Assembly (NCBI GenBank): GCA_038222815.1
Contig: JBBRHK010000001.1
Location: forward strand, 1-43,012
Length of the DNA: 43,012 bases
Direction: 5' to 3'
Source: Chitinophagales bacterium
Lineage (GTDB): Bacteria; Bacteroidota; Bacteroidia; Chitinophagales; Chitinophagaceae
The translations under genes and the position numbers were made by a program. Positions 1-43,012 of this stretch are shown here, piece after piece. The stretch's first letter is position 1. The number at the start of each line of letters is the position of its first letter. The notes under the pieces were generated by a model. It did no database searches and was not told the origin of the DNA. It saw nothing but the letters and a program-made list of their open reading frames with translations.

Positions 1-1
1 G

Positions 2-739
2 ATTAAGATGCCCATTAAAAATCTACCAAATAACCTTGTAGGAAAAACGTTAATGCAAATTAGCGATTTACACGTGGGCAATAGGGCTAGTCACCAGCAT
101 TTAATTAATTCCCTAATAAAGGCAAAAACATATAAACCAGATTTTGTAGTCTACACAGGCGACTATGTCACACTAGATAAAGGAAAAATTGTAGAGGATA
201 AATTAACTGAGGTATTCAGCTATTTTGTAAAAGGAACAATAGCTACAGTAGGCATCCTCGGCAATCACGATTATGGTGTAAACTGGATGGATGGAAAGAT
301 GGCAGACGACATCTCCGAGAAATTAGAAACCCTAGGTGTTACAATTTTGAGGAATGAACAAAAAGAAATAGGCGGCATTAATTTTATAGGAATAGATGAT
401 TTTTGGGGAACCAATTTTAACCCTTCCCTTGTGATGCCTTTAGTAAATAAAGCCAAAGCTAATTTAGTACTCTCACACAATCCAGATACTTGCGACCTTA
501 ATATTTGGAACAATTATGAAGGTTGGATTTTAAGTGGTCATACCCACGGTGGTCAATGTAAACCGCCGTTTTTACCAGCTCCCATTTTGCCAGTACAAAA
601 CAATAAATATACCGCCGGTATTTTTGATATAGGCGAGGGCCGCACACTTTATATCAACAGAGCACTAGGTTGTTCTTGGCAAATTCGTTTCAATGTGCGT
701 CCAGAAATTACTGTATTTACTTTAGAAAAGGCTATGTAG
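2..739 (+). CDS. Metallophosphoesterase (calcineurin-like, YkuE/YaeI type), 5'-truncated by the window edge
   Basis: Motifs SDLH, TGD, GNHD, SH, GHTHGGQ. The frame is open back to the window start (att aag atg...). Confidence 0.9.
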   Translation: MKMPIKNLPNNLVGKTLMQISDLHVGNRASHQHLINSLIKAKTYKPDFVVYTGDYVTLDKGKIVEDKLTEVFSYFVKGTIATVGILGNHDYGVNWMDGKMADDISEKLETLGVTILRNEQKEIGGINFIGIDDFWGTNFNPSLVMPLVNKAKANLVLSHNPDTCDLNIWNNYEGWILSGHTHGGQCKPPFLPAPILPVQNNKYTAGIFDIGEGRTLYINRALGCSWQIRFNVRPEITVFTLEKAM

Positions 740-761
740 TAATTTCCTCTAACTTTAATAA

Positions 762-1226
762 ATGAATACAAATAAAATAAGCCAACAGATTAGCGAAATG
801 GAAGCTTTAATACCCAAGATTGCTTTTGTAAACGAAAAAGTTTCAGCAGCTAGTATTGGTTGGCATTTGGAGCATACGCTTATGGTATTAGAGCGTAGCT
901 TAACTGCATTACCTTCCTCTGTAATTGCAGACTTTAAACCAAAATCGTCATTCAGGAAAACAATCATACTATTTACAAAAAAAATTCCAAGAGGCGTTGC
1001 GAAAGCTCCTAAAGGAGTTCGCCCAATACCAGAAGAGATTAGCAATGAAAATTTGAATAGTCGTATCTCTTCTGTAAAAAAATTACTAGAGGCTATCCCA
1101 TCATTACCTTCTCAGCACTTTTTTCCTCATCCCTTTTTTGGAGATCTAAAGCTAAAGCAAGCTATTAGATTTCTTGAAATACACACAAATCATCATTTAA
1201 AAATAATGAGGGAAATGAGTTCCTAG
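762..1226 (+). CDS. DinB/YfiT-like family protein
   Basis: WHLEH near the N-terminus, HPFFG, and HTNHH near the C-terminus, matching the DinB-like His pattern. Confidence 0.75.
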   Translation: MNTNKISQQISEMEALIPKIAFVNEKVSAASIGWHLEHTLMVLERSLTALPSSVIADFKPKSSFRKTIILFTKKIPRGVAKAPKGVRPIPEEISNENLNSRISSVKKLLEAIPSLPSQHFFPHPFFGDLKLKQAIRFLEIHTNHHLKIMREMSS

Positions 1227-1256
1227 ATATTATTCTAAATGTTTTAGAATTTTGTT

Positions 1257-1817
1257 TTACTGCTTCCAACCTAAATCTAGATCGATTAATCCGTGAATGA
1301 TATTATTGATCTCATTCTGTGGATAGCGTGGGTAATAGGCTTCTTCATATACGCTGCTTACTAGGCTACAATTATTAAATTGCATTGGCAATGTTGTAAA
1401 TGGAAGTGTATGATAATAGTAGCTTGTCACATTCACAGTAATACAATATTTTTTATCTGCTTGTAATAAAAATGGCTGAGCCAATACGAAATGATTATAG
1501 CCTAATGTATCTCCAATTGTGAATTGCATTGTGGTGATTAGAGCCTTAGTGTCTGCATCCCAAATACTAACAGGCACCATTCCTCTTGTAGGATTTTTCA
1601 ACCACATACCTGTTATTCTACCTTCTTTGTGTGGGATAAATGCAAAGCCTAGTTCCCAGCCCGGCTCTCTACCCTGTGCGGTCCTAGTAATGGTTTGAAA
1701 AGATCGAAATTGTTTAGAAAAAACCCTTTCCTCTCCAGAATAGGAAACACCATTCGCCAGAAAGTTTCCGCAGCCGGCAGTAATAAAAATCATTATGGTT
1801 ATAACAATAAGTTTCAT
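1257..1817 (-). CDS. Lipoprotein with DUF4082-like beta-sandwich domain
   Basis: Lipobox ITAG-C after a hydrophobic stretch. ELGFAF...GRITGMW...VSIWD resembles DUF4082. Confidence 0.6.
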   Translation of the reverse strand: MKLIVITIMIFITAGCGNFLANGVSYSGEERVFSKQFRSFQTITRTAQGREPGWELGFAFIPHKEGRITGMWLKNPTRGMVPVSIWDADTKALITTMQFTIGDTLGYNHFVLAQPFLLQADKKYCITVNVTSYYYHTLPFTTLPMQFNNCSLVSSVYEEAYYPRYPQNEINNIIHGLIDLDLGWKQ

Positions 1818-1818
1818 C

Positions 1819-2538
1819 CTATTTCTTTTCTTTAAAACTCCTAGCGTCTAATTTAATATCTACTTTTTCTATTTTGGTAATTTCAATTTTAAGTTGTGTA
1901 TCTTCTGTACCTGCGCATAAGAATGTCTCATTATCTATTTGATAAAATCCTACTCCAAAACTTCCTAAGTACCTTTTGAATTTTCCTTTCCCCGGCAGTT
2001 TTTTACCATACAAGAAGCGAATTAATTTTTTCTGCATCCCCGAGGTATTTACAAAGTATGGAGAGCCTGTTACTTGATTACTAAGAAATTTTCGAGCTGT
2101 AGCTACGCTAGTTTCTACTGGCTGTATTGGCAAGTCATTATAATTCATTATCAAATTCGATGGCATTTTCTCTACCTGCTTTCCTTCCTTCTTATTGTTA
2201 GAATATACAAAGCTTTGCTTAGATAAGCTTTCTACATAAAATTTAAAATCCTCACCATTTGCGTTAGGTGTACTGCTTACTACTGCTGACTTATCAATGC
2301 CGATATAACCATCTTTAGAATTTATAAAGACAACAACAGGATCCGTTTTAAATACTATTTTTTTATTAGTGGTTTTCACCGTAAGCTTTAAGTCAAAAGA
2401 TAAGTTAGAAGCAGGCTCAATGGTTTTTGCTTGTAGCTTGCTAAAGATTCCTGCTGTTCCCAACAGGCTATCAATTTTATTTTGTGCATAGGAAAAATTT
2501 GAAGCAAATATTAGACCTGCTAGAAAATATTTTTTCAT
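1819..2538 (-). CDS. Exported hypothetical protein
   Basis: Start moved to ATG 2538 (MKKYFLAGLIFASNFSYAQ), a Sec signal peptide ending in A-Q. Its stop is 1 nt from the next gene. Confidence 0.75.
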   Translation of the reverse strand: MKKYFLAGLIFASNFSYAQNKIDSLLGTAGIFSKLQAKTIEPASNLSFDLKLTVKTTNKKIVFKTDPVVVFINSKDGYIGIDKSAVVSSTPNANGEDFKFYVESLSKQSFVYSNNKKEGKQVEKMPSNLIMNYNDLPIQPVETSVATARKFLSNQVTGSPYFVNTSGMQKKLIRFLYGKKLPGKGKFKRYLGSFGVGFYQIDNETFLCAGTEDTQLKIEITKIEKVDIKLDARSFKEKK

Positions 2539-2634
2539 TTCTTTATTTTTATTTTTTTCTTCGTTAGATCGACTACGCCACAACGATCATCTCTATTTTT
2601 TTAAAATAACTAGTAGATATTTCGTCGATGCTTT

Positions 2635-4011
2635 TTATTTTGCTGAAACAATAATTTCTACTCTTCTATTTTTCTTTCTATTCTCTTCATTATTATTAGG
2701 CACAACCGGATTTGATTTCCCCTTGCCAAGTGCTATAAATCGGAACCCAGATTTTGATTTTAATTGTTCTTTTAAAATAGTAGCTACAGCTTCGGCTCTT
2801 TGTTGGGAAAGTTTTTGGTTGGTCTCATCACTACCTATATCATCTGTAAAACCATCAATATTTATCTGCGCAGCAGACATCTCACTTAGCTGCACGGCGA
2901 GATTTTTTACCGCCGATATACCTTCGGCTTTCAATGTGGCCTTACCAAGATCAAAAAGCACTTCTGCTGCTAGGCTCAATTTCATAGCAGCGCCTATAGC
3001 AGCTACTGCATCTATATCGGCACCTGCCACTGTAGATTGGGTATTCAAATCTGTAAGTCGAACGTAGTAGAAATAATCTCCCGGTTTCGCCACTTTACTT
3101 ATGTCCACAGCAGCCGTACCGCCGCTAATCTTACCTACATTAATCCAATCAATTCCATTTTTAGAAATATCAAGATTGGTAGGTTCTATTTCTCCCGCTT
3201 CAAAAACATAAAGATCGGGACCATTTACATCAACTAATGCATTGTTTACAAATTTTATAGTTAGCGTTCCATTTGTACCGAGGCTATAAATGCCTTTGTT
3301 ATCTTGTAATTTTTTCATCAAAACATAATCTGGAGTGCCTATACAATTTTCTTTAGGAAATTGAATATTGCCCGCTTTGTAGTTTGCTTCTACCACTTCA
3401 TCTATAAAACTGGCATCACCGAGAGGTAAGTACACCAAGCCATTTTCTGAGATATAGGTTTTGCCAACCGCAGCACCAAAGTTGATAGAAGGATTAGCTT
3501 TATTAAAGTCTGCTTTTAATTTATCTGCTTCTTTGATAATAAGCTCTGCTTTGTTCTGTGTACTTTGATAACTCACACAAAACCCAACAAGAGCCATAGA
3601 CTTGATTTTTGAAAATTGTTGAATATCTGCTCGCACATCTATGCCTTTCATTTTTACCACAAATGCTTGCGCATCTTCGCTAGTTCTAAATGCTTCTGGC
3701 ACTTCAGGATAGTTTTTTACTTTCTCCTTTTCGGCAGCCGTAAGAAAATTATAGGCATTGTCTATTGTTGTTTTGCTCGTACTATATTTTGAACTAGTAT
3801 ATCGAGTAGCTGGCGTACTAGTTGTTTTTGTAGATTTATTTGCTTGTCTCTCCTGTTTAATACTATCTGCCATAGCGGTTATTCGCTTAAGGTATTCTTC
3901 AGCAGCTTCGTTTTTACCAGCAGACTTCGTGTCTTTCTGTGCCCATACTTGTTGATTGCTTAGGATTAGCAATAGACATAGAATAGGTTTAATAAAATAA
4001 TTGTTATTCAT
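2635..4011 (-). CDS. OmpA-family peptidoglycan-binding protein with N-terminal helical region and central beta-sandwich domain
   Basis: Signal peptide; C-terminal OmpA_C motifs VLFD...GFTDDIG...NQKLSQQRAEAV...NRRVEI; central DLYVFE...YVRLTD...GADIDAV domain. Confidence 0.9.
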   Translation of the reverse strand: MNNNYFIKPILCLLLILSNQQVWAQKDTKSAGKNEAAEEYLKRITAMADSIKQERQANKSTKTTSTPATRYTSSKYSTSKTTIDNAYNFLTAAEKEKVKNYPEVPEAFRTSEDAQAFVVKMKGIDVRADIQQFSKIKSMALVGFCVSYQSTQNKAELIIKEADKLKADFNKANPSINFGAAVGKTYISENGLVYLPLGDASFIDEVVEANYKAGNIQFPKENCIGTPDYVLMKKLQDNKGIYSLGTNGTLTIKFVNNALVDVNGPDLYVFEAGEIEPTNLDISKNGIDWINVGKISGGTAAVDISKVAKPGDYFYYVRLTDLNTQSTVAGADIDAVAAIGAAMKLSLAAEVLFDLGKATLKAEGISAVKNLAVQLSEMSAAQINIDGFTDDIGSDETNQKLSQQRAEAVATILKEQLKSKSGFRFIALGKGKSNPVVPNNNEENRKKNRRVEIIVSAK

Positions 4012-4013
4012 CG

Positions 4014-4709
4014 TTAATCGTTTCTTTTATACCGAGCCTTCATCATATCAAAATATAAAAATCCATACCGCTGGTACCAACCAGGCTGGGCGTAGGTGGT
4101 TTCACATTGGTTAAACTCCATCAAGCCATCCTTTAGCAGCTTAATAAATTCCAGATACTTTCTGTCATAGGTTTCTTTCAATGCAGAAAAAGACTTGTTT
4201 ATTTTTGCTCTCTCTACTTGCCATGCTGCGCCACTCATTGCATGAAAGCCGCTATAGCTATCACCAAATGCAATAGCACTTGTAGTAAAGTTTTTTGTAT
4301 TTGCATATATACATTTTATACGCTCAAGGGCCATTCGGGCGCCATTCATTTTTTCTACCGCTTTGGTATAATCCTCTTCGCACTCCCCATTGCCACTGCA
4401 GGCCGCTGTCATAAGAACATCATTGCTCATACTAAATTCTGGTGCGCAGTCATCTTCGCTTAATGCATTGGAGTTGTTATATAAATCCACAGCATTATCT
4501 GCTAGCCCTCCTAAGTCTTCAAAGTGCTCATCAATAATAGCATTGAGTGCCCCACGAACAGTTGTTGGATCATCTTCTTCTCTAATAGCGCCCCATTCTG
4601 CAGCAGCAGCTTGTGCTACACCTTCTGCCCTTTCTTGTAATGTGGGGTATGTCTGCGCTTTGCTTCCTAAGCTAGCGAGAACAAAAGCTAATACAATGAG
4701 TTTTTTCAT
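4014..4709 (-). CDS. Exported alpha-helical Cys-containing hypothetical protein
   Basis: Signal peptide MKKLIVLAFVLASLGSKAQ; five Cys; tightly coupled to neighbours (1-2 nt gaps). Confidence 0.8.
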   Translation of the reverse strand: MKKLIVLAFVLASLGSKAQTYPTLQERAEGVAQAAAAEWGAIREEDDPTTVRGALNAIIDEHFEDLGGLADNAVDLYNNSNALSEDDCAPEFSMSNDVLMTAACSGNGECEEDYTKAVEKMNGARMALERIKCIYANTKNFTTSAIAFGDSYSGFHAMSGAAWQVERAKINKSFSALKETYDRKYLEFIKLLKDGLMEFNQCETTYAQPGWYQRYGFLYFDMMKARYKRND

Positions 4710-4710
4710 T

Positions 4711-5223
4711 TTAAGATTTTTTAGTTTTTGATTTATCTACCTTTTTTACCTCTTGTTTTTTAAATGGTACTCCAATGTCTTTTCCTCGCAATGGCTTGCC
4801 CACCCAAGTAAATAATTGGTACGGCTCTCTTGATGTGGTGACTACTAAAATACCAAAGCTACCTTCCGTTTTAAATCGAGTACTCCACTTTCCAGCTGAC
4901 TTTAAGTTACCGGTTTGGTCTGCCGTTTTCCACGTGTTTTTGCACAAAATAATTTGAATATTATTTTTCTTACCAGTAGCACTTAGGAAAATCGGTTGGT
5001 ACACACTCAGGCCACTTACAAAAAAATAAGTGCTGTCTTTTTTTGGAGTAACGGTAGTAAAGTTTACCTGTCCTTTCCAAGTAGAATCACCCTTCTCGCC
5101 GTTATATGATATCAGTCGGAGTTGAATAGGTTTTATCTTCTTGTCTAATGTATAAGGTTGCGCTATAGCAATTCCTATAAAATGTACTAGCATAGCTAGC
5201 GTGAGTGTGAATTTTATTTTCAT
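4711..5223 (-). CDS. Exported beta-rich hypothetical protein, first gene of a five-gene operon
   Basis: Signal peptide ending AIA-Q; Lys-rich tail; promoter-like element upstream. Confidence 0.8.
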   Translation of the reverse strand: MKIKFTLTLAMLVHFIGIAIAQPYTLDKKIKPIQLRLISYNGEKGDSTWKGQVNFTTVTPKKDSTYFFVSGLSVYQPIFLSATGKKNNIQIILCKNTWKTADQTGNLKSAGKWSTRFKTEGSFGILVVTTSREPYQLFTWVGKPLRGKDIGVPFKKQEVKKVDKSKTKKS

Positions 5224-5329
5224 CTATTTTTTTTAAGTTTTATTGTACTATTATTTTTTAAGTATTAGCTTCTCAATATCAATCTTCATTTCATCGTTGA
5301 TTCATTTATCTCTTCCCGCTTCTGACATA

Positions 5330-5376
5330 CAAATTTCCTTGATTGTCAAAAAGTGTACAATCCCCAAAATGGGTGA
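5330..5376 (-). promoter_or_regulatory. Degenerate -7 element (GAAATTTG) plus putative NarL-family operator
   Basis: Plus strand caaatttc at 5330-5337 and aatccccaaaatgggtga at 5359-5376. Spacing is the same as at 8917 and 9667. Confidence 0.6.
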
Positions 5377-5418
5377 ATAATAGCATCAATCAAGAATCTA
5401 GGACGACTAGGTGCTTTG

Positions 5419-6990
5419 CTAATCAGTAGTTACAAAATTTCCCTGTGCTATAAGTGTTGCTTTTGCTGTGGCACCTGCACCCGTAGGCGGTGCTGGTGGT
5501 GTATTGCCATTTAAGAAAATTGTTTTTCCTGAACCCGGAGTGATACTAAATAGTTTAACAAGTAAGTTATTTACCATTGTGGTATTAAGTTGGCAATTAT
5601 TAACCACAAAGTTATTGCCATAGCTAGTGAGCGCAGGAATTGAAATAGAAGACAAAGATGTGTTACTAACACTTGAGAAACCCGTTGCTGTGGTAAGTGC
5701 AGGAAATGAAATACTATTTAAATCGATGCAACTTCCAATAGTTATGGTAGTAGCTGTTTGTAGCATTGGGTACACAAGCGTTGTTATCTTGGTGGCATTT
5801 ACAATAATCCGAGTGGCTGTTGTAAGTAATGGTAGAGACAAGCCTGTCAATAAACTATTGGTCTGAACTCTAATTTCTTTGGCATTGATTAGGCCAGCTA
5901 GGCTAATGCTGATTAATGCGCTATTGCTTGTGATATCTAGGTTACTATTTGCACTTGAGAGGCTTCCAAAGGTTAAGTTTGATAAGCTATTGCAATTACT
6001 AACTGTAAGACCAAAATCCCCTATGGTTGTTAGAGCGCTGGCATTTATGGTAGTCAACAGAGGTAAATTTGACATAGTGATACTCGCAGCTGTAGTTAGT
6101 AAAGGAAGATTAATGCTTGATAATACAGCGTTTCCGTTAATATTTAAACTGCCGCCAGCAGTAAGTAATGGAAAACTTAAGCTATTGAGCGAATTGTTTC
6201 CCGTAAGTGTAAGCCCACCAGAGGAGGTAAGGGAAGGAAAATTAATGCTTGAAACTCCGTTACTGTTGATAGTTAGACTGCCAATATTGCTCAAGGCTGG
6301 AAAACTCATTGTGGTTAATGCTGGGTTTGTACTAATTATGTTCCCAGAGTTAGAAGAAAAATTTGTGAGACTAGATAGATTTACTGTACTTAATAGATTG
6401 TTATTGGTAAGCGTTAGATATCCAAAGCTTGTTACCGATTGAAGATTAACACTTCCTAGTTGCGGATTTTGTGATATTAAAATTCCATCTTGTGTGCTAG
6501 TTAATGTATTTGCAACGATACTTGTTAAAGCGCTATTATTTTCAACTTTTAACTCAATGATTTCTTCAAGCCCAGAAAGATTTACCGATGTTAGCGCAGT
6601 TGTATTTTTAATAGAAATATATTGAGTATTGGTCCCCACTTCTTTTGCAAGCTGCTGCTCAGCTTGCGCATTAGTAATACCATCTTTTAGAAAAATAAAC
6701 GTTTTTCCCTGAGGCTTGGTAGCAGGTTGTAACCACGCCCAGCCGCCGTTATTAAAATAATATAATCCAGAACTATCTACACCGATTTGGAAGACTACTA
6801 ACCCATCTGCTGGAGCTACAATTGCATTTCGCTCTATCTTACTCATCCGCGGTGGTAAAAAACCTTTGTTAGATGCAGAGACATCTAGCATAGCACTTGG
6901 GTTGGGTGATGTGGTACCAATCCCAATACTTTGTGCCCTCAACCCGTACACGAAACTTGTAAATAGTAATGCCAATAGTATAACTCTCAT
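5419..6990 (-). CDS. Exported leucine-rich beta-solenoid (receptor L-domain-like) protein with Bacteroidota GIGTxxP...LDV...KG.L.PR N-terminal module
   Basis: Start moved to ATG 6990 (MRVILLALLF...AQ). About 22-aa repeats of the form LxSIxLPxLTxxxxLxIxxNxx. Confidence 0.8.
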   Translation of the reverse strand: MRVILLALLFTSFVYGLRAQSIGIGTTSPNPSAMLDVSASNKGFLPPRMSKIERNAIVAPADGLVVFQIGVDSSGLYYFNNGGWAWLQPATKPQGKTFIFLKDGITNAQAEQQLAKEVGTNTQYISIKNTTALTSVNLSGLEEIIELKVENNSALTSIVANTLTSTQDGILISQNPQLGSVNLQSVTSFGYLTLTNNNLLSTVNLSSLTNFSSNSGNIISTNPALTTMSFPALSNIGSLTINSNGVSSINFPSLTSSGGLTLTGNNSLNSLSFPLLTAGGSLNINGNAVLSSINLPLLTTAASITMSNLPLLTTINASALTTIGDFGLTVSNCNSLSNLTFGSLSSANSNLDITSNSALISISLAGLINAKEIRVQTNSLLTGLSLPLLTTATRIIVNATKITTLVYPMLQTATTITIGSCIDLNSISFPALTTATGFSSVSNTSLSSISIPALTSYGNNFVVNNCQLNTTMVNNLLVKLFSITPGSGKTIFLNGNTPPAPPTGAGATAKATLIAQGNFVTTD

Positions 6991-7006
6991 AGTCTTTCTT
7001 CTTTTA

Positions 7007-8236
7007 CTAATCATTAAAATAAACCCAGATCGGATTGAATTTGATTTTGTCTATTCGAGTATCATCATTACAATCATCATCGGTACTTACATCGTCACCC
7101 ATTGTATCACCTACGAGTTCATAATAATCTATAATTTCGGAAGTGTATTTGCTGTCCGCATAAAAAGAATTTCTATTCATACTAGATTCAAAGTAACTGT
7201 AAGCCGCTTTAAGGCTTACGAAATCTCGAATTGATTTCCCTGCTGGAGCTTGATACACTTTTTGATTCCAAATACCATCGGCTTTAGTGCCATCCCCTCC
7301 CTGTTCTTCTGCTACCATTGTTACTTTAGCCCACACTTCAGTATTATTATTAACTAGCGATAGCTCAACTGAAACTGTAATACCCATCTTATGATTGAGC
7401 TCTGTAACTCTATTAAAAATATCACGTTGTGTACCAGTAGCGAATTCCCTATCGCCTCTTATCAAGTTCTTAGGGCACACTCTTCTAAAATCACTTAAAA
7501 TTATTTTCTTTCCGCTTGTTGCAGGTTCAATATTAAGAGCATAATCTTTAGGTAGTAGGTTGTATCTTGGTGTAAGCCCCACATTTGGTAAGTCAGAATA
7601 ACTAGATCTGTCTGCCATATAACTTGTACCACCATCTGCATTACTCCACCTTGCAAATACTCCGAAAACAGAGTTTCTTCCTACAAATAATTTAGCACCC
7701 CCTATTGGTGATTCTTCTACAGATTGTATTCGCCAATGTTGATTCGCATCAGTACCGTTTCCCAAAAGTGGCGCTAATACCAGTTCTTCTGTTCCTGCTC
7801 TCTGAAAAATTTTTGATGTTTTAGTGAGATACTTACCAGACTTTTTGTTTTTTATAGTGAAATAAACTTCCCTAGGATCCAACCCTTTGGTAAAATCTAA
7901 ATTGCCACTACCTCCTTGAATTCGGCTTGTAGGTGTACTAAGTTCTACTATCCATACTTGTTTAGTGTCTGCAACATTAAAATTATCAAAAGTTAGAGAA
8001 TCAGATTTTTGATTTTGTAATACCGTACTAGCTTGGATTATTGACTTGGCATTATCAAATTTTGAAAGGCCATTTGTAGCCTTTTTTCCAGTAGGTTTTG
8101 TTTCATCTGGTGAAAAAAAACTTAGAGCCTTTCCATTTTTCAATTTAAAATAGTACTCGTGGTAGGTTGTGAGGAACTGAGCGTTTGCACTTAGCGTAGC
8201 TAGAGAAAGCGCCAACAACCATATTTTCTTTATCAT
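7007..8236 (-). CDS. Exported protein with ricin-B/beta-trefoil-like region and an uncharacterised C-terminal domain
   Basis: Signal peptide; QVW and YFTIKNKKSGKYL...NQHW (QxW) motifs; C-terminal CP...RGDREF domain. Confidence 0.65.
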   Translation of the reverse strand: MIKKIWLLALSLATLSANAQFLTTYHEYYFKLKNGKALSFFSPDETKPTGKKATNGLSKFDNAKSIIQASTVLQNQKSDSLTFDNFNVADTKQVWIVELSTPTSRIQGGSGNLDFTKGLDPREVYFTIKNKKSGKYLTKTSKIFQRAGTEELVLAPLLGNGTDANQHWRIQSVEESPIGGAKLFVGRNSVFGVFARWSNADGGTSYMADRSSYSDLPNVGLTPRYNLLPKDYALNIEPATSGKKIILSDFRRVCPKNLIRGDREFATGTQRDIFNRVTELNHKMGITVSVELSLVNNNTEVWAKVTMVAEEQGGDGTKADGIWNQKVYQAPAGKSIRDFVSLKAAYSYFESSMNRNSFYADSKYTSEIIDYYELVGDTMGDDVSTDDDCNDDTRIDKIKFNPIWVYFND

Positions 8237-8292
8237 AAAATATATATTTATTGTAACACATTAATATTTCATCAGCTTAAGTCTTTTATACT

Positions 8293-8895
8293 TTATAGTT
8301 TTTCTACTTTCACATTATCAATATAAAATTCTGCACCATCTGCTGCTGGATGCGTAGAGCTCCATTTCGAATAAATTGTGAGATTATCAATTGGTTTATC
8401 GTATGTAAAACTTAAGTATTCCCATTTGCAAGTAGTAGTAGAGGCGACTAATTTTTGTAGCGAATTGTCGCCACTATTTATAACTCCCAGTGTCATTGCG
8501 CCACGCACTACATACACCCAGCAGCTTACTTTTACCCCGTTATTTTTAGGCAATGGATTCTGAGCAATACCAGAGTGGCCTATTGTACTTATAATGTGCA
8601 TTACATTTCCCTCTACGCCACTTTTACCAATTGTGGGTATAAGCCAACAATTATTTTTTACATTTACTATCTCAGTAATCATACAGGAGTTATCTGTAGC
8701 GTTATTTATCCAGGTGGCCCAGTTTAGTGCTGGGGTAACATCCGCCCAATCTGAAGTGCCGGTCTTGTGACAATACCCTTTAGGATTACCCACATTTTTT
8801 GCTAGCGTATCAAACGTGCCATTTTTTATTAGATTTTGCGCTAAGCAAAATTGATAAAATAGAGATGCTAAACCTAGAGTGATAATTTTTTTCAT
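8293..8895 (-). CDS. Exported carbohydrate-binding-module-like (CBM4/9-like jelly roll) protein
   Basis: Signal peptide; begins NLIKNGTFD and ends FYIDNVKV, with SCWVYV and KWEYLSFT strands in between. Confidence 0.65.
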   Translation of the reverse strand: MKKIITLGLASLFYQFCLAQNLIKNGTFDTLAKNVGNPKGYCHKTGTSDWADVTPALNWATWINNATDNSCMITEIVNVKNNCWLIPTIGKSGVEGNVMHIISTIGHSGIAQNPLPKNNGVKVSCWVYVVRGAMTLGVINSGDNSLQKLVASTTTCKWEYLSFTYDKPIDNLTIYSKWSSTHPAADGAEFYIDNVKVEKL

Positions 8896-8916
8896 CCTTC
8901 GCTTTCTTAATTATTA

Positions 8917-8963
8917 CAAAGATTAGCTTTCGCAAAACGTCAGGCAATACCATAAATGGGTTA
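8917..8963 (-). promoter_or_regulatory. Degenerate -7 element (AATCTTTG) plus putative NarL-family operator
   Basis: Plus strand caaagatt at 8917-8924 and aataccataaatgggtta at 8946-8963. Confidence 0.6.
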
Positions 8964-9032
8964 AAAATTGTATTGGGAATCTTACTAAATGAAACGAGGT
9001 TGAGCCCAGAAAATAAGCGTGTTAGCTTTTTT

Positions 9033-9662
9033 CTATTTCCCCCCAGAAAATTTATACACCGCGGCCGTTGCATTATTTACCTGCAACTTTCTATATATTT
9101 TTTTTATATGGCTTCTCACTGTTTCTACAGAGATAAAGATTTCTGCAGCTATCATTTTATAACTATAGCCTTTCACGATATACTCCAAGATTTCTCTTTC
9201 TCTACCAGATAAGGAATCTAATTCCTGGCTAGAGGCTCTATTATTTTGTGGCACAAATCTTAAAACTTTTTTTGCAATACTACTAGTCATAGGTGCGCCA
9301 CCATCTAGCACATCTTTTATGGCGGCAGGTATTTGATCAAAGTTTTTCTTTAAAAGGTATCCGTTTGCTCCTGCACATATCGCATTGAAGATATTATCAT
9401 CATCATCAAAAACGGTAAACATAATTACAGGTAAATTTTCATCTACCATTCTTATTTGCTTTACTGCATCTACGCCATTACTGTTAGGCATATCTATGTC
9501 CATCAATACTACTTGTGGCTTTAGAATGGCTATATCATCTTTTACGCCGGCTGCATCTGGCATTGCAGCTATTACATCAAAATCTTTGTTGAATAAAAGA
9601 AGGGCCTGTATACTCTTTCTCAAATTATCATTATCCTCATATATTAAAACGCCTATTGCCAT
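9033..9662 (-). CDS. NarL/LuxR-family DNA-binding response regulator
   Basis: REC domain (YEDN, LMDIDMP, GANGYLLK) plus LuxR HTH (LSGREREIL...YKMIA...TVRSHIKKIYRKL). Confidence 0.97.
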   Translation of the reverse strand: MAIGVLIYEDNDNLRKSIQALLLFNKDFDVIAAMPDAAGVKDDIAILKPQVVLMDIDMPNSNGVDAVKQIRMVDENLPVIMFTVFDDDDNIFNAICAGANGYLLKKNFDQIPAAIKDVLDGGAPMTSSIAKKVLRFVPQNNRASSQELDSLSGREREILEYIVKGYSYKMIAAEIFISVETVRSHIKKIYRKLQVNNATAAVYKFSGGK

Positions 9663-9666
9663 ACCA

Positions 9667-9713
9667 CAAATGTAGAAAGTAAAACAATGCAGATGAATAC
9701 CACTTTTAGGGGA
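9667..9713 (-). promoter_or_regulatory. Consensus -7 element (TACATTTG) plus putative autoregulatory operator
   Basis: Plus strand caaatgta at 9667-9674 fits TAnnTTTG. aataccacttttagggga at 9696-9713 overlaps the kinase stop codon. Confidence 0.6.
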
Positions 9714-12700
9714 TGGGCACGGTTAGTTTCAACTCGGTTCCTTCTACACTATTCTTAATGGATAGTGTGCCAGCAAGCGAGAGGGCTCTTTCCTGCATAG
9801 ATTTGATGCCCGTGCCTGTTCCTGTTCCTTTCCAATGACCATTATCCGCAACGGTAAGTTCTATGTTTTTCATTTGCTTAGTAATGGTAACTTTTACAGT
9901 ATTAGCATTTGCATGTTTAGCAATATTATTAGTGGCTTCTTTGAAGATTAGTAATATTTCTTTTCGATAATCAATAGGTAATTTTTCTTCCTGCAGGGCA
10001 GAAGCTACAATGATCTCTATCCCGATGTTTAGCGGTTCCAATGTTTGCGCTGCATACTCTCTCATTCTGGAAGCTAGGCTTCCTATCAATTCATTTTCGC
10101 TTCGCAGGCTCCATACAATATCACTCATAGATTGCTGTATGTTTTTACTCTGTATAGAAATTTGCTGTAACATCTCGAGAGCCTGCTCAGGATGCTGTTG
10201 CATCGCTTGCTGAAATACATCACTTAAAATGCTTATACTGGTAAGCGTGCTTCCAATTTCGTCATGCAAGTTGGCAGCAATTCTATTACGAAGCTGGTAG
10301 CGGGCCTTTATCCTGTTTATTCTTTGTTGTATTAGCCAATAAGCAAGTCCCAAAACGCATAATATCCATATGGCTGTAAACCACCAAGTTTTATAAAAAG
10401 GGGGGCTAATTATAATGACCAATTTCGATGCTGTTTTCATCCATTCGCCTTGACTATCTGCTGCTTTTACATACAGGGTATAAGTGCCCGGTTTGAGGTT
10501 AGAATAAGACGCAATGTTTTCTTTAGACACAGTCCAGGTTTTATCAAACCCTTCCAACATCCAACTATACATATTATCAGATGAATTTGTATAACTTAAT
10601 AAAGCAAACTCGATACTTATCATATTTTCTAAATGCCGGAGCCGAACAGTGTTGTGGTTAGAAAAATCTATCAGTTTGTTTTTGTAAGGCATATTAAAGA
10701 TAGAAAGCCCTGAGAGCCTGAGCTTATTTTCACTGTTAGATAACCTAGTAATGTTTGTATTGCAATATCGTATAGCATTATGCTGTCCTATATACAGGTT
10801 TCTGCTATAAGGCGAGAAGCAAAGAGGTGCATCTACGGTATTCTCAATCCCATAGGAAAAATGATTATAGTTTACGAAAGAGTTTTCGTTAGTCTTATAG
10901 TAAGAAAGACCAAGTGCTGTGCTGCACCATATATTTCCACTTTCATCTTTTTGTAGATAATTAATGTAATTACTATTTATGCCATCTGCCTTCGTAAGAT
11001 ATTTTAAAGTGGGATTAGATTTTGTAGCAGAAAAAATAGCAATGCCAGATCCCCAGTTGCTAACTAATAAATTTCCATTATCGTCACAAACTATTTCTCT
11101 AAGATCTACACCAGATTCCGCAACTGATATATCTTGTTTCTCATTGTAAATAATTTTTAGTTTGTCCGATGAAGGAATATAATTTCCTATACTAGCCATT
11201 GGTTTACTGGTATTGTCTGCTGTGAACCAGATGCTTCCATCTTTAAACTCACAAAGACCTTGAATATTTATTGACAAGCCTTCTTTTTTTAATCCGTCAT
11301 TTACAACCTTCACTTCCTCAATGGTAAATGTAATAGCAGTTTTTCTGTACAACCCGTTGTAAGTTCCTATCCATAGATTGCCATCCTTATCTTCAAGGAA
11401 ATAGCTAGCCCATTTGCCCTGATCATAGAAATATTGTTTTTCCCCTAACACTATTTTATCTTTTTCTATATCGTAAGCTATAAGACCGTATTGATTGGTG
11501 GCTATGTATAATATATTCTTAGTGTCAATGTATATTTTAAAAACTCCAGTTGGAGGATTGAGATATTTTGCAACTTTCTTAGGCAGTTCTAAAATTTGTT
11601 TTCTTGTTACATTGTATATGTATCCTCCCTTGTAGGGAATCTCTATCCAAAGTATTTCTTCTCTATTACTAGTTGGTCTTTGTAAAGCCATATCGCCGAC
11701 TGGCAATAAGGTTACACCATTGGCAATGCTTGAGAGATCAAGTGTATTAAAAATTTGTTTATTTGCATCTAATTTGTGTAGGCCTGTTTCTGACCCAATC
11801 CATAATGTGTTGTATTTGTCCTGATACAACCCGAAGCTGTTGCCTTTTATACCGCCCTTTGTATTCGTTTCATTTGTGGCATAAGAATAAAACTTATGGG
11901 TAATCTTATTGAAAGACGTAAAACCAAAACCGGCGGTAGAAACCCATAAGTTATTATTATCGCCTTGGTCTTGTACTACAGCGCCTACCAGATTGCCTTC
12001 TTTCTTTGGGTCTTTATAAAAATGTTGATTTAGCGTTCCTGTTACTGTGTTGTATTCAATTAAGCCGCCCATCCAAGTACCCATCCAAAGCACGCTATTC
12101 CCATCCAAAAAGCAACTGGAAATATCAACGAGACTTCTTCCAAATTTCTTTGTGAGCATATCTCCAATGTCAATCCATGTGGTAATGCCGGTGCTTTTAT
12201 TGAATTTACATACTCTATTGGAAGCGGCGACCCAAAGCTCATTGTTAGGTCCTGCTGTGATGCTTCCAAACCTAGTTTCCGTCATTAAAGAATCAGCACT
12301 TTTTGCTAGATTTAATTGTAGGCTTCCATTTTTACTATAATATAATCCCTTCTTAGTTGATACCCACATTTCATCAGCTAATTCATCATAGTAAAAACTA
12401 GTTGGATAAATCTTCTGCTTTAATGAGTCATTAATTCTATGTTTTAAATGAGAGAACTTTTCCAGTTTCGGATCAAATACTTCCAGATTTTCTCCGCTTA
12501 TAATCCACAGTCGACCTCTTTTATCTGACTGTATTGCTTTACAATAATTAGAAATTAAGGAATTGGGCTCTCCTGGAATGTGCTGATAAAATTTAAAGCG
12601 CTTGCCGTCGTAACGGGCAAAGCCATCATTACTACTTACCCAAATAAATCCATCTGGGCTTGAGGTTATATACATTGCCTCCTTTGAATTAAACCCTGCA

Positions 12701-12792
12701 TCCAATCCATAGTGATCGAACACAATCTGTTTTTGCTGACAATGAAGACCGCTATAAATAAAAATAAATAATATGCTGAGAGCAATTTTCAA
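9706..12792 (-). CDS. Sensor histidine kinase with periplasmic beta-propeller, Y_Y_Y domain, TM helix, HisKA_3 and HATPase
   Basis: Repeated DxxGxLWIGT propeller blades; YSWMLEGFD...YSNLKPGTYTL; PPFYKTWWF TM; LHDEIGSTL; KEATNNIAKHA. TTG start. Confidence 0.95.
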   Translation of the reverse strand: MKIALSILFIFIYSGLHCQQKQIVFDHYGLDAGFNSKEAMYITSSPDGFIWVSSNDGFARYDGKRFKFYQHIPGEPNSLISNYCKAIQSDKRGRLWIISGENLEVFDPKLEKFSHLKHRINDSLKQKIYPTSFYYDELADEMWVSTKKGLYYSKNGSLQLNLAKSADSLMTETRFGSITAGPNNELWVAASNRVCKFNKSTGITTWIDIGDMLTKKFGRSLVDISSCFLDGNSVLWMGTWMGGLIEYNTVTGTLNQHFYKDPKKEGNLVGAVVQDQGDNNNLWVSTAGFGFTSFNKITHKFYSYATNETNTKGGIKGNSFGLYQDKYNTLWIGSETGLHKLDANKQIFNTLDLSSIANGVTLLPVGDMALQRPTSNREEILWIEIPYKGGYIYNVTRKQILELPKKVAKYLNPPTGVFKIYIDTKNILYIATNQYGLIAYDIEKDKIVLGEKQYFYDQGKWASYFLEDKDGNLWIGTYNGLYRKTAITFTIEEVKVVNDGLKKEGLSINIQGLCEFKDGSIWFTADNTSKPMASIGNYIPSSDKLKIIYNEKQDISVAESGVDLREIVCDDNGNLLVSNWGSGIAIFSATKSNPTLKYLTKADGINSNYINYLQKDESGNIWCSTALGLSYYKTNENSFVNYNHFSYGIENTVDAPLCFSPYSRNLYIGQHNAIRYCNTNITRLSNSENKLRLSGLSIFNMPYKNKLIDFSNHNTVRLRHLENMISIEFALLSYTNSSDNMYSWMLEGFDKTWTVSKENIASYSNLKPGTYTLYVKAADSQGEWMKTASKLVIIISPPFYKTWWFTAIWILCVLGLAYWLIQQRINRIKARYQLRNRIAANLHDEIGSTLTSISILSDVFQQAMQQHPEQALEMLQQISIQSKNIQQSMSDIVWSLRSENELIGSLASRMREYAAQTLEPLNIGIEIIVASALQEEKLPIDYRKEILLIFKEATNNIAKHANANTVKVTITKQMKNIELTVADNGHWKGTGTGTGIKSMQERALSLAGTLSIKNSVEGTELKLTVPIP

Positions 12793-12929
12793 TTCAGAGC
12801 AATTTTTTAAGATATTGATACTTTAATCTGAAACAAAAAACTAGTTTTTGTCTTGAAATTCATTTTCTTCAAAGCGAATCTAAGTACTATATGTCAAAAA
12901 ATAATAATCTCTGTATTGAATAAAGCTTC

Positions 12930-13361
12930 CTATTTACTACTCATCCTTATTACCGGCACTATCATTTCCTCCAAGCTCACTCCGCCATGCTGAAAAGTGT
13001 TTCTATAATAATTTACAAAGTGATTATAATTATTAGGGTAGCAAAGAAAGGTATCACCTTTGGCAAAAATAAAGCTACTATTTACATTGGGCACTGGTAA
13101 GCCTGCCTCTTTGGGGTCTTTGAAGGCAAGCACATCTCTGTCTTCATAATTTAGATTTCTGCCGTGCTTATATCTAAGATTTGCCGTGGTGGCTTTATCA
13201 CCTATTACTTTTACGGGTGTTTTTACCCTAGTGCTACCATGGTCGGTAGCAATAATCATATTTATATTTTTATCAGCAATCTTCTTAATCGCTTGGTGCA
13301 GCGGGCTATGTTCAAACCAACTTGCCGCAATACTTCTATAACTTGTTTCGTCGCCGGCAAG
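12930..13361 (-). repeat. Displaced copy of the porX 3' end (direct repeat of 15462-15893)
   Basis: 432-bp ungapped alignment with about 25 mismatches by manual count, ending at the shared stop codon. Confidence 0.97.
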
Positions 13362-13445
13362 CCAGTTCAATATTTTCTCTTCGTTATTCTCCGCCTCCAC
13401 CCTCACACAATTTTCTTTTTTATAAAAATATTCCGCTTCGATCAT
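12930..13445 (-). pseudogene. porX: Truncated porX fragment (C-terminal half of the PglZ domain) fused to 28 unrelated N-terminal codons
   Basis: From LAGDETSY to RMSSK it matches PorX with 4 substitutions. It lacks the receiver domain and the catalytic Thr region. Confidence 0.8.
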
Positions 13446-13580
13446 TAACTCAACAAGCTTTTGTTTTAATCATCCGATCATTGAGCGTTTTATGTTCCGG
13501 CTACAAAAAATATTAAGATTACCAATAGTGTATTTTCATTGTAATGATTTTAGGTTTTGAATTCCCACCTGCCAGTCATT

Positions 13581-14717
13581 TTATTCTCCCGTTACTTTTT
13601 TTAAGCTGACCTTTATTTTTTGCATTTCTTCAGACAGCTGTATGTTTTTTTTATTAAGTTCGATGATATATAATGTAAGCTCTTCTACTTTTTCCAATAG
13701 TTTGCGATTCATCTCGCCTACTTCAATGCCATTTTCTGCGATTACGTCAGCCGCAGAGGGAACATTAGGTAAGTGTTTATTAATGGAGATTGATTTTTCA
13801 AGTTCATCCAACGGCATAAGCTTGTAGTTTTTATGAAAAACATAATCAGGCCAGCTGCCGACCAATTGAACTTTAATTTCTTCGCAAATAGCTTTTCCTG
13901 CCACATTCAGCAGGTATCCGGTAGCAAGATTGTTGGCGGTTCCAATACTTACCCTACCATCTGTATTAATAGTCATTCTGTTTCCAGAAGAAGCAAACTT
14001 TATATTGGCGGTGGAACTACCTAAAACGATAGAGTTTGCCCCATTATACCATAGATATCCTTGATATCCGTCTGTGTTGTCGTAAATTGATAAATAAGGA
14101 CTGGATCCCTGCATTCTGATTGTTTCGGATGTGGTAGCGTTTACATGTAATCGTGCAGCAGGTACCGTAATCCCGGTACCAATACCCACATTTCCATTTT
14201 GTGCAAAATAGTGCTGCTGCGTGAATGATGTTCCATCCGTTGTAGTCTCCATTCTAAAATCGGCGCCACCATTTGTTGTAGGAAACTTCCATTGGTTGCT
14301 GCCATCATATCCGAACCTAAGAGATCCTGAGCTTGATTGTACAAATAAATCACCCCCTGTTACGTGCAGCTTGTAATTAGGGCTGGTTGTGCCAATACCA
14401 ACGTTACCTAAATTATTAATGGTAAGCTTTGGCACTGCCTGTATTCCTAGGTGCAGCTTGCCGGTAGTACCAGCACCGGTGCTAAAATCTACATCTTCGG
14501 GAGCTCCTGAATAAGAACCCCAGTAGCCACGGTAAACATCATTTTCAAAAATGCTCACGTACATAGGAGAAGCACCATTAAACTGCGCTACCAAAGGCGA
14601 AGTAAGTGACTTTACATCTAATTTTGCAGCTGGAGTAGTAGTACCAATACCCACATTTTGTGAAAATAAAAGCAAGGTGAAACACGTTGCCATTACAGAC
14701 AAGAAAAATTTTTTCAT
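13581..14717 (-). CDS. Exported fibre-like protein with GNVGIGT repeats and a C-terminal WPDYVF...KVEELTLY chaperone-like/coiled-coil domain
   Basis: Signal peptide; four NVGIGT/RVSIGT units; WPDYVF...HLPNVPSA...LLEKVEELTLYII tail typical of Bacteroidota tail-fibre-like proteins. Confidence 0.85.
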   Translation of the reverse strand: MKKFFLSVMATCFTLLLFSQNVGIGTTTPAAKLDVKSLTSPLVAQFNGASPMYVSIFENDVYRGYWGSYSGAPEDVDFSTGAGTTGKLHLGIQAVPKLTINNLGNVGIGTTSPNYKLHVTGGDLFVQSSSGSLRFGYDGSNQWKFPTTNGGADFRMETTTDGTSFTQQHYFAQNGNVGIGTGITVPAARLHVNATTSETIRMQGSSPYLSIYDNTDGYQGYLWYNGANSIVLGSSTANIKFASSGNRMTINTDGRVSIGTANNLATGYLLNVAGKAICEEIKVQLVGSWPDYVFHKNYKLMPLDELEKSISINKHLPNVPSAADVIAENGIEVGEMNRKLLEKVEELTLYIIELNKKNIQLSEEMQKIKVSLKKVTGE

Positions 14718-15461
14718 GATTTTTTATTTAATGTGTATTCGAAAAAAATGTTTAAATCAACGACTAATAAGAAGCAATCTTATAGTCAAAACAAAGTCTG
14801 AAGTCACAAAACTTCCTAAAAAAATGTGGTGGGATACCTAAATGTATATAATAATATTTAAATACAAAAAAATATATTATGTCTTCTATTGTTAATATGA
14901 CAGTTTACATTGGTAGAAAGTAAATTAGTTCATTAATACTTAAGGCTAACGTATATTCTAAATGACAGTAGAAGCAAATTATAGCACACGGGACCCTCTA
15001 CAGTCATTAGCCTTTGTTAGCTAGGAAAAGGATCTAGGAAACTTTTGCACTAGTAAAATATATCCTTTACGTAGATAACTAGCTACTTCCATCGTGATAA
15101 CTTCTTGGCACAAGTTCTGAATATGAAGCTTGGGTTTATCGTTGTTAATATCAACGGTAGGAATATGGGCAATCAAAGTATTGACTCTACCATCTATTTG
15201 TAAAAATTTATTAAACACTACAAATTTTCTTTCTTACAGTACACGGTAACGCTTTGAAAATCATCTCGCTCATAACGCAACATATAGCCGCACAGACTCC
15301 CGATGTCTTCAGTTTTTTAGTTGAGGGACGTTAAATCTCATAGTCGCTTAACCTTTACTTGCAACTTCCTACATACTGGTTTTTTGTAATAACCCTTTTT
15401 GTCCAATTTCTTGGAATTAGAGCGATGCTGTTGCGTTCTGATGTTGTGTTATCACATTAGG

Positions 15462-17018
15462 CTACTTACTACTCATCCTTATTACCGGCACTATCATTTC
15501 CTCCAAGCTCACTCCGCCATGTTGAAAAGTATTTCTATAATAATTTACAAAGTGATTATAATTATTAGGGTAGCAAAGAAAGGTATCACCTTTGGCAAAA
15601 ATAAAGCTACTATTTACATTGGGCACTGGTAAGCCTGCCTCTTTGGGGTCTTTGAAGGCAAGCACATCACGCTCTTCATAATTCAGATTTCTGCCGTGCT
15701 TGTATCTAAGATTTGCGGTAGTGGCTTTATCGCCTATTACTTTTACAGGCGTTTTTACCCTAGTGCTACCATGATCGGTAGCAATAATCATATTTATATT
15801 TTTATCGGCAACCTTCTTCATTGCTTGGTGCAGTGGACTATGTTCAAACCAGCTTGCAGTAATACTTCTATAACTTGTTTCATCGCCGGCGAGTTCTTTC
15901 AACACTTCCATCTCTGTTCTTGCATGGCTCAGCATATCTACAAAATTGTACACAATTACATTGAGATCATTTTGTAAAAGATTGTGCATATTGTCCACCA
16001 TTTTTTCTCCATCGTGGTGGTTGGTAATTTTGGTATAAGAAATTTTTAGATCTCCGTGGCCCATTCTTTTAAGGTTGGCTCTCAAGAATGTTTCTTCATG
16101 CAGGTTTTTCCCACCTTCTTCATCATCATTCTTCCACTCTTCTTTAAATTGTTTTTCTATGTCGATGGGTAAAAGTCCAGCAAAAATGGCATTCCTAGCA
16201 TATTGCGTAGCCGTAGGAAGTATAGCGTAAAAAGTTTCTTCTTCGTGTATGCGGAAAGATTCTGCTACGATAGGTTGTATGGTCTTCCATTGATCGAAAC
16301 GTAAATTATCAATCAAGACAAAAAATAAAGGCTTCCCTTTTTCTAAATGAGGAACTACCTTAAACTTTAAAAGATTATTACTCATTATAGGTGCGTCGGT
16401 TGACTTCGGCGAAACCCAAGAAGCATAATTCCTGCTGATGAATTTAAAAAACTCGGTATTGGCTTCTTGCTTCTGTGCTTGAAAAACATCTTGCATCTCA
16501 GGGCTATCACTCTTCTTCATTTCAAGTTCCCAATACACTATTTTTTTATACAATTCCATCCAAGCAGTATAATCCAAATCATCATTGAGTGCCATAAATA
16601 AAGTACGGAACTGCTGCTGATAAGAGGACGTTGTTTTCTCTGCTACCAATCTTTTATTGTCTATTATTTTCTTTAGCGATAGCAGTACCTGGTTAGGATT
16701 CACCGGCTTTATAAGATAGTCGCTGATTTGACCGCCGATAGCTTCATCCATAATATTCTCCGCTTCATTCTTTGTAATGAGCACCACAGGAATATTGGTA
16801 TTGTGTTCTTTTATTTGTTGCAGCGTTTGTAGCCCAGTAAGACCGGGCATACTTTCATCCATCAAGACTACATCTACAATATTTTCTTTTACATACTCTA
16901 TTGCATCAAAGCCATTGGAGATAGTTTTTACTTCGTAGCCCTTATTTTCCAAGAACATTATTTGCGAGTTTAATGTATCAATCTCATCATCTACCCAAAG
17001 GATTTTTGCAGCGCTCAT
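15462..17018 (-). CDS. porX: PorX response regulator (REC plus PglZ/alkaline-phosphatase domain)
   Basis: ILWVDDEID, IDNLRFDQW, ILPTATQYARNAIF, NFVDMLSH, TDHG, FQHGGVSLEEM. Start placed at ATG 17018. Confidence 0.95.
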   Translation of the reverse strand: MSAAKILWVDDEIDTLNSQIMFLENKGYEVKTISNGFDAIEYVKENIVDVVLMDESMPGLTGLQTLQQIKEHNTNIPVVLITKNEAENIMDEAIGGQISDYLIKPVNPNQVLLSLKKIIDNKRLVAEKTTSSYQQQFRTLFMALNDDLDYTAWMELYKKIVYWELEMKKSDSPEMQDVFQAQKQEANTEFFKFISRNYASWVSPKSTDAPIMSNNLLKFKVVPHLEKGKPLFFVLIDNLRFDQWKTIQPIVAESFRIHEEETFYAILPTATQYARNAIFAGLLPIDIEKQFKEEWKNDDEEGGKNLHEETFLRANLKRMGHGDLKISYTKITNHHDGEKMVDNMHNLLQNDLNVIVYNFVDMLSHARTEMEVLKELAGDETSYRSITASWFEHSPLHQAMKKVADKNINMIIATDHGSTRVKTPVKVIGDKATTANLRYKHGRNLNYEERDVLAFKDPKEAGLPVPNVNSSFIFAKGDTFLCYPNNYNHFVNYYRNTFQHGGVSLEEMIVPVIRMSSK

Positions 17019-17090
17019 TTTTTCTATTTTAATCAAATATAAGAATGCTTACAAATTAATTTTTTTATAGTGGCCTTTGAGTGTTATACC

Positions 17091-17098
17091 TAGCTTTG
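17091..17098 (+). promoter_or_regulatory. Bacteroidota sigma-A -7 element for the HD-lpxD operon
   Basis: TAGCTTTG fits TAnnTTTG, about 55 nt before the start codon. Confidence 0.55.
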
Positions 17099-17153
17099 TA
17101 ATTCTTTTAACAGTGTAGGCTATAATTTCACTACATAAAAATTTATTTCCAAG

Positions 17154-18335
17154 TTGCGCAAAATAATTAACGACCCCGTTTACGGCTTTATCACTCTCGA
17201 CCATCCGCTTGTGATGCAAGTCGTAAGCCATCCTTACTTTCAAAGGTTACGCCGTATTAGCCAAATGGCTATGGCACAACTAGTGTACCCGGGCGCAGTA
17301 CACACAAGGCTACACCACGCACTAGGCGCTTATCACTTAATGTGTGATGCGCTGGCAGAATTACAAAAGAAGGGAACAGATATCACTGATGATGAATGTG
17401 TGGGAGCAAAAATTGCAATTCTCCTCCACGATGTAGGCCACGGACCTTACTCTCACGCATTAGAAAACACACTAGCAGCGGGCATTCACCACGAGACTTT
17501 TTCATCGATGATTATGGAGGAAATGAATAAGGAAATGAATGGTGCTTTACAAACAGCAATAGATATTTTTAAGGGTACTCATCCAAAAAAATTCTTGCAT
17601 CAGCTTGTAAGTGGGCAGCTAGATGTGGATAGAATGGATTACTTAAATAGAGATAGTTTTTTTAGCGGTGTAAGTGAAGGTGTAATAGGTTATGACAGAA
17701 TTATAAAAATGCTTGTAGTACATAATGGTGAGCTGATGGTAGAAGAAAAAGCTATTTATAGTATAGAAAAGTTTCTACTCGCCCGAAGGTTAATGTACGG
17801 TCAAGTGTATCTACACAAAACAGTGCTTTGCGGCGAGCAAATGCTCAAGCACATTATCAACAGAGCAAAAGTTGTGCAAGCACAATGTGCTGGGCCACTC
17901 AATGATTTTATCAATAAAGAACTCAAAGATGTGACGCTAGAGCAATTTTGCGCCCTCGATGATACAGATGTGATGATGGCGATGAAGGGCTGGTGCAGCC
18001 ATCCAGATAAAATATTGTCTTACTTGTGTAAGGGTATTTGTAATAGGCAACTTTTGAAAGTGAGGTATAGTAAAGAGTCTTTCTCTGCTGAAGTGATATC
18101 TGAAAAATTAGCGGCGGTACAGCAACATTTTTCCTTGAGTGCAGAAGAGGCGGGGTGGCTAGTTTTTTCTGGCGTAACTGGCACTAATACTTATGACAGC
18201 ACACAGGAGCAAATCAATATTTTGTTTAAAGACGGGAGCGTAAAAGATATAAGTGCGGTGGATGATGCTTTAATAAACCGAAACCTAGAAGGAAGTATTA
18301 AAAAATATTACATTTGTTATCCATCCCTTAGTTAA
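17154..18335 (+). CDS. HD-domain phosphohydrolase (YdhJ/dNTPase-like)
   Basis: DPVYG, FQRLRRISQ, HTRLHHALG, LLHDVGHGPYSH, LDVDRMDYL. Confidence 0.93.
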   Translation: MRKIINDPVYGFITLDHPLVMQVVSHPYFQRLRRISQMAMAQLVYPGAVHTRLHHALGAYHLMCDALAELQKKGTDITDDECVGAKIAILLHDVGHGPYSHALENTLAAGIHHETFSSMIMEEMNKEMNGALQTAIDIFKGTHPKKFLHQLVSGQLDVDRMDYLNRDSFFSGVSEGVIGYDRIIKMLVVHNGELMVEEKAIYSIEKFLLARRLMYGQVYLHKTVLCGEQMLKHIINRAKVVQAQCAGPLNDFINKELKDVTLEQFCALDDTDVMMAMKGWCSHPDKILSYLCKGICNRQLLKVRYSKESFSAEVISEKLAAVQQHFSLSAEEAGWLVFSGVTGTNTYDSTQEQINILFKDGSVKDISAVDDALINRNLEGSIKKYYICYPSLS

Positions 18336-18355
18336 AATAAAATAATACACACAAG

Positions 18356-19405
18356 ATGAATTTTACTGCTGCACAAATAGCTGCTCTCATCAATGGAAAA
18401 ATAGAGGGTGACGAAACAACTTCTGTTTCTGGTTTTGGTAAAATAGAACAAGCTCAAAACAATGAGCTTAGTTTCTTTGCCAATCCGAAATATGAAGATT
18501 ATTTGTATAGCACAAAAGCAGGCATCATCATTCTTAGCGAAGCCACCGTGCTCAAAGAAAAACTTACTGCTACGCTTATTCGGGTACCAGACGCCTATTC
18601 AGCTTTTGCGGTTTTACTTAATGCTTACCAGCAAATGAAAACGCAAGCTTTAGTTGGCATAGAGCAACCTTCATTCATACATCCCACAGCCAAGATTGGC
18701 GACAATGTGTACATTGGCGCCTTTGCATACATCGGTGAAAATTGTATTATAGCTAATGATGTAAAAATATTTCCGCATACTTATATTGGTAACAACGTGG
18801 CTATAGATGAGCATAGTATCATCAATGCTGGCGTAAAGCTGTATAGCGAAACGCTTGTAGGAAAAAAGGTGGTCATTCATTCTGGCTCTGTTATAGGTAG
18901 CGATGGCTTTGGATATGCACCACAAGCAGATGGTTCGCTAAAAAAAGTTCCACAAATAGGTAATGTAGTAATAGAAGATGGCGTAGAAATAGGCGCTAAT
19001 TCTACCATAGACCGAGCAACTATCGGCAGCACCATAATAAGAACGGGCGCCAAGCTTGACAATCTATTACAAATTGCACATAACGTAGAAGTAGGCTCTA
19101 ATACAGTGATAGCAGCGCAAAGCGGTGTAAGCGGCAGTACAAAAATTGGAAAAAATGTTATGATAGGTGGCCAGGTAGGTATTGTAGGCCATATTCAAAT
19201 TGCCGATGGTTGTAAGATAAATGCGCAAAGCGGGGTGAGTAAATCTCTGAATACACCTGGGTCTGCGGTTACTGGTTCGCCTGCACACGATTATACTTCT
19301 GCGCTACGTAGCCAAGCGGTAAGTAGGAAACTGCCAGAGCTAGAAAAGCGATTGCTAGCGCTAGAGAAAGAAATTGCAGCGCTAAGAGCCAAAGAATCCA
19401 TTTAA
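18356..19405 (+). CDS. lpxD: UDP-3-O-(3-hydroxymyristoyl)glucosamine N-acyltransferase
   Basis: Hexapeptide repeats; GSDGFGY, IGANSTIDR, KLDNLLQIAHNV. Confidence 0.97.
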   Translation: MNFTAAQIAALINGKIEGDETTSVSGFGKIEQAQNNELSFFANPKYEDYLYSTKAGIIILSEATVLKEKLTATLIRVPDAYSAFAVLLNAYQQMKTQALVGIEQPSFIHPTAKIGDNVYIGAFAYIGENCIIANDVKIFPHTYIGNNVAIDEHSIINAGVKLYSETLVGKKVVIHSGSVIGSDGFGYAPQADGSLKKVPQIGNVVIEDGVEIGANSTIDRATIGSTIIRTGAKLDNLLQIAHNVEVGSNTVIAAQSGVSGSTKIGKNVMIGGQVGIVGHIQIADGCKINAQSGVSKSLNTPGSAVTGSPAHDYTSALRSQAVSRKLPELEKRLLALEKEIAALRAKESI

Positions 19406-19460
19406 AACTTTCGGTAGTTTAGCTTTCTATAATAGCTAATTAATCATCCTATTTGCTATT

Positions 19461-22148
19461 TTGCTCAATAGCACCCGTGTATCAAGAAATCAATGTTACA
19501 TTTGGTTATTGAGATACTCCATTGCCATAATTCTTTTTCTTTTTTTACCCGTGCAAATTTTTGCGCAACAAACCCTGTTTGTAAAAGACTTAAAGAATTA
19601 TCCAGTTACTACACCTTTCTATGCAAAAAGTATTGCAAAAGATAAGTTTGAAAGTTATTGGATGCTTAGCGACAATAAGCTTATAAAATTTAATAAGGCT
19701 GGTACAACAGATTTTACCTCTACCTATAAATTAAAATTAGACAATGCTTCATTTATCAGCACTACCAATGCTGATGAGCTACTCATATTCTACAAGGGCC
19801 AAAAGGAATATACCAAAATCGACTTTATAAAAAATAGCGCCGCTCAAAAAACATTCTCAGTAGCTATAGACAGTATTGTACACGACTCTAAATCTATTTA
19901 TATCTTTTCCCAAGATAGATACTTCGACTTTTTTACGGAGAATGAAATACCTGCTTCTGCCATTACCCCTCCAAAATATTATTACAACAAAAACAACATT
20001 TATGTGACCGCTGGCGGGAGATTAATTGATAGTATTCACCACGTATTTTATCACGGTGGAATAACTACTCTTCAGACAAATCTTACTTGGTTTGAAATAA
20101 GTGAGCCCATTAATGACAATATCTCTTATTACAGCGATAAAAGGTTACCATCATTTTATCCTACCTCTTGTTATCCTTTTGACAAAAAAATATTTTTCGC
20201 TTTTGAAAAAGTTAGTGATCTATTTGTAAAAGAAGAGGATGCGCTTATTAATGTTTTGACTCTGCCTATAAACAAAAGTATCTACCCAAAACTTTCTAAA
20301 GAAAACATATTACATACCATACGACTAGATGGAAAACGGCTACTGCTTTTAACCAAAAGCAGCTTGCTGTATACTATGGATGCTTCCACTTACGCCATTC
20401 AACCATATGAGCCACTCAACAAACTGCGGCTCAAGTTTCAAAATATAGCAGAAGGTAGCGATGGTAAGGTTTTTCTTGGTACTACTAGCGGAGACGTTGT
20501 GATACACAAAGCAATCACCACAGATACAAGGCTTATAAAAGCTACTGCAGACAATCACTTGTCAGAAGTATATAGGCTTTATGAAGATAAAAATAAGATA
20601 CTTTGGATAGGAATGATAAAAGGGCTTGCCGCATATAACACAACCACCGATGAATTATTTTCTCAGCATCTGAGTAGTACTATTTTTGATAAGGAACAGG
20701 CTAGTGCGGTGGGCTTAGATAATAAAAATAGATTTTGGTGGGGTGATTATGGCTCCATTTTAAAATTCTGTGATTATAATAAATTATATGGAAATATACT
20801 AGCGAGAAAACGTAATATATTCGAAAACATAAGCTTCACTAATTTTAATGAAAGTCACCGTTTTCCATCTTTTATTATCAGACAAATTAATATTGCAGAT
20901 AATAAAATAGTTGTGCGGTCAAAAGAAGGCTTAGCTATTATAGATGATAAGGATCTTAGTTATCACTATGTTACTTTCAATAATGGCTTGGCAGAGCCTA
21001 TCTACAGCCAGTATAATCACATACTCGATAATAAATATATTACAGGTGTAGAAGGAGGCTACGCACTTGTAAATATAGAAAGTAGAAGTCCTTCATCGTT
21101 CCCCGGTAAGATATCATTTGACGAGATTTATTTCGGCGAAAAACTAAGCACAAATAATTATCAATTAGCCTTAGAAAAGACTATAAAAACCACCGTTGAC
21201 AATCCCTTTATTACTATTAAATTAGCCAACTATTTTCAAAATAGTTTTGAAGATATTTATTGGTACAAAGTAGATAATGGGCCTTGGATAAAAGCCCCAG
21301 AAAATCTGGCCACGATCAGCACAAATAAAGCAGGTGTCTATAAGTTATCTTTAAAAAATAGCTCCTCCTCGTATCATAATACAGCCAATCAAACTCAAGA
21401 AATAACGATTCTTGTAAAGACACCCTGGTATGAATCGTTTTGGTTTTACGGTCTCGTTTTTTTGGCAACAGCTGCATTCGGTTACTATTTTTACAGATTG
21501 CTTGAGAGTGAAAAAAGAAATAAGGCAAAGGCAAAACAATTTGAAATGGTAAGTCTACGAAGCCAAATGAATCCCCACTTTATTTCTAATAGCTTAAACT
21601 CTATTAATCTTTATGTATTGGAAAACAAGTCTGAGGAAGCAAGTTCTTACATCGTAAAGTTTTCAAAACTTATCAGAAGAATACTAAACTATAGTGAGCA
21701 AGAGTTTATAAGCATCCATGACGAAATACAAATGGTAGAAAACTATTTGGATATGGAAAAACTAAGGTTTAAAGATAAATTTACTTATGCAGTTGAGTAT
21801 ATAGAACCAGTAAACAAGGAGTATAAAATTCCGTCTTTGATTGTACAACCCATTGTTGAAAATGCCTTGTGGCATGGACTTTTACAAAATAGCAGCCAGG
21901 GGCATTTACTTATTAAAATTGTACAACAAGCAGAAGCGGTTACCATTATTGTAGAAGATAATGGCATTGGTAGAAAAGCCTCGGCAGCGCTAAAATCTAA
22001 AATGAGTACTAAGCAAAAATCTTTTGGGATCAATATTATTAAAAAGCGATTTGAGTTAATAAATGAGCAGAGTAAAAAAGATTATAAGATATCTGTAGCA
22101 GATAAAAATACTGACGGTACAGGTACTGTTGTTACTTTAAATGTGTAA
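19461..22148 (+). CDS. LytS/YehU-type sensor histidine kinase with large periplasmic domain (start uncertain)
   Basis: PWYESFWF TM; LRSQMNPHFISNSLNSI; QPIVENALWHGL; EDNGIG. Confidence 0.93.
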   Translation: MLNSTRVSRNQCYIWLLRYSIAIILFLFLPVQIFAQQTLFVKDLKNYPVTTPFYAKSIAKDKFESYWMLSDNKLIKFNKAGTTDFTSTYKLKLDNASFISTTNADELLIFYKGQKEYTKIDFIKNSAAQKTFSVAIDSIVHDSKSIYIFSQDRYFDFFTENEIPASAITPPKYYYNKNNIYVTAGGRLIDSIHHVFYHGGITTLQTNLTWFEISEPINDNISYYSDKRLPSFYPTSCYPFDKKIFFAFEKVSDLFVKEEDALINVLTLPINKSIYPKLSKENILHTIRLDGKRLLLLTKSSLLYTMDASTYAIQPYEPLNKLRLKFQNIAEGSDGKVFLGTTSGDVVIHKAITTDTRLIKATADNHLSEVYRLYEDKNKILWIGMIKGLAAYNTTTDELFSQHLSSTIFDKEQASAVGLDNKNRFWWGDYGSILKFCDYNKLYGNILARKRNIFENISFTNFNESHRFPSFIIRQINIADNKIVVRSKEGLAIIDDKDLSYHYVTFNNGLAEPIYSQYNHILDNKYITGVEGGYALVNIESRSPSSFPGKISFDEIYFGEKLSTNNYQLALEKTIKTTVDNPFITIKLANYFQNSFEDIYWYKVDNGPWIKAPENLATISTNKAGVYKLSLKNSSSSYHNTANQTQEITILVKTPWYESFWFYGLVFLATAAFGYYFYRLLESEKRNKAKAKQFEMVSLRSQMNPHFISNSLNSINLYVLENKSEEASSYIVKFSKLIRRILNYSEQEFISIHDEIQMVENYLDMEKLRFKDKFTYAVEYIEPVNKEYKIPSLIVQPIVENALWHGLLQNSSQGHLLIKIVQQAEAVTIIVEDNGIGRKASAALKSKMSTKQKSFGINIIKKRFELINEQSKKDYKISVADKNTDGTGTVVTLNV

Positions 22149-22876
22149 TGATGAAAGAAAAATTAAGCGCCGTAATTATAGATGATGAAGAAGACGGCAG
22201 GAAAATAATGAGCTTATTATTAGAGCGGTATTGTCCTACAATACAGGTAGCTGCTGTAATTGGAGATGGTGTGGAGGCTTTTGAATATTTACAACAGCAT
22301 AATCCAGATATAGTATTCTTAGATATCGAAATGCCTAGGCTTAGTGGCTTTGACTTATTAAAACAACTTGGAAATTTTACGTTCAAAGTAATTTTCGTTA
22401 CCGCTTATGACAGGTATATGTTGCACGCTATAAAAGTAGCAGCCTTTGATTATTTAATAAAACCAGTATATAAAGATGAGCTAGTGAGTAGTGTAGAAAG
22501 GTTACAGAGCTTGGATGTACAAGAACAAGAATACAGCTTAAATACTGTAGGCAATAAACTGATTGTACCCATAGGAAATGGCTATGAGTTTTTAGACATA
22601 GAGGAAATTATAAGGTGCGAAAGCAGCGACAACTATTGTTTCATATTTATGAATGATGGCAGAAAACTTCATATCAGTAAAACTTTAAAATACATTGAGG
22701 AATTACTTCCCACAGAGCAGTTTCTTAGAATACATAGTAAGTACTTGATTAAAATAAGTGCTATCAAAAAGTATATACGATCCGATGGCGGATTTTTTGA
22801 GCTTATAGATAACAGCACACATCCCATCTCCAGAAATAAAAAAGATGAAGTCTTAAAAAAACTTGGGCTGAGGTAA
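22148..22876 (+). CDS. LytTR-family response regulator
   Basis: IIDDE, FLDIEMP, VTAYD, YLIKP; LytTR FLRIHSKYLI. Overlaps the kinase stop codon. Confidence 0.96.
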   Translation: MMKEKLSAVIIDDEEDGRKIMSLLLERYCPTIQVAAVIGDGVEAFEYLQQHNPDIVFLDIEMPRLSGFDLLKQLGNFTFKVIFVTAYDRYMLHAIKVAAFDYLIKPVYKDELVSSVERLQSLDVQEQEYSLNTVGNKLIVPIGNGYEFLDIEEIIRCESSDNYCFIFMNDGRKLHISKTLKYIEELLPTEQFLRIHSKYLIKISAIKKYIRSDGGFFELIDNSTHPISRNKKDEVLKKLGLR

Positions 22877-22988
22877 ATATTACATATTTAATTAGTGTTA
22901 TACTTTTTCAAATAGGCAGTTTACTCATTTCGTAAAGCAGGTACAGCGAAAGCTAAATACTTTCAATGTATTAAACAATCATTGCTTT

Positions 22989-25523
22989 ATGAAACATCTT
23001 TTCTTTGTTACGCTTTTATTTATTTCCTATACCCTTAGCGCACAAAGCGTCGGGGTAAATAATACAGGTGCTTTACCAAATAACAGTGCCATCTTAGACA
23101 TCAGTGCTGATAACAAAGGCTTGTTAGTACCAAGGGTATTTCTCGGTGGCACCACAGATGCTGTAACAATCCTGAGTCCTGCTACCTCACTCATAGTTTA
23201 TAATATGACCAGCTTAATAGTCGGCGGACTTACTGGTACAGGTCTTTACATCAACAAGGGAACAGCTGTAGCACCTGATTGGAAAAAAATACAAGATGGG
23301 CCCATTGCAAATGGATGGTCGCTTACTGGTAATGCTGGTACAGATAGTGCTACAAACTTTTTGGGGACTACGGATAATAAGCCATTAATGTTTAGGGTAA
23401 ATAATAAGAACGTTGGACGAATAGGAACCGATGGGGTTATTGCATTAGGAAAAGCTGCACTTGCAAATAATTATTACAGCGGTAAAAATATTGGCATTGG
23501 CGATTCTGCACTAAATAAAAACATTGGAGGAGAAGACAATATCGCCTTAGGTAGGCAGGCTTTAAAAAGCAATTTTGGGGATGCCAACGTTGCTGTAGGA
23601 AATGATGCGCTCATCAACAATGGTCTTGGGTACGGTAATGTCGCAATGGGAACTTTAGCCGCATCAAGTAACAAAAATGGTAGTCAAAATGTAGCTATTG
23701 GTAACTACGCTTCTTCTCTTAATCAAACTGGCAATGCAAATGTCGCGGTTGGAGCTTTTGCCTTGCGTGCTAATACCGCAAGTAGCAATGTTGGCGTTGG
23801 CTTCACCGCTCTTTATAACAACAGTTCGGGAACAAAAAACATCGGAGTAGGGTCCAGGAGTTTACTAAATAACACGACTGGCAGCAATAATATTGCATTA
23901 GGGGATTCTGCACTGTATGAAAATATTTCTGGTAGAGAAAATGTGGCTATCGGAGTAGATGCATTAAAGAACAATGATAATGACAACAATATTGCTGTAG
24001 GTAACAGCTCAATGAGAAGTAATACTGGTTTTGGTAATATAGGATTGGGCTCAAGTGTACTTTCATTTAATACAGGAAATTCCAATATTGGCATTGGCGG
24101 CTCTGCTTTAGCTAATAATATCGGCTTTGGAAATATTGCAATGGGTTCAAGTTCACTCCTTTTCAATAGAGGAGATAAAAACTTGGCCTTTGGTATAAAT
24201 TCGCTCCGTAGTAATAATCTTGGTAACCGAAATATTGCGGTAGGAAGCGAGGCGCTAAGGAATAACACAAATGCTAGCCTCTCAATAGCAATAGGCGATT
24301 CTGCCTTATTCTCAAATCAAACAGGTTCTAACAATATTGCTATTGGAGTAAATACCCTTAGGAAAAATACAGTTGCTGATAATATAGCGATTGGCGCTTC
24401 ATCTCTATATAATAATACTACTGGTGCTGGGAATCTTGCTCTAGGTAAAAGCGCCCTAGTGGCAAATGTCTCAGGAGAAGAAAATATTGCTGTAGGCAAT
24501 AATGCTTTATTTAAAAATGTATCTGGTGCATTCAATATCGCAATAGGAGCAAGTTCCCTATATAGTAATAATGGACGAGAAAATATAGGTTTAGGATGGG
24601 CAACTTTAAATAGTAATACCCTAGGCGTTGAAAATGTAGCTATAGGTTATCTAGCAATGCAGTTAAACGAAACTGGTGATAATAACATAGCAATCGGAAA
24701 ACGAGCATTATACAAAGCAACGAGTAGCAATCAAAATATTGCAATCGGTAAAGATGCTCTTTTCCAAAACTTGACAGGAAATGGAAATGTTGCCGTGGGA
24801 AATTTTGCAAATTATAGAAATGAAACCGGTGATTTTAATACAGTAGTGGGCAACTCTGCAATGGCTGAAACAGGCACGGGCACCGATGTGGTGGCCAACA
24901 CTGTAATCGGCTATAGAGCTGGTTATGGTTTGCGTGCTTATGGAAATGTGCTCATCGGAGAAAAAACAGGGGAGAAACTCAGTACCGGTTATGACAACGT
25001 GTGGGTAGGAAAACTCATTGGAAGCACTGGCACCAACCTGTCCTTTTTTAATACTGTAGCTGTTGGTGCAAACGTAACCTCTATCACCGCCAATAACCAA
25101 GCAAGAATAGGCAATGCATTTATGGGCTCCATCGGGGGTCAGGTAAGCTGGAGCACGCTTAGCGATGGTCGATATAAAACAAATGTAAAAGAAGATGTGC
25201 CTGGTCTTGAATTTATCAAAAAACTTCGCCCTGTTTCCTTCACTTACACCAATGCTGCACAAGATGAAAATGCGAGCAAAGAAGAAATAGATATCGCTAC
25301 TAAAGCAATACACACAGGCTTCATTGCGCAGGAGGTAGATAAAGCTGCAACTGACCTCAACTTTAAATTTAGCGGTGTAGATAAGCCAGCCAATGCTGAT
25401 GCAGCCTACAGTTTACGCTACGCAGAATTTGTAGTACCGCTCATAAAAGCAATGCAAGAACAGCAAGCTTTAATAGAAAAATTGACAGAACGAGTGAAAC
25501 AACTCGAGCAACAAAAACAATAA
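22989..25523 (+). CDS. Exported trimeric adhesin/fibre-like protein with YadA-head-like repeats and C-terminal peptidase S74 intramolecular chaperone
   Basis: Signal peptide; many ~14-aa NxAxGxxALxxN repeats; SDGRYK...LRPVSF...GFIAQEV...LIKAMQEQQ. Confidence 0.9.
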   Translation: MKHLFFVTLLFISYTLSAQSVGVNNTGALPNNSAILDISADNKGLLVPRVFLGGTTDAVTILSPATSLIVYNMTSLIVGGLTGTGLYINKGTAVAPDWKKIQDGPIANGWSLTGNAGTDSATNFLGTTDNKPLMFRVNNKNVGRIGTDGVIALGKAALANNYYSGKNIGIGDSALNKNIGGEDNIALGRQALKSNFGDANVAVGNDALINNGLGYGNVAMGTLAASSNKNGSQNVAIGNYASSLNQTGNANVAVGAFALRANTASSNVGVGFTALYNNSSGTKNIGVGSRSLLNNTTGSNNIALGDSALYENISGRENVAIGVDALKNNDNDNNIAVGNSSMRSNTGFGNIGLGSSVLSFNTGNSNIGIGGSALANNIGFGNIAMGSSSLLFNRGDKNLAFGINSLRSNNLGNRNIAVGSEALRNNTNASLSIAIGDSALFSNQTGSNNIAIGVNTLRKNTVADNIAIGASSLYNNTTGAGNLALGKSALVANVSGEENIAVGNNALFKNVSGAFNIAIGASSLYSNNGRENIGLGWATLNSNTLGVENVAIGYLAMQLNETGDNNIAIGKRALYKATSSNQNIAIGKDALFQNLTGNGNVAVGNFANYRNETGDFNTVVGNSAMAETGTGTDVVANTVIGYRAGYGLRAYGNVLIGEKTGEKLSTGYDNVWVGKLIGSTGTNLSFFNTVAVGANVTSITANNQARIGNAFMGSIGGQVSWSTLSDGRYKTNVKEDVPGLEFIKKLRPVSFTYTNAAQDENASKEEIDIATKAIHTGFIAQEVDKAATDLNFKFSGVDKPANADAAYSLRYAEFVVPLIKAMQEQQALIEKLTERVKQLEQQKQ

Positions 25524-25555
25524 TAAACAACCGCAGAAAAATTAAAAACAAAAAT

Positions 25556-26896
25556 ATGAAAGCAATCATTTTATTAATTTGTCTTGCATTTGGAATGAGC
25601 AACATCAACGCTCAAATCATTAAACCAAAAGTAATTGCAAAGAACAAGGCTGAAAGCAGAGCCAATAACAAAGTAGATAATACTGTAGATAAAGGTTTAG
25701 ATAAAGTAGAAGAGGGAATCGGAAATATCTTTAAGAAAAAAGATAAAAAATCTAAAACCACAGATGCTGATAATACTTCAAGCGGCGAATCATTAGGAAG
25801 TAAAGGAGCAACTGGCAACAATGGTTCGTCTAACGGAATGACTAAAACAGCTCCTTTATCAGTTTATTCTAAATTCGATTTTATACCTGGCGAAAAAATA
25901 ATAGCTTACGAAGATTTCTCTAATGTAAGTCTTGGAGATTTTCCTACAGGCTGGAATACTAACTCTAGCGCAGAAGTTGTTAAGCTTGATGGCTCTGCAT
26001 CCAATTGGCTATTTATGAGTAAGGACGGCTATTTTCAGCCAGAAGCGGTAAAAGATTTACCTGTAAATTTTACTTTAGAGTTTGACGTTTTTACAAGATA
26101 TAGAAGTAATAATATTTTGAATTATCAATTGATCTTTATGCCTTCTACAAATGCGAGAAAGGATGTATCGGAAGAATATCCGAGTGATTATATTCAATTT
26201 AGATGGCTTGCTGGTGAGGGTTCTGCAAGATATTACGTGGTAGAAAAAGGAGAAACCGTTTCGCAGAATGAAGGTTTGTCGGTGAAAAGTCTGGAGGCTA
26301 AAGATCTGGAAAAAACAGACCCCGTTTTTGCCAGAGTGTCTATTTGGAGACAAAACGGAAGGTTAAGGCTTTATGTAAATCAAGATAAAATATTAGATAT
26401 ACCACAGGCTTTCGATCCGAAGCAGAAATACAATATGTTCAAATTTGGAACACAGTATATGAACTACTCAACGAATGATAACAAAGACGAATTTATGGTC
26501 GCCAATGTTCGTTACGCAGTAGGTGCGCCAGATACAAGAAGTAAATTAATAACAGAAGGGAAATTAGTGACGACAGGAATTTTATTTAAAGTAAATGAAT
26601 CTTCCATCTTGCCTAACTCTTATGGCACGCTAAAAGAAATAGCCACCGTACTAAAAGACAACCCAACTGTAAAAGTAAATATCGTAGGCCATACAGATAG
26701 TGATGGAGATGCTACTGCAAATCTTAGTCTTTCCAAAGAAAGAGCACAAGCTGTAAAAGATGCATTGCAAAAAGATTTTGGCATTGACGGTAGTCGGATG
26801 CAGACGGATGGTAAAGGCGCCGCTGTACCTGTTGCGAGCAATAGCACTAGCGTGGGAAAAGCAAGTAACAGAAGGGTAGAAATTATTAAGATGTAG
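25556..26896 (+). CDS. OmpA-family protein with central beta-sandwich domain
   Basis: Signal peptide; KFDFIPGEK...GDFPTGW; C-terminal GHTDSDG...NLSLSKERA...NRRVEI. Confidence 0.92.
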   Translation: MKAIILLICLAFGMSNINAQIIKPKVIAKNKAESRANNKVDNTVDKGLDKVEEGIGNIFKKKDKKSKTTDADNTSSGESLGSKGATGNNGSSNGMTKTAPLSVYSKFDFIPGEKIIAYEDFSNVSLGDFPTGWNTNSSAEVVKLDGSASNWLFMSKDGYFQPEAVKDLPVNFTLEFDVFTRYRSNNILNYQLIFMPSTNARKDVSEEYPSDYIQFRWLAGEGSARYYVVEKGETVSQNEGLSVKSLEAKDLEKTDPVFARVSIWRQNGRLRLYVNQDKILDIPQAFDPKQKYNMFKFGTQYMNYSTNDNKDEFMVANVRYAVGAPDTRSKLITEGKLVTTGILFKVNESSILPNSYGTLKEIATVLKDNPTVKVNIVGHTDSDGDATANLSLSKERAQAVKDALQKDFGIDGSRMQTDGKGAAVPVASNSTSVGKASNRRVEIIKM

Positions 26897-26924
26897 TTTG
26901 GGTAGAAGTGGAATTCTAAAGTAC

Positions 26925-26960
26925 GATAGCCGTTTACTGAGGAGTAACGGCTATCATTTT
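26925..26960 (+). terminator. Probable intrinsic terminator
   Basis: Stem gatagccgtt/aacggctatc followed by atttt, 28 nt after the stop. Confidence 0.7.
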
Positions 26961-27233
26961 GTTATATCCTAATCGACAATCTGAAGATTCTTATTGTGCG
27001 CATATCGTAATTTGTATAGGCCTCTTTTGAAACGATAGACAAATCGAAAAGTTGCGCTTATGGTCAATTTGCCATTGGGATTCGCATTACCAATGTTTCA
27101 TATTATACAAATACATCATCTACGTTGACAGGCTTTTAGAGAACAAATCTTACTTTGCTTTGTTTCTAGACTTATAATTCAAACCCTTTTAACTATCCCG
27201 GTGCTATAAACCTGTCCTCAAATAACAATTACC

Positions 27234-27241
27234 TAAATTTG
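27234..27241 (+). promoter_or_regulatory. Bacteroidota -7 element
   Basis: TAAATTTG, about 38 nt before the acyl-CoA dehydrogenase ATG. Confidence 0.6.
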
Positions 27242-27278
27242 CACCTCGATTATAAATTAACACCCCAAATTGCCAACT

Positions 27279-28418
27279 ATGAATTTTCAAGAAAACGAAC
27301 TTACAACGCAAGTAGCCGCTAGTGCTAGAGATTTTGCAGAACAATATATTCGCCCACATATTATGGAGTGGGATGAGCCACAACACTTTCCTGTAGAGAC
27401 TTTTAAGGAAATGGGAAAGCTAGGATTGATGGGTATGTTAGTGCCAGAAGAATACGGAGGATCTGGTTTTGGTTATTATGAATACAATGCCGCTATACAG
27501 GAAATATCAAAAGTGTGTGGCAGCGTAGGTCTTTCTATGGCGGCCCACAATAGTCTTTGTACGGGTCATATTCTTGCCTTTGGTACTGAGGAACAAAAGA
27601 AAAAATATTTGCCAAAGCTGGCAACAGCAGAACATATCGGTGCTTGGGGTCTTACTGAGCCCAATACAGGTAGTGATGCTGGTAATATGAAAACTACTGC
27701 TGTAAAAGATGGCGACAATTGGGTTATAAATGGAACGAAGAGCTGGATTACCCACGGTAAAAGTGGAGACATCGCAGTGGTAGTTTGCAGAACCGGTGAG
27801 CCTAGAGCAAAGAATAATTCTACTGCTTTCATTGTAGAAAGAGGTACTGCAGGATTTGCTGCTGGCAAAAAAGAAAATAAACTTGGAATGCGTGCGAGTG
27901 AAACCTGCGAAATGCTTTTCGATAATTGTATCATTTCTGATAGTCAAAGATTAGGAGAAGTAGGAAGTGGCTTTAAGCAAGCAATGAAAATATTAGATGG
28001 CGGCCGTATTTCTATTGCAGCATTATCATTGGGTATTGCAAGAGGTGCTTATGAAGCGGCGCTACAATATTCAAAAGAGAGAGAACAGTTTGACCAGCCT
28101 ATTTCTAATTTTCAGGGCATTGCATTTAAGCTAGCAGATATGGCTACAAAAATTGAATGTGCTGCATTGCTCATCAATCAGGCTTGCGATCTTAAAATGA
28201 AGGGCTTACCAATGACAAAAGAGGCTGCAATGGCAAAATATTATGCCAGCGAAATTTCTGTAGAAATAAGTACAGATGCGGTGCAGGTTTTCGGCGGTTA
28301 CGGTTATACGAAAGATTTCCCGGTTGAGAAGTTTTATAGGGATAGTAAGCTTTGTACAATTGGAGAAGGAACGAGTGAGATACAAAAATTGGTGATTAGC
28401 AGAGAAGTATTGAAATAA
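27279..28418 (+). CDS. Acyl-CoA dehydrogenase
   Basis: GLTEPNTGSDA, INGTKSWIT, KLGMRAS, REQFDQPI, QVFGGYGY, IGEGTSEIQ. Confidence 0.97.
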   Translation: MNFQENELTTQVAASARDFAEQYIRPHIMEWDEPQHFPVETFKEMGKLGLMGMLVPEEYGGSGFGYYEYNAAIQEISKVCGSVGLSMAAHNSLCTGHILAFGTEEQKKKYLPKLATAEHIGAWGLTEPNTGSDAGNMKTTAVKDGDNWVINGTKSWITHGKSGDIAVVVCRTGEPRAKNNSTAFIVERGTAGFAAGKKENKLGMRASETCEMLFDNCIISDSQRLGEVGSGFKQAMKILDGGRISIAALSLGIARGAYEAALQYSKEREQFDQPISNFQGIAFKLADMATKIECAALLINQACDLKMKGLPMTKEAAMAKYYASEISVEISTDAVQVFGGYGYTKDFPVEKFYRDSKLCTIGEGTSEIQKLVISREVLK

Positions 28419-28442
28419 AGTTCTAATTAGAAAATAATATAT

Positions 28443-28474
28443 GCCGCTTGATTTTATAATTGAGCGGCTTTTTT
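28443..28474 (+). terminator. Intrinsic terminator
   Basis: Stem gccgcttgatt/aattgagcggc followed by tttttt. Confidence 0.8.
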
Positions 28475-28505
28475 ATTTGTACGATTTTTGTTTTATTTTA
28501 AAACT

Positions 28506-29051
28506 ATGGAAAGTAAAATAGGTCTTGGCGGAAGCTGTCATTGGTGTACAGAAGCCATCTTTCAATCAGTGATTGGGGTGATGAAAGTAGAGCAGGGTTG
28601 GATTAGTTCCGAGAAAGGAAATGCAAGTTTCTCGGAAGCAGTAATTGTATATTTCGATGACTCTATAATGTCCTTGAATACATTAATTGAAATTCATCTT
28701 CACACGCACAGTTGTACTTCGAATCATTCTATGCGAAACAAATATCGCTCTGCTGTATATTATTTTGATGAAGATCAAAATCAAGAAGCAATTGAAATCA
28801 TTCAATCTTTTCAACCGCTTTTCTCCGATAAAATTATTACGCAGGTCTTACCATTCGTAGCGTTTAAGAAAAATCAAGATCAATTTTTAGACTATTATTA
28901 TTCCAATCCTGAAAAGCCTTTTTGTCAAAATATCATCAACCCTAAGTTGAAGATTTTATTACATCAATTTTCCTCAGAGGTAGACAAACAGAAGATTAAT
29001 GCAGAAACGTTTGAACTTGGAAAAGATTTAAACACGAAGGACACAAAGTAG
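28506..29051 (+). CDS. Divergent MsrA-like peptide methionine sulfoxide reductase
   Basis: GGSCHWCTEA variant of GGCFWxxE; EAVIV; YRSAVY; C-terminal KPFC. Start placed at ATG 28506. Confidence 0.8.
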   Translation: MESKIGLGGSCHWCTEAIFQSVIGVMKVEQGWISSEKGNASFSEAVIVYFDDSIMSLNTLIEIHLHTHSCTSNHSMRNKYRSAVYYFDEDQNQEAIEIIQSFQPLFSDKIITQVLPFVAFKKNQDQFLDYYYSNPEKPFCQNIINPKLKILLHQFSSEVDKQKINAETFELGKDLNTKDTK

Positions 29052-29247
29052 GAGTACTATAATGAAAAATATTTTTTTTCTCTATTTCTGTCTTCAGTTT
29101 ATAATACACGAAGGACACGGGATGGAGCAAGCTTTTCAAACCGCTATACTCTAAACTCCGTGTTCTCCGTGTCTTAAAATAATAGAATACTTTAGATTTA
29201 ATAAAAAGAATCAACTTTTTTGGCCTCTCCTCCGTGTTCTTAGTGTT
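29032..29247. repeat. Nested inverted repeats of an ACACGAAGGACAC-type unit (REP-like)
   Basis: Forward copies at 29032-29044 and 29106-29120; reverse copies at 29158-29172 and 29232-29247. Confidence 0.7.
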
Positions 29248-29346
29248 AAGAAAAAAACATTACGCCTTCACATCTACGGAGAGAGCTGCAATTAACTTAG
29301 AAACTTGCCCTCCATTCTCAAATCTTCGAACCGACAAATCAACAAA

Positions 29347-31305
29347 TTATTTCTCCTTCATCTCCCCATTACTAAACCGCTCACTCGCTGTTTGATAATA
29401 TGCAATTGTCAATAATCTAAGGCTATCCTTTTGTACACTGTTTAAGTTTTTCATAGTGTTAGTCGTAGCATCCCAAGAGTATTGTGTGGTCTTACGCCTA
29501 TCATTTATTTCAGTAAAAACATTCTGCTTTAGCAAGCCAAGGGTGCGGTAATTTCCTATGAGCGCTCGTTCATCCTCTGGCTTTACTAGAGCTAAATCCT
29601 TGCCATACAGGGCTGTGCTATATTTCCAATGAAATAGTCCAAATAGAGTAGGCATTAAATCAATTTGTGAGCTAAGCTTTGTAATCTTTTCGTGGTTGTG
29701 TTTATAATTATAAATTACTGCCGGGATATGATGTCTTTCAATATTTATCTCCCACTTACCTGCGCTGCTGGCACAATGATCTGCTACGATTACAAAAACT
29801 GTATTCGCAAACCAAGGCTGCATGCGAGCTGCTTCTAAATATTTTCCTATTGCATAATCTGTGTATTTTACTGCTCCTTCTCTACTTCCCGGCGGTAGGT
29901 CTATTTTTCCGGCAGGATAACTAAATGGTTTATGATTTGAGGTCGTCATTACAAATTGAAAAAACGGTTGGTTTTTTCCTGCAGACTTGCTCGCATACTT
30001 TAAGGATTGAGTGTAAATATCTTCATCGCAAATTCCCCAGGCGTTTTCAAAACTAGTTTCTGTATCTGCGATGTTGTAGCGGGTAGTTTTTATTTCGTCT
30101 GATAATGCATTGCCTCTATTTCTATCAACAATATCAAATCCTTGACCACCAAAAAATGTGTTCATATTATCAAAATAACCATCGCCGCCATAGATAAATT
30201 TTAGGTCATACCTTTTCTCTTTTAGTATCGTAGCTATAGAAGAAAGATTAGCGTTGCCGGGCCTACGTACAATACTATTTCCTGGCGTAGGTGGCACACA
30301 TAAAGTAAGCGCCTCCATACCTCGTACCGTACGAGTGCCCGTGGCGTATAGGTTAGAGAAGTTGATGCTGCTATCCATCAAAGCGTCATATACAGGCGTA
30401 ATATTTTGGGTATTGCCATAATGTGCCAAGAATTCCGCACTAAAACTTTCTATCGCTATGAGTACAATATTGGGCTTAGCGATGCCCGAATCATTTATTT
30501 GTCGATGTATATCTTTTATCTCGCTACTTGTAAAGATGGCATTAGGCTGCGCTAATTCTGTTCTTATAGCGGCATAAGCAGAATCGCCACCCAGATTAGG
30601 ATAAAAAGTATTATAATTTAACTCATTAGAACGATAGGCTGCAAACAAAGAGAACACACCATTCTTGCTTAACTCATTTACGTAAATATTTTCGTTGGTT
30701 TCTGCCATTCTATTTTTTAGAAAAAAGACAGCTAGAAACCCTACAATCAATAATGGAATTATCACTAAAGCTCTATAACCAATTCGTGTTTTTGTGGTAA
30801 ATGTATTTCGAAGAATTCCTCTCTTTTTGTAAATGAAAAAAGCGATAGCCACGCAAGCTACTAGCCCAGTGATAATGATGGGAATGGGAAGAGATTCATT
30901 GATATTTTTTACAACTTCGTAGGTATAAATTAAATAATCTACTGCTATAAAATTAAATCGACTACTAAATTCTCCCCAAAAAGGAAACTCAGAAAAGAAC
31001 GCAAATAATGCAATGAATAACATTAAGCTAATTACAAAATAACTCAAAATCTTATCTAGCCTGCTGCCGATCCAGCGGGAAGGCAATAGCAGCAAGTACA
31101 GGCTGTATAAGGCCGCAAAACAAATAGAGACAGAAAGATCAAAAATGAAACCGAGGAAAAACATTTTACCAATGCTTACAATTGAGAAGGAAATATCTGA
31201 CCAAGCCATTACATAAAATACTAGCCTTGTAATGAAGCTGATGAGAATATAGGTAAGTATAAAACTAAATAAAAGGGCAAATCTGCCAGCAAATAATCGC
31301 TTCAT
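29347..31305 (-). CDS. LTA synthase family / phosphoglycerol transferase (sulfatase fold), membrane-bound
   Basis: About five N-terminal TM helices; NIVLIAIESF, TRTVRG, TSNHKP, VADH. Confidence 0.92.
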   Translation of the reverse strand: MKRLFAGRFALLFSFILTYILISFITRLVFYVMAWSDISFSIVSIGKMFFLGFIFDLSVSICFAALYSLYLLLLPSRWIGSRLDKILSYFVISLMLFIALFAFFSEFPFWGEFSSRFNFIAVDYLIYTYEVVKNINESLPIPIIITGLVACVAIAFFIYKKRGILRNTFTTKTRIGYRALVIIPLLIVGFLAVFFLKNRMAETNENIYVNELSKNGVFSLFAAYRSNELNYNTFYPNLGGDSAYAAIRTELAQPNAIFTSSEIKDIHRQINDSGIAKPNIVLIAIESFSAEFLAHYGNTQNITPVYDALMDSSINFSNLYATGTRTVRGMEALTLCVPPTPGNSIVRRPGNANLSSIATILKEKRYDLKFIYGGDGYFDNMNTFFGGQGFDIVDRNRGNALSDEIKTTRYNIADTETSFENAWGICDEDIYTQSLKYASKSAGKNQPFFQFVMTTSNHKPFSYPAGKIDLPPGSREGAVKYTDYAIGKYLEAARMQPWFANTVFVIVADHCASSAGKWEINIERHHIPAVIYNYKHNHEKITKLSSQIDLMPTLFGLFHWKYSTALYGKDLALVKPEDERALIGNYRTLGLLKQNVFTEINDRRKTTQYSWDATTNTMKNLNSVQKDSLRLLTIAYYQTASERFSNGEMKEK

Positions 31306-31306
31306 T

Positions 31307-31666
31307 TTAATTGAAAATATAAGGGTAGTAAATAATAACCATAACTATAAAAGCAAAAATACCAGTAAACAAAACGGCACCTGCGCCTATGTCTTTTATC
31401 TCTCCTATCTTAGGGTGCCTGTCCTTGTGCACAAAATCACAAAGCTCTTCTACAGCTGTATTTAATCCTTCAACAGATAGTACTAATCCGAAGCAAAGCA
31501 TTTGAAAAATCCACTCTGTCTTAGTAATATGAAAATAGAATCCTAGCGCTGTAAAAAATGCAGCTACACAAAGTTGAGCAATAATAGAGTGTTCTTTAAA
31601 TAGTCTTTTTAGACCCACTATCGCATACTTCATTCCGTTAAACCTGCCTATCATAAATGCCTTCAT
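31307..31666 (-). CDS. dgkA: Diacylglycerol/undecaprenol kinase family protein
   Basis: Three TM helices; EGLNTAVEELCD and KDIGAGAV motifs. Confidence 0.9.
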   Translation of the reverse strand: MKAFMIGRFNGMKYAIVGLKRLFKEHSIIAQLCVAAFFTALGFYFHITKTEWIFQMLCFGLVLSVEGLNTAVEELCDFVHKDRHPKIGEIKDIGAGAVLFTGIFAFIVMVIIYYPYIFN

Positions 31667-31823
31667 CTCCTTAAAATTATAGCTTGCCCCTGTTGGAATT
31701 GAGCAGTTGTAGAATATAATTTTGAAGGTAAATTATTTTATATCAATTGATAGAAAAATTATAACTGCAAATAGTCTGGGGCTATTAAATATAATTCATA
31801 AATAACGGGATTAAAATCGGCGC

Positions 31824-31831
31824 TATATTTG
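31824..31831 (+). promoter_or_regulatory. Bacteroidota -7 element
   Basis: TATATTTG, about 40 nt before the TerC start. Confidence 0.6.
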
Positions 31832-31871
31832 CCGCCAATTAAGTATAATCTAAAACCCTTTCAATAATATT

Positions 31872-32687
31872 ATGGAGCATTTATTTACCTCAGAAGCCAT
31901 TATTAGTTTTTTTGTATTGGTTATTTTAGAAATCGTACTCGGTATAGACAATGTAATTTTTGTAAGTATCATTATGAATAGGCTGCCAGATGAGAAGAAG
32001 CAAAAATCTGCCCGCAGGTTTTGGATGATTAGTGGGATGATAATGCGTAGTCTTATGCTGCTTGGTCTTGGTTGGTTGTTGAGCCAAAAAGGACACTATA
32101 TAATTCCAGAATCTTGGTTTGGGAAAGGTTTTGACTTGGCAAGTATCGTAATGATTGTTGGTGGGCTTTTTCTCATTTATAAATCTGTAAAAGAAATACA
32201 CCAAAAGCTAGAAGGCGAGGAGGAGCACAATAGCTTAGAACCCAAAAAGCAACTGAGCCTCCCTAATGCGATGATGCAGATTCTAATTATTGACGCCGTC
32301 TTTTCATTTGATAGTATCATTACAGCCGGCGGTACTGCTGACCACGTAGAGATTATGATAGCTGCAGTGGTTATAGCAATGATTATAATGTTTGTATTTA
32401 GTCCTGCTATTGCAAGATTTATAGCGCAGCATCCTACTTTAAAAATGCTTGCGCTGTCCTTCTTGGTAATGATTGGTCTTTCTCTACTTATGGAGGGCTG
32501 GGCTCCAGAAAAAGCCCATGCTCTAGGACTTAAAAATTATATTTATTTTGGTATGGCGTTTTCATTTATTGTAGAGTTGCTCAATATGACGATGATGAAA
32601 AAAGCAAAGGGAAAGCGTAAGGTAGTACAGCTTAACCAGCCAATGTTTCCTGAAAAGGGGGTGTCGGAGGATGATATAGCGCATTAG
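31872..32687 (+). CDS. TerC family membrane protein
   Basis: LEIVLGIDNVIF, DAVFSFDSIITA, HPTLKMLALSFL. Confidence 0.95.
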   Translation: MEHLFTSEAIISFFVLVILEIVLGIDNVIFVSIIMNRLPDEKKQKSARRFWMISGMIMRSLMLLGLGWLLSQKGHYIIPESWFGKGFDLASIVMIVGGLFLIYKSVKEIHQKLEGEEEHNSLEPKKQLSLPNAMMQILIIDAVFSFDSIITAGGTADHVEIMIAAVVIAMIIMFVFSPAIARFIAQHPTLKMLALSFLVMIGLSLLMEGWAPEKAHALGLKNYIYFGMAFSFIVELLNMTMMKKAKGKRKVVQLNQPMFPEKGVSEDDIAH

Positions 32688-32819
32688 GCGATTAGGGAAT
32701 AACAAAATGTTTGTGCTTCATGTTTAGCTTTTTTATTTTTAATCAACTTTAGCTAAATCGTATTTTTTTAGAAATTAAGAACAATAAACACAGCTGTCAA
32801 ATAGTTTATTTAACTATGT

Positions 32820-33290
32820 ACAATGCCCTCTTATCAATTCATTCTGTTCTTCATTAAACCAACCCTTCCCCACCTTATACATAGTAAGCGTGGCATATTT
32901 TGGCTTATAATTTTCAAAATCTATCTCAGAAAAATTTGCTTCAGTTCGTTCAAATAATTATTCTTGATTTTTTCAACGCTGTCGATAGGGGCAAAATATC
33001 CTTTCCAAAATTTAAAACAAAAGCCGACCAGTCATAAATTAAATTTTTCAAATCGCTTTCTTTAGCAATTTTGAAGATTGTTAATCCTGTTTCATACACT
33101 TTTAACGTAACATACTCATTCTCTACCTCAGTTTTTGGAAAATCCCTCCAGCATTAAATTCATATCGCTCTGGGACTTGTTCAATGTTACGAATGGGTTG
33201 GTTTTTACTCTTTTCTGCCAAGCCGAGTGTTTAAATAACTTGACAGTCTTCAATAAAATAGCATATACCTCGTACATTACTACAATAACA
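32820..33290 (-). pseudogene. Possible frameshifted gene remnant of unknown family
   Basis: Protein-like segments join across frames: FPKTEVENEYVTLKVY...NFGK / GYFAPIDSVEKIKNNYLNELKQIF / SEIDFENYKPKYATLTMYKVGKGWF. Confidence 0.35.
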
Positions 33291-33338
33291 ATTTTTAGCT
33301 TTATTTTTTGTCAGAAAGTATTCTATCTAAAGCAATAT

Positions 33339-33830
33339 CTACAAAAACGTACCAAATCTTTCAAAATGGCAAGTATAGCCGTGAGGGATTCTAACTAAGT
33401 AATCTTGATGCTCTTTTTCTGCTGGCCAAAATGTAGCAATTGGCTCTAGTGTTGTCACCACTTTTCCAGGCCATCTTTTAGAGTCATCTACAATTTTAAT
33501 GACCTCCTCTGCAGTTCTTCTTTCTTCTTCATTTTGGATGAATATTGCCGAGCGATAACTTGATCCTCTATCATTACCTTGTTTATCTACTGTAGAGGGA
33601 TCGTGAATACGATAAAAGAAATCAAGTATTTTTTTAAAGTCCGTTATCGCAGGGTCATAAGTTATTTCTATTCCCTCTGCGTGGCCGGGATGATTTTGAT
33701 AAGTTGGATTTTCATTTTCCCCACCTATGTAACCCACTTCTGTATCTACGATTCCTGGCTGTTTTCTAAAAAGGTCTTCTACTCCCCAGAAACATCCACC
33801 TGCGATGTATGCTTTTTTATTATTGTCCAT
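33339..33830 (-). CDS. msrA: Peptide-methionine (S)-S-oxide reductase
   Basis: [16 protein letters not shown]...[27 protein letters not shown]. Start placed at ATG 33830. Confidence 0.96.
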
Positions 33831-33909
33831 AATTTTTTCTTTTACTTTTTCCAATATTCGTACCGATTTGTCATTTTGTTATAAACGAAGAAGTCTTTCT
33901 AAGTGTTTA

Positions 33910-34161
33910 CTATATCGTCACAATATTTTCTAAAAAATGAATGACAGCATGCTCTGGCATTTCGCAAGGTTTTAATATTTGAGCTGAATTTGTGATGTAA
34001 TAATTAAAGCTGATAAATTGTTTTCCGCCGAGTTGTTCTGCATAAATTTTTATACTTTTTCCTTCGTTGAAATCAGTTCTAGTCATTGCATACCTTTTAC
34101 CTTCGTACATCAGCTCGGTGTAACCAACGGCTATTAATTCTATTCTTTGTCTCCAATGCAT
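33910..34161 (-). CDS. Small hypothetical protein (LKPCEMP motif) upstream of msrA
   Basis: 83 aa, ATG start, protein-like composition, co-oriented with msrA. Confidence 0.75.
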   Translation of the reverse strand: MHWRQRIELIAVGYTELMYEGKRYAMTRTDFNEGKSIKIYAEQLGGKQFISFNYYITNSAQILKPCEMPEHAVIHFLENIVTI

Positions 34162-34303
34162 AGGTGAAGTATGAATTATTACTTACAAAAAATACTATAA
34201 ATTTTTATCCTTGACGAGGAGAAGTTTAGCCTTGGCTAATAAAGAAAAGTAGCCAAAAGAATTAAGGTAAGATGTAATGCTTTTTGTGACTAAGGATTTT
34301 TTC

Positions 34304-34690
34304 CTAACTCCCCTTCAGCCTCGAAATAGTATTATTCGCCTCCATTAGTTTCAGTTTTAAATCGTGGAGTTCTGGCTGACCTGCTTTTAATAGCTCTTCT
34401 GTTTCCTCATTACTCAATTGTAGTAATAAGATATCTTCATCCATCTGCTTCATTATAGCGTAAGCGTCTTTCAGTTTTTTGCTAAGTTCTATTTCCACTG
34501 TAGCCTTCTCCCGATGCACCATTGCGTTTTCGTTTCTTAGCGTTTCCTTTTTCAATCTTTCGCTTTCTAAAAACCCCTCTGTGCTTTTTAGTATTTTTTT
34601 CTGCTTGTACATCATCGAGCTGCGAATAATCCACGCTACCGCAAAACCAAGAACAAAAGCTGCAATTATATATAAAATGTTTTCGCTCAA
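34304..34690 (-). CDS. Membrane-anchored coiled-coil hypothetical protein
   Basis: One N-terminal TM (ILYIIAAFVLGFAVAWII) followed by an E/K/L-rich helix. Probable TTG start at 34690. Confidence 0.75.
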   Translation of the reverse strand: MSENILYIIAAFVLGFAVAWIIRSSMMYKQKKILKSTEGFLESERLKKETLRNENAMVHREKATVEIELSKKLKDAYAIMKQMDEDILLLQLSNEETEELLKAGQPELHDLKLKLMEANNTISRLKGS

Positions 34691-34779
34691 AATAAAATTT
34701 GTATTTGTTATCAATCCTTTACTCCAAAAGTCAAAGGTCACAAAATTAATTGGTTTGCTGCAAATGTAGTACTTGGTAA

Positions 34780-35604
34780 TTATTGTAGCGTTTTAAAAGC
34801 CGCACCTATATATTCAATCACGTCTGTAGCCAGCATTGATTCTTCACTCTGCGTTTCTAAACATAAGGCTGCTGCAGTCGTGTGGAGGTAAACGCCTAAA
34901 CTTGCCGCTTGCATTGGCTTATAGTCTTGTGAGAGTAAGGCCAAGATAATTCCTGAAAGCATATCACCACTTCCGCCTTTTGCCAGTCCAGCATTTGGGT
35001 GATCATTGTATATGATGTCTTCTCCATCTGTAATAATCGTTACAGCATTTTTTAGCACAATTACAATGTTTAATTGCTTCGCTACAGCCATCGCAGCTTC
35101 TATTCTTTTTTCTATGGATGGATGTATTCCAAAAATTCTATCAAATTCTTTTACATGGGGCGTAAGAATCGTTTGCGCTGGAAGGATAGACAACATTTTG
35201 TTATTTGCAGAGAGAATATTTAGCGCATCTGCATCTAGCAATAGTTTTTGGGGAGCAGTCTTTATTATCTTTTCTAGACATAGTACGGTTGCCTTTTTAG
35301 TTCCTATCCCTGGTCCTACAGCAATTGCTGTAAATTTTTCTAGCATCTTTGCAGTAGACAATTTGAACTGTAACATCGCTTCGGGAATACCCTGCTGTAA
35401 AATTATCCGTTCCGATGCAGGTACCATTGTGGTCAATAATCCAATCCCACTTCGTAAACAAGCTCTGCTACTTATCAGAGCAGCACCCATCATTCCTTTA
35501 CTTCCTGCCATCAGTAAGCCGTGACCAAAGGTTCCTTTGTGGCTATCAGCAGTTCTTGGTTTACACCAAGATTTTGCTAGGGCGGTATCAAGATTTTTTT
35601 TCAA
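34780..35604 (-). CDS. nnrD: NAD(P)H-hydrate dehydratase (YjeF C-terminal domain only)
   Basis: HKGTFG, GPGIG, LDADAL, LTPHVKEF, AKGGSGDML. Confidence 0.93.
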   Translation of the reverse strand: MKKNLDTALAKSWCKPRTADSHKGTFGHGLLMAGSKGMMGAALISSRACLRSGIGLLTTMVPASERIILQQGIPEAMLQFKLSTAKMLEKFTAIAVGPGIGTKKATVLCLEKIIKTAPQKLLLDADALNILSANNKMLSILPAQTILTPHVKEFDRIFGIHPSIEKRIEAAMAVAKQLNIVIVLKNAVTIITDGEDIIYNDHPNAGLAKGGSGDMLSGIILALLSQDYKPMQAASLGVYLHTTAAALCLETQSEESMLATDVIEYIGAAFKTLQ

Positions 35605-35660
35605 TAATTATTTTTAAAATTTTGTAAAGGCTTTTCTAGTCAATGAGCGCATCTGTTTCT

Positions 35661-36158
35661 AAAATCCCTACGGGATGACCTTATAGTAGAAAAATGCCCA
35701 TCTTTTTTATATTTCAAAGTCTACCGCGGCGGACGTCCTTACAGTAAAAGTAGTTGAAGCAATTCTAAAACAATGCAAGCGTTATTATTATCTCCCAAGA
35801 AATTTTTCAAGCAAGTATGGCTGCGGTTGAAAGCATCGAATTGATCAAGTACAATTTTTTATAACACAAAGCCATTTCATTCGCCGCTGCGAACAAAAGC
35901 CTGAAGGGCTGACATTATTATAGTAACCAAACATTAATATTTCTCAAAACCCGGAACGGGTGACATTATTTTCTCTTTTTGTTCTTTATAATCTTAACTG
36001 TTATAATGCCACCCTTTTAGGGTTTTTATAACTTGGCCAAAAATATTCTATAATAATATCATCCCTTCGGGATTGGCAGAAGTATGCAGTAAATGCACAA
36101 TTGCAGGCTAACCAGATTCAAATACTTGTAAAAACCTCTACCAGTTCGCCGCGGCGAA
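35661..36158. repeat. Cluster of REP-like palindromic units (two families)
   Basis: NCCC-n-GGGNTGACATTAT(TATAG) units forward at 35661, 35895 and 35946, reverse at 36003 and 36048. CGCCGCGGCG-type palindromes at 35719, 35880 and 36145. Confidence 0.75.
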
Positions 36159-36509
36159 GAGCGATTACGAGAATATCAACCTAATACTTTTATGGTGGAG
36201 CTAAAGCAACTACGAATTGAAAATTACGAATTACAAGCTTTCGCAAGTTCTCAACAGCTAATTGATTTATTGCACAAGAGTTTGAAATAAATATATTTAG
36301 AAACCTCTACCAGTATTTGCAGAGGCGCCTTGAAAGATAGGCTTTTGCGATAGCAAAAGGAGGCGCAATGACCGAAGGGCATATTGCGACGTCCTATTTT
36401 TCACAGCGGCGGCGCAAATACGATGCCCAGCGGCAAAGAGCGATTACGAGAATATCAACCTAATATTTTTATGGTGGAGAGAAAAAAATTTCGAATTAAA
36501 AATTACGAA
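36132..36509 (+). repeat. Two ~100-bp direct repeats, the second interrupted by an insert
   Basis: aaacctctaccagt...agagcgattacgagaatatcaacctaata(c/t)ttttatggtggag...aaaattacgaa at 36132-36230 and 36301-36509. Confidence 0.9.
36313..36421. mobile_element. MITE-like structured insert
   Basis: Terminal inverted repeats gtatttgc/gcaaatac, an 11-bp inner stem and two hairpins. Absent from the neighbouring repeat copy. Confidence 0.55.
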
Positions 36510-36514
36510 AACCA

Positions 36515-38104
36515 TTAGAGACTAGCCAAAAACTTCGGCAACTCCCTATGCATCGTAGCCTGCTCATACGCATAACCCATAGCTAAAAGCTTCTCTTCCG
36601 TAAATGCTTTACCAAAAAATGAAATCCCCACCGGAAGTCCATACACCTGCCCCGCCGGAACAGTAAGGTGCGGAAACCCACTAATCGCTGCCGGTTGCGT
36701 TAAGAAAACCGAACCCCATCTATCACCATATATTTTATCTATCGCACAACTCATTCCCATCGTAAGGCCAGTAATTGCATCCAGTTTATTGATGTTCATA
36801 ATATCGTTCAGTAATTTCTTGCTACCCTCGTGGCTATTAATTAATGCCTTGCGATATTCTTCTTCATTCAAGCCTTTTGTCTTTTCACATTTTTCTAATA
36901 TCTCTTGTTTAAAATAAGGCATCGCCGTATCCTCATTTTTTTTATTGAAGGCAATCACATCCGCCAAGGTTTTCATTTTTCCATTTGCCTTAGCCAAGTA
37001 TTTATTTACACCATCTTTAAATTCATATTCCAGCACGTGTAGTTCATCGCCACCCAGCTCATCTATTTTATTTACATAATCTATTTCTACAATCGTAGCA
37101 CCGAGCTCTTTCATTTTATCTATCGCCGCTTTGCGCAGCCGATGCAAAAATTGATTGTCTCCCTGCTGTCTTTTATCAATGCCGATTCGTTTTCCTGCCA
37201 GTGCATTTTTGTCCAAGCCTTTTGTATAATCTTTATTTACAAATGCTTTGCTACTCGCCGTTACTGCATCATTTTTATCTACGCCAGTAAGGACACTCAA
37301 TAAATTCGCAACGTCTGTAACCGTTCTCCCCATTGGGCCCGCCGTATCTTGGGTAGAAGAAATAGGAATAATACCAGCTCTACTTAGCAAACCCACCGTA
37401 GGTTTTAAGCCCACAATTCCTGCCACTGCCGCAGGACACACCACCGAGCCATCCGTCTCTGTTCCTACCGCCACCGTACACAAGTTAGCCGCCACCGCCA
37501 CTCCCGAGCCCGAGCTAGAACCGCAAGGGTTGTGGGTGAGTATGTACGGACTTTTTGTTTGTCCGCCGCGGCTACTCCAGCCGCTACAAGAACTCGTACT
37601 TCTAAAATTTGCCCATTCGCTCAGGTTCGTTTTACCAATTATTATCGCACCCGCAGCTCGCAATTTTTGCACGATAAATGCATCGGCCTTTGCAAAGTTC
37701 CCCTCCATCGCCAATGCCCCGGCGGTGGTCTGCATTTTATCTGCTGTATCTATATTATCTTTTATCATTACCGGCACACCATGCAGCGGCCCACGCAGTT
37801 TTCCCTGCTTGCGCTCGGCATCCATTTGTATTGCAATTCCCACCGCTTCTGGGTTCAGTTCTATCACCGACTTCAGCCCCGGGCCAGATTTATCTATCTC
37901 CTCTATTCTTTTTAAATATCGTTTTACCACCTCCTCTGCCGTAAGCGTTCCTTGCGCATACTTCTCTTGCAATGCACTAATCGTAATCTCACTCAGATCT
38001 ACATCTTCCTTTACCTGCCCAGCCTTTGTATTCATACTCGATAATAATGCCGCACCTGTTGTAAGGGCAAGGCTTGTATTTTTTAAAAAATTTCTTCGTT
38101 GCAT
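36515..38104 (-). CDS. Amidase-signature family enzyme with Tat signal peptide
   Basis: MQRRNFLK Tat motif (start 38104); KDNI, GSSSGS, GTETDGS catalytic motifs. Confidence 0.95.
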   Translation of the reverse strand: MQRRNFLKNTSLALTTGAALLSSMNTKAGQVKEDVDLSEITISALQEKYAQGTLTAEEVVKRYLKRIEEIDKSGPGLKSVIELNPEAVGIAIQMDAERKQGKLRGPLHGVPVMIKDNIDTADKMQTTAGALAMEGNFAKADAFIVQKLRAAGAIIIGKTNLSEWANFRSTSSCSGWSSRGGQTKSPYILTHNPCGSSSGSGVAVAANLCTVAVGTETDGSVVCPAAVAGIVGLKPTVGLLSRAGIIPISSTQDTAGPMGRTVTDVANLLSVLTGVDKNDAVTASSKAFVNKDYTKGLDKNALAGKRIGIDKRQQGDNQFLHRLRKAAIDKMKELGATIVEIDYVNKIDELGGDELHVLEYEFKDGVNKYLAKANGKMKTLADVIAFNKKNEDTAMPYFKQEILEKCEKTKGLNEEEYRKALINSHEGSKKLLNDIMNINKLDAITGLTMGMSCAIDKIYGDRWGSVFLTQPAAISGFPHLTVPAGQVYGLPVGISFFGKAFTEEKLLAMGYAYEQATMHRELPKFLASL

Positions 38105-38142
38105 CGTTTTTGTTTTTTTCCTCTTTGTACTCAATGTAACAC

Positions 38143-38169
38143 AAAAAAGCGACTCACATAATGAGTCGC
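38143..38169 (-). terminator. Intrinsic terminator of the lipoprotein/beta-barrel operon
   Basis: Minus strand gcgactca-ttatg-tgagtcgc followed by tttttt. Confidence 0.85.
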
Positions 38170-38205
38170 CAAGGATCAATAGCCTTTTTAGAAAATACTA
38201 TTTAC

Positions 38206-38808
38206 TTATCTTCTCCACTTTATAATATCTACATCGTAGTTTAATCCGATTATGAGTTGTGTATAACCATATCGTCCAGGTATTTTGCTTGCCACTTGCG
38301 CTGTTGTAAATGCGAGGTCTAACCAAAGTCTTTTTTTAAGTTTGAAATTAGCGCCACCTCCCCAGTTTACATAAGTTATTCCCGCTCGCTTAAAGGGTAA
38401 ATCTTCGCCACAGGTACAATAATTTCCCTTGTAATATCCTAGCTCCAAGAAGCCAAAACTTACATCGCCCACAAATACTCGGTATTGACCTACAGCTCCA
38501 AGTAACGAGTAATCATTTTTACCCGTAAGCACACCCTTTGTGTAGATCTTTTTATAGTCTATTCCAAGCCTTATATGTTTGGTGATATCTGTTGCCGCAT
38601 TTATACTGAATGTATGCTCTTGATACCTAGTGTCATAATCTACACCATTAATTACCTCTGTTTCTGGATAATAGAAGTAGTTACCGCCTATTACGAGGTT
38701 GAGCACTCTCGTAGAATCGTCAATCGGTTTTTCTTTTCGATTTTTGTTCTGTGCTAACGCTGCCATTGAGATGCAGAGAGCAACTATAATAGTGAACATC
38801 CCCTTCAT
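38206..38808 (-). CDS. Outer-membrane beta-barrel protein (8-stranded type)
   Basis: Signal peptide; alternating beta-strands; terminal strand LIIGLNY; CTC motif in a loop. Confidence 0.7.
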   Translation of the reverse strand: MKGMFTIIVALCISMAALAQNKNRKEKPIDDSTRVLNLVIGGNYFYYPETEVINGVDYDTRYQEHTFSINAATDITKHIRLGIDYKKIYTKGVLTGKNDYSLLGAVGQYRVFVGDVSFGFLELGYYKGNYCTCGEDLPFKRAGITYVNWGGGANFKLKKRLWLDLAFTTAQVASKIPGRYGYTQLIIGLNYDVDIIKWRR

Positions 38809-39479
38809 TTCTTTTTTTGTTTATAGATGAAATAAGCTAAGCCCAATTCGTTAATAGGAAAGATTTTTGCATACGTTGTGTTAGGTAATTTTATAGTAGG
38901 CTTAGTAGCAAACTCCAACCCTATTGCAATATTATAACTAAGTCTGCGCTTCGGCTGTATGTTTATTCCTAGTAACGGCGTAACTAAGGCATTCTGATTT
39001 TTAGCATTAAAAAAAGCCGCCTTCTGCCCAGAGCTATCCTTCCCCCTATAGAAATTTCTTCTACTGTAACTTAAATTTAGATATGGGTATATATTTAATT
39101 TCTTTTTGTGTACACTATCGGTTAATGCTTTCCTTCTCCCTAATATATTCGAGAAATAGTATTCCATAAAAATACCTCCTGTCTTACTATCGGGTTCTTC
39201 TCTCCCAAAATTACTCCAGTATTTTCCATACCTATATTGAAGCCCTACAGCTAGGTTATTCATAATAAAATAACCTAGCTTAGGCATCAATGTGGCCTCG
39301 ACTTGATTGTAATTTATAACATCGGGGTAGCTTCCAGCTCTAATATTACTAAACCAAAAGGAACTATTTAATGCTATTAGGAATTTTCTATGTACAATCG
39401 AAGAGTCTGCTGATTTTTGCTGGCCAGTTACGCTTAGATGTACACATAAAAAAAATATTAAGAAGTAAGTCGTTTTCAT
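38805..39479 (-). CDS. Outer-membrane beta-barrel protein
   Basis: Signal peptide; PKLGYFIMNNLAVGL strand pattern; terminal LGLAYFI. 4-nt overlap with the next gene. Confidence 0.7.
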   Translation of the reverse strand: MKTTYFLIFFLCVHLSVTGQQKSADSSIVHRKFLIALNSSFWFSNIRAGSYPDVINYNQVEATLMPKLGYFIMNNLAVGLQYRYGKYWSNFGREEPDSKTGGIFMEYYFSNILGRRKALTDSVHKKKLNIYPYLNLSYSRRNFYRGKDSSGQKAAFFNAKNQNALVTPLLGINIQPKRRLSYNIAIGLEFATKPTIKLPNTTYAKIFPINELGLAYFIYKQKKK

Positions 39480-39493
39480 AATAAAGTTTTAAT

Positions 39494-40210
39494 CTAAAAT
39501 CCATACGCTAACCAACTTTTTGCTTTATTATCTATAAAGGCTAATGGTCCTGTGAATGATACCGTTCCTGTTCCCCAACCAACCAATGTAGCCATTCTGG
39601 TTCTGAAATACGTTTTTCTATATATAACGTCTTTACCGTATAAAAACATAGGTGCAAAACAACTGACTTTTTCTTGCCAAGCACCAAACCACATAAAAGC
39701 AGAAATTCCTGGGTAGAGAGTGCTCGGTGTGGTATTAGGCGAACTTTTGTCAAACCAAGTACCAGCGAGTATTCCTTTATTTTGTCCTTCTTGGTAGTTT
39801 GGTATATTGTTAATATAGTTTTCCTCAAATGCAGTATATCGTGCATCAATGACACCTATGCTATCATAAAGGTCAATAGCTCCTATTGATTGTGCATAGC
39901 TTTGAAGGTCATTTTCAATTTCTAGAACCTTTTGAAGATTTAGGCCTAGCTCCGTTCCTTTTTGTAGATAGCTTGCCAAGGAGGAATATGAAAAGAAAAG
40001 AATTTTTTCCTCTGATACTTTTTGGATAATTAAATTCAGTGTGGTATCCTCTAGGCTATATGTGTTTTCTGCTACTTTTGCATTATTAAAATAATACTCA
40101 CATATTGGTGCGGAGAACCGCAAAGAATTAGTTTCAGTGACAATGGTTTTAGTTGGTTCTATGGTTGGTTCTTCTTCAATTCTCCCCTTGCTACAGGATA
40201 CAAGTAACAT
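39494..40210 (-). CDS. Putative lipoprotein; probable true start is ATG 40291, cut off by an in-frame TAA at 40235-40237
   Basis: Lipobox LVS-C only 5 codons after Met 40210. The upstream in-frame reading is MKNVSLKHSSIFRTVEKF*IFQLLVFLMLLVSC. Confidence 0.75.
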   Translation of the reverse strand: MLLVSCSKGRIEEEPTIEPTKTIVTETNSLRFSAPICEYYFNNAKVAENTYSLEDTTLNLIIQKVSEEKILFFSYSSLASYLQKGTELGLNLQKVLEIENDLQSYAQSIGAIDLYDSIGVIDARYTAFEENYINNIPNYQEGQNKGILAGTWFDKSSPNTTPSTLYPGISAFMWFGAWQEKVSCFAPMFLYGKDVIYRKTYFRTRMATLVGWGTGTVSFTGPLAFIDNKAKSWLAYGF

Positions 40211-40220
40211 TAGAAATACT

Positions 40221-40253
40221 AACAGTTGAAAAATTTAAAATTTTTCAACTGTT
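40221..40253. repeat. Perfect 16-bp inverted repeat with a 1-nt centre
   Basis: aacagttgaaaaattt-a-aaatttttcaactgtt. Confidence 0.97.
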
Positions 40254-40342
40254 CTGAAAATACTGGAGTGCTTAAGTGAAACATTTTTCATTGCTTTTGA
40301 TTTTAATTATTTAAAAATTTATTCATTGATTTTTACAATATT

Positions 40343-40350
40343 CAAAATTA
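40343..40350 (-). promoter_or_regulatory. Bacteroidota -7 element for the lipoprotein operon
   Basis: Minus strand TAATTTTG, about 50 nt upstream of ATG 40291, flanked by ttttacaat direct repeats (40331, 40353). Confidence 0.55.
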
Positions 40351-40389
40351 TATTTTACAATTCTTTTTTCAAACAAGCTATATCTTGTT

Positions 40390-40605
40390 TTACTCAAGAA
40401 AGGAAGGATTTTTTATATCAACTAGAAAAGGTAAAGACACACCAATAGCTTTAGCAATTTTTTCTAAAGTGTTAAATGAAGAGTTCCCTGCTTTTCGCTC
40501 TATCTGACCATAAGCCGAAGCTGAGATATTTATCTTAGCCGCTACTTCTATTTGAGTAAAACCATAAGCTTCCCTAATTTCTTTTATTCTATTTGCTAAT
40601 AACAT
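40390..40605 (-). CDS. XRE-family helix-turn-helix regulator
   Basis: RIKEIRE..GFTQIEVA..I.IS.SAYGQIER...LEKIAKAIGV. Confidence 0.92.
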   Translation of the reverse strand: MLLANRIKEIREAYGFTQIEVAAKINISASAYGQIERKAGNSSFNTLEKIAKAIGVSLPFLVDIKNPSFLE

Positions 40606-40782
40606 ATTTGTTACTCTTTTTTCATTTAAATAATGTCCTTTTAAAAAAAGTTAATTTAAGTTGAAGTTATACTAATATTTAAATGACTATACAGATCTGG
40701 CCAACCTAATTTCTTAATAGCTACTTTTTATTCATTAAATTTGCTCCTAGAAACAGACAAAAACTTCACTATTAACATCGGT

Positions 40783-41181
40783 TGTGGAAAACCGTTATTA
40801 TCTGTGGAGAAAATAGGAAAGTTATAAAATGATTTGTGTTCAAATGGGGTATAAGCTCTGGAAGTGGAGCCTACTAAATTACTTAGTGGTAACAAATCTA
40901 AAATTATACCTTCTTCTTCCCCCAGATTTTTTGTCAGGTAGAAAACAATTTTATACTCATTAAGGCTTATACACAATTTTTTTAGAAATGTTATTAGAAT
41001 CGTAGTTTGAAATAGTTTTTAAAGAGACACAGCGGAGGAGCCTATGTTAATTAAAGGTGGATAAGCGTAGAATATCCTAACAACAATCAATTTACAATTA
41101 TGGCAGCAGAATTTCTTTCCACATATTCACAGCCCTAATAGTAATAAGAGATTATATAAATAATAAGTATTAGTATATATT
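40783..41181 (+). other. Probable chromosomal replication origin (oriC)
   Basis: DnaA-box-like 9-mers at 40783, 40803, 40951, 40967 and 41056. Tandem boxes 41115-41131 are followed by GCCC, TAA TAG TAA TAA GAG and an AT-rich tract. Confidence 0.7.
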
Positions 41182-42192
41182 ATGGTAGAAATGCACAATG
41201 AAACAATCCAAAAAATTGTAAACGAAAAAGGGTTCCTTGACATCGAGTTGGATCCGAACTTAGATTTGTTTGCGGAGATTGAAAAATTGAAGAAAGAAAA
41301 AAACGCCATCATCCTTGGGCATTATTACCAGGAACCAGATATACAGGACGTGGCCGATTTTATAGGCGATAGCCTGGCGCTTGCACAAAAGGCAGAAAGC
41401 ACCGATGCAGATATTATTGTTTTTGCTGGTGTTCACTTTATGGCAGAAACAGCGAAGATTTTAAATCCTCATAAAAAAGTGTTGTTGCCAGATTTGAATG
41501 CTGGCTGCTCATTGAGTGATAGTGCGCCGCCAGCATTGTTCAAAATATTCCGTGATAAATATCCTGATCATATCGTGATTACCTACATCAATTGCAGCGC
41601 AGGTATCAAAGCATTGAGCGATATTATTTGCACCAGCAGTAATGCCAAGCAAATTGTAGAATCACTGCCGCCCGACCAGAAGATAATTTTTGCACCTGAT
41701 AAAAATCTGGGTGCATACATCAGCAAAGTTACAGGCAGAGATATGGTGCTTTGGAATGGGGTGTGTATGGTACACGAAATTTTTAGTGCAGAAAAAATTA
41801 CGAAATTAAAAGTCCGTCATCCGCAAGCTAAAGTGATAGCGCACCCAGAGTGTGAGGAGCACGTGCTACGACTGGCAGATTTTATTGGCAGTACTTCTGC
41901 GCTGCTAAAATATTCTCAACAGAACCATGCTACGGAATTTATTGTGGTTACGGAAAGTGGCATCTTGCACCAAATGCAAAAGGATAGTCCGCACAAAACT
42001 TTCATACCTGCGCCGCCTACCAATACTTGTGCTTGCAATGACTGCCCGTATATGAAGCTGAACACATTGGAAAAATTGTACTTGTGTATGAAGTACGAAA
42101 CGCCAGAGATTACGATGAGTGATGAGTTACTGGCTGCTGCAAAAAAACCAATAGAAAAAATGCTAGAAATTAGTGCGAAGTATGGTTTATAA
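41182..42192 (+). CDS. nadA: Quinolinate synthase
   Basis: [44 protein letters not shown]. Confidence 0.98.
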
Positions 42193-42229
42193 TTTTGTAA
42201 ATTTGTAAGGATTAACAGTCGAATATTTT

Positions 42230-43012
42230 ATGTCAATACCTACGGTAGATTTAGCAGATTTTTTAAGTGGAGATTTGCAGCGCAAACAGAACTTTGTGCA
42301 AGCTATTGGCGAAGCGTATGAGACAGTTGGATTTGTAGGCGTGAAAAATCACGGTTTATCAGATGAACTAATTGAAGCTTTGTACAACGAAGTGCAACAG
42401 TTTTTTTCTTTACCACTTACTCAGAAAAAGCAATACGAAATTCCTGAACTTGCAGGTCAGCGTGGTTATACCAGTTTTGGTACTGAGCACGCCAAGGGTA
42501 GTGATGCGCCAGACTTAAAAGAATTTTACCAGTACGGACAAGTTCCTAGAGATAATTATAAAGAGGAGGAATATCCAGCAAACGTAGCAGTTGATGAGGT
42601 TTCAGGCTTTAACCAGACTTTTGAATCGGCTTACAGAACATTTGAAAAAAGTGGAAAATCTATTCTTCAAGCCATTGCTATTTACCTCGGTTTAGATGAA
42701 TTTTATTTTGATGAGTATGTGCATAATGGGAATTCAATTTTAAGATCTATTCATTATCCACCGATTTTAGATGAGCCGAAATCTGCTATCAGAGCGGAGC
42801 AGCACGAGGATATAAATCTAATTACTTTACTCATTGGTGCTTCTGCAGATGGATTAGAAATACAAACTAAACAAGGTGAATGGGTGGCAGTAACTTCTCT
42901 ACCAGAGCAGATTGTAGTCAATGTTGGCGATATGCTTCAACGTCTTACTAATAATAAATTAAGGAGCACTACGCATAGAGTTGTGAATCCAAAAAGAGAA
43001 TTCTGGCATACG
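42230..43012 (+). CDS. Isopenicillin N synthase-like 2OG-Fe(II) oxygenase, 3'-truncated by the window edge
   Basis: Not in the ORF track because it has no stop. Translated by hand: MSIPTVDLADF...GFVGVKNHG...QRGY...HEDINLITLL...NVGDML...STTHRV. Confidence 0.93.
   Translation, partial: MSIPTVDLADFLSGDLQRKQNFVQAIGEAYETVGFVGVKNHGLSDELIEALYNEVQQFFSLPLTQKKQYEIPELAGQRGYTSFGTEHAKGSDAPDLKEFYQYGQVPRDNYKEEEYPANVAVDEVSGFNQTFESAYRTFEKSGKSILQAIAIYLGLDEFYFDEYVHNGNSILRSIHYPPILDEPKSAIRAEQHEDINLITLLIGASADGLEIQTKQGEWVAVTSLPEQIVVNVGDMLQRLTNNKLRSTTHRVVNPKREFWHT

What the first reader, a model, noticed from the sequence alone, without database searches (positions are those of the whole stretch)
5330..9713. One operator at identical spacing in three promoters defines a two-component regulon
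Seen: aatccccaaaatgggtga (5359), aataccataaatgggtta (8946) and aataccacttttagggga (9696) share AAT(A/C)CC-N5-T(G/A)GG-N2-A. Each starts exactly 29 nt from the CAAA of a minus-strand -7-like element (5330, 8917, 9667). The regulator's own -7 is consensus, while the two target -7 elements are degenerate at the TA, as expected for activator-dependent promoters. Established: NarL-family dimers bind short inverted repeats near the upstream promoter element. Inference: the kinase/regulator pair autoregulates and switches on two operons, making 1257-12792 one signal-induced system of eight exported proteins.
Basis: partly seen in the sequence, partly recalled or inferred. Interest (0 to 1): 0.75.

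Follow-up and report, generated by a model that had tools for sequence, protein, structure and literature searches.

The report
NarL-type operator on Bacteroidota promoters
The same 16-base palindrome sits at one fixed distance upstream of three promoter-like sites here and in related genomes, and it is very likely where the neighbouring response regulator binds to switch on its own gene and eight predicted exported proteins; this is a familiar kind of bacterial switch, with the twist that the regulator's own site is written into the stop codon of its kinase gene.

Summary
Observation confirmed and far above chance. The element is a 16-bp 7-2-7 dyad (TMCCMY-N4-RKGGKA) at predicted −51..−36, centre −43.5. 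That is where E. coli NarL binds at yeaR; the 8946 box matches that site 13/16. Models trained only on the three boxes, or only on relatives, find four more sites in this genome at the same spacing. Relatives conserve both promoter types. Regulator promoters have T−12 (33/33) and often look leaderless. Target promoters keep A−11 (24/24), mostly lose T−12 (19/24) and carry TTG at −35..−33 (22/24). Where the regulator's recognition helix changes, its own box and the downstream box change together, pointing to the local regulator.

Corrections: the kinase gene has no box, so only the regulator is autoregulated. Only T−12 is degenerate. The regulon extends beyond the window. In 40 of 42 relatives with a box, the kinase stop codon is box positions 6–8. 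Binding, start sites, sign of control and signal are untested, and a paralogue with a near-identical helix could share sites. The scan noted this kind of operator before in other Bacteroidota genomes. New member of a known kind.

The parts
5361..5376 (-). 16-bp dyad operator TCACCC-ATTT-TGGGGA, predicted -51..-36 of the promoter for the 4711-1257 block; weakest target box
   Evidence: 10.5 bits; 23.4 bits with promoter model
5358..5360 (-). TTG abutting the box, predicted -35..-33 (the -33 element)
   Evidence: conserved in 22 of 24 relatives' target promoters; background 28 of 699
5330..5337 (-). -7-like element GAAATTTG (T-12 lost, A-11 kept); predicted +1 at 5325
   Evidence: numbering from PMC6847099
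8948..8963 (-). 16-bp dyad operator TAACCC-ATTT-ATGGTA; 13/16 identical to the NarL site of E. coli yeaR
   Evidence: positional orthologue in 29 of 48 relatives
8945..8947 (-). TTG, predicted -35..-33
8917..8924 (-). -7-like element AATCTTTG (T-12 lost); predicted +1 at 8912, 17-nt leader
9698..9713 (-). 16-bp dyad operator TCCCCT-AAAA-GTGGTA of the regulator gene; positions 1-8 are the kinase's last codons, positions 6-8 its TAA stop (9706-9708)
9667..9674 (-). consensus -7 element TACATTTG; predicted +1 at 9662, the A of the regulator's ATG (predicted leaderless mRNA)
9033..9662 (-). NarL/FixJ-family response regulator, 209 aa (receiver D55/T83/K105; GerE HTH; K169, R183, S184, K187 align to NarL K174, K188, V189, K192)
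9706..12792 (-). sensor histidine kinase, 1028 aa (signal-like N-terminus, Reg_prop propeller, Y_Y_Y, HisKA_3, HATPase); no box upstream
8293..8895 (-). target, 200 aa, signal-like N-terminus; weak CBM_4_9 / BT4411-family likeness (below cut-offs); homologues in 6 relatives' loci
7007..8236 (-). target, 409 aa, signal-like N-terminus; weak ricin-type lectin hit; only its C-terminal domain recurs in relatives' loci
5419..6990 (-). target, 523 aa (531 from the upstream ATG at 7014), signal-like N-terminus, leucine-rich repeats by inspection (weak LRR hits); only its first ~90 residues recur in relatives' loci
4711..5223 (-). target, 170 aa, signal-like N-terminus, no family
4014..4709 (-). target, 231 aa, signal-like N-terminus, predicted all-helical, conserved Cys; no family or fold match
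2635..4011 (-). target, 458 aa, signal-like N-terminus, C-terminal OmpA peptidoglycan-binding domain
1819..2538 (-). target, 239 aa from the likely ATG (longest ORF to 2583), signal-like N-terminus, no family
1257..1817 (-). target, 186 aa, lipoprotein-like N-terminus (Cys16), DUF4082

Best explanation
The three boxes are copies of one conserved 16-bp 7-2-7 dyad, and they are very likely the operator of the neighbouring NarL-family response regulator (9033-9662), which would bind as a phosphorylated dimer centred at about -43.5 and likely activate transcription by the housekeeping sigma factor. Shown: the dyad, its fixed spacing, its conservation, and the two promoter types. Inferred steps: (1) the propeller kinase, made without box control, senses an unknown envelope or external ligand and phosphorylates Asp55. 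(2) The dimer binds the boxes just upstream of the -33 TTG and recruits RNA polymerase as NarL does at yeaR, probably through the alpha-CTD and Lys169. (3) The target promoters lack T-12, so they would be weak alone and depend on the activator. (4) The regulator's own promoter has a consensus -7, which would give basal, leaderless expression boosted by positive feedback. (5) The output is a set of predicted exported surface proteins (lectin-like, repeat, OmpA-domain, lipoprotein; one protease at a distal site), most plausibly a surface-remodelling or adhesion programme.
For: Out-of-sample sites at the exact spacing. A de novo motif in relatives' regulator promoters, 45 of 50 kept. In 814 kb of relatives' flanks, 15 of 96 non-training hits have TTTG at gap 27 and no other gap has more than 3. 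Census: 29 of 48 orthologue loci have a box just downstream of the regulator, and 24 of 29 have TTT[G/A] at gap 27; A-11 24/24, non-T at -12 19/24, TTG 22/24; regulator promoters T-12 33/33 and TTG 1/33. Motif-free symmetry peaks only at gaps 26/27 and again at 27 in an independent metagenome set. In Arg-Phe-helix regulators both the own box and the downstream box become C(T/G)ACAT-N4-ATGTAG, with TTG and gap 27 kept (4 of 7 loci). The centre (-43.5) and sequence (13/16) match NarL at yeaR. The NarL K174 equivalent, needed for activation there, is Lys in 103 of 104 relatives. Where the operon is split, a second box appears before the split-off part (window, L065, L032). Three of four distal targets have homologues in loci of regulator relatives, against 37 of 433 signal-peptide ORFs in a control on the 19 closest loci.
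Against: No binding, start-site or expression data. Paralogue C261 has a nearly identical recognition helix (ETVRSHIKNI against ETVRSHIKKI) and its own box; C189 is also close. The 5359 box and the distal boxes start TCAC, which is uncommon among the closest orthologues' target boxes. The helix-dyad match follows clades, and the independent-pairs test was not significant. NarL R178 is not conserved. Nineteen of 48 orthologue loci have no box of this class within 260 nt downstream of the regulator. A wide distal regulon is not general: five genomes with close orthologues have only 1-2 pattern matches each, and 40 relatives give 19 matches against 11 in the control. The sign of control at the regulator's own promoter is not shown.
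Confidence: 0.8

Rival explanations
1. The boxes are NarL-type operators, but the 5359 box and the distal boxes are read mainly, or also, by a paralogous regulator with the same helix (C261, perhaps C189), so the window is not one single-input system.
For: The C261 helix differs by one residue and has a TCACCC box in its own locus; C189 has TCACAC-N4-TGGTGA beside it. The 5359 box and all four distal boxes begin TCAC, unlike most close orthologues' target boxes.
Against: Arg-Ser-helix regulators elsewhere use TCACC boxes (L013, L242), and orthologue loci L043, L049, L050 and L072 have TCACCC boxes. Genes behind the 5359 box follow a box of this class next to the regulator in six relatives. Paralogues C225 and C202 use a different dyad class. 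C261 has no close orthologue in the sets searched, so its preference could not be read.
Confidence: 0.15
2. The regulator activates the target promoters but represses, or does not affect, its own consensus promoter (a variant compatible with the main reading).
For: The own promoter has a consensus -7 and should work without an activator. Its spacing is looser (gap 26 in 14 and 27 in 18 of 33) and it lacks the TTG.
Against: The site lies upstream of -35 in the same slot as at the target promoters, not over the start site.
Confidence: 0.2
3. The box plus the degenerate -7 is a promoter for an alternative (ECF) sigma factor, or the site of an unrelated transcription factor.
For: Non-T -12 elements are at background level among ordinary upstream regions. 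Bacteroidota have alternative-sigma motifs that resemble the -7 box (PMC9723704 passages).
Against: Dyad symmetry is kept while the sequence changes. The dyad class tracks the adjacent regulator's helix in both boxes of a locus. A-11 and TTTG stay at the housekeeping positions, and the same box serves consensus promoters.
Confidence: 0.04
4. Chance, or a by-product of the kinase's conserved Pro-Ile-Pro-stop codons.
Against: The non-coding right half is as conserved and mirrors the left. All target boxes are non-coding. Some relatives keep a box clear of the kinase stop. Out-of-sample statistics.
Confidence: 0.01

Closest known systems
E. coli NarX/NarL at the yeaR promoter (PMC10853779; abstract and passages seen)
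   Same: HisKA_3 kinase plus NarL/FixJ regulator; one 16-bp 7-2-7 site centred at -43.5, just upstream of the upstream promoter element; site TAACCAATAAATGGTA matches the 8946 box 13/16; K174 and K192 equivalents kept.
   Different: Promoter is the Bacteroidota -33/-7 type, not -35/-10. The sensor is a periplasmic propeller/Y_Y_Y kinase, not a nitrate sensor. K188/V189 become R/S and R178 is not kept. Scores are far below the NarL equivalog cut-off (119 against 250 bits). Targets are exported proteins. The own operator overlaps the kinase stop codon.
VraR/LiaR-like NarL-family envelope regulators (best PDB sequence matches 5hev, 7ve6, 4gvp)
   Same: Same receiver plus LuxR HTH architecture; HisKA_3 partner kinase.
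   Different: Different recognition helix; no comparison of binding sites was made here; function in this organism untested.
Bacteroidota housekeeping promoter -33 TTTG / -7 TAnnTTTG (PMC6847099, PMC9723704, PMC7366714, PMC2483708; passages seen)
   Same: A-11, TTTG at -8..-5, and 4 nt to the predicted start site.
   Different: The papers report T-12 as nearly invariant in strong promoters and the -33 motif as weak or absent genome-wide. The target promoters here mostly lack T-12 yet nearly always have TTG at -35..-33. Leaderless mRNAs are reported as about 4-6% of transcripts, whereas 71 of 140 regulators of this family have a -7-like element ending 3-8 nt before the start codon.
Bacteroides hybrid two-component systems (recalled, not from a call)
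   Same: Reg_prop/Y_Y_Y sensor domain.
   Different: Here the kinase and regulator are separate, the output is LuxR-type not AraC-type, and no SusC/SusD or glycoside hydrolase family was found among the eight targets.

Membership tests
NarL/FixJ response-regulator family | Receiver domain with phospho-acceptor Asp, Thr and Lys | tested here: met
   PF00072; D55, T83, K105 invariant in 104 of 104 relatives
NarL/FixJ response-regulator family | C-terminal LuxR/GerE helix-turn-helix | tested here: met
   PF00196 E 6e-18; aligns to NarL 1a04
NarL/FixJ response-regulator family | Cognate HisKA_3 kinase | tested here: met
   Adjacent gene has PF07730 plus HATPase; phosphotransfer itself untested
NarL-type activated promoter (yeaR class) | 7-2-7 inverted repeat | tested here: met
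   16-bp dyad by de novo and motif-free tests
NarL-type activated promoter (yeaR class) | Site centred near -43.5, abutting the upstream promoter element | tested here: inconclusive
   Met if the G of TTTG is -5 as in PMC6847099; start sites not mapped in this organism
NarL-type activated promoter (yeaR class) | Alpha-CTD contact residues K174 and R178 | tested here: inconclusive
   K174 equivalent is Lys in 103 of 104; R178 equivalent not kept; the paper reports K174 as essential and R178 as modest
NarL-type activated promoter (yeaR class) | Phosphorylation-dependent binding and activation | not testable with these tools
   Needs EMSA, footprinting or reporters
NarL/NarP orthologue (nitrate regulon) | Score above the NarL or NarP equivalog cut-off; NarX/NarQ-type sensor | tested here: not met
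   119 against 250 and 100 against 343 bits; the kinase matches NarX only in its cytoplasmic part
Bacteroidota housekeeping promoter | TAnnTTTG at -12..-5 | tested here: inconclusive
   Met at 9667; T-12 missing at 5330 and 8917, with A-11 and TTTG kept; no transcript data
Autoregulated two-component operon (kinase and regulator both induced) | Operator upstream of the kinase gene | tested here: not met
   No box here or in 9 of 9 relatives with a full-length kinase

The most novel reading that the evidence does not exclude
A large Bacteroidota family of propeller-kinase/NarL-type systems shares one promoter blueprint. A 7-2-7 dyad at -43.5, a real -33 TTG and a T-12-less -7 element define an activator-dependent class of housekeeping-sigma promoter. 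The regulator is made from a leaderless, self-activated mRNA whose operator is often written into the kinase's last codons and stop, so the kinase tail and the regulator helix must change together. The helix residues at NarL positions 188/189/192 act as a readable code (RS/RT/RV: TMCCMY; RF: CTACAT; NS/NT: TCACTA; KK-Q: TTACCC; HS: TCACCA) that keeps paralogues apart and lets their regulons be predicted from sequence.
Probability: 0.5. Interest if true: 0.6.

Novelty: new member of a known kind. Interest (0 to 1): 0.42.

Why it matters
How activators work at Bacteroidota -33/-7 promoters is little described in the papers I could search. This system gives exact, cheap predictions: start sites, a -43.5 site, the role of T-12 and the -33 TTG, and a helix-to-dyad code. 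If confirmed, it would show that NarL's yeaR geometry is kept on a divergent sigma factor. It may also explain part of why the -33 motif is faint genome-wide, since here it is strong only at activator-dependent promoters. It would allow regulons of many uncharacterised paralogues to be predicted and would offer orthogonal inducible promoters for this phylum. As a kind of system it is ordinary, and the signal and the biological role of the cargo remain unknown.

Tried and rejected
A sigma-70 promoter and terminator scan was at background and uninformative. RNA runs: no RNA holder was listed, so this is no evidence either way. Phylogenetically independent test of helix-dyad covariation: 1-3 supported pairs, not significant (61 of 71 anchored rows used, 10 dropped for weak symmetry or mis-anchoring; FastTree, recognition helix removed). 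A box upstream of the kinase, before 2538 or before 8236: none. Orthologues of paralogue C261: the best metagenome matches were about 52% identical, and 1 of 150 other genus genomes passed E 1e-62. Function of the 4014-4709 family: 30 homologues, unnamed or 'hypothetical'; helical model, pLDDT 73; no PDB match at E <= 0.001; an Atlas lead to DUF5045 at 0.78 for a homologue, below the bar. No Atlas result was obtained for the middle domain of the OmpA protein. A strict pattern fitted to this genome found 5 matches in 5 orthologue genomes. In the metagenome replicate, 9 of 22 anchored regulators (NG/SG helix) show no clear dyad. Literature searches listed no paper describing this operator or a NarL-type site in Chitinophagales; the library lacks most subscription papers. 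The F. johnsoniae ompA promoter mutagenesis paper (PMC1951883) was not held, so the effect of losing T-12 is inferred. No supplements were read; SI Appendix D5 of PMC9723704, on sigma-A motif variants, may bear on the T-12 claim. Look-ups of earlier findings by sequence and by genome returned nothing.
Full report
OBSERVATION. On the minus strand each reads box, 25 nt, TTTG. Because the pattern was fitted to these sites, I tested it out of sample. A matrix from the three boxes alone gives 11 further oriented hits at >=16 bits; 4 have TTTG at the same gap (C174, C12, C2, C8), and all other gaps from 10 to 44 collect 1 (P about 1e-6). A model trained only on relatives (45 regulator boxes, 14 target promoters) ranks C12, 8963, C8, C2, 5376 and C174 first, all intergenic: 6 hits at >=20 bits against 0, 0, 0 in three Markov-simulated genomes. 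The regulator's own promoter scores 15.8.

CONTEXT. The 209-aa gene is a receiver plus GerE/LuxR regulator, and the 1028-aa gene a Reg_prop/Y_Y_Y/HisKA_3 kinase. The nearest named relatives of the regulator (69-83% identical) are labelled Ferruginibacter, Chitinophagaceae, Chitinophagales or Bacteroidota, so a Bacteroidota -33/-7 promoter is the right frame. All eight downstream ORFs have signal-like N-termini by a simple heuristic. Family hits are OmpA (2635) and DUF4082 (1257), with sub-threshold ricin-lectin, CBM_4_9 and LRR hints.

WHAT THE ELEMENT IS. A de novo sampler on 50 distinct upstream regions of relatives at >=55% identity found one motif; 45 sites were kept and 5 dropped as unsupported. 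It is a 16-bp dyad, symmetric consensus TACCATA-AT-TATGGTA. In F. johnsoniae the G of TAnnTTTG is -5 (PMC6847099, passages). That puts the dyad at -51..-36, centre -43.5, with TTG at -35..-33. E. coli NarL activates yeaR from one 7-2-7 site, TAACCAATAAATGGTA, centred at -43.5 just upstream of -35 (PMC10853779, abstract and passages). The window boxes match it 13/16 (8946), 11/16 (9696) and 9/16 (5359). The regulator aligns to NarL. The K174 equivalent, which the paper finds essential for activation through the alpha-CTD, is Lys in 103 of 104 relatives; the less important R178 is not kept.

TWO PROMOTER TYPES, CONSERVED. In 814 kb of flanks from 49 loci, with the regulator's own box excluded, 15 of 96 hits at >=10 bits have TTTG at gap 27, and no other gap has more than 3. 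In a census of 48 orthologue loci, 29 have a box within 260 nt after the regulator, and 24 of these have TTT[G/A] at gap 27. Among those 24, A-11 is present in 24, the -12 base is C in 17, A in 2 and T in 5, and TTG is present in 22. The regulators' own promoters have T-12 in 33 of 33 and TTG in 1 of 33. Genome background: TTG at that place in 28 of 699 NAnnTTTG elements, and only T-12 elements are enriched on the sense strand (398 against 184). That such promoters are weak without activator is inferred.

THE REGULATOR'S OWN PROMOTER. The predicted +1 is the A of the ATG. In the family, 71 of 140 regulators have NAnnTTTR ending 3-8 nt before the start codon, 40 of them at 4 nt; shifted controls give 20, 10, 5, 2, 3 and 3. 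Leaderless mRNAs are reported at 3.7-5.5% in B. thetaiotaomicron and F. psychrophilum (passages). The left half of this box is the kinase's last codons. Among 50 relatives, the kinase stop is at box positions 6-8 in 40, elsewhere in 1, absent in 1, and 8 have no box at >=8 bits. Without any motif, symmetry of >=5 of 6 pairs occurs 32 times at that one offset among 118 loci and at most 5 times at any other offset. The non-coding right half is equally conserved, so this is dual coding, not a coding artefact. There is no box before the kinase here or in 9 of 9 relatives with a full-length kinase: only the regulator is under box control.

WHO BINDS. Anchoring on the -7 element alone, dyads peak only at gaps 26 and 27 (19 and 18 of 71), and their sequence follows the recognition helix: RS/RT/RV with TMCCMY, RF with CTACAT, NS/NT with TCACTA, KK-Q with TTACCC, HS with TCACCA. 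An independent metagenome set repeats the peak at 27 (6 of 22), with KK-Q 6 of 6, HS 2 of 2 and RS 2 of 2 in class; 9 NG/SG rows show no clear dyad. In 4 of 7 RF loci the downstream target box also becomes C(T/G)ACAT-N4-ATGTAG, with TTG and gap 27 kept. This is the best sequence evidence that the adjacent regulator reads both boxes. The classes follow clades, however, and the independent-pairs test has too few contrasts to be significant. In this genome, paralogues C225 and C202 belong to the CTA class. C261 has a near-identical helix and its own box, and C189 is close, so cross-talk cannot be excluded, above all for the TCAC-type 5359 and distal boxes. My odds that the window regulator reads each site: 8946 and 9696 about 0.9, 5359 about 0.8, distal sites about 0.65.

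IS IT ONE SYSTEM? Homologues of 4711, 4014 and 2635 lie downstream of the regulator orthologue in L031, L032, L035, L045, L065 and L066, behind a box of this class; 8293 has homologues in 6 loci. The genes 7007 and 5419 recur only as single domains and look like inserted cargo. Where the run is interrupted, a further box appears (window 5361; L065; L032), which suggests selection to keep these genes under the box. Distal targets are a ricin-lectin/astacin-like protease (C12), a ricin-like protein (C2), a small coiled-coil-like protein (C8) and a repeat protein (C174). The first three have homologues in relatives' regulator loci (7, 10 and 2 loci); in the control, 37 of 433 signal-peptide ORFs hit the 19 closest loci. 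A large distal regulon is not general: 1-2 matches in each of five orthologue genomes, and 19 against 11 control matches in 40 relatives.

MECHANISM. Most likely (0.8): the kinase phosphorylates the regulator on an unknown envelope or external cue; the dimer binds at -43.5, recruits housekeeping holoenzyme as NarL does at yeaR, switches on the T-12-less target promoters and boosts its own leaderless gene; the output is a set of exported surface proteins. Shown: sites, spacing, conservation, promoter types, dual coding, class switching. Inferred: binding, start sites, activation, export, signal, role of the cargo.

NOVELTY. It works like NarL at yeaR and the regulator is a NarL/FixJ-family member, but it is not a NarL orthologue. 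Searches listed no description of this operator; most subscription papers are not covered. Earlier notes of this scan describe similar operators in other Bacteroidota genomes; they are unchecked and not counted as support. Verdict: real, well supported, a new member of a known kind. The dual-coded operator, the T-12-less/-33-TTG promoter class and the helix code lift it somewhat above routine. Interest 0.42.

Noticed in passing
window 12930-13445 (-) and 15462-17036 (-): The 171-aa ORF contains a 429-nt, 94%-identical copy of the 3' end of porX (T9SS regulator). The two copies flank the 378-aa gene at 13581-14717: a partial duplication, possibly left by an insertion.
   Followed up: partly
window 19461-26896 (+): A second sensor-plus-cargo cassette: propeller His_kinase and LytTR regulator, followed by an S74-chaperone-domain protein and an OmpA-domain protein. 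No operator search was made.
   Followed up: no
G000 C225:3550 and C202:4936 upstream regions: Paralogous regulators carry their own dyads, TACCTA-N4-TAGGTA and TCCCTA-N4-TAGTTA, in the same slot with ATG 3-4 nt after TTTG.
   Followed up: yes
G000 C2:31321 (-), locus L157: The boxed promoter lies about 360 nt before the 508-aa gene; an ATG 22 nt after TTTG opens only a short frame. Long leader or decayed first gene.
   Followed up: no
G000 C36:5178, C261:521, C189:5380, C293:3796: Weaker boxes of the same design before signal-peptide genes; two sit beside paralogous kinase/regulator pairs, and C293 has gap 26.
   Followed up: partly
L151 (G043:C1:181085-181131) and G024:C33:103847-103893: A near-identical distal box, TGCC(A/G)CACAGAGGGTA, with TTG and the same spacing in two genomes; L163, L164 and G022 share another. 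Possibly operators of other family members.
   Followed up: no
window 4014-4709 (-): Conserved helical exported protein family with near-invariant cysteines; weak Atlas likeness to DUF5045 (0.78, below the bar).
   Followed up: partly
L081: A record titled 'uncultured Citrobacter' carries a Bacteroidota-type promoter and an RF-class regulator; probably mis-binned or mislabelled.
   Followed up: no

What the first reader, a model, noticed from the sequence alone, without database searches (positions are those of the whole stretch)
40221..40253. A palindrome whose orientation decides stop versus Lys in a lipoprotein signal peptide
Seen: perfect 16-bp arms surround one base, 40237. On the coding (minus) strand that base is the T of an in-frame TAA in MKNVSLKHSSIFRTVEKF*IFQLLVFLMLLVS-C. 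Inverting the 33-mer changes only this base and gives AAA, so the frame reads ...EKFKIFQLLVFLMLLVS-C, a complete lipoprotein signal peptide (basic n-region, h-region, lipobox). The rest of the gene is intact and a -7 promoter element lies upstream of ATG 40291. Established: template switching at quasi-palindromes can perfect the arms and invert the centre. Inference: this may be a recombinase-free, one-base ON/OFF switch for a surface protein. Alternatives are a one-off knockout, an operator for the adjacent XRE protein, or an assembly artefact.
Basis: partly seen in the sequence, partly recalled or inferred. Interest (0 to 1): 0.8.

Follow-up and report, generated by a model that had tools for sequence, protein, structure and literature searches.

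The report
Palindrome-centre flip silences a lipoprotein gene
In an uncultured Bacteroidota bacterium, a predicted surface-lipoprotein gene is cut by a stop codon that begins on the single middle base of a perfect 33-base DNA palindrome; a relative has lysine there, so the stop likely came from a known replication slip that flips palindrome centres, but flipping back inside a population has not been seen.

Summary
40221-40253 is a perfect 16+1+16 palindrome whose centre is the T of a TAA at codon 19 of an otherwise open 265-codon lipoprotein gene with a full -33/-7 promoter. It is far beyond chance and not an assembly error: contigs from two further studies carry the same TAA. A 75%-identical homologue (P0003) has Lys there and 11 of 11 other palindrome-coded residues identical; 47-51% homologues have equally long signal peptides, so the sense codon is likely ancestral. 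Switching was not seen: all 3 runs that cover the site show TAA only (contigs hide rare variants), no full-length intact allele was found, and close relatives are broken by three unrelated frameshifts. The XRE operator is more likely a different inverted repeat (40371-40390), kept in 3 of 3 XRE modules. Best reading: a template-switch spacer inversion, a known mechanism (about 1e-8 for related E. coli reporters), made a young, in principle revertible nonsense allele in a dispensable βγ-crystallin-domain lipoprotein. A selected ON/OFF switch is not excluded (about 18%). This scan noted palindrome-centred stops before on other DNA (7 unchecked notes).

The parts
40221..40253 (.). Perfect palindrome, 16-bp arms and 1-base centre, covering codons 13-24 of the signal peptide; single copy in the genome
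   Evidence: hairpin of about -13 kcal/mol as single-stranded DNA, z about -6 to -7
40235..40237 (-). In-frame TAA (codon 19); its first base is the palindrome centre; Lys in homologue P0003
   Evidence: TAA in contigs of runs X1, X2, X3
39494..40291 (-). Interrupted lipoprotein gene, 265 codons; predicted signal peptide II with Cys33
   Evidence: family of 120 hits, Cys conserved in at least 90% of 80 aligned members
39497..39775 (-). C-terminal βγ-crystallin-like domain (residues 146-238 of the 238-aa downstream ORF)
   Evidence: AlphaFold2 model pLDDT 89; 1hdf_B Z 8.9, rmsd 2.5, 87 aligned, and the top 20 rows nearly all crystallin-fold chains; Foldseek best E 2.7e-3, same fold
40343..40373 (-). 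Bacteroidota-type promoter match, -33 TTTG and -7 TAATTTTG, 19 nt apart
   Evidence: consensus from PMC2483708 passage
40371..40390 (.). Second inverted repeat (7-bp arms, 6-base centre) at the 3' end of the XRE gene, overlapping the -33 box; candidate XRE operator
   Evidence: arms invariant in 3 of 3 XRE modules (this one, G000:C79, G152:C37), in register with a TTTG-ending -7-like box
40390..40605 (-). XRE-family (HTH_3) regulator, 71 aa
   Evidence: PF01381 E 3.8e-15
38805..39479 (-). Downstream secreted protein, probable outer-membrane β-barrel, starts 15 nt after the lipoprotein stop; likely same operon
   Evidence: no Pfam hit; 13 of 16 listed differences to run X2 are at third codon positions; barrel identity is inference from sequence pattern
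38206..38808 (-). Second downstream outer-membrane β-barrel-like gene, overlapping the first by 4 nt
   Evidence: PF13505 E 5.3e-5, below the curated cut-off; distant homologues L176 and L177 are also followed by secreted barrel-like genes

Best explanation
The stop is a real nonsense allele that likely arose when a DNA-polymerase template switch between the two arms turned the palindrome's one centre base around, changing an ancestral Lys codon into TAA in the signal peptide of a predicted surface lipoprotein. Shown: palindrome, stop, promoter, same stop in independent samples, Lys in a relative. Inferred: the Lys state is ancestral; the change was an inversion rather than an ordinary substitution; no lipoprotein is made from the TAA allele, and the two coupled barrel genes may be partly affected by polarity; the TAA-bearing 5' segment is young and has recombined onto different gene bodies. 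Because the arms stay perfect, the same slip would restore the sense codon, but at a mutation-like rate. It would act as a revertible mutation hotspot in a dispensable accessory gene that is also lost by ordinary frameshifts, not as a phase-variation switch.
For: Stop on the centre base: 1 of 129 single-base routes to a stop; unique among 357 candidate stops. P0003 has Lys at this codon and 11 of 11 other palindrome-coded residues identical against 24 of 42 in the flanks (Fisher p 0.01; p about 0.05 at the overall 112 of 148 identity). P0139 and P0140 (47-51%) have intact signal peptides with Cys at 32. Youth and recombination: the TAA segment has 0 differences in X1 (945 nt) and X3 (297 nt) and none inside the palindrome in X2, whereas the adjoining X2 contig differs at 69 of 1,978 bases. 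Other lesions: P0002 frameshifts at residue 131 and X3 has a 1-base deletion at the same place, 39818; P0003, P0007 and P0010 stop at one shared frameshift; P0006 shifts at another; distant L176 has a frameshift and a stop. Coding palindromes with arms of 12 or more are in excess genome-wide, 9 against 2.0. Literature: spacer inversions in yeast coding repeats need arms over 9 bp, recur and reverse (PMC8604942, passages); E. coli quasipalindrome reporters revert at 1.7-5.5 per 1e8 cells untreated (PMC6357072, figure legends).
Against: The Lys allele is known only as protein: its codon could be AAG and its arms imperfect. P0006 and P0007, identical to P0003 downstream, are called from the Leu just after the centre; if they carry TAA, both states exist on one background and the change recurs, which favours the switch. 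The 21 differences between the window protein and P0001 are conservative (mean BLOSUM62 0.90 against -0.36 +/- 0.36, 0 of 2,000 simulations), so the gene body was under purifying selection until recently, and the window's body has no second lesion. Contigs drop rare variants, so a minor Lys fraction was not testable. The E. coli rates are for intramolecular arm correction, not centre inversion.
Confidence: 0.55

Rival explanations
1. A selected, recombinase-free ON/OFF switch: the palindrome is kept in the signal peptide because centre flips toggle a surface lipoprotein at a rate that gives bet-hedging.
For: Palindrome-coded peptide unchanged at 75% identity; Lys and stop both occur in nature; P0006 and P0007 start right after the centre on the P0003 background; body under purifying selection and intact behind the stop; surface protein in a mosaic locus; quasipalindrome reversion rises to 2,900 per 1e8 or more under drug stress in E. 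coli; yeast spacers flip both ways on a tree.
Against: TAA only in 3 of 3 runs covering the site; no Lys contig among 6 runs laid. The window protein's 90% cluster has 3 members, none full-length; three protein searches found no intact full-length close allele. P0002 carries a frameshift behind the same late start, as expected if OFF is long-lived. One such site in the genome; no palindrome in the signal peptides of distant homologues L176 and L177. Template switching itself slows change in arms, so conservation needs no selection (PMC5941160, passages), and a shared recombined 5' segment would also explain it.
Confidence: 0.18
2. An ordinary A-to-T point mutation that happened to hit the centre of a palindrome kept for another reason (chance arm perfection or an RNA hairpin).
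For: A one-base inversion and a substitution give the same sequence; the gene is hit by many unrelated lesions.
Against: About 1 in 129 by position alone, unless the loop base is hypermutable by another route.
Confidence: 0.14
3. The TAA form is not a knockout: the 18-codon frame is a leader peptide over an attenuator-like hairpin, or translation restarts at ATT, CTG or ATG 40210 just behind the stop.
For: The hairpin scores as terminator-like on the coding strand; the stop lies in its loop; the TAA form is widespread and the body intact.
Against: A restart leaves no Lys or Arg before the Cys, while 66 of 72 family members with a lipobox-like start have one (of 121 examined); the restart codons lack A at -3 and -6, which favour initiation in Flavobacterium (PMC6847099, passages); the relative reads through as Lys; the stem has only 3 G-C pairs and a weak T run.
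Confidence: 0.08
4. The 33-mer is the operator of the neighbouring XRE protein and the centre base is incidental.
For: Palindrome about 90 bp downstream of a promoter next to an HTH_3 gene.
Against: Single copy in the genome even at 8 mismatches; absent from the two other XRE modules, which instead share the 20-bp repeat overlapping the -33 box.
Confidence: 0.03
5. Assembly or library artefact.
For: The genome is a fragmented assembly (431 contigs); X1 may be its source run.
Against: TAA also in independently assembled contigs from two other studies, X2 at depth 14.3 and X3 at 3.5, each bridging the site by more than 100 bases on both sides; words of 31 bases span flank, arm and centre.
Confidence: 0.02

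Closest known systems
Spacer inversion by intermolecular template switching in coding inverted repeats (Ripley model; ten S. cerevisiae cases, PMC8604942, passages read)
   Same: Perfect arms longer than 9 bp, very short spacer, two states that are reverse complements, one codon changed (SPO75 K/L flip at an AA/TT spacer), no recombinase.
   Different: Bacterial; spacer of one base (2-5 in yeast); the outcome is a stop in a signal peptide; recurrence on a tree is not shown here.
Quasipalindrome template-switch mutations in E. coli (lacZ QP5/QP6 reporters, thyA hotspot; PMC7202029 and PMC6357072, passages read) and conserved perfect repeats in proteobacteria (PMC5941160, passages read)
   Same: Same replication mechanism; short perfect repeats in excess over shuffles, also in this genome.
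   Different: Those reporters measure one-way arm correction; here the arms are already perfect and only the centre can change, in both directions.
Intragenic invertons of Bacteroides and other bacteria (PMC10028968, passages read)
   Same: Orientation inside a gene decides between an intact protein and a premature stop; surface genes of Bacteroidota among the targets.
   Different: Predicted to be invertase-driven, with a real invertible segment (57 bp in their example) and both orientations seen in reads; the authors set very short enzyme-independent flips apart. Here one base, and no mixed population seen.
Slipped-strand phase variation at short sequence repeats (PMC7241687, passages read)
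   Same: Enzyme-free, replication-driven, reversible stop in a surface gene.
   Different: Repeat-length change rather than inversion; high switching rates (recalled: about 1e-5 or more per generation) that are not shown here.

Membership tests
Template-switch spacer inversion | Perfect inverted repeat, arms over 9 bp, short spacer | tested here: met
   16-bp arms, 1-base spacer
Template-switch spacer inversion | Two natural spacer states that are reverse complements | tested here: inconclusive
   T state in DNA; A state inferred from Lys in P0003, codon not seen
Template-switch spacer inversion | Arms shared by both states | tested here: inconclusive
Template-switch spacer inversion | Recurrence or reversal on a tree | not testable with these tools
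   Too few alleles with DNA; no other genome among 338 of the genus holds the gene body
Phase-variable (contingency) locus | Both states within one clonal population | tested here: inconclusive
   TAA only in contigs of X1, X2, X3; contigs drop rare variants; no raw-read run was listed
Phase-variable (contingency) locus | High, reversible switching rate | not testable with these tools
   Needs a fluctuation assay; related E. coli reporters give about 1e-8 untreated
Phase-variable (contingency) locus | A functional ON allele exists | tested here: inconclusive
   The only Lys-bearing close protein, P0003, ends at a frameshift after 149 aa; intact full-length forms seen only at 47-51% identity
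Phase-variable (contingency) locus | Target is a cell-envelope protein | tested here: met
   Predicted lipoprotein: conserved lipobox Cys across the family; surface exposure itself is inferred
Intragenic inverton (invertase-driven) | Inverted repeats flank a distinct invertible segment | tested here: not met
   One base between the arms
Intragenic inverton (invertase-driven) | A cognate invertase | not tested
   No recombinase family search was run; the neighbouring ORFs look like XRE, barrels, amidase and nadA
XRE operator | The palindrome recurs with paralogous or orthologous regulators, at the promoter | tested here: not met
   33-mer absent from 2 of 2 other modules; the 20-bp repeat is present in 3 of 3
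βγ-crystallin superfamily (C-terminal domain) | Two-Greek-key crystallin fold | tested here: met
   Z 8.9, rmsd 2.5, 87 aligned to 1hdf_B on a pLDDT-89 model; no Pfam crystallin hit in 80 members; calcium binding not tested

The most novel reading that the evidence does not exclude
A one-base, enzyme-free phase-variation switch: a perfect palindrome kept inside a signal-peptide sequence flips its centre by template switching, often enough (perhaps under replication stress) to toggle a surface lipoprotein and its coupled barrel genes, with P0003 versus P0006/P0007 being the two states on one strain background.
Probability: 0.18. Interest if true: 0.78.

Novelty: new member of a known kind. Interest (0 to 1): 0.4.

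Why it matters
As it stands it is a clean bacterial example of palindrome-centre inversion producing a stop codon, with both states seen in nature, and a warning that such genes are annotated as short, signal-less ORFs. If the flip were fast and selected, it would be a kind of phase variation that needs no recombinase and no repeat tract, looks like a plain SNP and is missed by inverton and repeat finders. Seven library searches (listings and abstract starts) showed no paper describing that in bacteria; the library lacks most subscription papers. The 33-mer is small enough for a direct reporter test.

Tried and rejected
Genomes: 0 of 36 same-genus with the single protein; the 98 of 338 same-genus profile hits cover only the first 103 profile positions (signal peptide), so none is a full homologue; at E 1e-10, 1 of 400 family and 2 of 350 order genomes, two distinct loci in all. 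No match in phages or plasmids. No fragment of 30-80 aa for P0003. Pfam gave no family for the lipoprotein; the Atlas did not hold P0001 or P0008. A +1 slip at the TTT-TAA step meets a stop within four codons (read from the sequence), so frameshifting does not rescue the gene. An 8-bp repeat in the G152 signal peptide was set aside as chance in AT-rich DNA. Supplements of the papers were not opened.

Full report
Observation. The window is contig C1 of a 2.88-Mb, 431-contig assembly; promoter type and gene content point to Bacteroidota, probably Chitinophagaceae (inference, helped by an unchecked scan note). Bases 40221-40253 form a perfect palindrome of 16+1+16; the reverse complement differs at 40237 only. 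From ATG 40291 on the minus strand, codon 19 is TAA and is the only internal stop in 266 codons; Cys33 lies in a lipobox. A full -33/-7 promoter match lies at 40373-40343 (consensus from PMC2483708, passage). The genome has 18 perfect repeats with arms of 16 or more and loops up to 5, many of them terminator-like by eye; none of 21 with loops up to 8 lies inside a called long ORF, and codon shuffles gave none with arms of 14 or more in 10 genomes. Among 357 stops that split an ATG frame from a long open frame, this is the only one with arms longer than 7.

Is the stop real? Six of 20 listed runs were laid, all as contigs. Three cover the site. X1, possibly the source, has 945 nt with 0 differences. 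X3, another study, has 297 nt with 0 differences (depth 3.5). X2, a third study, has a 489-nt contig at depth 14.3 with 11 differences and 1 gap; six differences are listed, none in the palindrome, and the table omits only those near contig ends, which are over 170 bases away. No contig shows the other base. Contigs drop rare variants, so this excludes an artefact but not a minority allele. In X2 the gene body differs at 69 of 1,978 bases, and a deeper branch (depth about 59) leaves the window sequence at 40079 and a divergent contig of like depth joins at 40369, so most of that population seems to carry a different 5' part (linkage inferred from depth). The locus is mosaic and the TAA segment is nearly clonal, hence young.

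Is there an ON state? P0003 (75% identical) reads Lys at this codon, with 11 of 11 other palindrome-coded residues identical against 24 of 42 in the flanks. P0139 and P0140 (47-51%) have intact long signal peptides with Cys at 32; P0011 has a shorter intact one. Of 121 family proteins examined, 72 show a lipobox-like start and 66 of these have Lys or Arg before the Cys. A sense codon is therefore likely ancestral. P0001 (91%) and P0002 are called from the same late Met as the window, which suggests TAA (inferred). P0006 and P0007 match P0003 but are called from the Leu just after the centre; P0010 and P0128 start later still; P0008 and P0009 also start late. These may be stops, contig ends or caller choices; their DNA could not be reached.

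Against a working switch. No full-length intact close allele was found. P0003, P0007 and P0010 end at a shared frameshift, with P0005 and P0127 picking up in the other frame; P0006 shifts at a different place; P0002 shifts at residue 131, where X3 also has a 1-base deletion (39818, depth 3.8, separate contig from the TAA one); the distant homologue L176 has a frameshift and a stop. Some of these could be assembly errors, but two recur. The gene is rare: no full homologue in 338 same-genus genomes, two loci in 750 family and order draws. L176 and L177 share the lipoprotein-barrel-barrel layout but have no palindrome in the signal peptide. For a switch: the 21 differences to P0001 are strongly conservative (0 of 2,000 simulations), so the body was functional until recently, and the window's body is still intact.

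The operator question. The 33-mer is single-copy even at 8 mismatches. A different repeat, 7-bp arms with a 6-base centre at 40371-40390, overlaps the -33 box and is invariant at the 3' end of a 58%-identical XRE paralogue on C79 and of a 65%-identical XRE in G152 (1 of 120 genomes), in register with a -7-like box before a secreted-protein gene. That is the better operator candidate (binding untested; it could also be a weak terminator).

The protein. An 80-sequence alignment gave a model with pLDDT 89. Residues 146-238 match βγ-crystallin domains (1hdf_B Z 8.9, rmsd 2.5, 87 aligned; Foldseek agrees at E 2.7e-3). The N-terminal half was not searched alone. Pfam names no family. Function is inferred only: an envelope lipoprotein working with two outer-membrane barrel-like proteins.

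Mechanism. [quoted passage not shown] A random nonsense change would hit this base about once in 129, so the palindrome is the likely cause. Related E. coli reporters revert at 1.7-5.5 per 1e8 cells untreated and up to thousands per 1e8 under drugs (PMC6357072, legends; reporter design in PMC7202029, passages); these measure arm correction, so they only bound the scale. Perfect repeats are over-represented and conserved without special function (PMC5941160, passages), as the excess of 9 against 2.0 coding palindromes here also suggests. It works like a spacer inversion; it is not an intragenic inverton as defined in PMC10028968 (passages); membership among phase-variable loci is unproven.

Earlier scan notes. 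A word search returned 7 unchecked notes of palindrome-centred stops in other genomes, some claiming both forms recur. I did not test them and they do not enter the score, but they show that a pooled test across loci is possible.

Verdict. Real feature, known mechanism, new instance with a nonsense outcome in a bacterial signal peptide. Best reading 0.55; selected switch 0.18; interest 0.4.

Noticed in passing
window 40606-41182: Probable replication origin upstream of nadA: four DnaA-box matches with at most one mismatch (40791, 40811, 40967, 41064; consensus recalled), 7 with two against 2.6 expected, and GC skew turning positive at about 41000. The palindrome lies about 550 bases from the first box. 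ppiD-like genes face nadA in most of ten relatives viewed but not here or in G197.
   Followed up: partly
window 40371-40390; G000:C79:6232-6251 (L175); L174:336-355: A small XRE gene ending in a conserved 7+6+7 inverted repeat over the -33 box of a downstream secreted-protein gene forms a recurring regulatory module, 3 of 3 cases.
   Followed up: partly
run X2, window 40079-40481: Most of this population appears to carry a divergent 5' block (gene start, promoter and XRE end) joined to the same gene body: cassette-like exchange of the N-terminal part.
   Followed up: no
proteins P0131-P0138 (homologues of window 38805-39479): The first barrel-like gene occurs as mosaic combinations of a few variants across eight records, either recombination or mixed-strain assembly.
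   Followed up: no
window 39249-39280: A 12-bp-arm inverted repeat with an 8-base loop inside the first barrel-like gene, one of nine such coding repeats in the genome.
   Followed up: no
window 12930-13229 and 15462-15761: 300-nt direct repeat, 96% identical, at the 3' ends of a short ORF and of a response-regulator gene 2.5 kb apart; looks like a partial duplication around an inserted gene.
   Followed up: no
window 35897-36509: Intergenic stretch with a 27-bp imperfect inverted repeat and an 80-nt direct repeat (89%), possibly a small repeated element.
   Followed up: no
L176:1154-1930 (G510:C53): A distant homologue of the lipoprotein is broken by a frameshift and an internal stop, with two copies of an 8-bp-arm inverted repeat upstream of genes in that locus (993-1031, 2881-2901).
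   Followed up: no
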